Below are positions 1 to 64,000 of a stretch of 64,000 nucleotides of DNA, in pieces. The notes beneath the pieces were generated by a model, which saw only the letters and a list, made by a program, of their open reading frames with translations, made no database searches and was not told the DNA's origin. A program made the translations under genes and the position numbers. Each line of letters opens with the position of its first letter. Positions within the stretch are counted from its first letter, which is position 1. The DNA is from Flectonema sp. DT1601 (taxonomy: Eukaryota), in assembly GCA_964019425.1 (NCBI GenBank), contig OZ025784.1:1-64000 (forward strand). Reading direction: 5' to 3'.

Positions 1-263
1 TTACGGGTTTGCGGGTTTGCGGGTTTGCGGGTTTGCGGGTTTGCGGGTTTGCGGGTTTGCGGGTTTGCGGGTTTGCGGGTTTGCGGGTTTGCGGGTTTGC
101 GGGTTTGCGGGTTTGCGGGTTTGCGGGTTTGCGGGTTTGCGGGTTTGCGGGTTTGCGGGTTTGCGGGTTTGCGGGTTTGCGGGTTTGCGGGTTTGCGGGT
201 TTGCGGGTTTGCGGGTTTGCGGGTTTGCGGGTTTGCGGGTTTGCGGGTTTGCGGGTTTGCGGG
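1..263 (+). repeat. Telomere-like octamer tandem array (TTTGCGGG)n, left flank of the YR retrotransposon
   Basis: About 32 near-perfect TTTGCGGG units from the window start, ending at ...TTTGCGGG|GAACC. Confidence 0.97.
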
Positions 264-625
264 GAACCGCTCTGCATTTTCTATGCGATATCTGCTATAG
301 AAATGTAAAAGTAATAATGAAATAGAAAACAGAGAGGGAGTAAGCAAGCAATTAATACTAAAGGAGAATGACGGAATCCAATTAAGGATAATTGAAATTG
401 ATCAGCTATATCGAATTCTGACATGCCGTCGTGTCTCATCCATAAAGTATATCGCAGCTGTGATGGGAGATGATGGTTGTGAATTATAGTAATCGATAAT
501 TGAAGTATTGTCCACGTACGAAGTATATTCATTTGCGACGGGGGTAGCAGGGCGCCACAGAGGCGAAATCGTCCGGACCAGGCTGCGAAAGGCATGCATG
601 GCCACGGGACGGGGGCGCCGTCACG
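262..625 (-). repeat. Split direct repeat B2 (364 bp)
   Basis: Matches 820-1183 at offset 558, from GGGAACCGCTC to GGCGCCGTCACG. Confidence 0.95.
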
Positions 626-642
626 GGGGTCGGGTGGGTGGG

Positions 643-821
643 AACAAAAAAGTTGTTTTCTTTAAAGCAAAGCCAGCCAAACCTGAAAGTAGAAAGAACA
701 ATATTCACCAGAGAATAACGGCGAAATAAAGTAAAATCTCTTTACAAGAAGTCGGCGCCAAGCGCTAAATCAAGGCTGTGATATCGCTATGCCATTTGAG
801 CTGTTCCCTGTAAAGGTGAGG
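643..821 (-). repeat. Split direct repeat A2 (179 bp)
   Basis: Matches 5339-5517 at offset 4696, from AACAAAAAAGTTG to TAAAGGTGAGG. Confidence 0.95.
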
Positions 822-1183
822 GAACCGCTCTGCATTTTCTATGCGATATCTGCTATAGAAATGTAAAAGTAATAATGAAATAGAAAACAGAGAGGGAGTA
901 AGCAAGCAATTAATACTAAAGGAGAATGACGGAATCCAATTAAGGATAATTGAAATTGATCAGCTATATCGAATTCTGACATGCCGTCGTGTCTCATCCA
1001 TAAAGTATATCGCAGCTGTGATGGGAGATGATGGTTGTGAATTATAGTAATCGATAATTGAAGTATTGTCCACGTACGAAGTATATTCATTTGCGACGGG
1101 GGTAGCAGGGCGCCACAGAGGCGAAATCGTCCGGACCAGGCTGCGAAAGGCATGCATGGCCACGGGACGGGGGCGCCGTCACG
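820..1183 (-). repeat. Split direct repeat B1 (364 bp)
   Basis: Copy of 262-625; begins at the RT ORF stop codon (1179-1181). Confidence 0.95.
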
Positions 1184-3935
1184 CCACCACCACATCGCGA
1201 GTCAAAAATTCCTGCACCGCAAGTTGGACATCACGCATATGAGCAAGAGAGTCTATCTTGCAAGGCTCAATGCGTGATGGGAGGTCGGCTGGGTTCTGTG
1301 CAGAAACGATGTATCTCATCTCAAATGAAATCTGTCGTTCCCTAAGAAATGTAATGGACTGAACTACTGCATCATTAAGTCGGCGGCATCTCATAGACAT
1401 CCGCTTGCGCGCAACGCCCAAAACCGATGTGTTGTCAATCCAGAACGCCACAGACCGCCCGTTGCAAGAATCCGGCAATGCCACAACAGTATTCCTGAGA
1501 GCCAGTGCCTCCAGAATATTAATATGTAGCGACTGCTCAGACGGCCCCCAGGAGTTCCCAAGAACGGTCACCTCAGCCGTCGCATCGTCAACGATCACAC
1601 CCCCCCAGCCACGAAGCGAGGCATCGATAAATACAGTAAAGAGCTTCTCCTGGTGGCTGAAAGGTTCGGAAATCAACCTCCCATTAACCGCTTCATTTGA
1701 CCATGATGCCAGCTCTCTCTGAACAGACCGTGGTATCCGTACAACATCAGAAGGTGCCCGTCTGCCGCTATTCAGGCTGTTCGAAATCCTTCGGATGAAC
1801 TTCATCGCAAACCAGAAAGCCCCTGGTGAGGTGGCCGAGATAGCGGAAGCATGCATGAGACGGCCCCCAAGGGACTCGATCGCACCTGCCCCCATCGATA
1901 AGAGGTCACACTCCATGATCTTCCTCCTAATCTTCTCACTGGCACGAACCTCATGGCTGCCATGGTCGAAGTCAACGCCAAGAAATGTATACTTCTGGGC
2001 CGCCGTATTGCTATCGGCCGGCTTCCATGTCAGGTTACAGCGATCAGCAGTCTCGTCCAAATTATAGGTCGCCGCGAGCACAGCGCCAGAATCACCAGTG
2101 TAGCGAATGTTATCAATGAAGATATCAACATCCACACCAGTCGCTGCCCACCCATCACTCACATAAGACGGATCACCAGCTGCTGCCGCCGCAAGCGTGT
2201 GCATGACTTCGGGAGCACACACATGCCCCATCGGCAGACGGCAGAGCTCATACCACAACCCGTCGGCTGCACGAAAGCGAAAAAGGTCACGCGCATCCTC
2301 TGGTATTTCAATGGCATAGAACCCGGTCTTAAAGTCCCTCGTCGTGGCACACTCAGCCCTCACGGAATCGAGGTAACCAGAAACGTGCCTGAGCGGAACC
2401 TTCGCCTTGTACAGCCCCTCTGCCCAGCGGTTCGCATCCCTCGTCCAGAGGATAAACCGCTGCCTCAGCCCCTCCGGCTTCTCCTCCAACACCGTGAACG
2501 GGACATTCCCTGATCGCCCGGGCCCAATCGCTACCCGAGCAACCGAGTGTTCAACAAGGAGGCCAGCATGCTCCGACGATAAAGATGATTCGGGAGGTTG
2601 CCTGCGCCTGCCAACTACAGGGTAGAAAGTCATCTTCCAAACTGTGTCAAACCTCTCCCTCGCATCAGCTGAAAGGCGGCTGCGCAATCCCTGAACATCC
2701 ATCGGCTCAATCGACCCCACGTGAAGAGGCGACCTACGTTCCCCCTCCGTCGCCGGAATACGTGTCCTCTTCCCCCTGCGGGCAATGCTATGCATCGAAG
2801 TGCCACGAGCGACGTTCCTACCCAGCGCAGTATACACATCCGCCTTACTCAAAGCAATCTCGTCACCTTCCAAGTCTGGAGAGCGCGTGCCGTGTCGACT
2901 GCATTCGAGCTGTACCTCAGCGTCGTTTGCGATATCGCCGGCCCTCCTTCCGAGTGCTTCAGGAGGCGAGACACCAGTACCGCATCGGTAATCCTCCCAT
3001 CTGCGAGGGCGGCCATCAGAACGGATGCCGCACCTCTTTTTATGGAGTGCCCTGTCAACCCTTCCATCCCAGGGACCTGTTGCCAGTGGTGCGCAATCCT
3101 CCCTGTTGTTGCCTCCGCGAGGAGGTCGAACGGGGACAGAAGCCTGACGAGAGCTGCAATCTCTCCCACCAAATCGCCCCGGATCACCGCCCACCTCGAA
3201 GCGACGTACGGGTTCCCGCGGCGGTGCTTCGGCAGGACCCCCCAATCCACAATCACCTCCGAGTCTTCGACCAAAATGAAGTGCTCTGATGTCAAGAGGC
3301 GCACCTCCCCCCAGCGAGATGCCGTCTTCCAGCAAACGAGAGCCGCCAGCCTCAGCTCCGGTCCCAGTTGCCGCACCCAACCTAGCAGTTGCTGCCTCGT
3401 CATCGGCCTTGCCTGCGTCACCGGAATCGACGCACCGTCCGTCCTCAAAGCGCCTGCGAGACTTAGAAGGGGCTGGTTCTCCACTCCCAGGTGACGGAAG
3501 ACACCCGACAGTGCCTTGGCATACTGAAGTTGCCCCTGGGGGCGGACACCTGTTGCCACGACGAATAGAGCCGCGGTCTCGGCATCGACGGGGAGCCCTC
3601 GCGACCGAGCCCATCTCTCCATCCTTCCCCAGAGGTTGCGTCTCTTCGACGTCGTCTCTGTTGCCCAGAGGTTGGCAATCACGATCCCGAGCCTTTCTAG
3701 AGCCACGTCGTAGTCGACGTCTGCCTCCCCAGTTCTTCCGGTATCGTGCTGCTCCCTGGCAATGTGCTCCAGCACAACCCTTCCAAAGAGCGATGGGATG
3801 CCCGGCGAACCCTTTGTAGCTGTAGTCACTACCACTGGGTGCCCACACCCGCCGGACCCTTGTCTTGGGGACATCCTCATAACGCTGCCAACCAGTGCCC
3901 CGTAGCTGGCTGGTTTTGTGGGGGCAAGGATTCAT
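1179..3935 (-). CDS. Reverse transcriptase-RNase H (pol) of the YR retrotransposon
   Basis: RT motifs DFKTGFYAI, RLPMGHVCAPEVMH, IFIDNIRY, YTFLGVDFD. DIRS-type RNase H motifs VFIDASLRGWGG, HINILEALA, WIDNTSV, NPADLPSR. The N-terminal ~370 aa overlap the YR ORF, so the true start is uncertain. Confidence 0.9.
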   Translation of the reverse strand: MNPCPHKTSQLRGTGWQRYEDVPKTRVRRVWAPSGSDYSYKGFAGHPIALWKGCAGAHCQGAARYRKNWGGRRRLRRGSRKARDRDCQPLGNRDDVEETQPLGKDGEMGSVARAPRRCRDRGSIRRGNRCPPPGATSVCQGTVGCLPSPGSGEPAPSKSRRRFEDGRCVDSGDAGKADDEAATARLGAATGTGAEAGGSRLLEDGISLGGGAPLDIRALHFGRRLGGDCGLGGPAEAPPREPVRRFEVGGDPGRFGGRDCSSRQASVPVRPPRGGNNREDCAPLATGPWDGRVDRALHKKRCGIRSDGRPRRWEDYRCGTGVSPPEALGRRAGDIANDAEVQLECSRHGTRSPDLEGDEIALSKADVYTALGRNVARGTSMHSIARRGKRTRIPATEGERRSPLHVGSIEPMDVQGLRSRLSADARERFDTVWKMTFYPVVGRRRQPPESSLSSEHAGLLVEHSVARVAIGPGRSGNVPFTVLEEKPEGLRQRFILWTRDANRWAEGLYKAKVPLRHVSGYLDSVRAECATTRDFKTGFYAIEIPEDARDLFRFRAADGLWYELCRLPMGHVCAPEVMHTLAAAAAGDPSYVSDGWAATGVDVDIFIDNIRYTGDSGAVLAATYNLDETADRCNLTWKPADSNTAAQKYTFLGVDFDHGSHEVRASEKIRRKIMECDLLSMGAGAIESLGGRLMHASAISATSPGAFWFAMKFIRRISNSLNSGRRAPSDVVRIPRSVQRELASWSNEAVNGRLISEPFSHQEKLFTVFIDASLRGWGGVIVDDATAEVTVLGNSWGPSEQSLHINILEALALRNTVVALPDSCNGRSVAFWIDNTSVLGVARKRMSMRCRRLNDAVVQSITFLRERQISFEMRYIVSAQNPADLPSRIEPCKIDSLAHMRDVQLAVQEFLTRDVVVA
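2849..3880 (-). CDS. Tyrosine recombinase (integrase) of the YR retrotransposon
   Basis: Catalytic R-K-HxxR-H-Y pattern: WKTASRWGEV, LPKHRRG, TGHSIKRGAAS, RLLKHS, TTLRYSS. Confidence 0.92.
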   Translation of the reverse strand: MRMSPRQGSGGCGHPVVVTTATKGSPGIPSLFGRVVLEHIAREQHDTGRTGEADVDYDVALERLGIVIANLWATETTSKRRNLWGRMERWARSRGLPVDAETAALFVVATGVRPQGQLQYAKALSGVFRHLGVENQPLLSLAGALRTDGASIPVTQARPMTRQQLLGWVRQLGPELRLAALVCWKTASRWGEVRLLTSEHFILVEDSEVIVDWGVLPKHRRGNPYVASRWAVIRGDLVGEIAALVRLLSPFDLLAEATTGRIAHHWQQVPGMEGLTGHSIKRGAASVLMAALADGRITDAVLVSRLLKHSEGGPAISQTTLRYSSNAVDTARALQTWKVTRLL

Positions 3936-5332
3936 TTTCCCCTGCCCAACTGCCCGTTTTTTGAACTTGGAACATACGCCCTTGGAGGAGCAGCCGGTGG
4001 CCCCTTATGGGTCGCCCCCACCCGGTGCCCCTTCGACACTTTCTGCGCTGCCTTCCTTGCCTGCGCTGTCGACGGGGTATCCCTCGCAGCATCAAGGGTT
4101 TCGTAGTATGCTTCAGCTCCCCGCGGCCCGTTCTCTGTGCGCAGCAGCTGCCACTCCATCATCTGGTGTAGTGCCGCTATGGCCCCTTCCGTACCTCCCA
4201 AAACAGCCCTCTCCACTGCATTCGCAAGCCTCTTCACTACCTCACTCGCAACTGCCCCAGAGCCCCCGGAATACCTCTCAACAATCGCGCGCCTCAGCAG
4301 CGAACGGCACACGTCATCACGCTCCGCATATCCCAGCCACAACTCCGCATTCCTCGCGATGTCCTCAACAGGTGCATGCGACGCGGCAATTTCCGGGTTC
4401 CAATGCTGCACCGACCAGCCCCCTGCCCTGAACTCCTCTGGTGTGAGGCGCCACAGCCCACTGTCGTTGTGCAAGACTGCAATCGTCACATCAGCCGGTG
4501 CCACGCAGACAACAATCCCTCTTGAGCCTCCGTCCGTAACCTTGGAGCCTACCACCATGCTTGGAGGAAAACCTTCTGTTACCTGTGGCTTTGTTGCAGC
4601 TTGCTGGATCGCTGCCGTAATGGAGCTCATCATTGAGTCCTGATCCGTCCTAACCGGCGGTGGCCCTTGTGGAACAACTTGCGGCCTTCCCATACCTGCC
4701 TTCAGGGTTTCAATCTCACCTTCCAGTCGTGCCATCACGGACTGCTGCTGCTGAACGAACCCCTGCATCATCTCCTCCATCCGTGTCTGGCGGGACTCCG
4801 CTTCCGTCATGTGCCGCCTTGTCGATTGCGCACCGCGATGTAGATCCGCAAACGCCTGACCAGCCTCGCTCCTCAGTCCTTGGATCTTCTCTTCGCCTTG
4901 GCGCAAGCTCTCAGCCGTTGCCTTCCTCAACACATCAGTGTCGACGCGCAAACTCTCCATTGCATCCGCAGCTTCATCATGGGTCACCAGGCGGTTCGAA
5001 TCCCCCGAAGCCAGGCGACTGCTTGCCTTCGCAGCCCGCTCCGCAACGCCGGCCCTATTCACCGAAGACATCATTGCCAACACTACCAACATCTTTTTGA
5101 TTGAAACTTTTTCAATCGCTGCATACTGCACCCCAAGGCAAAGGGCAACAGTAAGCCTAACCAGGCTCTGCAACTCCCTATCGGACTCCAACAAAGCCAA
5201 GTCAACTGGTATTGGTACAAGCTTCACCAACTTCACCAAGTCAACATGCTGTCTTTGCGGAACTTCTCCGACCCTCCGTCCCCATGCCTCAGCTAATGCT
5301 GACGGGAACTCGAAATCGTAGCTTTTTGCCAT
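3932..5332 (-). CDS. Gag-like ORF1 of the YR retrotransposon
   Basis: 466-aa ORF starting 7 nt inside A1, with a coiled-coil segment and a basic C-terminus. Assigned by position. Confidence 0.8.
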   Translation of the reverse strand: MAKSYDFEFPSALAEAWGRRVGEVPQRQHVDLVKLVKLVPIPVDLALLESDRELQSLVRLTVALCLGVQYAAIEKVSIKKMLVVLAMMSSVNRAGVAERAAKASSRLASGDSNRLVTHDEAADAMESLRVDTDVLRKATAESLRQGEEKIQGLRSEAGQAFADLHRGAQSTRRHMTEAESRQTRMEEMMQGFVQQQQSVMARLEGEIETLKAGMGRPQVVPQGPPPVRTDQDSMMSSITAAIQQAATKPQVTEGFPPSMVVGSKVTDGGSRGIVVCVAPADVTIAVLHNDSGLWRLTPEEFRAGGWSVQHWNPEIAASHAPVEDIARNAELWLGYAERDDVCRSLLRRAIVERYSGGSGAVASEVVKRLANAVERAVLGGTEGAIAALHQMMEWQLLRTENGPRGAEAYYETLDAARDTPSTAQARKAAQKVSKGHRVGATHKGPPAAPPRAYVPSSKNGQLGRGK

Positions 5333-5338
5333 TTAAAA

Positions 5339-5517
5339 AACAAAAAAGTTGTTTTCTTTAAAGCAAAGCCAGCCAAACCTGAAAGTAGAAAGAACAATAT
5401 TCACCAGAGAATAACGGCGAAATAAAGTAAAATCTCTTTACAAGAAGTCGGCGCCAAGCGCTAAATCAAGGCTGTGATATCGCTATGCCATTTGAGCTGT
5501 TCCCTGTAAAGGTGAGG
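5339..5517 (-). repeat. Split direct repeat A1 (5' terminus of the element)
   Basis: Copy of 643-821. Contains a minus-strand pyrimidine tract plus AG (TTCTTTCTACTTTCAG) about 50 nt before the gag ATG. Confidence 0.95.
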
Positions 5518-6113
5518 TTTGCGGGTTTGCGGGTTTGCGGGTTTGCGGGCTTGCGGGTTTGCGGGTTTGCGGGTTTGCGGGTTTGCGGGTTTGCGGGTTT
5601 GCGGGTTTGCGGGTTTGCGGGTTTGCGGGTTTGCGGGTTTGCGGGTTTGCGGGTTTGCGGGTTTGCGGGTTTGCGGGTTTGCGGGTTTGCGGGTTTGCGG
5701 GTTTGCGGGTTTGCGGGTTTGCGGGTTTGCGGGTTTGCGGGTTTGCGGGTTTGCGGGTTTGCGGGTTTGCGGGTTTGCGGGTTTGCGGGTTTGCGGGTTT
5801 GCGGGTTTGCGGGTTTTGCGGGTTTGCGGGTTTGCGGGTTTGCGGGTTTGCGGGTTTGCGGGTTTGCGGGTTTGCGGGTTTGCGGGTTTGCGGGTTTGCG
5901 GGTTTGCGGGTTTGCGGGTTTGCGGGTTTGCGGGTTTGCGGGTTTGCGGGTTTGCGGGTTTGCGGGTTTGCGGGTTTGCGGGTTTGCGGGTTTGCGGGTT
6001 TGCGGGTTTGCGGGTTTGCGGGTTTGCGGGTTTGCGGGTTTGCAGGTTTGCGGGTTTGCGGGTTTGCGGGTTTGCGGGTTTGCGGGTTTGCGGGTTTGCG
6101 GGTTTGCGGGTTT
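5516..6113 (+). repeat. Telomere-like octamer tandem array (TTTGCGGG)n, right flank
   Basis: About 74 units with rare variants (CTTGCGGG near 5550, an extra T near 5815, TTTGCAGG near 6044). Confidence 0.97.
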
Positions 6114-6224
6114 CTCCTATATAATTGTCAGCATTGGGGATATTTTGGGTTCTGAGGAAATTCACCAAGTCCTGGGCCAGGTACCCAGGCCAGGCCTCAC
6201 CTAATTACACACTAATTCTTCTTT

Positions 6225-7070
6225 GCATTCCCGCAAGAAGGTCTGGTTCTAAGTGCAACATAAGTGTTGACTGGTGCCGCGCATTACGGAAAGAAAAGTA
6301 GCGTTGCATATTGACCTGTGGCAAGTCGGCGCTACCAAATGACAGTCTGATGATCCACGGCGGGCGGAAAGAAAATTGCTGTTATTTGCCTTTGTCACGG
6401 AATTTTTTTTTTTTTTTTTACCACTTTTTGTGCCACTCACCTCCAAAAAAACATGAGTACATCTTTTTTTTATGGTTATCTCTCGGTCTATCGGCCCCGA
6501 AAAGTCTTCACAAATTTCTGGGTGGAGAAAAAAGTTTTGCAGTTGTTTGCCAGCCAAGACTTACGCAGCACTGTAAGCTGGCCAGGCCTAGCTACTTCCG
6601 TACTGGGAATGAGGCTTCTGTTTCTTCCTGCTAGCAGGCCTGGTGCTAAGTGCTACGTAATAGTGTCACGCATTACAGGAATAATATTAGGTCGCCCAGA
6701 AGTGCTATGTAAGCGCCAGGCCTAGCTACTTCCGTACTGAGAATGAGGCTTCTGTTTCTTCCCGCAAGCAGGCCTGGTACTAAGTGCTACGTAAGTGTTG
6801 AATGGTGTCACGCATTACGGGAAGAAAGGTAGAGTGTTGCATGTTAACCTGTTGTAGGTTGGCACTACCAAATGACCTGATGACCCACGGGGGGGCGTTT
6901 GCGGAAAGAGAATTGCTGCTTTTGCAGTTATTTGCCTTTGTCATGGGTTTTTTTTTTTTTTTTTTTTACTGCTTTTTGTGCCACTCACCTCCAAGAAATC
7001 ATGGTTACACTTTTTTTATGGTTATCCCTTGGCCTATCGATCTCGAAAAGGCTTCACAAATCCCTGAGGA
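6225..7070. repeat. Diverged local duplications
   Basis: ~6228-6520 resembles ~6759-7065. 6581-6660 is nearly identical to 6715-6794 (GCCAGGCCTAGCTACTTCCGTACTG...CTAAGTGCTACGTAA). Confidence 0.75.
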
Positions 7071-7194
7071 GAATAGGTTTTAGAGTTTTGGTGCCAAGCT
7101 GTCTTTTTGTTATGGTTTAGACAATTTGGGTTTTAATAAATAATTCCTTTCATTTTTGCCACCTTTCTGCAATCAATGCTTTTGTAGCACCCCT

Positions 7195-8470
7195 GAGCAA
7201 GTTTTGGCTGCTAATTCTCTTCCCGCAAGCAAATTTTAGCTGCTTATTTTCTTCCCGCAAGCAAATTTTAGCTGCTGATTCTCTTCCCGCAAGCAGATCT
7301 TAGCTGCTTATTTTCTTCCCGCAAGCAAATTTTAGCTGCTTATTTTCTTCCCGCTAGCAAATTTTAGCTGCTTATTTTCTTCCCGCAAGCAAATTTTAGC
7401 TGCTAATTTTCTTCCCGCAAGCAAATTCTAGCTGCTTATTCTCTTCCCGCTAGCAGGTTTTAGCTTCTGATTTTCTTCCCGCAAGCAAATCTTAGCTACT
7501 TATTCCCTTCCCGCAAGCAAATCTTAGCTGCTTATTCTCTTCCCGCAAGCAAATTTTAGCTGCTTATTTTCTTCCCGCAAGCAAATTTTGGCTGCTTATT
7601 CTCTTCCCGCAAGCAAATTTTAGCTGCTGATTCTCTTCCCGCAAGCAAATTTTAGCTGCTAATTTTCTTCCCGCAAGCAAATTCTAGCTGCTTATTCTCT
7701 TCCCGCTAGCAGGTTTTAGCTGCTGATTTTCTTCCCGCAAGCAAATCTTAGCTGCTTATTCTCTTCCCGCAAGCAAATCTTAGCTGCTTATTCTCTTCCC
7801 GCAAGCAAATTTTAGCTGCTTATTTTCTTCCCGCAAGCAAATTTTGGCTGCTTATTCTCTTCCCGCAAGCAAATTTTAGCTGCTTATTCTCTTCCCGCAA
7901 GCAGATTTTAGCTGCTGATCTTCTTCCCGCAAGCAAATTTTAGCTGCTTATTTTCTTCCCGCAAGCAAATTTTGGCTGCTTATTTTCTTCCTGCAAGCAA
8001 ATTATGGCTGCTGATTCTCTTCCCGCAAGCAGATCTTAGCTGCTTATTTTCTTCCCGCAAGCAAATTTTAGCTGCCCATTTTCTTCCCGCAAGCAAATTT
8101 TAGCTGCTTATTTTCTTCCCGCAAGCAAATTTTAGCTGCTTATTCTCTTCCCGCAAGCAAATTTTAGCTGCTTATTTTCTTCCCACAAGCAAAATTTGGC
8201 TGCTGATTCTCTTCCCGCAAGCAAATTTTGGCTGCTTATTTTCTTCCTGCAAGCAAATTTTAGCTGCTTATTTTCTTCCCGCAAGCAAATTTTAGCTGCT
8301 TATTTTCTTCCCGCAAGCAGATTTTAGCTGCTTATTCTCTTCCCGCAAGCAAATTTTGGCTGCTTATTTTCTTCCTGCAAGCAAATTTTAGCTGCTTATT
8401 TTCTTCCCGCAAGCAAATTTTAGCTGCTTACTTTTTTCCTGCAAACAAATTTGAGCTGCCAATTTTCTTC
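7195..8470. repeat. 32-bp minisatellite, about 40 copies
   Basis: Consensus GCTGCTTATTTTCTTCCCGCAAGCAAATTTTA repeated in tandem with single-base variants. Confidence 0.95.
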
Positions 8471-8534
8471 AGTAGGAAGTAAGTAAGATTTATTTTTCCC
8501 TAAGGAAAAATGCTGGATTTTTGTGCCCGAGCAG

Positions 8535-8870
8535 GTCTAAAAAAGATGGGTAACCATTTTCTTAAAGTATAAAATGTGATGAAAATTCTTTTTTAGTATG
8601 GTTTTGAAATTTAAGTGTATGGTTGCCAATTTAGTAGGTAGTTAAAAAAGAATTCTTCAGAAGAAATCTTCCCTTTATAATATTTTCTGAAAGATTTATT
8701 TTTTTCTACAGATCTCCTAAAAAAGATGGGAACACATAGTTGATCTATCCAGAAGTCTTCATAAATCCCTGTTAACCATTTTCTTAAAATATAAAAAGTG
8801 ATGAGAAAGAAATTTTGTTAGTAAGTGGTATGGTTTTGAAATTTAGGTGTATGGCTGCCAATTTAGTTAG
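8535..8870. repeat. Diverged AT-rich direct duplication
   Basis: CTAAAAAAGATGGG...TAACCATTTTCTTAAA...TATGGTTTTGAAATTTA...TGCCAATTTAGT at ~8537-8635 and ~8717-8867. Confidence 0.7.
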
Positions 8871-9861
8871 CAAGAATTTTCTTTTTGAAATAATTTTTTC
8901 CTTCTTAATGAGTTTTGGATTTTAGGTGCCAAGCTGTGAAAAAGCAATCTTTGATTTCATTTCTTTTTTGGTAAAGGGTCTTTCCTACACAAATAGTTTC
9001 AGAACTAACCATTCTTTACAAAACCCAAAATGGCTGTAAACCGTTCGACCCTGGGTGAGGGCATTTTTGTTTTTTCTTGATTCTTTTTCAGGAGGTTGGC
9101 CTTTATTAGTGGCTCCCCCCCCTTGGGGGGGGTTGGGGGGGGGGGCTGCGTTCCGCCATCCCATAGTTCTTCCCACATTTCTATTTTATTGGAAATAATG
9201 AACGATAACCTTATTAATATAACTAAATTCCTATATTCCCATCCCAGGGTCGCACACATTGCAGATACAGGTTCGATAAACCTGTTGTAAAATACTTCCA
9301 AATGTAACAAACAGATAACCTAAGCCACATATCCAATCATCATAAACCTAGCTGTCGTTTTCGTGCTAGCATATTAATATAACAACAACTACAGATATCT
9401 TTCAGAAAAACAAAAACAAAGGACTTGATAAAACAGGGTGCAGTGTGCATTTTCAGCTAAGGGAGGACATTTTTCATTTGTCGTCCTGTTGGGACAGAAA
9501 AGTAATAAATAAATAAAAAATTGATCGAAAAAAAAAAGAAATTGCTTATATATAACGTTTATTTATTTTTATCTTTTTTTTTCATGTTTGATTATTTCCT
9601 CTTCATATTATTTTTTTTTTTTTTTTCTGCCTCTCCCTTAATCCTGTTCGTTTCTTTGAAACAAGAATTCATTTGAATATTATTCCTTGGTCAGCATCTT
9701 TCATTGTCGCCCTTTGGGCCTGTTAAAAAAAAAAAAAAAAAAAAAAAGTTTACATCGGGAATAGGGCAGGAGCCAAAAGCTCCCAGTCCGTTACTTCCCA
9801 CCTTTTCGAAAACTTATTTATAAATAAAAATTGCAGAAAAGTAATAATAATAAAAAGTTGC

Positions 9862-10095
9862 GATATCCCAGGGGTAGTGGTATAACCCTCGCCCTGGGGC
9901 TGGGTGATCGCTGGTTCGACCCCCTGCCACTGCAATAACCCATCGCGCCCGTACACGCAATTAGTTCAAATCCCGCGCCCGAAGGGCGTCCAGGGTAGGC
10001 ACCTGGTACGTTAAGACTGGAGGGAAGGGAAAATGGAAGGATTTCCATAAAGAGGCTAAGAACACACAAATAAATAAATAAATAAATAAAAAAAA
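9862..10095 (+). mobile_element. tRNA(Pro)-derived SINE-like element
   Basis: Head TAGTGGTATAACCCTCGCCCTGGG resembles the tRNA-Pro at 24868. B box GGTTCGACCCC (9913-9923), core motif CGCGCC...CGCAATTAG (from 9944), (TAAA)n/poly-A tail. The cloverleaf is degenerate. Confidence 0.6.
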
Positions 10096-10098
10096 TCC

Positions 10099-10186
10099 CA
10101 GGGCTGCACAGCCGAGTGGATACCTTAAATCTCTTAAATCTCTTCGGTAGCCGTGGCAAGGGTTCAATTCCCAGGCACATTTTTTG
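10099..10186 (+). pseudogene. Degenerate tRNA-like sequence
   Basis: A-box-like CAGCCGAGTGG, B box GGTTCAATTCCC, followed by a T run. Internal CTTAAATCT duplication; no clean cloverleaf. Confidence 0.45.
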
Positions 10187-10231
10187 TGTTTTTCAACCAG
10201 AAGAATTAGTAAGAAGAAAGTAGCAAGGAAA

Positions 10232-10300
10232 AGGGTACAAAATTGGACTTAACTTAACGCGAGCGAAGCGAGCGTAAAGTTAAGTTCAAATTTGTACCCT
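10232..10300. repeat. Inverted repeat (hairpin) with GAGCGAAGCGA loop
   Basis: GGGTACAAAATTGGACTTAACTTAACGC versus the reverse complement of the right arm, GGGTACAAATTTGAACTTAACTTTACGC (25/28). Confidence 0.85.
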
Positions 10301-10424
10301 GGATGGGTACCTAGCCAGGGAATTAAAACAGACGTGACTTGGTTGTAAAAATAATGTTTGTTCAGAAAGCTTAAAAAAAAAAAGTTGTGTGCGAGCAACG
10401 CGAGCCTGGAAGGGGTATCTCTAG

Positions 10425-10479
10425 TGCGGGTTTGCGGGTTTGCGGGTTTGCGGGTTTGCGGGTTTGCGGGTTTGCGGGT
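10425..10479 (+). repeat. Short interstitial (TTTGCGGG)n array
   Basis: About 7 units, same orientation as the long arrays. Confidence 0.93.
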
Positions 10480-10632
10480 GATGTATGAATGCGTGCTAAA
10501 AATATAAACCACATCAACAGTCTTAAGCTGGTTTTACAGGTCCCACGATTACCCGTCGCCATGGCGAAGAAAAGATAAGTAAATTATAACTCATGATGGC
10601 TCACAAGGTCACGTTTTGTTTTGCTTTTTTTT

Positions 10633-10664
<32 letters not shown>

Positions 10665-10888
10665 CCCCATTTCTTTTTAACCCCTGAGTAGTATAGTAAG
10701 CTCGTTCGCAGTGTTCCCTGGGCACGCATTGGTTCTTTTCTTTTGCCTCACCCTTTTTTTTTTTTTTTTTTTTTTCCTTTCACTTTTTTTCACATGTTCC
10801 TTCTTCCTAGTCGTCGTCTTCTTCGTTACCTGAGCATGACCGTGTTAGGCTCCCTGTTCCTACTCTCCTCTTGTTTCCAAACACTTGC

Positions 10889-11106
10889 TTTTTTTGAGTG
10901 TTTCACTACTGTGTTTCTCCTTCTTTTTGTTACTACTATAATTGCTTAGGCGCTGCCCTTACTGGGTGGCCGTTCACTTTTTCGAGACAATGGGGGATGC
11001 GACACGGAAACTGATTGCGCTGTGAGGCGCGGTGCGTACAGCGGGGTTCGAACCGAGGCCGATTGGGTGCGGGGGCACCACCCCATCCACTGCACTATGA
11101 CGCCCC
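10889..11106 (-). mobile_element. tRNA-derived SINE-like element, copy 1 (left direct repeat of LINE-A)
   Basis: Minus strand: A box TAGTGCAGTGG, B box GGTTCGAACCC, body, poly-A tail (T run at 10889-10895). Matches 18513-18730. Confidence 0.75.
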
Positions 11107-11185
11107 TGTATTTTTGAGTGACGAAGAAAGAAGTTTCCATTTTATCTTCCCGAAAAAAAAGAAAAAAGTTTTGGGACCACACAAA

Positions 11186-14100
11186 ATGCCTCCACGCGGC
11201 GGTCTCGGACGGCAGAGACCGACTAAATTTTGCAACCAGATGGGAGGTGAAGTACTCTCACGGAAGGAAAGGAACCGGAAAGCACACACAGAGAACGGGA
11301 ACGGTAAGAAAGACAGGAAGACGAGCGTAGACACGAAGGAACGAGACGAGTTGAGGGAGAGACTCGCACGGGATGGCCTAAGAAGGCTGGATCGGGACGA
11401 AGACAGGAAGAAGGACGAGAAGGTCCTCAAGAAAAAACAGGCAGAGCAGGAAGAAGAGAAGAACGAACTGCTGCAACAACAAGAGCTCCTCTGCAAACAA
11501 CAGAGTGAGCTAGAAGTTAACTTCCAGAAGAAACAGGAAGAGTTATTCCAAAAGCAACAGCTTGAGGAAGTACTGACTAACCATCAGCAGCAACAACTTG
11601 TCAACCAGAAACAACTGGACCATCAACAGCAACAAAACCAGGAACATCTGCATCAACAACAGAAGGCTCTTACTCAGTACGAAGATGAACTCTGTCTGAA
11701 GCAACAACAGCAAGAACAGCAACTTAGCCATCAAGTCAAAAAGCAGCAGGAAATCCAACAGCAGCAGCAACAGCAACTTGATCAACAAGTCCAACAACAG
11801 CAGGATAAGCATATACAACAGCAACAACAACTTGAGCATCAAGTCCAACAACAACATCAAAACCAACAACATAGCCAAGAGTTGTTAAACCAACAACAAC
11901 AAGAACTGCTACAATATAAAGCAGACCTACAACAGAAGCAGGAACAAATCCTGATCCAACAACAGCAGCTCGAACAGCAGCACAGCAAGGAGAAGGCTGT
12001 CGAGGATGAATCTCTCCGAAGAAGAAGATGCCAACTCGAAGAAGACCAACGCCAACAACAACAAGAACAGTCCAGGATTCAACAGAATCTGCAACTGCAA
12101 CAGGTTAGCCTGGAGGAAAAACAACAGCTGCTTCAACATCAACTTAATGTGGAGTTGGAAAAGGGCAAACTGGACCAGCAGCAACAACAACAGAGACGGG
12201 AAGAAATCAAAAAGCAGGAAGATGACCTTGAGCATCAACGACCCCAACTACAACGCCAGCAGGAGGACGAGATGGAGAAGGGTAGGAAGGAACTCCAGTG
12301 TCTCAGGAACAAGCTAGACATGGAGTTCGAACAACAGAAGCTGTGTAGCCATCAACTCCAACAACAACAAGAAAAGGAGAAAGAACAAGGGAGGAAGGAA
12401 CTGCTCCAACTTCAACGGGAGCTTGGAAAGGAGTTCGAACAGCAGCAACAAGAAGACCAGAAGTCAAAGCTAGATCTGGAACTTCAAGAAGGAAAACTGC
12501 GACAACAGCAACAGAAGCTCCAACCCCAACAAAGCAGCCTACGTCAGCAAACGCATGCAATAAGCCAACCTCCGGTTTATTACATGCAGCACCAGCCTTA
12601 TGCACCGATGCATCAAAGGCAACCGTACCCGCCGGTACCTCCGCAACAACAGGGAATTGAACAACTCCGACTGGAGCTCCAGAAGGAGAGAGAAGAGAAG
12701 GGTGAGCTGAGGAAGTTGCTCATGGAACTCCAGACTCAGCTGAAAGAACTGAGACAGGAGTTGACCTCATCGAGAGCGCAGAGAAGCGAAGAAGTGAATG
12801 AGGTCGTAGTAGCCCCGAGCCAACCACCAGTGGGGATTGCCAACTTAGTGAACGGGTTGACCTACTCTCGCTCCTACGGCCTCACCACTGATGAATCGAA
12901 GGTCAGATCAGCTGTACAGAGGAACTGCACATCCGAGTGGGAATCACTTGAAAAGAAAGCGACGCAGTCGATGAAAGCTGTTGAAAAAGCCAGACGTCTC
13001 TGGGAGAAAACCAACAAGAAGGAGAGGGAAGTGTTGAACTCCTGGGGCCTGAGGGAAGTTGATTGGAACATTCCGGTCACGAAGTTTGAGGAGGTATCGA
13101 AAGGGAATCAAGGAGTAGCCCTTGCGACGCCTTCAGAGGCAAGAGATCTTCTGGGGATGAAGCCGGAGGTTCCTGCATGGAAAACGTGCAGCGTGGTAAC
13201 GCTAGACCAAGTGAATGGACAAGGAAGAAGGGAACACGTGCTATTATCGAGCAAGGATGGAAACAAGGTACATCGCATCTTCATTCATGACCTGGGTGAG
13301 GCGGCTCTACCAAAGGGTAAGCGGGGTATTAAATCGGTGAAGGCAATAGTGACCGCTCCTAAAAGAAGGTGGAAGGATGATAAGTGGCTTGAGTTAGCGA
13401 GTAAGCCCGAGCACCTCATCACAAAAGAAATGAAGGACACACCCGGCTTCATGGAAGCGTACAACTTCAGGGTAACGAAGAGTACGGTGTCGGCGGTCAT
13501 CCGACTGAGGAAACCCGGGGCAGTTGAACTGCTAAGAACCTCCGGAAAGGATGAGAGATTCTTGTGGATACAAGACGAAGGGGAGGCTCCGAAGGATACA
13601 GTTATTTGGCTTCAGGACGAGTGCTCTTTGAAGGAGGCAGTTGAACACCCTGATTCCCTGGAATCGTTGGGATTAGTCGAAAACCCTAAAGGTTTTGGTA
13701 TCAGAGTTTCACCGGAGCTGGAAGATGTAACCAGGGAAAAACTGGGAATCCCTGCAAAGCTCCCTGAATTAGAAATCTCGGGAATTCCATTAGATGTACT
13801 TCCCCGTGAAGCGGTAGCGCTGCTGGCGAAGGATGGGTGGCATGTGAGAGCAACCGTGGATGGAGTAAGGACTGGATACAGATGGATGAGGGTGCGTGCT
13901 GAAGTGCCGGATGACGACACGGTATTAATCGACGGTAGGGCATGTACGGTTGAGGTAGTTCAAAGACAAAATCGTAAGAAGCGCCAAGCTGCTAAAGAGG
14001 TGGATGCGAAGGAGAAAACTCAGCCAACATCAACTGCAGAGAGCACACCGGAAAAAGGCCTTACCCCGCCGGAGAAGAGACGTGATCCAACAGAGGGGGA

Positions 14101-14347
14101 GGCCTCTAATCGTTGCTACTTGCGAGCAGAATTCTTATCCTTTCATGGTAAGGGGAAGGGAAAGAGACTCTGGCGGGAAGCGGGTGTGAAGATTGAGGAG
14201 AGGAAAGGAGCCTTGAAGGAAGTAGGTCCTGTAGAGCAGGTTGTGATAAAGAAAACTGTGAAGAAGTCGACGGCTGAACAGGATACGATGGAACGAAGGA
14301 TGGATCGTTTAGAGATGCTGATGACGAGATTCTTGGAAGGTAAATGA
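11186..14347 (+). CDS. LINE-A ORF1, Gln/Glu-rich coiled-coil protein
   Basis: Open frame from 11015; likely ATG at 11186 (MPPRGG). Long Q-rich coiled coil, then a domain similar to LINE-B ORF1 (LLRTSGKD...VIWL...EAV...LGLV...GIRV...ISGIP). Confidence 0.82.
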   Translation: MPPRGGLGRQRPTKFCNQMGGEVLSRKERNRKAHTENGNGKKDRKTSVDTKERDELRERLARDGLRRLDRDEDRKKDEKVLKKKQAEQEEEKNELLQQQELLCKQQSELEVNFQKKQEELFQKQQLEEVLTNHQQQQLVNQKQLDHQQQQNQEHLHQQQKALTQYEDELCLKQQQQEQQLSHQVKKQQEIQQQQQQQLDQQVQQQQDKHIQQQQQLEHQVQQQHQNQQHSQELLNQQQQELLQYKADLQQKQEQILIQQQQLEQQHSKEKAVEDESLRRRRCQLEEDQRQQQQEQSRIQQNLQLQQVSLEEKQQLLQHQLNVELEKGKLDQQQQQQRREEIKKQEDDLEHQRPQLQRQQEDEMEKGRKELQCLRNKLDMEFEQQKLCSHQLQQQQEKEKEQGRKELLQLQRELGKEFEQQQQEDQKSKLDLELQEGKLRQQQQKLQPQQSSLRQQTHAISQPPVYYMQHQPYAPMHQRQPYPPVPPQQQGIEQLRLELQKEREEKGELRKLLMELQTQLKELRQELTSSRAQRSEEVNEVVVAPSQPPVGIANLVNGLTYSRSYGLTTDESKVRSAVQRNCTSEWESLEKKATQSMKAVEKARRLWEKTNKKEREVLNSWGLREVDWNIPVTKFEEVSKGNQGVALATPSEARDLLGMKPEVPAWKTCSVVTLDQVNGQGRREHVLLSSKDGNKVHRIFIHDLGEAALPKGKRGIKSVKAIVTAPKRRWKDDKWLELASKPEHLITKEMKDTPGFMEAYNFRVTKSTVSAVIRLRKPGAVELLRTSGKDERFLWIQDEGEAPKDTVIWLQDECSLKEAVEHPDSLESLGLVENPKGFGIRVSPELEDVTREKLGIPAKLPELEISGIPLDVLPREAVALLAKDGWHVRATVDGVRTGYRWMRVRAEVPDDDTVLIDGRACTVEVVQRQNRKKRQAAKEVDAKEKTQPTSTAESTPEKGLTPPEKRRDPTEGEASNRCYLRAEFLSFHGKGKGKRLWREAGVKIEERKGALKEVGPVEQVVIKKTVKKSTAEQDTMERRMDRLEMLMTRFLEGK

Positions 14348-14380
14348 CGGCACGTAGATGGAAGGAACTGGGCTGAGACT

Positions 14381-14432
14381 CGAAGACGCCTCTTGCTGAT
14401 AGCAGGGGGACGTTGAACGAAACCCAGGGCCG
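14381..14432 (+). other. 2A-like (StopGo) ribosomal skipping peptide
   Basis: GDVERNPGP is in the ORF2 frame (14406-14432). RRRLLLIAG lies directly before it, one nucleotide out of frame at the G5 run (14405-14409). Confidence 0.85.
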
Positions 14433-17400
14433 AATAGGAGAAAGGATGGTCCTTCTTGCAAACTGAATGTAATCAGTTGGAATTGTCGCACCATCTCGAA
14501 CAAAATGGAGTTCATTGGACACATCCTGAGTAAGCTTGACCCCGACGTACTTTGCCTTCAGGAGACTTCTTGCAGGATGGCATTGTTTCATTGGAACTAC
14601 GTTTGCTACAGGAGGGATAGGCCAGGAAGGGGAGGTGGCCTGATCACTTTAATAAAACGAGGAATTCAACATGATTGCTTTGATATCTCCATACCGTCGA
14701 TGAGAGGAACCGTCGAGTCGATGGGGGTCAGAATTAACGAAGACGTAAGTATTCTCAACATCTACTCCCCACCGAGCTCGAGGATAAATTTTGAACTATT
14801 CTCCCTGAAACGTGTTGGCAAGTTCATTCTCGCTGGTGACTTCAACGCACACCATAGGTACTGGTCCAAGAAAACCGACGTAAAAGGATGTGACCTTCTC
14901 AACTGGACAGGGCAAGAGGACCTCCTGATTGCGAACCCGCCAGGTCTAGCGACACTGCCGAGACATGGGACCTCGCCCGATCTGATCCTGCACCACGAGG
15001 AGATTCAACTGCTTAACTTTGAGCTGGTAGGTGAAGGAATTGAGCACGGTTCAGATCATTCACCACTCTCTGCTACCTTCGATACACTCTCACCCCTTGA
15101 GCCTTCGGGCAACCACGCGACGAAGAGATCGGTCTGGGACTTCAATACAGCTGATTGGTACTCATATGAACATGAACTAGACTACAGGTTTGGAAAGGTA
15201 AACAACTCTGCGAGCATTGGGAGAAGAGCGGTAACGTTCAACAGAATCGTTCTTGGAGTAGCGAAGAGGTACGTTAGGAGAAGGCTTCGGATCAAAGGGA
15301 AGAGAAGAAGAATGTGGAACGCTTCCACCCCTGATACCAAGCGTGCGAAGGGAAAATTTATCGCTGAACGGCTAGCAAAAGGTGAAGGCTTTGCATATGC
15401 GTTCAAAAAGATAAAGGACCTTGAGACGGATGAAGGACGTGAAATTCACATTCCGGAGTTTGACGAGAACCAACTACCTGCGAAGTTCTTGGAACAATTT
15501 GTTAAGACCCCGACAAAACGTAAACTAGGACCTCCGAATACGAAGAGCAGCGACTTCGCCAAAATCGGAGGGAATCTAACAATGACTGAACTGAAGCGAG
15601 CCATCAAGAAGGTAAGGCCCGGGAAAGCACCAGGTCCAGATGGAATCCATGGGATAATGTTGAAGAACTTATCGGTGATAGGAATGGATTTCCTCCTGGC
15701 GTTATTCAATGAATCGTGGCCAACGTCAAAGGTACCGAGGATCTGGAAGGAGGGTCTTATCAAGCCAGTTTACAAACCAGGAAAGCCAAAAGATAAGATC
15801 GCAAGTTTCAGACCGATCACGTTGACCTCGGTGGTGGGTAAAGTACTTGAAAGAGTGATTTATGATAGGTTGATGTATTGGCTTACCCAGAACAATGCCC
15901 TGTCGTCTATCCAGGCGGGTTTTAGAAGAGGAAGGAATACGTGTGAGCAGATTTCAATGTTAGTCAACGCTCTTCATGAGGCCAGTGAAAAGAACAAGAG
16001 CTCTGTTCTGCTGTCGTTCGACTTCACGGAAGCATTTGATAGAATTAATCATGAGAAACTGATCAAGAAGATGAAGAACATGCGTATTCCCTCCCCGTTC
16101 ATTGCATGGGTAGTTGACTTCCTGAAGGGCAGGCAGGCAAGAGTGAGTGCGAATGGCAACCTTAGCTCCTACAGAACGGTAACGAGGGGGGTTCCCCAAG
16201 GATCGATTATCGGTCCGCTGCTATACCTGATTTATGTTGATGACCTGGCGAAGTTGTTGGAGAAGACTGGCTCAGTTTCGGCTCTTTATGCAGATGACAC
16301 CGCTTGTGTAGTCTCTGATAAGGACGTTAATTTAACCAATAAGAAGGCGCAATGGATCCTTGGACTTGTGGATAGCTGGTGCAAAACCAATGATATGGCA
16401 CTGTCCGTCTCTAAGACATGTGGTATGCCTGTGCGCTGCCCGAAGGATATCTACTGGAGACTGGGCTTCCCCAGGACTGCAAAGGATAATTATTACGTTG
16501 TAAGCAGGGGGGATCTAGCTAAGATGATCAGACCGAATGAGTTTGGAAGGCCAATTCTGGGTAGTGGAGAAACCATTCTCAAGGTGGATGATACCGAAGT
16601 TGCTAATACGAAGGACCTGCTTGCAATTTTTCCTGATGGATCAAGTAAGCTGAGAGTAAAGTTGTTAACCGCAGTACTGATGCCGATGGTAGACAGCGTT
16701 AAATACCTGGGGGTGCACATTGATGGTGATTTATCTTATGGAACACAGGTCGGAAAGATGCTGGATGAGACCAGGAAGGGTCTTGCACTCCTGGGGAAAC
16801 TAGAACAGTATGATTTTGATTTTAAGACGCTGTGCATGGTCAAGAACCTGTACATACTTTCAAGGCTGTCATATGGGCTGGAGAGCTTCGGCCCTTTCCT
16901 ATCTGAGGGTCAGATTGATCTTGTGGACTTGAATCTGAAGAAGATTGCGAGAAGGATAACGGGTTGCAGCATCTACACCAGGTCTCTCCCACTGCTCTTG
17001 GAGGCGAACATGCTCCCTTTGAAACTGATAATAGAAAAACAGGCCAGAACTGCCCTGTTTAGATATAGATCGCTGAAGTGGGTACGTTCGACGAACCGAA
17101 TAGCGAAAGGATTCTGGAGTTCTAAGTTGCCGCAGGAAGATTGTAACATCGCCCTCCAAGGAATAGTTCAACCTGACAGCATCGAACCCTGGGCGGATGT
17201 ACCAAATCTAGAGATATCCTGTGGGTATGGTCATAACAAGACCGGTGATGCAGATGTGGATAGGAACAAATTTGAGGAATACTGCAGGGACCTAGTCCCT
17301 TGCAACTCGGCTATATATGTGGACGGCTCACATGATCCTGCTAACTACACTGCGGGTGCGGCAGCAGTACAGGTCTCACCAACTGAGAGAACGATGTCGT

Positions 17401-18236
17401 CAAGACTTGTAGCTACTGAAAGCAGCTACAAGGCTGAACAAGTAACACTCAAACTGCTGATGAGAGAAATTGGCAAAGCTGACTCGATCTTGGGTCCCAG
17501 GTCAGGTATTACCAGAATCTTCAGTGACTCGAAATCCAACCTGGAGGAACTCAATGGAGGGATTGTTGCCCAGAGGAAGTTGAACTCTCTGTTAATACTG
17601 GAAAGCATTAGGGATCTGAAGACACAGGTGCATCTCCAGTTTATCCCGGCCCATGTGGGGATTGAACCACACGATAAGGCTGATAAGCTGGCCAAAGAAG
17701 TCTCGAAGGATGCCGAAAGTAAACCGGTCTCAACGACCATGGATTTCTTCGCCCACAAATCAAGGGTAGCAAGGGAGTCTCACAGGAAGTTGATAGGAAA
17801 GATGATGGAAGCCTCCGAGAAGGCAAAGCCTCCAATGAAACGGGTGATGCTCAGACAGTATCTGGAGGCGACCGGAGGATTGAGAACTGCCAGATATCCG
17901 AAAGACATGCTGAGGGCTTCGGAAGTAAGAATTGCACAATTCAGAACGGGTTCACACCCCTTGCTGAGAGACAAAGGCGTACAACTGAAGTGCCCTTTTT
18001 GTAGACGGACGGACTCATCACCTAGACACTTGATGTTTAACTGCATGAACTCTGCTCTGGTACGCATCAGAAATGGAACAATTGGATCTGTCATGGAAGA
18101 AGCGAAGATTTCAAAGAAGGAACACAGCCTGCTATTTATGTTCGCTACGAGGAACTTACATTCCCTCGCTGGCTTCATATGGCATTTAGAACAATGGACG
18201 GCAACAAGCTGTTATCAGAAGTTACTATCTTTTTAG
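14403..18236 (+). CDS. LINE-A ORF2: AP endonuclease, reverse transcriptase, RNase H, C-terminal Cys/His motif
   Basis: The frame is open from 14403 and includes ISWNCR upstream of the ATG at 14505. Motifs LCLQET, GDFNAH, SDHSP, KAPGPDG, FRPITL, GVPQGS, YADD, KYLGV, YVDGS, FSDS, FIPAH, CPFC...H...C. Confidence 0.93.
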   Translation, partial: QGDVERNPGPNRRKDGPSCKLNVISWNCRTISNKMEFIGHILSKLDPDVLCLQETSCRMALFHWNYVCYRRDRPGRGGGLITLIKRGIQHDCFDISIPSMRGTVESMGVRINEDVSILNIYSPPSSRINFELFSLKRVGKFILAGDFNAHHRYWSKKTDVKGCDLLNWTGQEDLLIANPPGLATLPRHGTSPDLILHHEEIQLLNFELVGEGIEHGSDHSPLSATFDTLSPLEPSGNHATKRSVWDFNTADWYSYEHELDYRFGKVNNSASIGRRAVTFNRIVLGVAKRYVRRRLRIKGKRRRMWNASTPDTKRAKGKFIAERLAKGEGFAYAFKKIKDLETDEGREIHIPEFDENQLPAKFLEQFVKTPTKRKLGPPNTKSSDFAKIGGNLTMTELKRAIKKVRPGKAPGPDGIHGIMLKNLSVIGMDFLLALFNESWPTSKVPRIWKEGLIKPVYKPGKPKDKIASFRPITLTSVVGKVLERVIYDRLMYWLTQNNALSSIQAGFRRGRNTCEQISMLVNALHEASEKNKSSVLLSFDFTEAFDRINHEKLIKKMKNMRIPSPFIAWVVDFLKGRQARVSANGNLSSYRTVTRGVPQGSIIGPLLYLIYVDDLAKLLEKTGSVSALYADDTACVVSDKDVNLTNKKAQWILGLVDSWCKTNDMALSVSKTCGMPVRCPKDIYWRLGFPRTAKDNYYVVSRGDLAKMIRPNEFGRPILGSGETILKVDDTEVANTKDLLAIFPDGSSKLRVKLLTAVLMPMVDSVKYLGVHIDGDLSYGTQVGKMLDETRKGLALLGKLEQYDFDFKTLCMVKNLYILSRLSYGLESFGPFLSEGQIDLVDLNLKKIARRITGCSIYTRSLPLLLEANMLPLKLIIEKQARTALFRYRSLKWVRSTNRIAKGFWSSKLPQEDCNIALQGIVQPDSIEPWADVPNLEISCGYGHNKTGDADVDRNKFEEYCRDLVPCNSAIYVDGSHDPANYTAGAAAVQVSPTERTMSSRLVATESSYKAEQVTLKLLMREIGKADSILGPRSGITRIFSDSKSNLEELNGGIVAQRKLNSLLILESIRDLKTQVHLQFIPAHVGIEPHDKADKLAKEVSKDAESKPVSTTMDFFAHKSRVARESHRKLIGKMMEASEKAKPPMKRVMLRQYLEATGGLRTARYPKDMLRASEVRIAQFRTGSHPLLRDKGVQLKCPFCRRTDSSPRHLMFNCMNSALVRIRNGTIGSVMEEAKISKKEHSLLFMFATRNLHSLAGFIWHLEQWTATSCYQKLLSF

Positions 18237-18512
18237 TATATATCATACTCATACATCACTCCTAATTCATCTCCTAATAACTCTCTGAGGACATCCGTAG
18301 AGCTTCATAGCTCGCAGGTAACCCAGTGGTCTTTGGCCACCGTCTCCGTATTGATCATTCGCTTTGTACTTACAGTGTCGTGAGCTTCCTATCCGGGGAA
18401 GTCCTCCAACGGACTCACAACAGTTGCACTCGTTGTTGCTTATTTACTTAGTTAAAAAATAAGAAGAGCGAGTATGCTCAGAAAGAATAAAAACAAAGTA
18501 GAAAGATTTTTT

Positions 18513-18730
18513 TTTTTTTGAGTGTTTCACTACTGTGTTTCTCCTTCTTTTTGTTACTACTATAATTGCTTAGGCGCTGCCCTTACTGGGTGGCCGTTCA
18601 CTTTTTCGAGACAATGGGGGATGCGACACGGAAACTGATTGCGCTGTGAGGCGCGGTGCGTACAGCGGGGTTCGAACCGAGGCCGATTGGGTGCGGGGGC
18701 ACCACCCCATCCACTGCACTATGACGCCCC
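18513..18730 (-). mobile_element. tRNA-derived SINE-like element, copy 2 (right direct repeat of LINE-A)
   Basis: Matches 10889-11106 at offset 7624; the T run here is longer (18507-18519). Confidence 0.75.
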
Positions 18731-19042
18731 CAAAAGACAGGGGGGATGTTTTTTTTTTTTTTTTTTTTTGTGTGCACCACGACCCGTGAGTCTGTGATGC
18801 TGATTGCGCTGTTAGGCGCGGTTGTTCTTTTTCTTTCTTTCTTTTTTACTTTCTTTGTTTTGGGGGTTGGGGGTGGGGATCCCGTAGGCTTCGTATCTCC
18901 TTTCTTTGTTTTGATAACTTAAAACTAATACTACAGAGTAAATTGTCCACTTGGACGTCTTCGGATGTGTTGCTAAATTGCCATCGGTACTTCCTAGTCT
19001 TGTAGGCTGCGGTCTTGATCTTGACATTTGTCGATTATAAGA

Positions 19043-22000
19043 TTACCTTCCTGTTAGTACTGCTAGTTCGTCCAAGGCAGTGACAAAGCTTAACATCCTT
19101 CGTTGGTTATTCGGTAAGTAACAGTCTTCTAGAGAACATGGTTCTTCTCCTTCTTCGTTTATCATAGGATCGATGTACTTGTCTCTTAAGAATTCCACGC
19201 ACCAGTGTTCACATAATAAGGCCACATGATGTGGTGTTGCCCTTGCATCTTTACAGAAGATGCATTTCTCATTTTGTCCCTTGAGTTTCAAGGATCTGCA
19301 GTGTCCCACTCTAAAGCGTGACATGATCACTTCTTCCGGTCTGGTGAGCTCATCAATGTATGGAGGGTGCCTTACCTCTCCTGGCCCTAACCAGTTCTCC
19401 CGTTTTCTCCGCTTGTGGAAGGTCATCATCGTTCCCATATCAAGTTGAGCGGGTAGTTGTTTAATAATTATATCCTTATAAGGTGGATCATCCTTCAGGC
19501 CTGCTGCATACTTCGCAAGCTGGTCTGCTACTTCATTGTATCGTACATTTCTGTGCGCTGGCACATACTGTACGTTAATTTGTACACCCTTCCTCTCTAG
19601 CTTCATAGCTAACTTCCAGATGTCTTTATTCATTGGGGACCTTTGTTTGTATGGTCCTTGTTCCAATGCCTGCATAACTGACATCGAATCAGTCAACAGG
19701 TGCGTCGTTGCTGTTGGACATTCTTGTTCCTCCTTCGCTGCTTGAACAAGATTCTCCATCGCCAATTTTACAGCGATCTGTTCAGTCCTGTAGGAGGAAC
19801 CCGCCACCGGTATTTTGTATCCAAGTAGACACGTCTTGCCTTTGTCTACTATAACCACAGCAGCAGCTGCATTCGTCATGTAGGTCTTAGACTTGTGTCT
19901 TATCGACCCATCCGTGTAAACTCTCGTGTCTTGAGCAGGTAAGTCTGCTTCACTCCGTTTCGCCTCGTCTTTGTCACCTGGGTAAGTGAACTTCATCGCA
20001 TTAGTTTCTTTCCACGGTGGTAGCGTGTAGTGCTCCGGATTTACTTCTTGGCTTATGATACTTCTGTTTATGTCAAGACCAGGGATCCCAGATACATAGT
20101 AATTCCAGACAGTCCATCCCCATATCGTTTTTGGTGGGTTCTCTTCCATTCTTTTTGTTTTTGTCAGTTCATGTGCTGGTAGGTGTGGACTGAGCTTGAA
20201 TCGTTCATATGTTCTGCACATCTTGTATTGGATGTGTTCCTTTAGTCGTGGAGTGTCTGCCTCTTCGTACAGTCTTGTTAATTCTGTGCTCCGCAGGCAT
20301 CCAGTGACCAGCCTCACTGTTCTGTTTATAATTAATTCCAGTTGCTGGAGAAAGTTGCTTGTTAGTACCCAAGCAAAGCTCTCAACACCATAAAGGATCC
20401 TTGCTAGGACCACCGTCACTAGGATGCTAATCAGCGTTCTCTTCCTACAGCCTATCCGGGTAAGTCTAGTCAGTAAGCCAAGACCTCTGGATGCAGCTAT
20501 CATCATTTTCCCCATCTGTGACTCGAATGTCAGGTTCTCGTCATAGTGTACTCCCAGGTATCTTACAACTTTCGTCTTATGTACTTTCCGTCCAGTTGCA
20601 AGTGCGAATCCGTGAAGTCCTGGCCCCACTGTTTCCAACATCTTATCTATTTCCCCCCGATTGTGAACTTTCTTTAGTTGGGGGAAGCGCTGAGCATTCA
20701 TCTTTAGTGTTTTTATTACTGTTGGTTTGTTCGGCAGCTTTGTCTTTATTCTATGTGGCGGCACCACGTACAAGTGAGTGACAGCATAGTCTTCCTTCTT
20801 TTCTACTGTTGTTGTGCCATCGTCTTTCACAAGGTTTCTTATCTGTTCTGCTGTGGCCACAACATATTTAAAAGTATGCTCTTCAGAGTACACCACAACT
20901 GGGGACTTGTCCTGCGTTCTGTTCGGCTTCACATGAATGTATTCAGTTTTGCCAGGGTTCTTATTAATTTTTATTTGGGAGTCTAATGCCCAATCCTCAA
21001 AGATTCGTACCGCTTCATTGACTCGATCCTCCAGACGGTTGATGGTATCGGATGCGATAACTATCCCAACATCGTCAGCAAAGACGGTTGGCTCAAACTT
21101 CTCCAGTTTCTCTATTAAATCGTTTATAAATATCGAAAAGAGCTGGGGGCCCAGCACGCTTCCTTGTGGTACACCCACTTGTATGTTTTGGAAATTACCT
21201 TTTGTTCCGTTCACCCTCGTTGTGATTTTTCTTCCGGTCAGATAGTTTTGTACCCACCTCAGATACCTTGTTGGTAACCCTGCGGTCATCATCTTGTCCA
21301 TAAGAGTTTTTGGCTGTACCGCGTCAAATGCCTTTTGTAGATCAAAGGTGATTAGTATTGCTTCCTTTCCCCTGTCCCTGGCACTGAGAAGCCGGTCAGT
21401 TACGATGCATAGGTTTTCTGTAGCATCTCGTCCGCGTTTGTAGGCCGCCTGTCTTGGGTTCATCGTCTTATTTAATAAATGATGCATGCGTTCAACGATC
21501 ATCCTCTCAAAGAGCTTCGCAATAGAAGAGGTGAGTGTTATCGGTCTATAAGAAAGAACTTGCTTTTTGTCCTTATCTGGTTTTAATATTGGTATGACCA
21601 TACCGCTTTTCCAGCACCTTGGTACAGCTGATCGTTGCCATGACAGGTTAAACAGTCGCAACAGTTGTTTGAGAAAGGCTTCCGGCAGTTGTTTGATCAT
21701 AGAATTCCAGATCTTGTCGGGTCCCGGTGCTTTCTTTTCCTTCGTTTTTGTGAGCTGTCTCACCAGTTCCGACATCCCAAATTCCTCATCATTTTCATCC
21801 GGTCGTTCCGAAATTGTCTCCATTTCCCCATCTTTCGGGAATTGGTTTGCGTACGTTTCAGTAAAAGCATTTGCTATTTCCTGTGAATCAGTTAATTCCC
21901 TCCCTTTGTGTGTTATGTTACTGATCGTATGATCAATCGTTCTACCTTCTAGCTGTTTGACTTTCCGAAAGGCCCACCGATAATCTTTTCCCGACATATC

Positions 22001-22963
22001 ACATTCGATAATGTTCTGTTTTACCTTTCGGATTCCTTCTGCTATAGCATCCGTAGTTGTTTTATCCGGATCCGTCTCAGTCATTAACTCCTCAAGTTCA
22101 GGGTCCCTCACTGTGAAGGCACCACCTACTTCTTTGTTATATCCTGGTATGGCCCTTCCCGCTGCCTTTAATATTTCATTGTTTATCCTTGCTCCCAGTT
22201 TTTGGACTGTTTTTATATGTTCCAGCTTGGGTGCTGCAGCTTGCAATATTCTTCTGTAGTATTCCCAGTCGGCACAGTGCCATTTCCATTTCCAATTGTA
22301 AGTTTTCTGATGTTGCTCTTGAGTCTTTATTTCTTCGATGATTATTTTGAGTGGCTGATGGTCGCTACCCCACCCTCTCATAATTTTAACTTCTGCTTCC
22401 ATCGTGTTGTCCAAGGCTACAATGTCTGGGGATGTCAGGCTTAGCGGTCTCGTGTGTTGTTGAGGGTTGTTAATAACTTTCATCGCAGCTTCCAGTGACC
22501 AATTATAGAAGCTTATACCAGTAGTGTTCTTATTTCCATTAGACCATGTCGGATGGTGTCCATTTATATCACCTGCAATTAATGTGCCGAGTTCTGATTT
22601 AATCTTCCAGGTTGTTGCCTTGATTTCAGGCGGGTGGTAAACATTATGTATTATAAGAGGTGGATTAGACTGTAATTCTACTGATAGTATCTCAGTTTGG
22701 TCAAATGAGATGTCGTTGAGTTTAGTAATCGCATTTTTAAGATCATTCCTTACCAATGTAATGAGCCCACGATGTCCCATCTTGGTGGTGCTGTCTCTTC
22801 TGTAAGTTTTGTACCCGTCAACAGAGAAGGGCTTGTCATCGGTTAACCATGTTTCTTGTAGTAGTATTATTTCAGGTTTTTCTTCTTTGAGAGCCCAATT
22901 CAGTTTGAAGTAGTTTTCTGGTTTCAGAACTGAGCGAATGTTATTTGACCAAATCACAATCAT
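19043..22963 (-). CDS. LINE-B ORF2: AP endonuclease, reverse transcriptase, RNase H, Cys/His motif
   Basis: Motifs WSNNIR, LLQETW, GDINGH, SDHQP, KAPGPD, YRPITL, GVPQGS, FADD, RYLGV, YTDGS, LTDS, YVPAH, CIFC...H...C. Confidence 0.95.
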   Translation of the reverse strand: MIVIWSNNIRSVLKPENYFKLNWALKEEKPEIILLQETWLTDDKPFSVDGYKTYRRDSTTKMGHRGLITLVRNDLKNAITKLNDISFDQTEILSVELQSNPPLIIHNVYHPPEIKATTWKIKSELGTLIAGDINGHHPTWSNGNKNTTGISFYNWSLEAAMKVINNPQQHTRPLSLTSPDIVALDNTMEAEVKIMRGWGSDHQPLKIIIEEIKTQEQHQKTYNWKWKWHCADWEYYRRILQAAAPKLEHIKTVQKLGARINNEILKAAGRAIPGYNKEVGGAFTVRDPELEELMTETDPDKTTTDAIAEGIRKVKQNIIECDMSGKDYRWAFRKVKQLEGRTIDHTISNITHKGRELTDSQEIANAFTETYANQFPKDGEMETISERPDENDEEFGMSELVRQLTKTKEKKAPGPDKIWNSMIKQLPEAFLKQLLRLFNLSWQRSAVPRCWKSGMVIPILKPDKDKKQVLSYRPITLTSSIAKLFERMIVERMHHLLNKTMNPRQAAYKRGRDATENLCIVTDRLLSARDRGKEAILITFDLQKAFDAVQPKTLMDKMMTAGLPTRYLRWVQNYLTGRKITTRVNGTKGNFQNIQVGVPQGSVLGPQLFSIFINDLIEKLEKFEPTVFADDVGIVIASDTINRLEDRVNEAVRIFEDWALDSQIKINKNPGKTEYIHVKPNRTQDKSPVVVYSEEHTFKYVVATAEQIRNLVKDDGTTTVEKKEDYAVTHLYVVPPHRIKTKLPNKPTVIKTLKMNAQRFPQLKKVHNRGEIDKMLETVGPGLHGFALATGRKVHKTKVVRYLGVHYDENLTFESQMGKMMIAASRGLGLLTRLTRIGCRKRTLISILVTVVLARILYGVESFAWVLTSNFLQQLELIINRTVRLVTGCLRSTELTRLYEEADTPRLKEHIQYKMCRTYERFKLSPHLPAHELTKTKRMEENPPKTIWGWTVWNYYVSGIPGLDINRSIISQEVNPEHYTLPPWKETNAMKFTYPGDKDEAKRSEADLPAQDTRVYTDGSIRHKSKTYMTNAAAAVVIVDKGKTCLLGYKIPVAGSSYRTEQIAVKLAMENLVQAAKEEQECPTATTHLLTDSMSVMQALEQGPYKQRSPMNKDIWKLAMKLERKGVQINVQYVPAHRNVRYNEVADQLAKYAAGLKDDPPYKDIIIKQLPAQLDMGTMMTFHKRRKRENWLGPGEVRHPPYIDELTRPEEVIMSRFRVGHCRSLKLKGQNEKCIFCKDARATPHHVALLCEHWCVEFLRDKYIDPMINEEGEEPCSLEDCYLPNNQRRMLSFVTALDELAVLTGR

Positions 22964-24789
22964 GATTGGCCAGTGTTGTTGTTTCTATTCGTACTTGTTG
23001 TTCGACCGAGACCAATAGTGGCTTCCATCCGCTTCACCGATTCTACCAGACTTGTGATGGCTATGGCCATGTTGTTATAGTTCTTTTCGTTTTTATTAGC
23101 GGCCTCCGTCAGGGTTGCGACCACCTTCGTTAGATTGTAGAGTCCCTCCTCTAATCTTTTCTGCAGATCTGTAACATCATTCTTAAGCTGTGCCATCATG
23201 CTGTCAGTCTTTTCTCTGAGTTCCTTAACACTGCTCTCAGAGTTTTGTACTTCAGTTGTTGGATTTTTCGGAGTCGGTAACGTCTTTTTGACTGCGGCTG
23301 CATACGAAGTCTTGGCCTCGCGGTATTTCACAACGACGGGTTTCTTCACTTCCACTTCCACACTTTCTAATTTTTCAATTAGGATGACTACCTCACCACA
23401 TTGGACAAGTTTCGTTTCCGGCTTCTTGTCCAACGCGATGATGAAGTCACCCCGATCCATCCTTACAAATTTAGACCTCAGTCCCAACTGCGATAGAATA
23501 TTCTGGAGCCTGTTGCCCCAGCTGTAAGGCGCTCCGCTGAGACGGTGTAGCCCTTCGCCGTATACAGTGCTGGCGTACTTCCCAGCTCCCTTCCTTACTT
23601 TGTCGACGTCCTTTGTTTTAATCACTCTCAACCCTATTTTGCCGTGGCTGATGGTGAGTCCGTAACAGAGGTCTTGTTGGGCTTTCAGAATGCCAACTGC
23701 CTCATCATTCGTCGTCTTGCGGTCCAGCCACACGGTACTGTACTTGGTTGCTGACTGTCCCAGCGTTTGTTTGATTCGGAAGTAGACCTTGTCTGTTCCC
23801 GAGTTCTTCAGTAACTTTACTGCTGAGTCTACATCCGTTGGCAGGATTGTTAACTCCGCAAAGTCTCCCTCCACTGATCTGTACGATCTTTGATCCACCC
23901 TTCCGTGTTGTGCAACAACCGCTTTTATCATGGCTGTTACTGCTGAGGGGCTTTCCACCTGCGCCTTGGAGATGTCCTTCTTTGTCATCCAGGCTATCAG
24001 TTCATGTGTCTCCGGTGGGTTGACCTTTTTGGCGATGGTCAATGTTGGTCTGTGGGTCGTGCCTGACATTGTAACGAACCACCAGCTTCTAATTTTTAAT
24101 TGTCCATCGAATTGGACTGGCGTCTGAATCTGACTGCAGTCAGTTGCGTGTTGTAGGGCACGTTTTGGAGGTGGTCGTGTGAACACTATCGTCAGTTGTT
24201 GCGTTTTGCTAGCCTTTTCGAAGTAGTCTTCGTCCAGGTTTCTTCCTTGTTGAGATAATGCAAGTATAATGCCGTTGGTCTTGCTGTTGAGGTCATCAGT
24301 TGGCTGGAGTATTTTGCATTTAAAATGCTCCTTGTTAAACTTTGGTGGTGGTCCATTCATCATCACCGTCGATCTTCTTTGTGCCTCTTTGATTTGAGGG
24401 CTTGATTGGGGTGCCTCATTTGATGGAGGGCTTTGTTTTGTTTTTAAAACACTTCCTTGTGCCTCTATGTTTTGAGGGCTTATTTGAATTGCCTCTTTGT
24501 TTTGAGGGCTTGTCTTTGTTTGAATTGCCTCCTTGTTTTGAGGGCTTGCTTGAAATGCTGCTGGAGGTCCTACTGCGGTCACCTCTACTGAGATTCCTTC
24601 TGGCACTTCTGGAGAGTCCATCTCCATTTCTTCCTGTTGCTGGGACTCTATCTCCTGCTGAGACTCCTCTTCTTCTTCCCGGATCTCATTTCTGGCTTGT
24701 TCCCTCATCATCTTCGCCTCTTTCCTTTCTCTTTCTCTCCTTTCCGCTGCCCTTCTGTCTTGCGGACGCATTGCTTTCTTACCAGCCAT
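22960..24789 (-). CDS. LINE-B ORF1
   Basis: Likely ATG at 24789 (MAGKK). SPQNKEA-type short repeats, a domain shared with LINE-A ORF1, a SYAAAV motif and a C-terminal coiled coil. Confidence 0.82.
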   Translation of the reverse strand: MAGKKAMRPQDRRAAERRERERKEAKMMREQARNEIREEEEESQQEIESQQQEEMEMDSPEVPEGISVEVTAVGPPAAFQASPQNKEAIQTKTSPQNKEAIQISPQNIEAQGSVLKTKQSPPSNEAPQSSPQIKEAQRRSTVMMNGPPPKFNKEHFKCKILQPTDDLNSKTNGIILALSQQGRNLDEDYFEKASKTQQLTIVFTRPPPKRALQHATDCSQIQTPVQFDGQLKIRSWWFVTMSGTTHRPTLTIAKKVNPPETHELIAWMTKKDISKAQVESPSAVTAMIKAVVAQHGRVDQRSYRSVEGDFAELTILPTDVDSAVKLLKNSGTDKVYFRIKQTLGQSATKYSTVWLDRKTTNDEAVGILKAQQDLCYGLTISHGKIGLRVIKTKDVDKVRKGAGKYASTVYGEGLHRLSGAPYSWGNRLQNILSQLGLRSKFVRMDRGDFIIALDKKPETKLVQCGEVVILIEKLESVEVEVKKPVVVKYREAKTSYAAAVKKTLPTPKNPTTEVQNSESSVKELREKTDSMMAQLKNDVTDLQKRLEEGLYNLTKVVATLTEAANKNEKNYNNMAIAITSLVESVKRMEATIGLGRTTSTNRNNNTGQS

Positions 24790-24867
24790 TTTATTTTTTT
24801 TGGATGTGACTAAATAAATAAGAGTTTCAAAAATAAATAAATAAATAAAAAGTTTCAAAAAAACAAC

Positions 24868-24939
24868 GGCTTAGTGGTCTAGTGGCATGATTCTCGCTTT
24901 GGGTGCGAGAGGTCCAGAGTTCGATTCTCTGCTGAGCCC
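24868..24939 (+). tRNA. trnP: tRNA-Pro (anticodon TGG)
   Basis: Cloverleaf: acceptor GGCTTAG/CTGAGCC, anticodon arm CTCGC-TTTGGGT-GCGAG, T arm CAGAG-TTCGATT-CTCTG; TTTTT terminator follows. Confidence 0.97.
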
Positions 24940-25048
24940 TTTTTCATGTCACCTGTTGTGAGAATTATTTTCAATTTTTTTCTAACTGTGCAAAACTTTA
25001 AAACTGGGTAAATGTCACTTAACAGCTTACAATAAAGGCGTTTCTTTG

Positions 25049-28000
25049 TCACAGTTGAAGGATGACTACAAACAATGTGCTTAAAAGAACAAACAAGTTT
25101 GGTGCCAAAGTTGATGATGACGCTGGAGGATCAACTGTTTCAATAGTGGGGGTTGGTGAATCTTGGATGGTGACCGGCACCTTCGTGAAGGGAACTGCTG
25201 TTGGCCCTTCCGTCATTTCAACTGGCTGCTCAGTTCCAGGCGCTGCACTTGCCACAACAGAGAGTGTGACTGTTGGCGAACTGTTAGTTGGAATCTCGGT
25301 TGGTGCAGTTGTCTTTGCTGCCGTCTCAGAAACTGTTTGGTTTTTTCATGCTTTGTGGAGACCATGTGACCAATGAGGTAAAAATACACACCAATTACTA
25401 ATGAAGGGTCAGCGTTGCTAAACATTCCGTTGGGAGCCTTCCTCAGAACGGAATCTTTTGATAGTAGATCGTCGGAGATGCTTTGCTTTATTGTCTCGCC
25501 TATCAGAGAAGTGTTGATAGAGATAACTGTTTGGACATCAAATTCAGACATTGCAAAAACTGAATTTGGATTAAGTGGTGAAAGAGGCAAAAAGGGTCGA
25601 AAGTTAACGCAGTTGGTAGAATTGCAGTCAGTTGCTTTTCTAAAATCTTTACAAATAGATGGAGATTGCCTGTCAGAATCAGTAACTCCTCCACTCCATC
25701 TGGTGACAGGCAGTGCGCAGATGTATCGAAGGGTGACACTCTGGAGGATGACAACTTTCAGCAAGAGAAGCTCAAACATTTTTGACTCAAAGTCATCTCT
25801 CTTCAATCCCTCAGCAAAAATAGCCACATCGGATGCAGTCCCAAATGACCCCAATGACAATCCAGTTATCAGCGGTGGGGGTTTTAGTGCAAGAACACTT
25901 ACTCCAGTCACAATAAATGAATTTGTGTCAAAAGTTTTCCCCTCACAGTCATGATAGGTGTCATTGCTCCCACTGACACACTTAAAGTGAAGCCTCATTG
26001 AAGGACAGTTGTTGTTAAAAACCAACCCTTTGAAGTTTGCAACTCCGCCTGACACTCGCATAGTAATCGAAGACAGCACGTCGATAAATTGACTCCCTTG
26101 AGTATCGTTTTTGTAAACACCAACAAATGACCCGTGACTGAAAGGAACACAAGAACTGCCAACAACAACAGTCGACTGATAATCACCTGACACAGTTTCA
26201 CCTTTCTCATCAAGCACTGCAATCGAAATATGAAATTCTGTTTCTGATTTGACTTCAGACATTACCATTGGGCAGACGGAATTATGGCACTGTTGATTCT
26301 CAATTCCCAAACTCTTAATTTTTTGGATGCTAATCCTTGCTGAGAAAGCGTCTTCATCACCGAGATCCAATGTAGTGAATAACAGTGTGGTTGGAACACT
26401 TAGTGCTCTGCCGTGATACACCACCTCTCCAATGTGATGCCTCCCATTTACTAATGTGAATTCAAGGCCCGCACTAGACAACCTGTGGTTTATCGTCCAA
26501 GAGGAACTACTGCATCCAAGCGCTGATATAGCTGCGAAAGGACATGAAAATGATGCTGTGCAATGTTGATATAAATTATCAATATTAACACAAGGAATAA
26601 TAGTCGGATTAATAAATACAACAGCACTGCTACCCCTATCTTCAGAGTGACGAACAACTGTACCTGTAATGTCAACCGCTTCGACCCACATGTCAAACGG
26701 CACTCCGAAGACCCACGAGATACTAGTTGTGTGGTCAATAACTCGCTCTAATACTTCAGTTTGAGCTGGAAAAAGACCTCTTACACGAAGTCGCGTCGCC
26801 TGTCTTACAAATATCAGAGGGCCGATGTCTGATATCGAGCCAAAACCAACATTTGCTACACTGCTGCCTGACACAACTGCGTCTGTCGCCTCTACAGTAA
26901 AATACCAGGGAACGTGTTCACAGAGATTGCTGCTGCCATCACTGAAATTACATCTGCGAGTAGGTTCAGAAGCATTAAGGGTAAATATTATGATTCCGTT
27001 TTTTGATATGGCTGTCTGTATTGGCCAGGTAGACTGTTCTGAAGAAGTGATATTGCGGTAGCCGGTTAATTTGACCACCATTTGATTGTCTCCTAATACA
27101 CGCTGTCCATCTGATGTGAGAACTTGAATTGTGACATCCGATCCAACACCAACGACAGCGGCCGACTCCCCGTTGTCAGCTGTCGCCGTAAGATTGCTGA
27201 AGTTTGCCTCAGACCTCGGTATTATTGCAATCTTTGAAGAAGACCGAACAGTAACATCCAAGGTTGAAGTCGGATTCACAGTCCCCATTCCAATAGGCAG
27301 ACCGCTGACAGCACCTGGAGAGATACTGCACACTCCATCGCGGGTAAAGTATCCTTTTATTTCTGCGACATCTCCTCCCTCTAAAACTGTGACTTGACAA
27401 CCAGCGTCTGTGAGCACTTCGCAATTAAAACAATCTTGAGGTGACATAAAAGTGCCAGTCACAGTAAGCACTTGACGGCTCCAGGAATTCGACAGCTGTC
27501 CTAAACCAGAATGTGTTCGGGTTGAGTCCCAGGCCCTCAACATGAGAGAGACTGAGCGATTTGTTACCGAGGGTGCTGACATTAACGAACTGGACACTCT
27601 GACGGGTTCTAAAGTATTAGAGCTGCTCCAATCCCACAGCGACACCACGCTCTGTTTGAACTTTAGAGTAATTGACTGGTCCGTTGCGTTCAGCAGGTCA
27701 AGAGGAGGAGTTATAATAACCTCACACGAACAGCTTTCCTGTATTGACAAGGCTCTAACAAAGAATTTCGCTTTTCCTTCGACAAAGAATGCCTCCGATG
27801 AAACAGTCACGTCGCATGCCAAAGATACAACTTGAGATGCATCAGAACTGCAGGTAACAGAAGCCCTGGCTGGTGATGTTATTTTCGAGTAAGAGAGATA
27901 CCAAGTGGTGTCGGATGACAGAGCATTGGGCTTTCTCGCAATTGAATAAACTAAGAAGTAGCAAGACTGACCAGTAGTCAACTCTGCTGTACGAGAACAA

Positions 28001-31000
28001 CTCAATGACACCACATCAACATTATCAACAGCAATATGAGTAGCGACAGGAGAGAAGTGAATCAACGGAATAGTCTTGTCACCAAGATATGAGGTTGGTA
28101 ACGTCCCCACTCCAGACATCTGTAAATGAACTCTAAACGACACCACAGGGGATCCCGATAGTGAAAGAATTGTTGTTCCGGCAGCTCCATCTCCTGCGGG
28201 AATTGGTATCCCGTTGTAAACAGAAGTCCCATTTGATAACCCTCCTGTAGGAGATCCCATTGTCAGGAAACTTAATGGAACTTGTCCCGCAGGAACTGAC
28301 ATTTTCGCGTCGATAAGCAATTCCGGGTTACTTTTTAGAGTCAAAACAGAGTTTGAAACGAAACGACTCGCAAACATCGGACGAAATGCAGCAACTGTGG
28401 GACCTGCAACAATGTATGCTCTGTCACCAAGATCATCCGCTGCGTAGACTTCGAAATTCCACTCACCAGTTGTTGTGATATTTGTGAACCACAATGTCTT
28501 TCTTGATGTCGGAATGAGAATTATTTGTGTTGGGTCAGTGAGTACGGTCATCCATTGCAATCTCCCAAACCTAAGAAGACACTTAAAACACGATCTGTCA
28601 AAGTACGCTCTAACAGTAGCAGTTCCATCGACAGATGAAGTGTACGAAGACACTGAGGGAGAAGTTATAACAACTTTAGAACCTCCTCCATTGCCGCTGC
28701 TCAATGATTCGACCATTGAGAATCCGATATCCGTGGAAGTGGTGTCCCAGTCTGGAATATTATTCGAATCGACTTGCCAAGCTGAAAGTGAAAATGGTTT
28801 TCTTCTTCTCACAGCAACAGGAGGGTTTCCTGCAATGATCCACGACACTCCACAGGTGATCACGTGGTGTTCTAATGTCGCCCCCACAGTTGGAATCCCT
28901 CCAACCGACAAGTAGCTCCTCAGTAGAAAGCGACCGAACTTATCAGAGGCTCCGTGTTTTGACAATTTGTACTCAAGCCAAATTGAGCATTTACTACAGG
29001 ACCTTGAGTAATAAAAGGAAACCACTCCCTGTGATTGAATTAACGTGGGCGAGTAGGAAGCAGAACTAAAATCTTCAGGTGACAATGACGTGCACGCTGG
29101 TAATGCTGAACGGGGTCGCAGGGAACCGTCGGAAAGAAAAGCTCCGTTGCCGTATTTCATTGAAGAGGAGATTTGTTTGTTGGTGTCAATCCATTCTGAT
29201 TGAATTGAAATAGTTCTCATCCAGTTGTTGTCGGAGGGATGTCTCATAGCCCAGGAAGTTGTGGTTCCCATCAGTTGAATGTTTTCAACTTCTAATTCAA
29301 AAAGTTCCCCAACCTTGACTGGTTTTCTAAGTTCTGGAACTCTCTGTGCTCTGATGGCAACCAACGAGGGTTCGTTGATCTCTACATTGAAAGACTTCGA
29401 TAATTTAGTCCTCCCTGAGAGTAGTGGGATTCTATTTGATTGTTCTGAGGAGATTCCAAATCCATTCAAACAACTTTCAGCATTCTGACCAACATAACAA
29501 AGATCTAACTTTATACGACAACCTTCACAGGGCTGGTCAAAACTAATCCAGGGGATTGCCACTCCTCTAGACATTGACACGGCGCTGTTTACTTTTTCGG
29601 TAAAGTTTCGAAGGTCTCCACTTCGAAGGATCATTCCATCACTCGGTTTAGACGGGTTGAGTTCCAACACGGTCATCTTCCCTCCGGTGGAACATCGACC
29701 CCATCCGTACTTTGTTACTCTGACGAGAGTATCTGAATAGGTCCAGGCTCGAGTTTGCTGCGCAGTGGTGACAATGGTTTCAATTGGAAAAGGGACATCA
29801 ACTGCAGCGCGGGCATACTCCCAACCAAAACCAGGCGTTGGAGAGAACGAAAGATAGTTGTGAGAGATCGATTGGAAGAGACGCTTTGACGGACACTCGA
29901 CATCAGTCGTAATGTTATCAGAAACAGACCACTTGGCGTAACTCTCAATTGGGTCTTCCCAAAAGTAACTTCCAGTTGTCGAAAGTAATGAACTTTGTGT
30001 GAGACCAGTGCGAGTTAACATCGCTTTGATGTCGATTGTCTTTTGGTCTGTTTCACTTCCAACTATCTCCGTCACATAAAATGAAATATTTACTTTTAAT
30101 TCTTGTGAACTCATACCATGAGTTACTCTGAGAAGATCAGAGTCTGAGACTGCATTGCCCACAGTCAGAATGTTGTTCTCCTCGACGGATTCTAAAAGTA
30201 CCATTCGAGAGTTGCTGACAGAGAGAGAGTATCTCGCTGTCACTTCGTAGACGTAGAATCGAATATCAACAGATGCGATTCTAAAATAACTAAATATCAA
30301 CAATGACGAAACATCAGGTGACAGTCCACATGAAGAAGAGCCCCCACGAAATTTCCTTCCAGGAGAAGGCTCAGCTTCAATAGCAATACCAATCGGATTT
30401 GCCTCAACAGCGAGAATCCAAAGATTAATTGTCACACAAAGACTGGTTACTATTTCAACACCGTCACTGTTGACAGACGTCTCACAGATGTCGAACGTTG
30501 TTTGTCTGACTGGTGTTGCTGCAGCTGCACTTCCGTATCTGAGCGTAAGAGACCCGACTCCTGAACTTACTAATCTTTCTGCTTTCACTTGTATTGAACC
30601 AAACGAATACTGAAACCCCCCAACATCTTCTGGAATGTTATTATTAAAAACTGAATCGAGTGTCACGTCACTGCTGACTGATTTTCCATTTTCAGTGACC
30701 CAATCTGGTGAGCTTCCCTTTGGCGTTGTTGAAGGTCCCCCGTTTGGTATTACAGTCACACTCTGGACATTTGATTTTATCACGTCTGCAATTGGAGTCT
30801 TACTTCTGAATTCGAAGTTAATTGTGACGCCTTCAGATGAGAAGGCATCGACATCCTTTGAAATATTAACACAACCGACTGCACCAACCGAACACAACGC
30901 ATTCCCAGAAGAAGAACTGACCTTCACGTAATTACTACCCAAAGCTGAAGAAGAGAGCTGCAGGTGTATTTCTGATTGGCAGCTGTAAACTTGTGTTCCT

Positions 31001-34000
31001 GTGATCCCAGAACCTGTTGCGTGAAACGTAATTATAAGTTGCTCTACTACACCTGCTGAAGGTGCTGTTCCTTCAAGATAGAGTCCTGAGAATAAAGCAA
31101 TTGATGAATTCATTCTGACAGAGATAATCGAAGTTGTCGCGGAAACTGATTTCAATACAAAGACGTTGCCGCTTACAGTGCGGACATCTTTAATTGTGTC
31201 TGTGAAGACCCACCACTTTGCGTATATAATTGGTTTTGATGTGCTAACGGCATTCGCTACTATTTCCACATCAAATGTGTCGGACGAATTTTCAAAAAAA
31301 TTAACAATTTTTGGAGAGCCGGTACTCGGAGAGCACTTCAACTCAACTGCTTCATATTTCCAGGTCAACACCGAACTTTGAGAATCTGAAGATCGAAACG
31401 ATTCCGGACCTGCACCCCACGTTGAATGAAACGTAAATTGACATCCATAACAAGGTTTGTTGGGTCTCATAATCCATCTTGCTCCCCACTTGTCACCATC
31501 AAGTATTTGTGAAGGATACTTAAATACGCTGCAGTCGTTTCCATTCGATGATATGAAAGCACATTTAGGAGACCCATCAGCTAATAATTGTAACATGTCT
31601 CTGTTGGTTGCTCCGTCATTGGACAGTCCGGGTTCGTAAATGAGAGCGAAGAATTCACCAAAGTGATACTCATCTCTCACAAAGATACTGCCGACATGTG
31701 TTCCAGGTTCCACCGTTACAATAATCCCTTCTCTTATAACAGAAATCTTTTTATCAAAAGAAGTCGTCAGAGTCGACGCTGGTATCCTTACTGGTGATAC
31801 AACGTAACCTTTTACATCACTAACAGCAGTCGAAGTATGCGACAGTTTGAACAGTAATTTGCATCCTCCAGTAAACCGACTACACTTGTTATCAGCAACG
31901 TAAACTCTAAAGTTAATAAATAACGAAACACCATCTTCATGAAGAGAACTGTTCACAAGTGTCGACAGGGATGCTACAGATGTCGAGTATACATCAGTCA
32001 GAGGAACACCGAGTACTTTTGATAAAGTATCAGTTTCATCAACTAAAGCAGTTACTGACCATCCAATCAACGACGACTGATGAAGTGGTATTTGAATACC
32101 ATTTGAGTTGAATAAATGAAACCTAACCTTGTAAGGAATCAAACAATCGATATACGATCCCTCTACTGCCTTGATTGAGTTCATCTCTTGTACTGAACTT
32201 TTAATAAATCCAGGGGACGGTACCCTCTCACCAGCCATCTCCAACTTAACATCAAGAGGCATCACCGAAACAAATCGAACCTCAGCGGGTAGTAGTCTCT
32301 TAATTTGAATAATAAATCGAGTCCATGAGTCTCCATATGTCACATTTAAAAAAATAAAACCAGATATTTCAGAAACCAAAAGGTGAGGTGTAAATGAAAA
32401 GGTAAAAACCCCTTCGTGGTTCCAAGAAACAGATTTTGGAAGAGGTTCAAGAGACCTTCCGACTAAAATATCGACTTCACTAGGAATCGAACTTGTTTGA
32501 TAATCGAAGTACGAGTACGACAACGAAATAGTTCCGTTTGGAGCCAACTCCGGTGCTTTCCGAAATGCTTGAAAAGCAATCGAACAGAGCTGACCGCCAA
32601 AACAAGTTTTCATAAAACACTCCGCGTTAGTGTCCCCGCAGTTATTTGTGTTCTTCGGAGAAATAAACTTCTCCGACATAGTAGTGACCGAGTCAATAGA
32701 AATAAAGTAAACAGATCTCTCTTGAATATTAATCCAATATGACGACGAAAGCAGAGAATTGCTGTCGGCAGAGAATCGAACTCCGCAACCAAAGTCATTG
32801 TTCGGACAAACAGATCGATACTGGAGTCTCATTACTAAGAAACCATTTATCATAACTTGACGTAGTCCGTTAGTCGGCCAACCATAGTTGGCAGAGTGAG
32901 TACCGCTGCAGGTACCGAGTCCAATGACTTTAAATGGAACACCGATTTCGGTATCCGGACCGTACCAAAGACTACATTGTAATCCACTCATAGTAGTAGC
33001 AGAAGCACATCTCTGAACATCAACAACATGAGATCCGAAAGGTACGATAACTCCTCCTGTAGTCGCAACACGTATTGTGTATGTGACGGTACTACCGCTA
33101 GACAGGAGTGGTGTTCTCGAGACTTTCTGTGATAGCGGACTTGTGATATTTATTATCGGAATCGACATCACCGAATACCGAGTCGAGATGTCCGTCAGAT
33201 TCGTGAATTCCGTGAACTGCAGTTCCGAATCGAACGACACGTCTGTTGAGACAGAGAGCATTGCTGCTTGACCAGAAGACTTTGATCTCCAGTACCCACT
33301 ACCACCTCCGTTTTGTAATGGTCCATTGTTATGTAATTGATAAACAATTCCTTGTTTTGAAACTCGTTTTGATCCGAATGTGGAATCAAAGAAAGCTGGT
33401 GTTGCTTCACCAGCTTTGTAGACGCAGATTTTAAACCTCTCCGACAATCCAGAATACACAGGAGGTAGAGTGAATGAATTCAGTAACGTATTCCACACCA
33501 TTGATGTTGTGTTTGAGACTCTCAGTAATTGAAACCAATCAGAAGGAGACGATCTATCAGCTGGAGATGAACACATTTCAGAACCATTCACAACAGTTAT
33601 CAGATCAGTAGTAAACCCGCCTGAGTTTTGATCAAAGCAGGCAATCCCTCCTCCTATTTCCTGATTAAATGAACACCAAGACGCCAACGATGTCTCAGTC
33701 CCACTCTGACTATCTTCAGTCGTGACTCGCATATCCAAAGCTGAAATATTAGTGCCGGCAGAGTCTGCTTCAAATTCTAAGAAGGAAGGATGAGAATAAA
33801 GAAAAGAATGTCCGCCTTCTGATGGTATCCACATCCAAGGCTGTTCTACAAGTAAAGAACTGTGTGATATTCGATAACAAACTTTATACTGTCCTGGTGA
33901 TAACGGAATGTGAAATGATGCGAATATCTTTGTATCAGACCCAGACTGGCTAGACAATGATGGACACACAGCGGTCGATCTACTTGTTGAGCTTAGAGAG

Positions 34001-37000
34001 CAGTCAGAGAAATGATTGGTGGCGGAGTCCACAGCAGGTCCAGAGCAATCACCGTCTTCCAACGTCTCCCAAGAGTCTACTTGTCCCCATGTCGTGCTCT
34101 CTGATTCAGGAAGTCTGTGTGAAGGTTGTTTAACCAAAACTAGTTTAAAATCATTCGAACTCGTCACAACATCAGACGATGAGTAAGAATTAAACCAAAA
34201 CCCAACAACTCGATCCACTGCCCCAGAACTACTCGGATTTGATACAAATTGAGTAGCTGCTCCTCCAAGAGCGACAGTCGTACTGTCAACTCCGTTGTAA
34301 AGTGAAAAGTGTGGTGACAGATGTTGATCGAGTGACCAACTTTTAATTAAAGCAACAGATGTGAAGAATGAAGGAAGCAACGTAGTTGGGTTTCTAACAA
34401 CAAACTGATTTGGAATTTGAGATCCCTGAGAGACTTCTACCCAACGGGGGTGTTGATCAACAAAACTGAAGACGGACTTGACACAAACTCGATACTCAAC
34501 TCCGACATCATTAGATGTCTGTGGAAGTGTTGTTTTTATGATCGCCACATCTGTGGGTCCATTAGCAGGTCCAAGATCAATGATTCCAAATCTCGAATTG
34601 TCATGTTCGAGTCCGACATGAAGCGACTTTCCTCCGTAAAACGCCACATATCGATCACCAGAACTACAAACATCTCTGATGCTAATAATCTTCACAGCGT
34701 CTTTACCATTATCAGTATCAAAAGTTTCACTATTAGAAGAAGGATCACAAATTCCTGATTGCGATTGCTGAGTACATTTAATAAAACTGATTACTGATAA
34801 GGCACTGTTAGTCGGTTGATTACCAGCGGTAACGAACCATCTGACACCATTATCAACAATGGAATAGCTACCAGGATTCCACCACGACATTGTTGAGTTT
34901 GTTACGTTGAATGATGATTGGTGTTGGATTTGAACACAGAGATGGTACTCACCAAAATCCAACGGAACTTTCAAAAAGAAATAAGCATTCTCAATACTCT
35001 CACTTTCAAATCTCAACTCCGATGTTGCTGAAGCGATACCGAAAGCGGTACCAAGACAGTTGTTGTTTTCCAATTTCGGATTCGATTTTATGAGTTTTGC
35101 TCTAAATGAATTAACTAACGGAGTACCTATCGTGCTGTTTAATAAACCTTCAGGTATCGATAATTGAAATCTAATCATCTCACCTCCCACTAAGACACTC
35201 CCAGGGGATGGCGTTACAGTTATCGTCACAGCGGGTGTGACTTCCCAGTGTCGTAGAATCATCCAATTAGAGTAACCAGTTTGCTTGTAACATATTTTAT
35301 AATAATTCCCACTAAGGTCCTCAGAGTTATATTCCGGAAGCCTGACGACTGCAGCGACAGAATGGTGATTCCAATAACTGAAGTCTCCAGGAACGATGTC
35401 ATCAAATATGTGAGAAACTTGTCGAAGGTGAGAAGTCAGTTCAGTTGTATCAGCTGCTCCCCAACAGCCGCTTCCTTTGCAGAGTTTCTTTATTGGTTCT
35501 GCTTCTGTGCACGCCGTCTGTTGATAAAAATTATAAAGACCACTGCTATCAAGATTTCCATAACCTTCTGTTGGACAATAAAGAGATAAATAAGTATCAG
35601 CCAATAAAGGATTCCAATTAGAAGGATTTATATCACAATTTGATGACACCAACACCAGTCGCAGAACATCACCTGAATTGTCGCAACCACCAGAACAAGA
35701 GAGTCGTGGAGCAGTTGATAACTCTGACTGAATATCAGTTATTAGAAATAACGTTTCTATTCCTGATCTCGATTCAACAACAGACAGGGTTGGTGTTGCT
35801 GATGAAGTTGTGGACATGACTGATGGCTGAGTCCATTGGTCTCTAGATAAGTAACCTCCGCTAGGCATTGGATTATCAACATCGTTGATAGCGACACGAC
35901 CCCCCCAGGGTGATACTTCTCTCCAATTCCAACCACTCAGTCTAAAACAAATTCGATAATTCGCAACTTCAAAAGGAAGCTGAACATAAAACGCAACGCT
36001 GTTGGCAGTCGCGATGTCTGAGGAAGAACCATCGCAGCCAGTTCCGTGTTTTGATGAATCCGCGTTGTTACATTCGACCATCCCGCCATCTCTGTTTTCA
36101 GAAGCAGACACTTCTGTTTTAAATAAAGGATAGTCACAAGGACTATTAATAGGAACTATTCTCAGTACACTTCCCTTAGTCATCATCACATTGTCTCCTT
36201 CATTCCAACTTCTCACGTGGTTCCATGGCCTCGAATCTAATGTCGCAAGAGTCTGATTTTCTACTGAAATAATAATCGGACCCCAAGTACCTGCTCTCGT
36301 GTCATTAATATACCAACTGACTTCAGGAGGATATGTGAGAGTCTGTTCTCCCCACTTCTGTGGAACCAACATTGTTGAGTACTCACTCAGAGTCGCTGGA
36401 AGATAAATCTCATTCAGGTGAAGCCATTTGGTTGGTGTAGAACCAACTTTTGAATAATGAAATGGAAGTACTCTCATCCCAGTGTGTTGAATGCAGTTAG
36501 AACCTGATGTACAAGTTCTTCGATAACAAACATTCCACTGAGAGTATGAAGTACTCGGAACATAAAGTGATGAATAAGTTAACAACTGAGAATGAGAAGA
36601 GTGATTACCATCTCCAACAGTCGGGTCTCCCATCAGATCTCGAGAAGCCATTCCATGAAGAGCTCCGCGATCGATATATCCAAAAGTGATATCAGATTCT
36701 CGATACCAACAACCAACTGAAGGAGAGGATCCGAAAGGAACACTTTGATCTCTTCCCGAAGACGTCGATTCAGTGAAATGTGTGCTCGCAACGAGTCGGA
36801 AATAATCACCTCCTTGAGGAGACCAATAGTTAGCTCGTCTGTGTTGTCTTACAAGTGGAACAGCTGTTGAGGTGATCGGATCTTCCATTTCACTCTCAGA
36901 AGTAATAGTGCTGAGTTTCCCTCCACCAGAGTCATCGAAAATGATTTCCCCCCAAGTGCCTGGTGTCAGGTCGACCATTGACCAACCAACCTCCTCAGCG

Positions 37001-38381
37001 ATCATCGTGAAATGTGAATTACCACTACCAGACACGCAGTCTGCAGTACAGGAGTATAACTTTCTCCAAACTGGTATTTGGTCGATTCCTGTTCTGTTTT
37101 CTTCTTTCAGAAGTATTCGTTCTTCTCTCGAAGAGAAGCAAATTTCGAACTTGTTCCCAACAGTCTTCGGTAGTCTGACATATGCATACGAGTGTTTTGT
37201 TGAAGATCCAGAAGTTGGTAAAACAGTTAAATTAAAACTGTTGACGTTGTTATAAAGACCCCAACTACTCCAACTATCAACAAGAGGATTACCGTACTGG
37301 GTTCCAAAGATTCCCATCCCACCTGATGTTGATCCTTCGATTAATCCAATGCTACCATCTGAACTCCAGGTTCCGTTGTTTTCGATAAACGAGCTTCCGA
37401 GATACGATTTTAACGGAGATTGAAATTCATAAGTACACGGATTACCTTTCGGTACGATCTTCAAAGAGTCACCAGATCCGCACTCCATCAGTGAATTTGT
37501 ATCAGAACTTCCACAAGACGAGGGAGAGTAAGTGAAATTCCAATGTTCTTCCAAACTCAATAGTTGTATGATGGCATACTGACCAACAGATGGTTCTGGA
37601 ATGTTATACCAGGCGTTGGAAGGTTTCGAAGTAAAAATAAAAACATCACCGACCTGGAATAGCGTCCAGTCAGGAATCTGAGTATCCCAAAAAGGATCGT
37701 CAGCCAAATCTGCTTTGAAACAAATAACGAAAGGTGTTGAAGAAGAGGGAGCATCGATAGTGATATGAGCAGCATCGACGTGAGTTTGATTTGTTTCTGT
37801 TTCGAGAGACAAACCGAAACCATTTCTGGTTTGTAGAGGAGAACTACTTGAGAGGTATTGATTACAATTATCACCACCAGATGAAGCAGACCACTCAAAT
37901 ACTTTCACAGCAACTGACGAGTCATCGCTGGTGTTGAAGTAGTTGGAGGCAGTTCCGTCTGTCGGTGAAATTGTTTTTATTTGAATTCTAACTTCCTGAC
38001 CCTCAACAAAACTATTCGATGAAATATCCATCGAAAAGTTATATCGTCGAAGAGTATTAGAAACTGACATCGAAGAACTAATTGTTGGCAACGACATCGA
38101 CATCGTCATACTCGAAGACGACGTCGGAAGCGACACCGTACGAGATTGTGTTATCGAAAGAGAACTTATCGACTTCGACTCAGAAAACGAACCACTTTCA
38201 GAACCCGACAAAGAATCAGAATAAGAAACAGATTTTGAATTAGAAATTGTTTTTGTTGGTAAAGACAACGATTCCGTAACTGTGTCTGACAAGCTTCCCG
38301 ACTCAGTCAGGGTCACTGTCGCCGTCCCAACACCTCCAACAGCAATTGTCATTAGACACATTCCAATTACAGTTTTCAATA

Positions 38382-38385
<4 letters not shown>
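25049..38385 (-). CDS. Giant (~4,400 aa) Ser/Thr-rich secreted or surface protein with repeated Cys-containing modules
   Basis: N-terminal signal-like peptide, Ser/Thr stalk, repeated (Y/F)x(I/V)C(F/Y) motifs. A predicted GT-AG intron at 25333-25391 joins a Pro/Thr-rich last exon ending in a hydrophobic tail (LFVLLSTLFVVILQL). Confidence 0.85.
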
Positions 38386-38415
<30 letters not shown>

Positions 38416-38544
38416 TTATTTTTATTACCCAACCTGGTAATTATTAATTAAAGAAGAGTAGCAAACCAAAAAAAAAACAAAAAACAACCCATTCGAAGGA
38501 TTTAGAATAACTGTAAAGTTTAAAATCGATGTAAATGAAATTTG

Positions 38545-41500
38545 TCAGGTTAGCTTTGGCAACAAACTAACCGCCACGGCTGAACTACACTTCGCAGAAT
38601 TGATAGTTTTACGTCGGATTTTAATGACTGATGCTGCAGTGTTGCCGGCACCACCAGCACTGTAAGGGTTCCAATGCTTGCGAAGACCAACAGCTTCACG
38701 CATGCAGTCTTTGAGTCGTTTGTCTGTCTGAAGAGCTGCCAATCCAGGAAACCATTGCGGGATATCAATATTATCTCGAGGTGATAGCGTACTGACTACT
38801 AAGAAACTGGATGGATCGATGTAGTTGTAGTTGTGGTCAGGATTCTCAAAATTACTACCAAAACCTGATCTTATCGTCGACATCGTTGCGAAGACGGGTT
38901 CTCGAGTGACAGTTCGACTCCTAGGCAGCTGTTTTCTTTGTGATTCCCGACTCTCAGTTATCATTTCTTTATAAAACGCCGTCCAATATTTAAAGTTGCT
39001 AATCCTTATGCTGATCAACTCATTTTGAAAGAACGTCTGCTGCAGACTTGTGAGAGGTCGCTTTTCACTATTCTGACGACACAACTTCAACAACAGTCGT
39101 CTGTAAGATCTGAGAACCTCTTCAGTATGAGATATGTGAAGTTTGTTTTTAGGATTCGTCACCAAATTCTCTTTCAACTTACGAACATAAAGATTTTTTG
39201 AAATAATCAAAAAGTGAATACGACATTTGATTAGTGCTCTACTACCCTGAATCACATTTACCAACTCTTTGATTGCTCGTAGACAACATCCTTCTTTAGA
39301 CAGCAATAAAGCTCTTTGATACTGGGCTCCCCCTTCCAGCTTCAGTTCAATTCCGACTGCGGTCATTAATTCTGATAACCGCTGCGGTAATGTAGCAAAA
39401 TTAGCAGCTCTCATTGACTTTTTAAGTGCGGTGTATATTCGTATTTTGTAATAAAACTTTACTAAGATTGGATTCCATGATGAAATGAAACAACTCCCAA
39501 ACAGACAATGAGAATGAACACGACGGCTATTTGTCGTCGTTAGTATCGGTTCGATGTTGTCATCGAGTTTGATAGTTTCAAGTTGAAGTTTCTGTTCGAC
39601 TGTTGTGGGAACTTCTGTTGGAGTGATTTTAATAATATTTTGATGTTTATCATCAGCTGGTAACGTGGTGATGTTGTCTGGTTTGGTGTGATGGATAATT
39701 TCATTTTGTATGACAGGAATTGGTTTCTGAACATCGTCAACTTTAACTGATTTCAGAGTCGTAGAAGTCTGTACTGCCACTTCAACAAACAGAACCGGTT
39801 GTTGTCTCACAGGATGATTAGATTCATTTCTCTCTGGTGTTGGATTATCAAATGTTGAACTGAGATTTGAAGTTTTTGTCGTCAGAACATCAGAACTGGT
39901 TGAGCACTCTAATTGTTGGACGACTTCTCTTTTAATTGATTTGCTTTCGATTCTTGCCAGTCTGAGTAAATTCTTTAGTTTTGCTACCTCCTCTTGGAGT
40001 ACAGCTGAGTTCTTCATGAACACTTCCCTCTCACCATCCCACTTTACTGTGTAACTGGCTAGTCGAAGTTCAGATCCTTCTCTTAGTTTCTTTATCGCAT
40101 TGGAGGTTTCCTTTTCGAAGGTTTTCAATTCGTTCGCAGCTTTGATCGAGTTCATTACTTTTTTCCTCAGCTCACTTTCTAAGTTCTCAATCGTAGTGTG
40201 GAGTTTAATGACCTGTTTTTTTATTTTAATGAAAAAATGATTTAAAAAAGACCTCATCTAATTGAGTAACAACATACTTGTGTTTGAAGGTCTGAATTAG
40301 AAGCATTTTGAACCTGCTGAACGTAAGACTTCATTCGTTGTCTCTCAGATTCGATTAGTTTGTCGGCCTCTTCTTGAATTCTCGCGATTTCGATATTACA
40401 TTCCTCACTCAAAGCATCCATCTGTTGTTGATGTTGATTGATACTAATTGTTGGTACTGAAGGAATGTTACTCTTCGGAATAATTTGATTAAAGCTGCTG
40501 CTTAAGAAGGGATCTCCTGAATCTTCGATGCTGGTGCTGCTGATAAGTTGATTAGCTGAACTGCTGCCGAGTACTCCGAGTGACGATTTATTAAATTCAA
40601 TTTGAGAAGTGTCATTTCCATTAGTGTTAGTCAGAGAGACCTCTAATATCAGTCGATTGTGTTCGAGTTGGAGAGCGTTGTGTTTGGTTTCAGATGCTGA
40701 GAGTTGTTCTCTGAGGTTGTTTATCATCTTCTCAAAGTGATCATTTTTATCATTCACAAGAGTTAGTTGTGATAGTCGTTTTCGTTGAGCGTATCGAGGT
40801 GGGATTTCAAGACCGTTCACATGAAACTGTTCGAGAAGATAAGAAATATCACATTCTTGTGTTTCCACTGTTTCACGAAGTTCATTCATCATGTCGTTGT
40901 GAAAGTTTTGAATTTGTTTCATTTCAAGTTTGTGAACATCATTAAGTTCCTGTCGTAGTTCATGGATTCCTTCGTACTTCGATTGTTGAACTTCTAAGTC
41001 GTGTTCCAGAGTCTCGGTTTGGTTGTCTTTGCGTTGGAGTTTTAAACTTATAATCCGAACTTCATTTTCCAATTCTTCAACTCTGGCGAAGGCGCTGTGA
41101 CCTGTCGACTGAGCTGCTTCACTGACCAGGTATTGCATTTCTCTTCTGGTGTTTTCTATTGTAATGTCAACTTGTCTTTGATTGTCTTGGATCTTGTTTT
41201 CCCAAAATCTCCGCTCGTTTTCGTTAATGTCTTTCAGTCGTTGGTTCTCATCGCGGAGTTGCTTTTCAGTCATTTTAGCATCCTGACGAGCGTTGGTCAG
41301 ATCCTTTCGAGTGACTTCAAATGTGAGAATCAAATTATTAATTTTCTTTTGATAAGAAGATGCTTGTGACGTCAGAGAGTCGGATTTTACATCAAATGCG
41401 TGTGAGACCCGTCCTCCTAATCGGAAGGCTTCCTCAGCTATTTCAAAGACCTCCTGCTGGTCTCTCGTTAGTTGGATTACTGTCTCTCGTAGTCCGGGAG

Positions 41501-41813
41501 ATAAAAGATCTAAATCTGATAAGACGCAGGGTCTCTTCGCGACTGATAGCATCGAGTCGAGGACGTTCAGGAGGTCACCAGCGGGTGTGGCTAGCAAGTC
41601 ATTCTCATCTTTGAACGCTTCCATAAAACCATCTCCTCCTTCTCTGAAACTGTTATTAAATAACGTTGAGCTCTTTCTCTGAGCTTTGTCTTGAAGTGGT
41701 TCCATCTCTTCATTGTCAGCTACGGGAAACAGTTCAGTGTCGTCCTCATCAATTGCAACAGACTCTTCCATCGAACTCTTCTTGCGAGTGGAACGTCGTT
41801 TCTTCTTCAACAT
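38545..41813 (-). CDS. Hypothetical coiled-coil protein (two exons)
   Basis: ORFs 40254-41813 and 38545-40257 join in frame via a GTATGT...AAACAG intron at 40213-40277. Heptad-rich E/Q/K/L sequence; start uncertain. Confidence 0.75.
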
Positions 41814-42625
41814 GCGATCGCATTGTTGTCATCACTGATTGGAATGTGTGTGTTTGTGGTTTAGACTTTCATTTTTTAGTACATCACACAAATAATATTC
41901 ACTTCCCATAATAAACGGCTGTCATGAAGGGAAAAAAAAAAAAAAAAAAAAATGAAATCTTCTTTTGTGACAAGGAACGCAAGAGAGAGCTCAACAACTT
42001 CTTCTTGTGAGAATGTACCACGCAGCGGATTGCTAGCATTATCAATCCAATTATTATATCGCCGTTAAAAAAAAAAAAAAAAATGACAAAGTCAAGGAAC
42101 AGAAGAAAAGCAGGTGCAAACAGAAAGAGGCTGACTATGCCAGTGAACGTTGTCTTTCTTTTCTAAAAAAAGAGATAGTGGGTTTTTATACAAATTTATG
42201 CAGGCAGTGGAGAACAACACAACACCGTTCATGGGTAGCGTTGTCGTCACATCTCGCTCAGTGAAACGGAACAATCTAATTGTCATTGATTCCATCAGAC
42301 TTTCCTTTTCTTTTGTTGTTTTTATTTTCCCTTGTTCCATTTTTTTTTTTTTTTTTTATATAAAAAAAGAATTTTTCGTTCTTAACTCTACCAAACATAA
42401 TATATACGCACGCAAAAATTAATACTTTCTCCTCTCTTCATAAAAAAAAAGGCTTCTGCAGGTTATTATCCTCCTCTTCCAAGAAGAAAAACAGATGCCG
42501 CTGTTAATACAAGTTGTCAGGTCAGGTAACTACCTGACTTATTTCGTAAGACGTTTGAAAGCTAATCAAACTGATGAATGATGTGCTTTAGTTTATTAGT
42601 CACCACCAGAAATAATCGGATTTAT

Positions 42626-43173
42626 TTATTCTGAAGTAGTCAAAGTCTCATCAGATCCGTAATTCTCTAACCACTTCTCGATACCTCCCAGGAGGATGCA
42701 AACCTGTGATTTTTGTGTTTGTGATGTCGTTTTGTGTTGTTGTGGAGTAGAGTAAAGAGACACACCTGGGGAATTGAAATCGTCGCCTTAGAAGCAGTCT
42801 GCAAAAGGTACTGAGCCGCAGACTGTGAAAGACCGTCAGCTTGCGCAGAGTACAAAATAATAAGTTTTTTCTCTACCCAGTTTGCTACGTGAGATGGGAA
42901 CTCCGCTGGTGGAATTCTCGCTGCAACTTTAATCGCTCGTCCGCCTTCTGGTCTGCAATCGACGACAACGATGTCATCACTAGAGCTGAGCATTGAATGC
43001 AAGTTGTTGGCTGAGATGGTTTCGATCGTATTCGAGTCTTCTTTCTTCTTTAACCAATCCACAACAAATGTTTGTGGATTCTCTGGTCTCGCTTCAATTA
43101 TCTCCTTCGCCAGGTCATTCAACATCATATGGATGCTGTGCTTGCGGAGGTATTCTTTATCATCTTCATGCAT
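42626..43173 (-). CDS. RIIa/Dpy-30-type docking domain fused to a rhodanese/Cdc25-like domain
   Basis: EYLRKHSIHMMLNDLAKEIIEARPENPQTF (docking motif); ISANNL...VVVDCR. After the intron at 42704-42765 comes VCILLGGIEKW (rhodanese C-terminal motif). Confidence 0.75.
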
Positions 43174-46150
43174 GATGTCTATACCGAGCCTGTTATAACT
43201 TTTTAAATATAAAAAACACGACAACAACACCACAAGATGAACTCCCTTCCACTGTGAGCTATGTGCTTTGAAGAAAAATAATTATTGACATCACTGAACT
43301 GGCCTTCAGAACATTATAACTAACTAAAAGTGGGTAATTGGGACAGGGTAAACGAGGAGCAGAGCGATGTGCGGTAGGGAGGGAATTGTGTGTTAGAAAC
43401 AAAAACAAAACATTGAAAAGAGGAAGAAGGAATTTTGCAATCTTACAAAAACCGAAACACGTCACGATGCTTAGTATGTGAGAGTGTGTAGTGTTTCCAA
43501 CTACTGTAGTATTAAAATACTATAAAAAACTCCTACTAAAAGAGTTAACAAAAAAAAAAAAATGATAATAAAATATTATCATTTTCTGTTTTGTGTATTC
43601 GAACTAACTAAGACAACAGACGAAGGAGTAAAATAACTAAAAAAAAAAAAAAAAAAAGAATTCTTTTTTTATAGAGCGGAACAAAGAGGAAGAAGAGAAA
43701 AAAGAAACAAACAAAAGAAATAAAACTAAATTCATCCATATTCATATACAACAAGGACAGAAATATTTCACGAGTTGAATAGAGAGAAGACAGAATTAAT
43801 CTTTCGAAGATGTAAATCCTTCTGACGTATGACGACGACAGAAAAGAGTAAAACTACAAAAAAAAAAAAAAAAAAAAAAAGTTTCATGAAAAAAGAAAAT
43901 AAAATAAAGTAAACCTGGCACATCAAAAGGTCATTTGGAGGGGAAAAAAAAAAAAAAAAAAAAAAAAGAGAAGCCCTCTCAGTTTGCAACAGACAGAGAG
44001 ACGCAAGTAATTGTGAAAAACTTCTTTTCAACACACACAACAGTAAATACAGTCAGGAAAGTCAGCAATAAACATTAAGTACAAGTATTGCTTTATGTGT
44101 GATAAAGAAAGCTGGGGGGGGATAACTTGATGGGGGGAGAAACATCTTCCCAGAAGACTACACTGCAGGTTTGGCAGATCACAACCTGCAGGCAGAACCA
44201 ATCAAACAGATCTTAGCTAATTGTAATGAACTTCGAGATGGTTAACTACATTTACGTAATCGGTTGACAAACAGTTTTGGGTTTGAAACTGACTTTTCAA
44301 AAAAAAAAAAAAAAAAAAGATAATTTTCAGGAAAACTCCCCCCCTGAAATGATTGCATCGCAATGTCTCGGCATCAGAGCACACCCGAGTCCACACGCGA
44401 TTAGGTAGTGAGATATATTTATATATAAAAAATAAATAAATTTAAAAAAAAAATAAGGGTACTGAATTCCTGATTACACAAGAAAGAGCGAATAGAACAA
44501 TGGATTGCTTTATAAAAAAAAAAATGGAATATACGCCTTGACTTTAAAGCCAGATGTAGCTAACCTGATTCGCTTAATTAGTTCTAGAGAAAGATTTCAC
44601 AAAGATTTCGATGCCCTTTTCTCTGAAAGAAAATAAAAATATCATATAATAAGGGTTACTAACAAAAGAAAAGAGATGACATACAAAGGGCTCTAAGCAG
44701 CAAAAAAACTCCTTTGAGTAGACGAAACCGGCTACAGAACTGAAAAAAAAAATATAATTATATTTTTGTAAGGTAATTAGCGTGACTATTAATTATTTTT
44801 TTAAAACTTTTTTATATTAACAAGATAAGACTGAAAGTGATCATTTTACCCCTTAAAAGGAACACACATAAATACACATAAAATGATTTATGAAAAAAAA
44901 AAAAAAGTTGATTCGGAGAACAAGACTAGGCTTTTTATTCATTTATTTATTCACGAAGCCTAGGAAGCCAAAGCCAGGAAAAAAGCTCACAGGTGTATCG
45001 CTACCAGCAACTCTGAGACTCTCACAGACGTATAAGAGACTTTTGAATCAACCGAAAACTAACAAAAAAAAAAAAAAGTGTCCCAAGAAAAATATAATAC
45101 AATAACCCAACAAAGATCCTGTGTTGGTGTGTGTAAAGGAAAATCTAAGTTATTTGAAAAAAAAAAAAAAAAAAAAAAAAACTCAATTTTTAATCACCTT
45201 ACATAATAATCGGAAGACCCAATAGAGAATACCAATAAAAGCGTAATATCCCTGAATCTCTCTCTCTCTCTCCCTATTCAGGTTATCTATGTGTTAGATT
45301 GTAAATAAAGAGGTTTAATAGAGTCTTGTATTAAGAGACCTTTTTTTTTTAAAAAAAAAAAAAAGAGAGAAAAGAGAAAAGATATGATCTACGGGTTTCA
45401 AGATATTGTTTCCTCTGTACTCGTTGTGTGCACAACATTATTAACAAAAAAAAAAAAAAAAAAAGCTATTATAAAAAAGAGGAAACTAAATGAAACTCAT
45501 GATACAAAAAAAATGGGGTAAATATATGGATGAAGAAATGAAAGAAATAAGAAAAGAAAAGAAAACGATCATTTTACGTCTACGCCGTGGCTTTAAAGCC
45601 AGATGCACTGTAATGTAGTTGCCGCTGTTATACTGAAAAGGGGGGGGAATGGAGACGATACACGGGGAGCACAGTTTCAAGAAAACTACACACTCCCGGA
45701 AGAAGTAAAAAAAAAACAAAGCACCCGACCTCAATGTCCACCTGAGGTTTTTATTTTAAAGAAAACAAAGGGAGCAGCGGTGGGTATGACAAAAACAAAA
45801 AAAAAAAAAAAAAAAAAAAAAAGGGTGCAATTGCCGTCGCAATTGAGGCAAAGCAAAAAAAAAAAAAAAAAAAAAAAATGAAAATACTATAAATTAATCA
45901 CAGCTCAACGCAGAAAAGAGGAAAACGATAGTTATTGTTACCCTCTTTCATTTTATGAGAGAAAGAAGAAAGAAGAGAAGAAAAAAAACTGAATCTAATT
46001 GTTAATTTGCATCTAATTATATAACAAGGGGGTGCTTGAAGGGAAAACTTACTTTTTTTTTCCTTTCCCCAGCAAGGAATCATTCAATAACCAATACTGG
46101 CCGGCCCACAACAATTTCTAATTTTTCAAAAACAATGCAACATATCAAAA

Positions 46151-47620
46151 GTTAGTTAGTTAGTTAGTTAGTTAGCAAGTCCATCAGACCACCGAGTATC
46201 GGTTAGGTAGACACTCAAAGAGTACCGGGTGGCTCTTCTGAGGGTCCCCAATACTGCGGCAGTAGGAAGAACCTAATCCCGGGGGATTATTTTGTTAGTA
46301 TCAGCACAGGGCATACTAGATCAGGAGACCTAGAAACACTTTGCTTCCACCTTGTCCGGTATACTAGCAGGAAACCACGCAATTAAGTAAACAACAAAAA
46401 AAAAAAAAAAAAAAAAAAAAAAACTAGTTCTAATCTGAAACACTAAATAAACTTGATATTATGATGAAAAAATAAAACAAAATAAAATAATATAAGATAA
46501 CATAAAATAAAATAGATGAATTTAATAACTCAGTAAACACAGTTGATGATTTCAGGGATTAATTTTGAATAGTATATCTATGTAACTCCGAGTCGGAGGA
46601 CCTCGCACCTTGTAGTCGAACCACTTCCGTTCTATCCGCTCATAGTTGGCGTAGTGGATCTTATTGAGCAGATCAGTAAATTGAGTCTTTTCTATACCAT
46701 TATAGCAGAAAAGCTCAACTGTCCACAGAAAATTGTGTATTTCCTCGATCACCGTGTGATTGTAGGCATTATCGATGGCTTGTAAGACTTCGAGCTTATC
46801 TCGAGAAGTGAGTTTCGGAAGGTTAGAGAATTTAACAAGATGCCTCAATAACCACTGTCTCGGCAGGGCCGCACGCAGCGGAAAGCTCTGCAGGTAGCTC
46901 TCCAGGTCCTTCAGCATTGCAGCTAGTTTCGGCTGATTCTCTGTGGCAAAGAACGTATGGTGGTGTTGTCCGTCATTTGTCGGGTCATCGCATTGCGGGA
47001 TGTCCGGGAAGAATTGCTGCACTATGATCCTCGCGCCATTACATCTCGAGAGAAGGTGATGTGCGTCTGTGTCGGTGTGATTACAGAATCGACAGTCAGT
47101 AAGACCCAAGGCAGGGAGCTTTACCAGTTCGTGATGACCCGTTCTCACTCGGGCTATAATAATCTCGTCACTTCTTAAAAGGTCCTGATGGAACTTCTGT
47201 ACCCTACCAGACGATGTTGCCAAGTTGTGGACGTGTCGCGTATCTCGGGAGCGAAGCCATGCTTTTCTGACTTGGTTCACAATTGAACATTGAGCCATTC
47301 GGTAGTCAAAGGGAACCTCCGTGAGCGGTATCTCAGATGACGCAGCTTTGGAAGCCAGGCTATCAGCTAACTCATTTCCAATAACACCACAATGAGAAGG
47401 TACAAACTGCATCGTAAACGGGCGATTCAGGGTGGAAATCTGGCTGAGAATCTCGTGGTTGGTGCGCGAATGCTGGCAGAGGTACCCCTTGGCCAAGCTA
47501 CTCAGCGATGACTGGCTGTCGGATATGATGTGTATCCTGCCGTTCGGTAGTTGTGGCGAATTATCGCGGACGATATCCAGAGCCGAGATCAAAGCCCTCT
47601 GTTCTGCGTTAAAAGCCAGT
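46151..47620 (-). mobile_element. 5'-truncated non-LTR retrotransposon LINE-C with (TAAC)n tail
   Basis: RNase H remnant and Cys/His motif, ~375-nt 3' UTR, tandem TAAC tail (GTTA repeats at 46151-46175). Confidence 0.8.
46552..47616 (-). pseudogene. C-terminal part of a LINE ORF2 (RNase H plus CxxC...H...C)
   Basis: FNAEQRAL, IISDSQS, FVPSHCGVIGNELADSLA, RVRTGH, CRFC...HHL...C. No RT or APE upstream. Confidence 0.82.
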
Positions 47621-48978
47621 CAGTCACTGTTTGTAGGCTCCATAGAATTCAAATCGAAGGGAGGGTTTTTTTTTTTTTTTTTTTTTCTCATTTTCTGAGC
47701 CACGAAAAAACAAAATAACCTCCGTGCAAAAACACCACCTTTACAGGGATCGCACACAGATTACTTTTCCAGATTGCTTTTATATATTCTCAACACATAT
47801 GAGTGTCACCTTTTTACAAGGATTTTTTTTTTTTTTTTTTTTTAAAAAGAGTTTTTCGTTTTAATTAAATCCCCCCCGCATTAAAGAAATTTGTGTATTT
47901 TTTTTTTTTTTTGTAAAAAAACCCAGCAATCACCGTTACTTTATAAAAAAAAAATCGTAAGGACATCATTCTGCTTCGAACAACACCAACTAAAATTATA
48001 ACAGAAAAAGAGTAAAAAAAAAGATAATAAAAATTGACAAAAACAACAAAGTGAGGGGAGAGTCGGGGGCATCACGAAAGTGAGTGTGCAGAGCGGCACA
48101 TGTCTGTATTTATATAAAGCTTCTGCATTGCTTTGTTCAGTTGCTCATTTGAATCCTCCGCAAGAAAAAAACGAAAAAAAAAAAAAAAAAGCTACTACGA
48201 GCGGCCTAAAAAACTCGGCGCTAACAGTAAGCAACAACATCACAAAAACAACGCATCTGCTGATACAAAACAGACGGCGCTAACACTTCAGAAGTGATGA
48301 TTCGATCCTTGGCTCACAAAGTACAGAATGTTGATAAAACTTTTTTTTTTTTTTGTGTTGTGTCTGACTGAACCAGCATTTTTGATGTCAGGCAGTCGAG
48401 AGAAAGGTTCTTGTGGGACAACATTTTTTTTTATTATTATAAAAAAAAAGAAACGAGTGTGTCTCCAAATACGTGAAAAAAAAAAAAACAACACAATTTT
48501 TTTTCCAATAAAAGTTTGCAAGTTACACACCAGTTGTGAAAATAGAGACAAACGACGTGCATTGCTATTTTAAGACAAGAGAATTGCACAACAAAACAAA
48601 GACAAATAACACGAACCTATCATCTCCTTTTCCCTATAAATGACGTGAGGGATGACAACGTCGTTAAGAACGACTTCGCGGAGAGGGGGAACTTTTGAGT
48701 GGATATGACAAAAGAAACTGATATAATATAAAAAAAAAAGAAATCAGAAACATAAATCTTTTCAGAATATTTTTTCGTTCTTTACATTTTTTTTTTTTTT
48801 TTTTTTTTCAAACATTGCAGAACTGGGTGGCTAGCAGCCAGCTGATTTTTTTTTTTTTTTTTTTTTTTTGTTTTTTTCATTTCTCCCATTTATTTTTTTT
48901 TACCATATAGCCAGGGTTTTTAGCTAGGGTCCCAAGCCAGTAATCTCTGTGTAGATATAACACCAGGCTAGGGAGATA

Positions 48979-48981
<3 letters not shown>

Positions 48982-49026
<45 letters not shown>
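48982..49026. repeat. (CT)n microsatellite
   Basis: About 22 CT units. Confidence 0.9.
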
Positions 49027-49034
<8 letters not shown>

Positions 49035-49779
49035 TCTTTCAAAGTTCATGATGATGAGGAAACAATCTCACACCATAGTCGCAATCCGCAAGAGGTAAAT
49101 GTTTTATTCGAAAACTAGCAGATGTATAGTGTATAAACCGAACTCATGGTTTTAAGCGAAATAGAAACCTCTTGATATCAAAATGAAGCTTCAAAAAAAA
49201 AAAAAAAAAAAGAACAGAAGGAAACAAACAAATAAATAAAAGTAACGACTTTAAACCAAACCAATGAATCAACTAGAGCGACAGACACAGATGGCTTTGC
49301 TAGCACCGCATGTTTGTAACTTCTTTTTGCAACAAGCGTTGCTTTACGTCATCTCATTTTTTTGAAGTTATGAATGATAAATTGTTAGCTGACACGATTC
49401 ACTGAAATAAAGACATCAGGTTGCTTTTAAGTCAATCGTTGATTCGTCTCAGAGAGCCCATCAAAAAAAAAAAAAAAGAAAAAGAAAACTAAAGAAATAG
49501 AAAAAACTTCTCAACAACAACAGTGTGTGAGACTCTAAAATCAATAAAAAAAAAAAATAATAAATTTTGTGTGGAAAATTTTTTTAAGAAAAAAATATGG
49601 TGCAATAATAATGGAAGACAGACAGACAGACAGACGTGTGAGAACGAATGGGACGATGGTAGAATAACTAACCTTTCGTTTTCCCTTTTTTTTTTACAGG
49701 AAAAAGATACAAAGCGCTCACAACACGCCAACTAGTACGCAGCAATCGAAGTAAACGGAGATAGGGTGTCGATAGTTAG

Positions 49780-50283
49780 TTAAGAGCATTGAAATAGAGA
49801 AGCAAATTCCTCTGCGAATTGACGGCAGTCATCAGGATCCCAAGTATCATCAAAAGGGAGTTGGTCGGCAGTCCAATGCGGATGATCTATAGCCGACTTC
49901 CACATCGAATCGAAATTCTCTTCTCGACGTTGTTTTGTACAAAAAACTCGAAATAATTCGGAATTGACATCTGCTGCGAGCTTTCCATTTGTAAGTTCAC
50001 ATATTCTAGTTGGCTCTGCTTCTACTCCTTTTATTACTGAGAAGCTGACAACGATTACTCTTTTCTTAAAACATATTCGATCTTTTCCCTTTACCTTCTC
50101 CTCTTCTCCTATTTTAAGCCCGGAGATGTATCTTTCGTTGAATTCTTCGATGACTTCGAAATTATCACTCATTTCCCTCTCAATGCCGTCTCTTTCTGTT
50201 CCTTCGCTGTATCGAGCTCCTCGTATAGGACAACATCGAGATACGTGTGGTCCCTGACACTCCCGGCATGTTATAAATGTCAT
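49780..50283 (-). CDS. Hypothetical 167-aa protein with an N-terminal Zn-knuckle-like motif
   Basis: ATG-initiated ORF without homopolymer runs in an otherwise low-complexity region; CRECQGPHVSRCC. Confidence 0.5.
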   Translation of the reverse strand: MTFITCRECQGPHVSRCCPIRGARYSEGTERDGIEREMSDNFEVIEEFNERYISGLKIGEEEKVKGKDRICFKKRVIVVSFSVIKGVEAEPTRICELTNGKLAADVNSELFRVFCTKQRREENFDSMWKSAIDHPHWTADQLPFDDTWDPDDCRQFAEEFASLFQCS

Positions 50284-51826
50284 TGTTTTATTATTAACCT
50301 ATAAAGTAGCTGATGAGAGAGGGAGGAGAGTAATTTTTCGTTTAGTATAGCTGAATATCACAATATAACAAAGCAAAAATCAACGTTGACGGGAAAATTC
50401 ATATTCGTTTTTCACTATTTTTTTTTTTTTTTTTTTTTTTTGTCATAGTACTCTTGCTATTGTTTATTTATTATTATTATTATTTTTTTACACCCTTTTC
50501 TTTTTTTTTGATTCTTCCTTTTTTTTTTTTCTCGTTCCTTTTCGTTCTTTCATTCTTTCGTTTACTGCTTTTTTTCCTTCAAAAAAAAAAACAGAAAATG
50601 AAAACTTTTTTTTAAAAAAAAAATGGGGGTGTGAAACTAAACTTTGACAATATTACAACTTAACTTGTGGAAGAAATACTTGTAGTTGTTAATCAAAGAA
50701 AAACGGTACGGTGGGAATAACAAAGTTTAGGTGAGAGACGCAATTAAATAGTTTTTTAGTGAGGGTTTTTTGTCACTTTTGATTTGCTGCTTCTGTTCGT
50801 GATCTTTATTTCCTTTGCAATAATTTTTTTCTTCTTTTTTATATCGGGGTGTGTTCCTTTTAAAAAGGTTTTCCGATTTGGTTCGTCTTTGTGACCGAAA
50901 AAAGGGGAAAAAGTAAAAAAAAATCTTTTCGAGTTTTTTTACTTTCACTGCTGACTAATTTCCAGCCTGAATTTCTTTTTTTCTTTTTTTTTTTGATTTG
51001 TTTGTTGTCGAACAGTTCCGACTTGACTTTTCGGAAAGCGTTTTTCTCTTTTTTTTTTTTTTTTTTTTTTCTTTGTGCCTCTTAGGTCCTTTACTTAAAA
51101 TACTTTTATGAACTTTCTCATTATTGGGACCCGCTTTTTTTTTTTGTTGCTGTTTTTCGTTTCTTCCTTCCTTTTTTTTTTTTTTTTAAATTTATCTAAC
51201 AACGTACGACTCTAAACAGCGAGTGGAAGATGAAAAAAACCACTTTAACCGTACTTGCCGGATGGGTGCGTATCGTTACCAAGCCCTGCGACATTTGCTC
51301 AGGAATTTGTTTCATCATCTTCAACGTATCAGGAAAGACATAGCGCGCGTGCTCTTGCAGTTTCAGTTGTCCTCACAAATGACGCAGAAATATTCTTCGG
51401 GGGACGGGAAAGGTACCTTGCAGTTCACGCGCTTCAATGACCTTCCCCTTTATATAAAACGCTATTTTTTTTTATTTTTTTTTGAAACCCGAAAACATCC
51501 AACATAAAACGACAGGGTTGCCCGTCGTGGTATCGACACGAGTGTGAGAAAAGAACGGCTTCAAAGGGATAACAAAATAGTTGTTCAAAAGCCAGAAAAA
51601 ACGAAAGAAGAAAAAAAAGAGAGCACCCCGCACACGGTAGGTGCGAAGGGGAGACAAGTAACCATAAAACAAACCGAAACAAATAACATCAGGGATTAGG
51701 GCAAGCTTTTTTTTTTTTTTTTTTTTTTTCAATTATCAAAAAAAAAAAAAAAAAAAAAGAGAGATTACATAAAAAAAGGTTAACGACACACCCCGAAAAG
51801 CAAATTACATAATTCCTGTCTGTTTT

Positions 51827-51857
<31 letters not shown>

Positions 51858-54800
51858 CAAGGTCAGGAAATGGCACTCACCGAAGCACACCAACCAAATA
51901 GGGAGATATTCGACAGTAATAACCAGTCAGGCTGATCAGAAAGAAACTGTCACTAGGGATAGAGTTCAACCGTAGCTGAAATCGATTAGAGCCGTGTGAA
52001 ATAATCCAAAAAAAACAAAAAAAAAACGTGTCCTTGAAATAAAATACTAATTTTTGAAGTCGGGGAAGCTAACTATAATACTTTTCCCCCCCTTCGCGTC
52101 TAAAACTGCAACAAACAAAAAGAAAAGATCAAGAAGGGGGAAAGCAGAGCATTATTGGCTTAGCAGAGTCGCTTCCAAGAAGAAAAAGTCAGTGAAAAAA
52201 AAGAGCAGAATAATTACATCAAACAAAAAAAAAAAAAAAAAAACCCATGGGGTACTAGATATGCGAGACTCAAGCGCCTATGCGCATGAAACTCATAAGG
52301 TGTATTGGTTAAGAATGACAAGAAACAGAAGGGAGGGGGGAAAAAAAAAAAAAAGATTTTTTTTTTCCCCCCTCCCTTCTCTTTCTCACAATAATGCACT
52401 CAGCAAGGTAGGCAAGACGAAAGTCTGCGTATCAACTATAGAGAAACACACCCGTAGGACATAGCAGCGTTGAATGTGAGAAAGAACGCTACTTGTTTTT
52501 GTTTTACGTTTTTGCTTCTCAATTGCATTAAAAGAACAGAAGAAGAAAAAAAAAAAAAAAGAACATTTTTGCTTTTTATGCTCAACTGTTTTCACAAAGA
52601 ACATAATCCTCAAAATATATTTTTTAAAAAAATAAAAAAAAACAAGCAAAATTGCTCAAAACGAAAAAGTCTCATTAAAGAACCCTTATGGTGTTCTTCG
52701 ACAACAAAGTATAATCGAAGAATAGTGTTTATTACAAGGGGAAGAAAAAAAAACTCCCCTCCCATTTTTTTTAGAATAGCGAAGTAACAGAATTTTCGAC
52801 AGATGCATCTGCAGTATGCAATCACACTAATAATGTTGCGTGTCCGGTTTACTCTGCTGCCTCGGAACAATTCATACATCATGAAAGGAGAAAAAAAAAT
52901 TGTTTTTTCCCTTTTTTTTTTTTTTAAATTTATTTCTCCACCCTCCCCCCCCTTTTAATTCCTTTTTTACCAACAAAACAAAATAAAATAAATAGTCAAC
53001 ATCATAACAAGAAACTAGAAGCCAGGTTGGAAATTCATCAAAATGAATGGGGACCGTGTGCTGAAAAATAATAACAAAACGAATTTTCTAAGTAACAAAT
53101 AAAAAGGGAAAGAGAAAAGAGAGCCGCTGCTCACAACAGGGTAATGCAGTCACAGAATGAAGAAAAAATATGAAAACTGAGTAGCCGTAGAAAATAATAA
53201 TTTTTTTTTAAAAAAACTAAAGAAAGGGGGATAAAAAAAAACACGCAAAGAACAGTTTTTTTTTTTTTCAAAACCCACAAAGAAAAAGAAATACCCCACA
53301 CCAGACACATAATTCATATATTTTTTTTTTTTTTTCTTTTCTTTTCTTTTCCTTTTTATTTTTTTTTTTCCCGATTTTTATGAACCAGAAGATACTGTTT
53401 TTCTATCTCAGGAGCGAAATCGAGAAGAAAAAGAAAAAGAAAAAAAAGAGAAGAAAAAAAACAGGTGCGGAAACAGAAATGGTCCGATGATCAATAAATA
53501 ACTTGTTAAAAAAAGAAAAATACATCTCTTACTCTCTCTTACTCAACAAGTAACAACTTTATAAAATAACAAGCAGAAAGCAGAAACTAATTGGGAAGGG
53601 AAGAGCAAAAATGAAAGGAGAAAATTATGAAAAAAAAAGAGCCAATAAAACCCTCCTCCTCTTCCTCTTTTTTTTTTTTTTTTTTCGTTTTTTTTTCTTG
53701 AAAACATCTCTCACTGAGAGCAGCAGTTCGAGGTTATCAACGACAGCTCCTTGACAATATCCTACTACTGCTCTCATTGCAAGAATAGTCCGTGGAATGG
53801 AAAAAAAAAATCAACAAAGTCTTAAAAATAAATAAGCTGATCAGTGAGTCACACTACTACCCTCTAATAGATGTTTAAAAAAGAGTTGCCAGTTGTGATC
53901 AATTTATCGCATTGGATATTGTTTAGTCAGATATTCGTAGTGTTGTTGTTGTTCATCAAATCCAATCAAAAAAAAAAAAAAAAATATGCAACAAAATAAT
54001 CCAACAAGGTCATAATCTCATCAACGAAATTAGACCAGGAAAGCTTTTTTTTTTTTTTTTTTTTATATCGCGTTTCCGCAAATGGCAATCGGAAGAAGGA
54101 AACGAAACGGGTTCTTTTTTTTTTTTTTTTGAATAAAATAAAGAAAACAAAACAAAAAAAAAAAAAAAATATATATCCCACACATTCATCGTCACGTACA
54201 TGCATAGGAAGGGAGAAAGCTCTCCAAAAAGAAATGAAAAAAAAAAAAAAAAAATTACAGCACACAATAAACATAATTTGTAGATAAAAGCACTCAAAAA
54301 ACAATTGTGATAGGCTCAATGAATATAAACCGATTATTGAAAGCACTACTATGTACCTATGATTTATGACATGATGAGAAGTAAGTAGGAAGAGTGGTTT
54401 CCGTTTCTCAGCCTTTTTTTTTTGGGTCAAAAGATTACCTCCAAGTACTTCAACATACGAAGTCATTGAAGTGAATAAGTAAAACAGTTTTTGAAGAAAA
54501 TGTGCGCCCAGATTTACTAATTCAAAGAAAAAGAAGAAAGGGGAGGAAAGTAGAGTGAGAAAGTTCATTCTTTTTTTTTTTTTTTTTTTTTTTTTTTTGA
54601 CACACTTTCTGCATTTTGCTTGTTTTTTTCGCCTTTTGACACTACCATTCGGGTACGAGAAGAAAGAAACAAAAAGAAAATAATAATAATAAAAAATGAG
54701 GGTTCAACAGAATTGTGACTATATGAGAGGAAAAAACGAAATTAAAACAGCAGAACTCACCTTGGAGCTAAACATCACCGTGTGGACTGTTTTATTTTTA

Positions 54801-55594
54801 TTTTTTTATTTTTTATTTTATTTAAATGTCACACTTTGTCGAGAAACAGAATCGATACTTTAAGAGTTGGGGACCCAACAAATAATAACTTTTTTTTTTT
54901 TTTTTTTTTTTAGATTCCAATTGTGGCTGCAAACACATCGAAGCAAAGCAAGCAACGGGGTTGGGGGGCTACTAACAAAATAACAGGAAAGAGATATAAA
55001 AATTATTTAAAAAAAAAAGAACACGTAAAAATAATTCTTATTTCATGGACGTGACAATGTTTTGGAGGTGAGTGATGAATATAAAAAATAAAAATAAAAA
55101 ACATGACTTTTGACAAAACAATAAAAACTAAATCCGTTGAGGAATTCTGATGCGTCTCGTCTCTGCGAGTCGATCGGTTGAAAGGGAAAAAACGAAAAAC
55201 CAGATGAGTTCTAATTCTGCTTTGATTGACAGCAACAATTATAACAAATAACGGGCTTTTCTGAATAGTTTCTTTCTCTGAATTTCGTCGGGGAGCAACA
55301 ACAACAAAAAAAAAAAAAAAAAAAAAAAACTATGTCCTTCTTTATTCTGCAGATAATTTCCATGTTAGGTCAATTCGAAAAAAGAACGAAACAAAAAAAT
55401 AAAAATAAAAAAAAATATATTCGTTCTAAAATTCTTTTTATCTAAGGACTCCGGCTGAAAAGAGTTCGTGGACTCGGTTTTTGGACAATTTTACGAAAAA
55501 AAAATGAAAATACTCTTTTTTTTTCTCGTACTCGCGGAAGTCAGACTGGGAGTCTATAAGCGTGAATAAACTTTCAGGGAGTCGGTAGATAACC

Positions 55595-58500
55595 CTATCC
55601 GATTAAGAAAGGTTTTTTTAAAAGTTTTTTAGCACTTGTTCTGGCATCTGGATCGCGTATGATGCAATGCTTTACAAAGGCGACCACATCATCGTGGAGG
55701 CCATCAGGGATTCTTGGCATCATGCTGTCGTCACTACCGAGTCTGAAAGTGAATGCCTGAACATTATAACCTTCTGAGAGATCCCAAGTGATGTGAAGTT
55801 TACCAGCTGCCAATTCAACTAAAACAATACCAACTGCCCAGATATCACTTTCTCTTTGAGTTTCACCACGACATGCTTCAGGTGCCATGTACAGAGGGGT
55901 TCCAACTATCTTAGTCTGCTGAGACTTGTTCGGATCTTCGTTAGTCATTCTCATCAATTTTGCTGCAGCACCAAAGTCTCCCAACTTGCACTGTCCATCA
56001 GGAGTCATCAGAACGTTGTGAGGCTTTAAATCTCTGTGAACGATGTTATTTCTGTGTAAGAAGTCAAGACCTGATACAATATTACTAATGTAACGTTTCA
56101 CTACTGGAAGGGGAAGGGCTCCAAAATCTTTTATAACTCCGTCGAGCGAACCACCAGCAACGTATTCCATTACAATAATTACAAAAGAGTCGCAGACCTC
56201 ACTTCCTAAGTAGGAGACGACACACTCGTGACGGAGTTCGTTGAGGAAATCGACTTCTTTTTGTAATTCTTCAATTTGCTTGTTTAGTCTGTTGTCGCTT
56301 TGACTGCTTTGTGTGATAGGTAGCTTTACAATCTTACAGGCTGCTAATGTTCCTTCACCCTGTTCCATTCCAAGAGCTACCTCACCATACCCACCTGCTC
56401 CTAAGCTCTTCTTTGATCGCAACCAGTTATTCTGTCTTGTAGTTGTGTTTGTTTTAAAGTTGTGTGGAGGTTGTCTTCTCGTAAAACGCTTTACTTGCAT
56501 ATTATTAATGTTACACTTGTACCTCTCCATAAGAGAATGGTCACCAGATGTTTCTAAAGAACTTTCTCCATCACCACTACTTTGTTCTATTAGTTTCATA
56601 GAAGAACCTTTATTCTTTAACGCTTCCATTACTGGTTGTGGTAATTCTACTGTTTCTGATCCGTTTTCAAGATCTTGCCATCCGAGAGAACGTCTGCAGA
56701 AGATCTCAGCTTCGTGATCGCCCTTTAGAGAAATTCTAAGAAGGCGAAGAGCTTGGTCGTCTCCGGGTAAGGATTGCAGGTAAGACGTGAACGACTCACT
56801 TGCTTCAGTGTATCTGCTGTCAGTAATTGCAGAGAACCCTTCAGTGTAAACTTTTCTGTATTTAGTCCCACAGTCCCATTCCATTAATTCATAGACTGTA
56901 GTTGTTCCAGTTTGTTCTCTGTCTGGGTTTGGTGGTACAGAAATCACATCAATAGGACGTCCTTTAATTGTACTTCTGACCTTTTCATAAACAGAAGAAG
57001 ATGCCACCACGTGACACTTTAGTCTTCTTCCTAATGTGCTGAGTGCTGCGACTAACCCAACTGGGTCGCCGATTACAATACTCGCTCTGTATTTATCAAG
57101 TCCCGCGATACCAACCTGTACCTGTCCTCTTACAATAGACACTCCCCACCAAACTGGATTATCTGGTGTAGTTATGCTGTACTTCTGTCTAAGAACTTTT
57201 GCAATAGCAAGTCCGCAGTTAACTCCCTGAGTTGTGTGAATTGGGTATGGAACGTGAGTGTTCCAGGCTAACAATACTCCAGTTCCTACAACTTGTAGTG
57301 TAACAGACTCGTGGGTACGCCCAACGTTTAAGACCTGCTCTACGAATCCAGACTGTTTGTTTAGTTGTTTTAGTTACGTTTTGTTAATTAATATTTTAAC
57401 ACTAATCAAATACATACCAAAAGGTAACCGTCAATTTCAGACGCGTCAAGCTCCACCAAAACGAGTGTAGCGAGTCGGGTCTTGAGAGACTTCTCTGTTC
57501 CCTGCAACATTTGAAATTTAATTCCACGAGACTGAACACTTCCGATGGTAGTGCTCATGGCTGAGGCGGTATCAGAAGTTGTGTCGTCAATTGCAGATTG
57601 AGAGAATGCCGGGATCATTCTTCTCTTTGATGGATCGAACGTGTCGCAATGTTCAACTTGCATAACTCTATCACCGACAACACCATCGTGGACTAAAGGG
57701 TTGGTCTCATCTTCGTTAAAAGCCTTACCAGTATCACGACGGACTCCCTCAGGAATGAAAGGTCTGTATGCAAACAACCAATCAGTCATCGTGTAGAATG
57801 ACATTCTCATTTTCTCGACCTCATCGATGTACACTTTTCCCATAGTGTCGCATATCGCTTGAGCTTCTTCCAAGTCTTCCATCTTACCAGCGGTTTGGAG
57901 TGCCATTGAAATCCTACTCATTGGTCTCGCGATTAATATAATCTCAATAGCAGCCAACACGAGATCAACAAAGAAGACAATTCCAACGAAAACAAGAAGA
58001 AATGTAACAGCGCGAGTCACCTTATGTTTAACGACTGATGTAGGACGTAACCAAATGATGACTGGATCAATAATAACTGTTAAGGTTCCAGCGAGATCTG
58101 TATTTCCATTGTTGACGTATTCAAAGAGAAAGACGTCTTTTCTTCTAATGAAATGTTGTTCTCCACCAACTTCACGTTCTGAGAACTCTGGTGGAGGGTT
58201 TACTGTGTGAGTAGCGTTCTGAACCCGACCAGCATCACGATCATCGAGAAGGTAAGTAGCAGCATCTCTAGTACGACGATTAACAATCTTGTCAATTGGT
58301 CTTAGACAGTGAACCCAAGATGATGAAACTGGGTCGTTAATTGAACATCCAGCTTCTCTTCCTTCATTGAAGATTACATTACTGTTGTCGGAGTCTGCGA
58401 AAACTCTTCTTTTTGTTCCATCGACGACAATGACTGTATCTTGTTTGTTCATTTGTTTGTGTTCTTGTAGAATACTAAACCAACTGAAATAAATCATATA

Positions 58501-59292
58501 TCCACTCACTAACACGCTGTCACATCGCCAGAGCGGATTTGGATACTTTGGAGGGTCAAAGATCATGTCGTATGCCTGGATTAGATATGTCACTCCTTGT
58601 TGTCCTGGTTGTCCTCCTGTGGTTGCGTCAACCCAAACCTGAGGTTGTCTCCAGGTAGCTTTTCCCCATGATGGTTGGTTGATTGCTTTCCATTCTAATG
58701 TTCTAGAGTGGTAACCCTTTGCAGAAAAGTTATAACTATCTCCATTTGGTAATCCGGTAATGCTATCAAGACCTGTTACGTTTACTAAGAAAGGTTCTGC
58801 TAGTCGATTGCTTTGAGGACCATCTCTAACTGCGTGTACGTATTTTCGATCAAATTTACCATCACCGAGAGCCTTAACGTCATACCAAACATGATGGTAT
58901 GTGAATGACGTATCGTTTAGATCAGAAGCTTCGTTTGTTAAACAAATGACCCCAGCTTCTTGAAGAATTGGTGATTCTCTTATTAATGAGAATTGATACC
59001 ATTTTGTAAGTTCTCGATATACGTGTCGTGTTGTCTCTTCATTAGCACCGTCTAACATACTCCAATCGTAGCCATAAAGAAATGATTGAAGTGCCTTGGC
59101 GTGTTCTTGTGGTACAGAATAAAAATCATTCAGTCTTGCTTGCAATGCTTCAGTTTGTGATGAACTCAATTCATTAACAGTGTCTTTTAAACTACTGAGA
59201 GACTCAAAGTACAGCCACAGACCTCCTGCGAGCGACGCTCCAGTAGAGACGAAGGTCGTGACGCATAACACCCACTTAATTGATATGGGCAT
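55595..59292 (-). CDS. Receptor-type protein: two TM segments, extracellular domain, degenerate class III nucleotide cyclase domain, STE/MAP3K-like kinase
   Basis: Likely ATG at 59292 (MPISIKW). TM segments WVLCVTTFV... and FLLVFVGIVFFV.... Intron 57353-57417 joins the two ORFs in frame. Cyclase-like GQVQVGIAG...IGDPV; kinase GAGGYGEV, MEYVAGGSL, HRDLKPHN, DFG, GTPLYMAPE. Confidence 0.88.
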
Positions 59293-59519
59293 CACGTGTT
59301 TTCTGTGATGAAAATAAACATAATAATAAAACAAAACAAACCAACACATCACAAAATCTCTAACTAGCAAAAGGATACAAAACATTATAATAAAGAAACC
59401 TACACAAAACACATCCACAATTAAGTTAAAGGCGAACTCTACCAACGGAGAGTTTATTAGCAGATCGAAAAGAAATACAAAAATACAAAAACAACAGATG
59501 CGAACATCGTTGCGATAAG

Positions 59520-60269
59520 TTATTTATTAATTAAATGCCTAACACCAGTTTGAGGGCAAAATGGTGTAGCAGAAGTAGACGATGGTTGACCACAATGAGG
59601 ACAAAAGGGTGTCGACCAGATTGGATTAGGAGGAGCAGGTGGAAGTGTTCTGTCAACAAGGTGTGGGTTCAGAGGCGGAGATGCAGACCTACGAGGAGAA
59701 CGAAGCAATCCTCTGGGAGATGGTTTTCTGAATTGTTGTTGACTGCGATAACCAAGTCGGTTTGTTTTGTAATTGCTGGGAGAAGTAGAGCGTTCACGCC
59801 AAGGTCGATCCCACTGAGTGGGAGACTTCCGACCAGTTGCTGGACGGTTTTGACTTATCAGTGGAGGTGGTGGTGTTCTTGAATAAGATCGTCTGCGTCC
59901 TCTGCTGCAGGACCTTCGACCCCTTTCAATACCACTGCTGTAGTAGTCATCATCAAACAGTTCTCTAAATATCTTATTACGCAACGCTAGTTCAGTTAAT
60001 CGTTTCGAAGCTGTTCGGGATAAAGGTATCGCTGGAGGGTCTTCAATTGGAATTCCTTTTTCAAACCAAATCTCAAAAACTTGTTCTCTGGTTCCTCCAA
60101 TTTCTTTAAAGACTTGACCATCCTCAACCCACCACCTGATCATGTCATTTGATGTGGTTCGGTATTCCAGTTCACTGCACTTCCCGTTTAGTAACTTCAC
60201 ACGAACACCACCCTCAGCGATACATTTTACGTCACCTCGACCACTCCAACCGTTCCATTCCCTAGACAT
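59520..60269 (-). CDS. Hypothetical Arg/Ser/Pro-rich protein with C-terminal Cys/His motif
   Basis: Likely ATG at 60269 (MSREWNG); RS-rich middle; ends PFCPHCGQ...PFCPQTGVRH. Confidence 0.7.
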   Translation of the reverse strand: MSREWNGWSGRGDVKCIAEGGVRVKLLNGKCSELEYRTTSNDMIRWWVEDGQVFKEIGGTREQVFEIWFEKGIPIEDPPAIPLSRTASKRLTELALRNKIFRELFDDDYYSSGIERGRRSCSRGRRRSYSRTPPPPLISQNRPATGRKSPTQWDRPWRERSTSPSNYKTNRLGYRSQQQFRKPSPRGLLRSPRRSASPPLNPHLVDRTLPPAPPNPIWSTPFCPHCGQPSSTSATPFCPQTGVRHLINK

Positions 60270-60905
60270 ACAGTGACACCTGATAATTGAGATAAGTAAA
60301 ATAAAAAGTATATCACTTCTGCAGGTTCCCCTTTCTAAGCCTTTCAATGAGTAAGTGTTCCCAAGACATACACGTGGACCTGATGTGATTATAATATTAA
60401 AACAATCTCAAGCAATAAAAACATCCAACTTAACAAGTTAATAATTAATTATAATCTAAAGAAAAAAAAAAGCATCTAACTCAGGTATGGGAATGAGAGG
60501 GGAAGATACAAACAATAATCCCAATGAGATCTATGAGAAGTTGTTTTTTTTTTTAATATACTTTTTTTGTTTACACTCATCAAGTCGCAAGTAAAACATT
60601 ATTTCTGATACATTTAATACAAATAGACATTTCTATTCGTACCTTGTTGTTGTCCAAAAACGCAAGAATAGCTTTCTAGGCAGTGAGGTGCTTTTTTTTT
60701 TTTTTTTTTTTTTTTTTGACACAATATAAAATATAAATTGTAATCTCTAAAAAGGGAAATGTGACACATTTTGATTAAATGGGGGGAAAAGGGATCAAAG
60801 TACATTTTAGTTAGTTGTTTTTTTTTTTTATTAGAAAAAACTCTAAAAAAAAAAAAAGGGGGGAAAAAAAATTAATTTTCTCACATTAAAAATCAGTAAA
60901 TGAAG

Positions 60906-63759
60906 TTACGGTGCTCGCAATCTTTGATTTCCAGAAGTCGGTGTTTTCCAAGTTGCGCCACGTGGCGGTTGATGTTGCTGTTCATTCACATGAGTTACAT
61001 CATAAGAGAACTCTGAGTCGGTGTCTTCCATCGGAGCTGTTCGTCGTTTCCTCATAAGATCACTTTTAACTATTCTTGTTACGATATTCTCGTTGTCTAA
61101 AATAGAAGGATTTCTGGGTGTCGTAATAGTCGATGGTGTCCAACTACGAGTCAGACCTCTTTCTTTTCGAAGCAAAGCGATATTGGTTTCAACTGGAATC
61201 GTTATTTCATCATCAGTTTGATAATTCTCAACACCAGTCGTTACAACAGCTCTATCATGAGGATGGTTTTGTTGTATTATTTTCTTAAGAGGTTGGTACT
61301 TAGTAGTTGCTGCTGATTCGATCGGTCGAATAATATTCGTGACATCTTTAAAAGCTGAGCTTTCAGGTTTTTGATTCGACTCTCGTGAAGCTGATGAATA
61401 AGATCGACTGGTCGTCTGATATTCATGTCTTTTCACATCAACATCACTTTCAGTAAAGAAACTGTTGCTTCGTTGTTTTCCAGAAGTAGCTGATGGAGGT
61501 GGTGGTGGAGGAGGAGCTGATATCTGTTTACCAGATGACCGTCTTCTTTTATTTATACTCGGACTCATAATCCCAACAGGGATAACAGAGGTAATAGAAG
61601 GGCTAGGATTTCTCACCATTCCAGTTGGAGATTTCCTTCCGCTGAATTGAGAATTTCCCAACGCTCGTTCTCTCTCAAGTACGTTCTGTTCTCGTTGTTT
61701 TAGAAGCTCTTGGTGTGCTTCAAGTCTTTCCTTCTCTCGGTTAATTCTTTTTAACTCAGCAGTTTGTCTATCACCATCGACTGTTAATTCTTGCATTCTC
61801 TTCTCTAATGAGGTACTTCTGTCTTCAAGGAACTGTTGTTGTCCAGCAACTTGTCTTTGGAGGTCAGCTATTTCAGAAGTTTCAGATACGGCAACTCCTC
61901 GTAATTTATTAACTTGTTCCATATCTCTTTCAAGTTCTCGTTGTTTCTGCTCAAGTGTAGTTGCGAGTTCTTCAGTTCTGTGGTGTTTTGATTTGAGAAA
62001 AAGATAGCTAGAGTTGAGAATATAATAAAAAAAAAAGAAAGTTGCAAACTTTTGTTTCTGCGCAGAGAGAGTTTCAGTTTCAACAGCGAGACGTTGTTCT
62101 ACTTCCTGAACTTTCTGTTCTCGCTGTTCGATAGTAGTGATCATCATTTCAGACGATGATCGCTGCTGTGCCTGACGAGATCTCATAACCTGCTGAAGTT
62201 TCTCTGTCTTGTTACGTTCTCTGGCTAGTTCAGCTTTCGTTTTTGATAAATCCTGTTGGAGTAGTTGAACTTCTTTCTTAGACAGCGATGACACCTGTGA
62301 CTTCCCTTCATTCTGTGAAGCGTTATTCAATGCTTCTTTTAGTTGTGTGATCTCCATGGTGAGTGTTCTCTTGGATGACTTATAAGAACTGTTTGGTTTT
62401 TTGTTTTGATTTTGTGAAATATATTTACTTAACTACAATAGAATAAACAAACCTTCTCTCAGACTCCAGTAAGCGAATCGTATTCTTAGCTGCCTTCAAC
62501 TCCTTCGTGTGTTGAACATTACATGAATTCGCCTCATCGAGTTTTGAGTGGAGAGCTGCGATGAGTTCCTTTTCAGCTTTTTCTTGTCTAGTGGCGTGTC
62601 GTTCTTTTGCTCTTTCTGACTGCTGCCATTCTTCTTTTTCTTTTTGAAGTCGAATTTTAAAAGCTTCACGTTCCTTAGTAAGTTTGTCTTCAGCTAGTTT
62701 GCGGTGTTGGGTGAGGGCGTGTCGGAGTTTTGAAATCTCAGAACGATGAACACTAAGAGATACGACATCAGGTGTACCAGTTCTAATATTTGTTGAGTTA
62801 CCAGAAGTACTCGCTTCTCGTCTACTGATGTCACTGTTTCTTCTAACTGGTGAAGAAGAACGTCCAACCGATCGACTGCTGCTACGAAGACTTGAACCAG
62901 ATCGTCTTCTTTCTCTTGTTTGTTTATCATCACTCTTAGTCGAAGCAAATGTTACTTTCGGAGATGGCTGCTGAGTTGACGTTGAACTAATCCTCGCTTC
63001 CCAAGCTGGTACAACAGGAGTCTCTACTATAGCTGGTAGTATTGGTGCCAACTCTCCATCAACTAATACACAAGTTGTTAAAGGTGATTGTCTGTCGTAT
63101 GTTGAGGATCCGATGTAACCACAATCTGTTCCTTGTGGTTGACTACCTGTTTCTGCACCAAAATCAAGCTCAGTCTGCCTGCTTTCGAAATTATCATAAT
63201 CCTGCAGTGTTGCTACTGTCGTGGGACCAGCTGTGGCGATGTTGCTGTTTTCGATTTGTGGAGCAGATGAAATGGGACTAGCTGTTGGAGTCGCGATGAG
63301 TAGCATTCTATCTCTCGACTCACCTGAGGGAGATTCATTACCAGTATCAGACTTACAGTAAGGAGGAGGAACATCATTTTGAATAATATTAGGTGCGGAA
63401 TCCAAAGGATGAGGAGGTGGTGGCGGAGATGGCGACGGTGATGGAGGCAGAGATCCCGACTCTGGAAACAAAACCGCATCAAAATCATTCTCTCTAACAG
63501 TATGATCAAATAAAGGTTCTAAGTCAGCTTCGTCATCACTCTGTGGACTTTCAACTAAATTATTCATTCTAACAGCATTGGGTGGCGTTACAATTATTAA
63601 TCCACTCCTCGCTGATGGACTTCTTGCTGGTGGTGGTGTCTCTTCAGTTCCACAACTCTTTTCATGAAATCTAAGACTTCCGGTTGTGAATAACAATCCA
63701 CATGACCTGCACGGCACCATCTTTGGAGTCTTTGCGAAGGTTCCTCCACTTTCAACCAT
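60906..63759 (-). CDS. Hypothetical coiled-coil protein with an N-terminal C2HC zinc finger
   Basis: CRSCGLLFTTGSLRFHEKSC. Intron 62389-62452 joins the two ORFs in frame; probable second in-frame intron at 61978-62049. Confidence 0.78.
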
Positions 63760-64000
63760 CTAAATGGAGTACCTGAGTGAGATGATGTAAAAAGTATTGT
63801 AAAGCCAATCAAAACAGAACAGGTCTGTCTGTCACCCCAAACGTGTGAAATAATAACAATAATAAAAAGGTTTAACGATAGCCAGCAAATATCAGAAAAA
63901 TACAAACAAAAACAGCTGAACTAAAAAATAATTGAAAAGAATCAAAAACACGAATCGGAAAAATCACAAACGTCGAAAGTCTACTTCTGATGAACAACAA

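What the first reader, a model, noticed from the sequence alone, without database searches (positions are those of the whole stretch)
240..5540. Intact YR retrotransposon integrated site-specifically into a (TTTGCGGG)n array via a GG core
Seen in sequence: left junction TTTGCG-GG-GAACC, right junction GGTGA-GG-TTTGCG, internal B1/A2 junction GGTGA-GG-GAACC. These are exactly the products of one crossover between a circle junction and the target TTTGCG-GG-TTTGCG at a shared GG, with no target loss. Known: Ngaro/VIPER-type elements have A1...B1-A2-B2 split repeats, and Leishmania TATEs insert into telomeric hexamers. Inference: a young TATE-like family (open ORFs, matching repeats) targeted to a different, 8-bp telomere-like repeat.
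Basis: partly seen in the sequence, partly recalled or inferred. Interest (0 to 1): 0.85.

Follow-up and report, generated by a model that had tools for sequence, protein, structure and literature searches.

The report
Intact VIPER retrotransposon inside octamer repeat
An intact, recently copied jumping gene of the VIPER type, in what is likely a diplonemid (marine protist) genome, sits exactly in phase inside an 8-base tandem repeat that it likely uses as a preferred landing site, a habit so far described for its sister family TATE rather than for VIPER.

Summary
A 5,256-bp element (262-5517, minus strand) has three open frames (gag-like 466 aa, tyrosine recombinase, RT/RNase H) and perfectly identical split direct repeats, A1...B1-A2-B2 (179 and 364 bp). 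Both ends and the internal B1/A2 junction fit one crossover at a shared GG into (TTTGCGGG)n, with no gain or loss. The recombinase model has a Cre-like fold with conserved catalytic-type residues, and four RT copies 99.6-100% identical exist on four contigs, so the family is young.

Two corrections. By motifs, ORF sizes and layout it is a VIPER-lineage element, not TATE; its closest named relatives are Diplonema papillatum proteins. The array is not a canonical telomere: its G-strand points inward and a short empty copy lies at 10425-10479.

Family-wide targeting is likely but unproven: only one insertion could be read. Arrays hold 4.5% of the window's GG/CC sites, and T. cruzi VIPER ends sit in unrelated flanks (6 of 6 read). 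New side observations, shared by eye with T. cruzi VIPER and Leishmania TATE: a G-quadruplex-type spacer motif and an in-phase slippery heptamer at the gag end.

The parts
4..263 (+). (TTTGCGGG)n array, left flank; runs to the window edge and probably beyond
   Evidence: 32.5 units, 100% matches
262..263 (+). GG core of the left junction (B2 end of the element)
262..625 (-). Repeat B2, 364 bp, identical to B1
626..642 (-). Unique 17-nt spacer between A2 and B2; with base 625 the + strand forms a four-run G-quadruplex-type motif
   Evidence: C-rich counterpart seen by eye in T. cruzi VIPER and L. braziliensis TATE
643..821 (-). Repeat A2, 179 bp, identical to A1
820..821 (+). GG overlap of B1 and A2: internal copy of the predicted circle junction
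820..1183 (-). Repeat B1, 364 bp
1179..3935 (-). ORF3, RT/RNase H, 918 aa from the first Met (open from 4004, 941 aa); FIDN at 629-632 and RNase H-type acidic motifs at 794, 832, 857, 907 (numbering from 4004)
   Evidence: Pfam RT_RNaseH E 0.0078 and RVT_1 E 0.1, both under the curated cut-offs; 30% identity over 638 aa to Leptomonas P0258
2849..3931 (-). ORF2, tyrosine recombinase, 360 aa stop to stop, in the gag frame directly after the gag stop and overlapped by ORF3; R206, K235, H295, K298/R299, H326, Y340
   Evidence: AlphaFold model pLDDT 83 matches Cre, Tn1549 Int, lambda Int, Xer
3956..3962 (-). A_AAA_AAC heptamer in phase with the gag frame, candidate -1 frameshift site into ORF3
   Evidence: same heptamer at the ORF1 end of T. 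cruzi VIPER and L. braziliensis TATE by eye; function untested
3932..5332 (-). ORF1, gag-like by position, 466 aa; its stop overlaps the first ATG of ORF3
   Evidence: no curated Pfam hit, no CCHC box, no Atlas hit
5339..5517 (-). Repeat A1, 179 bp; holds a pyrimidine tract and CAG ending at 5379, 46 nt before the gag ATG (candidate splice acceptor, inferred)
5516..5517 (+). GG core of the right junction (A1 end of the element)
5516..6113 (+). (TTTGCGGG)n array, right flank, in phase with the left array
   Evidence: 74.6 units, 98% matches
10425..10479 (+). Short empty interstitial copy of the same octamer array

Best explanation
This is an intact VIPER-lineage retrotransposon with three open frames and identical split direct repeats, lying in phase inside a (TTTGCGGG)n array; it was likely inserted by its own predicted tyrosine recombinase through one crossover at a shared GG between a predicted circular DNA copy and the array, which the family likely prefers as a target. 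Shown: the anatomy, the three matching junctions, no gain or loss of target, and near-identical sister copies. Inferred from the DIRS-order model: the RNA is reverse-transcribed, the internal B1/A2 junction templates the missing ends, the copy closes into a circle whose junction is GGTGA-GG-GAACC, and the recombinase exchanges strands with TTTGCG-GG-TTTGCG. Inferred and weakest: that the flanking octamer, not just the GG, is recognised. Further inferred: RT is made by a -1 frameshift at A_AAA_AAC or by re-initiation at the overlapping stop/start, and the recombinase by readthrough or an internal start. The array is an interstitial G-rich satellite, probably a harmless multicopy landing place, not a canonical telomere.
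For: Junctions and exact repeats; in-phase empty site. Recombinase: invariant R206, K235, H326, Y340 and near-invariant H295, R299 among 35 aligned sequences; Cre-like fold, best E 8.6e-07, 54 matches at E<=0.001. Youth: cluster of 4 RT proteins on 4 contigs with 0, 3, 3 and 1 substitutions against the window over 756-918 aligned residues. VIPER: ORF sizes 466/360/941 against 446/335/942 for the T. cruzi consensus (PMC5146736 passage) and 450/982/954 aligned for L. braziliensis TATE (PMC6681497 Table 2); motifs TASRW, HSIKRG, RLPMG, IDNIR shared with Additional file 10 (VIPER) copies and absent from the TATE copy in Additional file 11, read by eye. Targeting: arrays are 914 of 58,746 host bases and hold 4.5% of GG/CC sites; a three-base GGG match was available one base away but the two-base register was used; precedents are TATE and nimavirus recombinases in (TAACC)n (PMC10871703 passages).
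Against: Only 1 of at least 4 copies could be read with flanks. The closest well-studied relative is not repeat-targeted: 6 of 6 T. cruzi VIPER B-ends that show a flank run into unrelated sequence (6 of 15 places shown). DIRS1-type elements are modelled to need only a 3-bp match (PMC3266345 passage). The region is repeat-rich and gene-poor, so random insertions survive there more often. No circle, RNA or enzyme activity was observed. No TATE protein could be placed in the tree, so VIPER versus TATE rests on motifs read by eye. The hairpin after the slippery site folds no better than shuffles (z -1.09). Two of the four RT copies are shortened (795 and 765 aa).
Confidence: 0.62

Rival explanations
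1. Same element and same recombinase crossover, but the family needs only a GG core (or a loose G-rich preference) and this copy landed in the array by chance, as T. cruzi VIPER lands in unrelated sites.
For: T. cruzi VIPER B-ends have unrelated flanks, 6 of 6 read. The array offers two GG per 8 bases. Short-core integration is the standard DIRS-order model. One observation only.
Against: Arrays hold only 226 of 5,035 GG/CC sites in this window, and the window probably over-represents the array. A sister family, TATE, shows that repeat targeting with a 2-nt core exists in this group.
Confidence: 0.3
2. A TATE family member inserted in this organism's telomere, with TTTGCGGG as the telomeric unit.
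For: 2-nt duplicated core in a G-rich tandem repeat, as for TATE; the array reaches the window edge; D. papillatum is reported to hold TATE-like ORFs (PMC10161547 passage).
Against: YR is 360 aa, not about 980; motifs are VIPER-type. The G-rich strand reads from the left edge into 58 kb of genes, the reverse of a chromosome end (established knowledge of telomere polarity). An interstitial copy lies at 10425-10479. Single copy here, not a tandem cluster.
Confidence: 0.04
3. The placement is secondary: the array grew around an older insertion, or the assembler joined sequence through octamer arrays.
For: The left array is perfectly uniform and runs off the window; long arrays are weak points of assembly; no laid contig bridged a junction because the junctions were not in the stretch laid.
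Against: Both ends match the internal junction to the base and the two arrays are in phase, which a misjoin or later growth would not be expected to give. Repeats are 100% identical, so the insertion is recent. The right array carries point variants, so it is probably older than the insertion.
Confidence: 0.04

Closest known systems
VIPER (T. cruzi, Crithidia fasciculata, Leptomonas, Angomonas; VIPER-like superfamily, order DIRS)
   Same: gag-YR-RT/RH with YR and RT overlapped; A1...B1-A2-B2 repeats (T. cruzi A 173, B 219 bp; here 179, 364); short unique spacer between A2 and B2; near-equal ORF sizes; same YR and RT motifs; same gag stop/RT start overlap and YR in the gag frame (by eye).
   Different: Host outside kinetoplastids (RT groups with D. 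papillatum proteins, SH-aLRT 96-99, apart from the trypanosomatid clade); about 30% RT identity to the Leptomonas protein; no CCHC box; GG core; sits in a tandem array whereas T. cruzi ends have unrelated flanks.
TATE (Leishmania braziliensis)
   Same: Split direct repeats; precise in-phase insertion in a G-rich tandem repeat with a 2-nt core at both ends (TT there; PMC2696322 passage; TT overlap also seen by eye at its B1/A2 junction); C-rich motif after A2 and heptamer at ORF1 end (by eye).
   Different: Different YR and RT motifs; much longer YR ORF; target is telomeric GGGTTA with tandem clusters at chromosome ends, here an interstitial octamer and a single copy.
Ngaro and PAT-like elements
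   Same: A1-[ORFs]-B1A2B2 repeat layout and tyrosine recombinase (PMC8547959 passage).
   Different: Gene order gag-RT/RH-YR in Ngaro (recalled, not from a call) against gag-YR-RT/RH here; sequence relatives found are euglenozoan VIPER-type.
Endogenous nimaviruses with telomere-repeat tyrosine recombinases
   Same: Tyrosine recombinase linked to insertion in a simple G-rich repeat, (TAACC)n (PMC10871703 passages).
   Different: Large DNA viruses; their recombinases are stated to be not closely related to DIRS recombinases; no RT.

Membership tests
VIPER | Three ORFs: gag-like, then overlapped YR and RT/RH | tested here: met
VIPER | Split direct repeats A1 ... B1-A2-B2 | tested here: met
   definition in PMC6681497
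VIPER | No target-site duplication beyond the short shared core | tested here: met
   definition in PMC12278014 passage
VIPER | VIPER-type YR and RT motifs and ORF sizes | tested here: met
   by-eye reading of Additional file 10, parts 1 and 3 of 6; sizes. The B. saltans copy in that file does not share the YR motifs
VIPER | RT/RH groups with VIPER to the exclusion of TATE in a tree | tested here: inconclusive
   quick tree of 34 rows with Leptomonas and Angomonas relatives but no TATE row; the search meant to fetch TATE returned 2 unnamed proteins
VIPER | CCHC box in gag (present in some VIPERs only) | tested here: not met
   also absent in several VIPERs per PMC6681497
TATE | TATE-type YR and RT motifs; long YR ORF | tested here: not met
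   (one L. braziliensis copy read by eye)
TATE | Insertion in telomeric GGGTTA with TT duplication | tested here: not met
   target is the octamer, core GG; no doubled hexamer in the window
TATE | Tandem clusters at chromosome ends | tested here: inconclusive
   single copy in the window; sequence left of base 1 and the rest of the genome not held
TATE-like behaviour | All copies at one register of one tandem repeat | not testable with these tools
Ngaro | YR downstream of RT/RH (recalled) | tested here: not met
   YR lies upstream of the RT/RH domains
DIRS1-like | Inverted terminal repeats and internal complementary region | tested here: not met
   only one weak 25-nt internal inverted pair; definition
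Tyrosine recombinase superfamily | Integrase fold with R-K-H-R-H-Y catalytic set | tested here: met
   no sequence-level hit in Pfam or PDB; activity not tested

The most novel reading that the evidence does not exclude
A diplonemid VIPER lineage has, independently of TATE, evolved strict in-register targeting of a non-telomeric octamer satellite through a 2-nt GG core, and VIPER and TATE share two ancient cis-signals not found in my literature searches: a G-quadruplex-forming A2/B2 spacer on the cDNA strand and a -1 frameshift heptamer at the end of gag. That would give a short, defined pair of DNA sites for a direct biochemical test of integration by a eukaryotic YR retrotransposon.
Probability: 0.45. 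Interest if true: 0.62.

Novelty: new variant of a known kind. Interest (0 to 1): 0.45.

Why it matters
Integration by DIRS-order elements is still a model: the circular junction could not be amplified even for DIRS-1 (PMC7192593 passage). An intact, young element whose donor junction and target are both readable to the base is a clean substrate for testing it. If the family is repeat-targeted, target choice switched at least twice among VIPER-like elements, and comparing recombinases of the several young sister families in these assemblies could show what sets it. It also extends intact VIPER beyond kinetoplastids; my search for VIPER with Diplonema found two papers, neither on this by the passages or listing seen. 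If the other copies are dispersed, it is an ordinary new member of a known family.

Tried and rejected
No whole genome is held, so copies could not be collected. Sequencing runs: no RNA holder listed. Laying contigs of 4 runs on 626-5338 gave 12 contigs from X1 at depth about 2, 2 from X2 (exactly the two repeats), none from X3 or X4, and no loose ends, so no other flanks; one X1 break falls at 2845, the site of the K387R difference of P0083, a hint of a second copy only. Laying 4 runs on a host gene, 25300-38300, gave only 18-24-base chance matches; lack of cover is no evidence. Related loci: 1 of 46 candidate stretches in JGI metagenomes, a 1,630-bp contig without element ends; 0 of 27 in prokaryote genomes; 0 of 69 in viral contigs. 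PDB sequence search of the YR: 0 hits. Atlas search of ORF1: no usable hit. Profile search to fetch named TATE or T. cruzi VIPER proteins: 2 unnamed hits. The careful tree did not finish; the quick tree is used. Stimulatory hairpin: not better than shuffles. Earlier findings of the scan: none. Literature searches with nothing useful on this point: octamer string (unrelated primer hits in the 20 of 704 listed), G-quadruplex with VIPER (0), DIRS with slippery frameshift (0), DIRS target specificity (3), diplonemid telomeric repeat (the one diplonemid paper showed no 'telomer' passage). Rejected: homology-maximising insertion at GGG, which would give three G at each end, not four and two; canonical telomere, on strand polarity.
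Full report
Observation. The element spans 262-5517 and reads on the minus strand. Two repeats are exact: 364 bp (262-625 = 820-1183) and 179 bp (643-821 = 5339-5517), with a unique 17-base spacer at 626-642. In the element's own direction this is A1, coding region, B1, A2, spacer, B2. The left end reads TTTGCG-GG-GAACC, the right end GGTGA-GG-TTTGCG and the internal B1/A2 junction GGTGA-GG-GAACC. The bases on either side of the GG differ between junction and target, so the shared core is exactly two bases. Removing the element and one GG leaves an unbroken octamer run. A three-base GGG match exists one base away and would have left three G at each end; the sequence has four and two.

Coding content. 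Three frames are open: ORF1 5332-3932 (466 aa), ORF2 3931-2849 (360 aa, same frame, directly after the ORF1 stop), ORF3 4004-1179 (941 aa; first Met at 3935, overlapping the ORF1 stop). ORF2 has no Pfam or PDB sequence hit. It has 36 homologues; in an alignment with 34 of them R206, K235, H326 and Y340 are invariant and H295, R299 nearly so. Its predicted model (pLDDT 83) matches Cre, Tn1549 integrase, lambda integrase and Xer (best E 8.6e-07). ORF3 has weak RT and RNase H hits under the curated cut-offs and carries FIDN and four RNase H-type acidic motifs (their roles are inferred from known RT/RNase H families). ORF1 is gag-like by position only.

Host and age. All 8 species-named hits among the 36 recombinase homologues, and all 4 among the 45 RT homologues, are Diplonema papillatum proteins at 47-52% identity, so the host is likely a diplonemid; no host gene was tested. 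The RT cluster has 4 members on 4 contigs: P0084 identical, P0037 and P0082 with 3 substitutions each, P0083 with 1; P0082 and P0083 are shortened. With perfect repeats, which PMC6681497 treats as a sign of recent activity, this shows a young family of at least four copies.

Which family. PMC6681497 (main text parts 1-3, 5, 6 of 9) gives VIPER and TATE the same repeat layout, so layout cannot separate them. Additional file 10 holds VIPER and file 11 TATE copies. Read by eye, the T. cruzi copy and a C. fasciculata copy encode TASRW, HSIKRG and AKH in the recombinase and RLPMG and IDNIR in RT, as here; the L. braziliensis TATE copy does not. The B. saltans copy in file 10 lacks these recombinase motifs, so they do not cover all elements filed as VIPER. 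ORF sizes match the T. cruzi consensus, 446/335/942 (PMC5146736 passages), not TATE's roughly 980-aa second ORF. A profile search found 782 proteins at E<=1e-30; 2 of 10 clusters looked up were trypanosomatid, Leptomonas and Angomonas, and the Leptomonas protein is 30% identical over 638 aa. In a quick tree of 34 chosen RT rows the window groups with D. papillatum proteins (SH-aLRT 96 and 99) apart from the trypanosomatid clade (100); no TATE row was available. I file it as VIPER lineage on motifs and anatomy, with the tree test open.

Mechanism. The DIRS-order model has a circular copy integrating by recombination between a short junction and an identical genomic sequence without target duplication (PMC3266345 and PMC7192593 passages). 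The three junctions here are what that model predicts, with the internal B1/A2 copy preserving the circle junction. The circle, the RNA and the enzyme activity are inferred, not seen. For expression, an in-phase A_AAA_AAC at 3962-3956 would shift gag into ORF3, and the stop/start overlap offers re-initiation; T. cruzi VIPER shows the same arrangement and TATE the same heptamer by eye. The hairpin 8 bases downstream is unremarkable against shuffles. The spacer gives a four-run G motif on the + strand at 625-642, one of only 2 such motifs in the window outside the octamer arrays; its C-rich mirror follows A2 closely in T. cruzi VIPER and L. braziliensis TATE by eye. Searches for these two features in print returned 0 papers; the library lacks most subscription journals.

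Is the repeat the target? For: arrays hold 226 of 5,035 GG/CC sites in the window with the element removed; TATE inserts precisely in GGGTTA with a TT duplication (PMC2696322 passages); nimavirus recombinases go with (TAACC)n insertion (PMC10871703 passages). Against: this is one insertion; in Additional file 8 of PMC6681497 (cut when stored), 6 of the 15 places shown for the T. cruzi B-end had a flank, and all 6 differ; reviews describe VIPER as clustered with other retroelements, not as site-specific (PMC5814959, PMC3418195 passages). The flanks of the other copies were out of reach. I put targeting or strong preference at about two in three.

Telomere? The G-rich strand is the + strand at the left edge and reads into 58 kb of repeats and genes, opposite to a chromosome end (established knowledge), and an empty 55-bp copy lies at 10425-10479. 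Whether the octamer also caps chromosomes could not be tested. The neighbourhood, with a 32-bp satellite and two intact non-LTR elements, resembles the repeat blocks between gene clusters described for D. papillatum (PMC10161547 passages).

Verdict. Real and well formed; a known kind of element in a new host group. It is a new variant if targeting holds and a new member if it does not. Other papers seen as passages only: PMC12278014, PMC13598402, PMC8547959. The unread .fas supplements of PMC6681497 bear on the VIPER-versus-TATE call.

Noticed in passing
window 625-642: The A2/B2 spacer is a four-run G-quadruplex-type motif on the + (cDNA) strand; a matching C-rich motif follows A2 in T. cruzi VIPER and L. 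braziliensis TATE (by eye). Function unknown.
   Followed up: partly
window 3962-3932: In-phase slippery heptamer, gag stop overlapping the RT start, and YR in the gag frame right after the stop; same layout in T. cruzi VIPER by eye.
   Followed up: partly
window 5397-5379 (and the copy in A2): Pyrimidine tract plus CAG inside repeat A, 46 nt before the gag ATG: candidate trans-splice acceptor, which would remove most of A1 from the mRNA.
   Followed up: no
window 11186-18236 (+) and 24789-19043 (-): Two apparently intact non-LTR retrotransposons facing each other, each with an ORF1 without Pfam hit and an endonuclease-RT-RNase H ORF2.
   Followed up: partly
window 6184-8470: A diverged duplication with about 546-bp spacing, then a 32-bp satellite of 39.8 copies at 7196-8470.
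   Followed up: no
window 25213-38385 (-): A 4,390-aa Ser/Thr-rich ORF with a hydrophobic N-terminus, possibly a giant surface protein; not scanned.
   Followed up: no
P0038-P0043, P0065: Several further VIPER-type families at 52-65% RT identity, some with up to 11 near-identical members on long contigs; one contig length recurs in two clusters, so one genome may hold several young families.
   Followed up: partly
P0252, P0258-P0260: Leptomonas pyrrhocoris proteins named 'putative TOR kinase 1' in NCBI look like VIPER RT/RNase H proteins, probably mis-annotated.
   Followed up: partly
run X2 on window 643-1183: A run from another study holds both repeats with no other letters, so an element with identical repeats occurs in a second sample.
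   Followed up: no
window 46552-47412 (-): A 286-aa ORF resembling the C-terminal part of the non-LTR ORF2 proteins; probably a retroelement remnant.
   Followed up: no

Follow-up and report, generated by a model that had tools for sequence, protein, structure and literature searches.

Retrotransposons that target genes that RNA polymerase III (Pol III) transcribes come from yeasts and social amoebae only in the available part of a review of the subject (PMC5911963). TRE5-A, TRE5-B and TRE5-C of Dictyostelium discoideum are L1-type, two-ORF non-LTR elements that lie 34–95 nt upstream of tRNA genes (PMC5006619; PMC5391098; PMC5911963) and are inserted in the opposite orientation to the tRNA gene (PMC5911963). 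Published insertion windows upstream of the tRNA span 37–90 nt for TRE5-A and 39–64 nt for NLTR-B (PMC5006619), and TRE5-A also uses non-tRNA loci with A and B boxes and forms tandems (PMC5391098). The dictyostelid elements Dp_NLTR-A and Pp_NLTR-B likewise sit upstream of tRNA genes and bear an RNase H, but the paper was unable to assign them to a known clade with RNase H, ingi for example (PMC5006619). The ingi/L1Tc clade of trypanosomatids bears a hallmark sequence of 77 nt, Pr77. Its elements combine APE endonuclease, reverse transcriptase (RT) and RNase H with a 5′ HDV-like ribozyme and a 2A-like peptide (excerpts of PMC12278014, PMC4035085 and PMC3708506). The literature searched held neither a report of tRNA targeting by ingi nor a Pol III-gene-targeted retrotransposon from a euglenozoan.

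The 64-kb window (the whole stretch of DNA that was analysed) holds two LINEs whose 5′ ends face Pol III-type units. LINE-A and LINE-B are two young LINE families with APE, RT and RNase H in a host that is likely a diplonemid, unrelated to diplomonads. We put at roughly 60% the probability that these ingi-related LINEs, together with their SINE, target a window about 45–80 nt upstream of Pol III units and insert so that the 5′ end is turned towards the gene. An earlier note on this DNA had described two different LINEs, and their ORF2 products, both with APE, RT and RNase H, are indeed only 26% identical. On the minus strand, LINE-B ORF1 (22960..24789; 609 aa, cluster of 18) ends in a stop codon that overlaps the start of ORF2 (19043..22963; cluster of 31), in which the RNase H gives a Pfam match at 1.4e-12 and the endonuclease two Pfam matches, one below cut-off. 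Its 3′ end (18749..18822; fold z −3.9) comprises a 23-mer, two hairpins and a poly(A), and candidate 6-nt target-site duplication (TSD) copies lie at 18744..18749 (3′) and 24802..24807 (5′). LINE-A, on the plus strand, consists of an ORF1 with a Q-rich N-terminal half (11186..14347; 1053 aa, cluster of 23) for which a Pfam search returned no match, a linker with a 2A-like peptide (14348..14432), and an ORF2 (14505..18236; cluster of 42) whose RNase H match is weak (Pfam 8e-4, below cut-off). The 2A-like peptide is divided between two frames at a G5 run (14405–14409); it is whole and in frame with ORF2 in three sister families (P0369, P0383 and P0205), and none was seen in LINE-B. Neither a poly(A) nor a clear TSD was found in the LINE-A 3′ region (18237..18506, approximate end). 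In an RT tree of 47 rows, which included no TRE sequence, LINE-A (100/99) and LINE-B (100/100) each form one clade and are weakly sister (91/65); the fork that joins them with 20 other rows and two kinetoplastid RTs, assumed to be ingi although their source names are silent, is weakly resolved (88/90). The term ingi-like is reasonable, although weakly resolved in the tree; as in the ingi/L1Tc clade, a single protein unites APE, RT and RNase H.

The sole ARAGORN tRNA call in the window, presumably the target, is a tRNA-Pro(TGG) gene (24868..24939, plus strand; Rfam 54 bits) with a T5 terminator behind it. The start codon of LINE-B ORF1 at 24789 lies 79 nt from tRNA-Pro, and that of LINE-A at 11186 lies 80–83 nt, by choice of first base, from a minus-strand tRNA-like head, both in line with the earlier note. 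The head-to-head geometry holds; the distance of about 80 bp does not, as it was taken from start codons and the elements themselves would end at 66 nt, because the 5′ UTRs in other copies are only 12–13 nt, a length that we infer from the protein sequences of those copies. The LINE-B 5′ UTR (24790..24801, minus strand) would be about 12 nt and A-rich, judging by KNK-M junctions common to P0199 and P0198, and a search of this end for a ribozyme or other known RNA found none. LINE-A appears to begin with an HDV-like ribozyme (11173..11232, plus strand) that overlaps the ORF1 start and is predicted to form P1, P2, P3, L3, a P1.1 of GG and the J4/2 C. The descriptor, which was written after the site had been seen, finds one site in 128 kb and none in 60 shuffled windows, and the match to the CPEB3 family reaches 21.6 bits, below the 35-bit cut-off; GPHK-M junctions in the proteins of other copies place the same 5′ end independently. 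The 5′ ends would thus fall at 11173 for LINE-A and about 24801 for LINE-B, each separated by 66 nt from the start of a Pol III-type unit and by 74–76 nt from its T8, with tRNA-Pro as the neighbour of LINE-B and a 218-nt SINE-like repeat as that of LINE-A.

Self-comparison revealed two minus-strand copies of this repeat, one on either side of LINE-A and 100% identical over 218 nt: copy 1 (10889..11106, A7 end) and copy 2 (18507..18730, with the 218-nt match at 18513–18730, A13 end). The head of copy 1 carries an A box (T8 at 11097) and a B box (11054), and the repeat has no T4 terminator. What had been called a tRNA-like gene thus retains its boxes but not the status of a tRNA gene, with no ARAGORN or Rfam call and a head that is the 5′ part of the repeat. 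We rejected a stable tRNA or known RNA for the whole 218 nt (no call by Rfam or by ARAGORN at thresholds 80–95, fold z 0.38, no terminator) and disfavour a TSD or LTR of LINE-A, since the flanks beyond the heads differ and the repeat is antisense with its own A tail. From its sequence it resembles a tRNA-derived SINE, although Rfam found no parent tRNA. A 23-mer is common to the repeat and the LINE-B tail (18800–18822; 22/23 nt, 0 matches in 100 shuffles) and is kept in the tail of a LINE-B sister family (P0447); mobilization of the SINE by LINE-B is likely. Like tRNA-derived SINEs that are paired with a LINE, the repeat has a head with A and B boxes, lacks an internal terminator, ends in an A tail and has a sequence in common with the LINE 3′ end. 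In those SINEs the shared sequence is at the 3′ end, whereas the 23-mer comes immediately after the head and some 120 nt ahead of the tail. TSDs are short, at 6 nt for LINE-B and 5 nt for the candidate of SINE copy 2; a 10-nt match to the 3′ end of the SINE itself (11111..11120, minus strand) is either a candidate TSD of copy 1 or what is left of the tail of a different element, the same tail being found at the end of other copies (P0344 and P0456).

The identity of two copies that bracket LINE-A, for which no TSD was found, would also fit a chance arrangement or subtelomeric rearrangement, in which the repeats are a local duplication or a recombination scar joining the parts. We consider this very unlikely: the SINE tail peptide is present on two other contigs (P0344 and P0456), the copies differ in A-tail length and 5′ flank, and the geometry recurs at a second locus (P0185, below). 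Under targeted insertion, the order of events at tRNA-Pro can be suggested. A gap of 18 nt (18731–18748) separates the end of the LINE-B poly(A) from the second SINE head (18730), as noted earlier, and subtracting LINE-B leaves SINE copy 2 head-to-head with tRNA-Pro at 79 nt. SINE copy 2 is likely to have inserted first and LINE-B later, between the SINE and the tRNA.

Whereas the DNA analysis covers the window, flanks of other copies were read from N-terminally extended ORF1 proteins. The upstream extension of one LINE-A copy (P0185) back-translates to an antisense tRNA-Val 44 nt from the element end; this flank is back-translated protein and not DNA, and the copy is presumed to come from the same assembly. 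It shows 15 of 15 features of a tRNA 5′ half in antisense, a score reached by 2 of 300 shuffles. An estimated 700 stretches of prokaryote genomes match the pattern, where about 9 would be expected. Of 124 fetched matches, 115 fall within a tRNA on the same strand, which is tRNA-Val in 114 cases, and they begin at its position 7 (104 matches) or 8 (11). Codons outside the pattern fit anticodon positions 35–36 in 104/104 and position 37 in 100/104. These data point to a second LINE-A locus that probably faces tRNA-Val at 44 nt. Two other full-length junctions could be read outside the window, and neither shows a tRNA: P0199 (LINE-B, 81-nt flank) has 13/15 features and P0468 (LINE-A-type end, 93-nt flank) 12/15. 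Because the P0199 flank lacks a tRNA, LINE-B targeting is supported in the window only. Finding one of three junctions within 100 nt of a tRNA has a chance of about 0.5% at the tRNA density of the window, rising to about 5% if insertions are restricted to one tenth of the genome. Scores of 14/15 in P0372 and P0447 equal the true tRNA-Pro control, and at least 14 is reached by 27 of 300 shuffles; P0447 was rejected as a tRNA-facing flank as it is a LINE-B-type tail. An overhang in P0143 that resembled an antisense T-arm (11/11) was also rejected, with 0 of 7 natural matches in tRNAs. Head-to-head insertion upstream of Pol III genes, as first proposed, thus gains the antisense tRNA-Val and is weakened by the two tRNA-free junctions; a fixed distance of about 80 nt is not supported, and the three measured element ends, at 44, 66 and 66 nt, all lie within published TRE5 windows.

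Those two junctions speak for the main rival, which dispenses with factor tethering: elements favour poly(A) tails and A/T-rich DNA that is accessible, and pile up and survive at open, A-rich gene-cluster boundaries and subtelomeres, where tRNA genes also lie. Eight truncated copies follow directly after the poly(A) of another element with little or no spacer, junctions explained at least as well by plain A-tail insertion or template jumping, and the locus itself is flanked by telomere-like arrays on one side and, on the other, by host ORFs that occupy the minus strand for 38 kb. In kinetoplastids, regions of Pol II termination are often marked by tRNA genes (PMC2695483; PMC6597758), and L1Tc/ingi build up in strand-switch regions (PMC4035085). 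Such a pile-up does not, however, predict that three junctions share one orientation and fall within 100 nt, and on the sense strand of the element the LINE-B junction is rich in T and not in A. We regard it as unlikely, though the strongest of the alternatives. Against targeting, distant ORF1 relatives in this lineage are located in protein-coding genes. Wider searches returned no related loci in viral contigs and 16 distant metagenome loci (25–46% identity) with 0 tRNAs, which are uninformative for this lineage.

In such targeting these LINEs would resemble TRE5 without being TRE5 elements, which are characterized by an ORF1 protein that binds TFIIIB and by insertion that depends on the B box. 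Both window junctions (one with a SINE as target) and one of the three outside junctions occupy a TRE5-type position, about 35–95 nt away in opposite orientation, and LINE-A at the SINE recalls the tandems and non-tRNA A/B-box loci of TRE5-A/B/C. Unlike TRE5, whose ORF2 encodes APE, RT and a zinc finger, LINE-A and LINE-B possess RNase H; their 5′ UTRs contrast with the modular one of TRE5-A, and LINE-A adds the 2A-like peptide and predicted ribozyme. For TRE5-A, targeting has been proven; for LINE-A and LINE-B, it is what we infer. RNase H is shared with Dp_NLTR-A and Pp_NLTR-B, compared here by description only, whose hosts are amoebozoan. LINE-A carries the ingi/L1Tc traits of APE-RT-RNase H, ribozyme (predicted) and 2A-like peptide (split), and LINE-B only the first; both differ from ingi/L1Tc in a separate large ORF1, and LINE-A does so too in the overlap of its predicted ribozyme with the start codon. 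Their partner is tRNA-headed, unlike RIME and NARTc, each of which is a shortened form of its LINE. Yeast Ty1 and Ty3 also insert upstream of Pol III genes (described in part of PMC5911963), but are LTR elements that use an integrase, an unrelated chemistry.

By analogy with TRE5-A, the ribonucleoprotein would be tethered to DNA-bound TFIIIB/TFIIIC, and APE would nick just outside their footprint before target-primed reverse transcription. The predicted ribozyme would excise LINE-A RNA from a longer Pol II transcript, and LINE-B, which here runs in the same direction as the host gene cluster, could be co-transcribed with it. The SINE, through its own A and B boxes and putative Pol III factor binding, could act as a target itself. 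More tentatively, as a possibility that we hold to be somewhat less than even, tRNA-upstream targeting may have arisen independently in Euglenozoa, in two deeply diverged ingi-related LINE lineages, with a tRNA-derived SINE that serves as cargo and as decoy target alike; every further SINE would provide one more Pol III landing pad, building feed-forward stacks of retroelements at gene-cluster boundaries, and the start-codon-overlapping ribozyme would free LINE-A from any transcript running through it. If Pol III-gene targeting does occur here, a convergent safe-haven strategy would reach a third eukaryotic lineage and ingi-related LINEs, and the elements would offer a probe for the position of divergent euglenozoan TFIIIB/TFIIIC on DNA. 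Diplonemid gene clusters are parted by repeat-rich spacers (PMC10161547), which such targeting may help to explain.

Kinetoplastid snRNA genes use a divergent tRNA gene as an external Pol III promoter. The earlier note had offered the same role here; under this reading the divergent tRNA gene or the SINE drives the LINE, and head-to-head copies are the expressed ones. The short 5′ UTRs would suit this arrangement, and an upstream tRNA gene enhances TRE5-A promoter activity (an excerpt of PMC5911963). We find it highly improbable: runs of T4 or longer on both sense strands (6 in LINE-B; 9 in LINE-A, the first at nt 56) would stop Pol III, the predicted ribozyme already explains the LINE-A 5′ end, the stretch that holds it may itself act as promoter, like that of L1Tc (PMC4035085), and a promoter role does not put new copies beside tRNAs. 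A Pol II boost from the neighbouring tRNA or SINE could coexist with targeting.

The only tRNA gene that ARAGORN calls in the 64-kb window, with Rfam concurring, is tRNA-Pro(TGG) at 24868-24939. Two LINEs, each encoding APE, RT and RNase H, accompany it: LINE-A on the plus strand (ORF1 11186-14347, ORF2 14505-18236) and LINE-B on the minus strand (ORF1 24789-22960, ORF2 22963-19043), with 26% identity between their ORF2 proteins. An earlier note had placed both head-to-head with a tRNA or tRNA-like gene, and its distances (79 and about 80 nt from the ORF1 starts, 18 nt from the LINE-B poly(A)) were right when remeasured in the window. The nearest named relatives of ORF2-A and ORF2-B are Flectonema neradi transcripts (50-60% identity across the RT region), which makes a diplonemid host likely. 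Clusters at 90% identity on long ENA contigs comprise 23 ORF1-A, 42 ORF2-A, 18 ORF1-B and 31 ORF2-B proteins, beside several sister families. The members listed (16 of 23 for ORF1-A, 16 of 18 for ORF1-B, at most 15 for each other cluster) fall on 87 contigs of different lengths totalling 36 Mb; because the same lengths recur from cluster to cluster, we infer these to be one assembly. In the RT tree, which kept all 47 rows, A and B form one clade each and are weakly sisters (91/65), with no resolution of their link to two kinetoplastid RTs.

Flanks of other copies were read from cluster proteins whose gene call begins upstream of the usual ATG, the extra N-terminal residues being the encoded flank of another copy. 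Among the members listed, GPHK precedes the start at four junctions in three other proteins (P0185, P0454 twice, P0468), and the preceding codon can end in G at each, which puts the predicted LINE-A 5′ end at 11173. Rfam independently reports a weak CPEB3-ribozyme match at this point, scoring 21.6 bits where the cut-off is 35, with an E value of 0.13 over 26 kb and 0.001 over 201 nt. An HDV-like descriptor hits a single site, 11173-11232, in the whole window and nothing in 60 shuffles of it, a lenient control because the descriptor was composed with the site already seen. Such ribozymes free L1Tc and R2 RNA from co-transcripts (PMC4035085). Ahead of the LINE-B start, the listed members P0199 and P0198 have only KNK or KKNK in common, which would put the LINE-B 5′ end close to 24801. 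LINE-B is bounded on both sides by a 6-nt repeat (24802-24807 and 18744-18749). With these 5′ ends, the gap to the first base of the neighbouring tRNA gene or repeat would be 66 nt for both LINEs, and that to its T8 74-76 nt. Neither a TSD nor a poly(A) could be identified for LINE-A, whose flanks may therefore derive from two different loci. At 14345-14432, 20 open in-frame codons after the LINE-A ORF1 stop run into a 2A-like peptide that passes into the ORF2 frame for its second half, with a G5 run at the switch; ribosome skipping combined with either stop readthrough or reinitiation is possible.

The 'tRNA-like gene' of the earlier note does contain A and B boxes and is not called as a tRNA; it forms the head of a repeat 218 nt long, present in the window as two 100% identical minus-strand copies (10889-11106 and 18513-18730) that end in A7 or A13 and lack a T4 run. 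Directly behind the head, 22 of 23 nt are shared with the LINE-B 3′ UTR. This motif has three matches in the window versus none in 100 shuffles, folds as a hairpin in the LINE-B tail and is kept in the tail of a sister family (P0447); on two further contigs the repeat's own tail can be read just before truncated LINEs (P0344, P0456). The repeat is best read as a young SINE mobilised by LINE-B. With LINE-B removed in silico, SINE copy 2 faces tRNA-Pro head-to-head at 79 nt. Two more degenerate A-box/B-box sequences lie on the plus strand at 9858-9935 and 10096-10180, the latter with a T run behind and (TAAA)n ahead as at tRNA-Pro; ARAGORN and Rfam recognise neither.

A candidate independent locus emerged from P0185, a LINE-A ORF1 on another contig with a 32-residue extension. 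In antisense this extension can satisfy 15 of 15 tRNA 5′-half features, alone among 14 overhangs scored, in a lenient test that 2 of 300 shuffles also pass and in which the window's tRNA-Pro scores 14 in all three frames. Because of this leniency and a register picked by eye, a degenerate 27-nt pattern was searched in public DNA. It matches three viral stretches and an estimated 700 prokaryote-genome stretches versus about 9 expected, the estimate resting on 11 of 64 parts scanned. Among 124 matches fetched, 115 lie inside a same-strand tRNA (114 of them Val), with tRNA position 7 or 8 as their start. The codons that the pattern omits agree with anticodon positions 35-36 in 104/104 cases, position 37 in 100/104 and position 34 in 0/104, the last being expected for a eukaryotic AAC anticodon; acceptor positions 2 and 3 fit in 2/104 and 0/104. 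The predicted neighbour of the P0185 copy is therefore tRNA-Val(AAC), 44 nt away. At the full-length 5′ junctions of P0199 (LINE-B) and P0468, roughly 75-90 nt of flank contain no tRNA start. A tRNA is thus predicted at one of three full-length junctions with sufficient flank outside the window, a sample that is small and biased one way or the other because only open-frame flanks with a start codon are readable.

The earlier note had offered targeting of Pol III genes or, after the snRNA arrangement, use of a divergent gene as promoter. Pol III transcription of the LINEs from a divergent tRNA gene or SINE is very improbable, because T4+ runs occur on the sense strands of both; targeting gains from the predicted tRNA-Val and loses from the two tRNA-free junctions. 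We favour, at about 60%, a mechanism in which Pol III initiation factors would tether the LINEs, and target-primed reverse transcription would insert them in a window of 45-80 nt with the 5′ end facing the gene. The tethering is proposed by analogy with TRE5-A, whose ORF1 binds TFIIIB and which requires the B box (PMC5911963, PMC5391098). The main rival, a preference for open A/T-rich boundary DNA, is less probable; it draws on the locus having telomere-like arrays on one side and a series of minus-strand host ORFs on the other, and on kinetoplastid tRNA genes often marking Pol II termination regions (PMC2695483, which in the part available shows clustering, not the snRNA arrangement; PMC6597758). 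At least eight truncated copies (P0407, P0447, P0456, P0344, P0191, P0333, P0411 and, by four residues only, P0180) come right after the tail and poly(A) of another element, with the same orientation and almost no spacer. Such tandems would be expected from stacking at a single target (PMC5391098), and also from template jumping or insertion into A tails.

In mode of working, upstream of tRNA-type genes in similar windows, the tethered system proposed here resembles the social amoeba elements TRE5 (37-90 nt) and NLTR-B (39-64 nt) (PMC5006619). It is not TRE5, because these elements, unlike TRE5, have RNase H and, in LINE-A, carry ingi-like marks, a 2A-like peptide and a predicted ribozyme. No euglenozoan case of a tRNA-targeted retrotransposon turned up in the openly accessible literature searched, outside Repbase. 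The D. papillatum genome paper, in the text available, leaves element analysis for later (PMC10161547); seven supplementary files, possibly without the repeat section, yield nothing relevant, and the available part of a trypanosomatid mobilome survey (PMC12278014) names no such tRNA targeting.

Distant ORF1 relatives form in-frame fusions with BspA-type LRR or papain genes, so association with tRNAs is not a trait of this ORF1 group as a whole. One family follows differing host-like N-termini at one junction motif (P0408, P0461 and P0481 from ENA; P0415 and P0483 from F. neradi), with BspA-type LRR matches in P0408 and P0461, which suggests that the element inserts at a specific sequence in a multicopy gene family or that the fusion is domesticated. 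Another (P0413, P0475, P0476, P0472, P0478) has the same start point behind two papain-family paralogues and an unrelated N-terminus, and is possibly a protein-gene-targeted LINE. Rearranged copies include P0468 (LINE-A-type 5′ end joined to LINE-B-type ORF1), P0454 (LINE-A 5′ end doubled) and P0194 (ORF1-B with an ORF2-like C-terminus).

Arrays whose 8-nt unit is G-rich and may be an unusual telomeric repeat, together with an element interrupting them, occupy 1-262, 262-5517, 5516-6115 and 10424-10478. The interrupting element has split direct repeats (262-625 = 820-1183; 643-821 = 5339-5517) and ORFs of 466 and 918 aa, in clusters of 5 and 4 members, the larger ORF with a weak RT-RNase H match. 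Its layout resembles TATE/VIPER (PMC12278014), and no recombinase was identified. The subtelomere-like region also holds a diverged 330-nt duplication (6228-7087), a 32-nt satellite (7196-8460) and a 69-nt near-palindrome (10232-10300). A 4390-aa minus-strand frame at 25213-38385, which starts like a signal peptide and lacks a Pfam match, probably encodes a surface protein. From 25213 to 63759 all long ORFs lie on the minus strand, except one nested 158-aa ORF.
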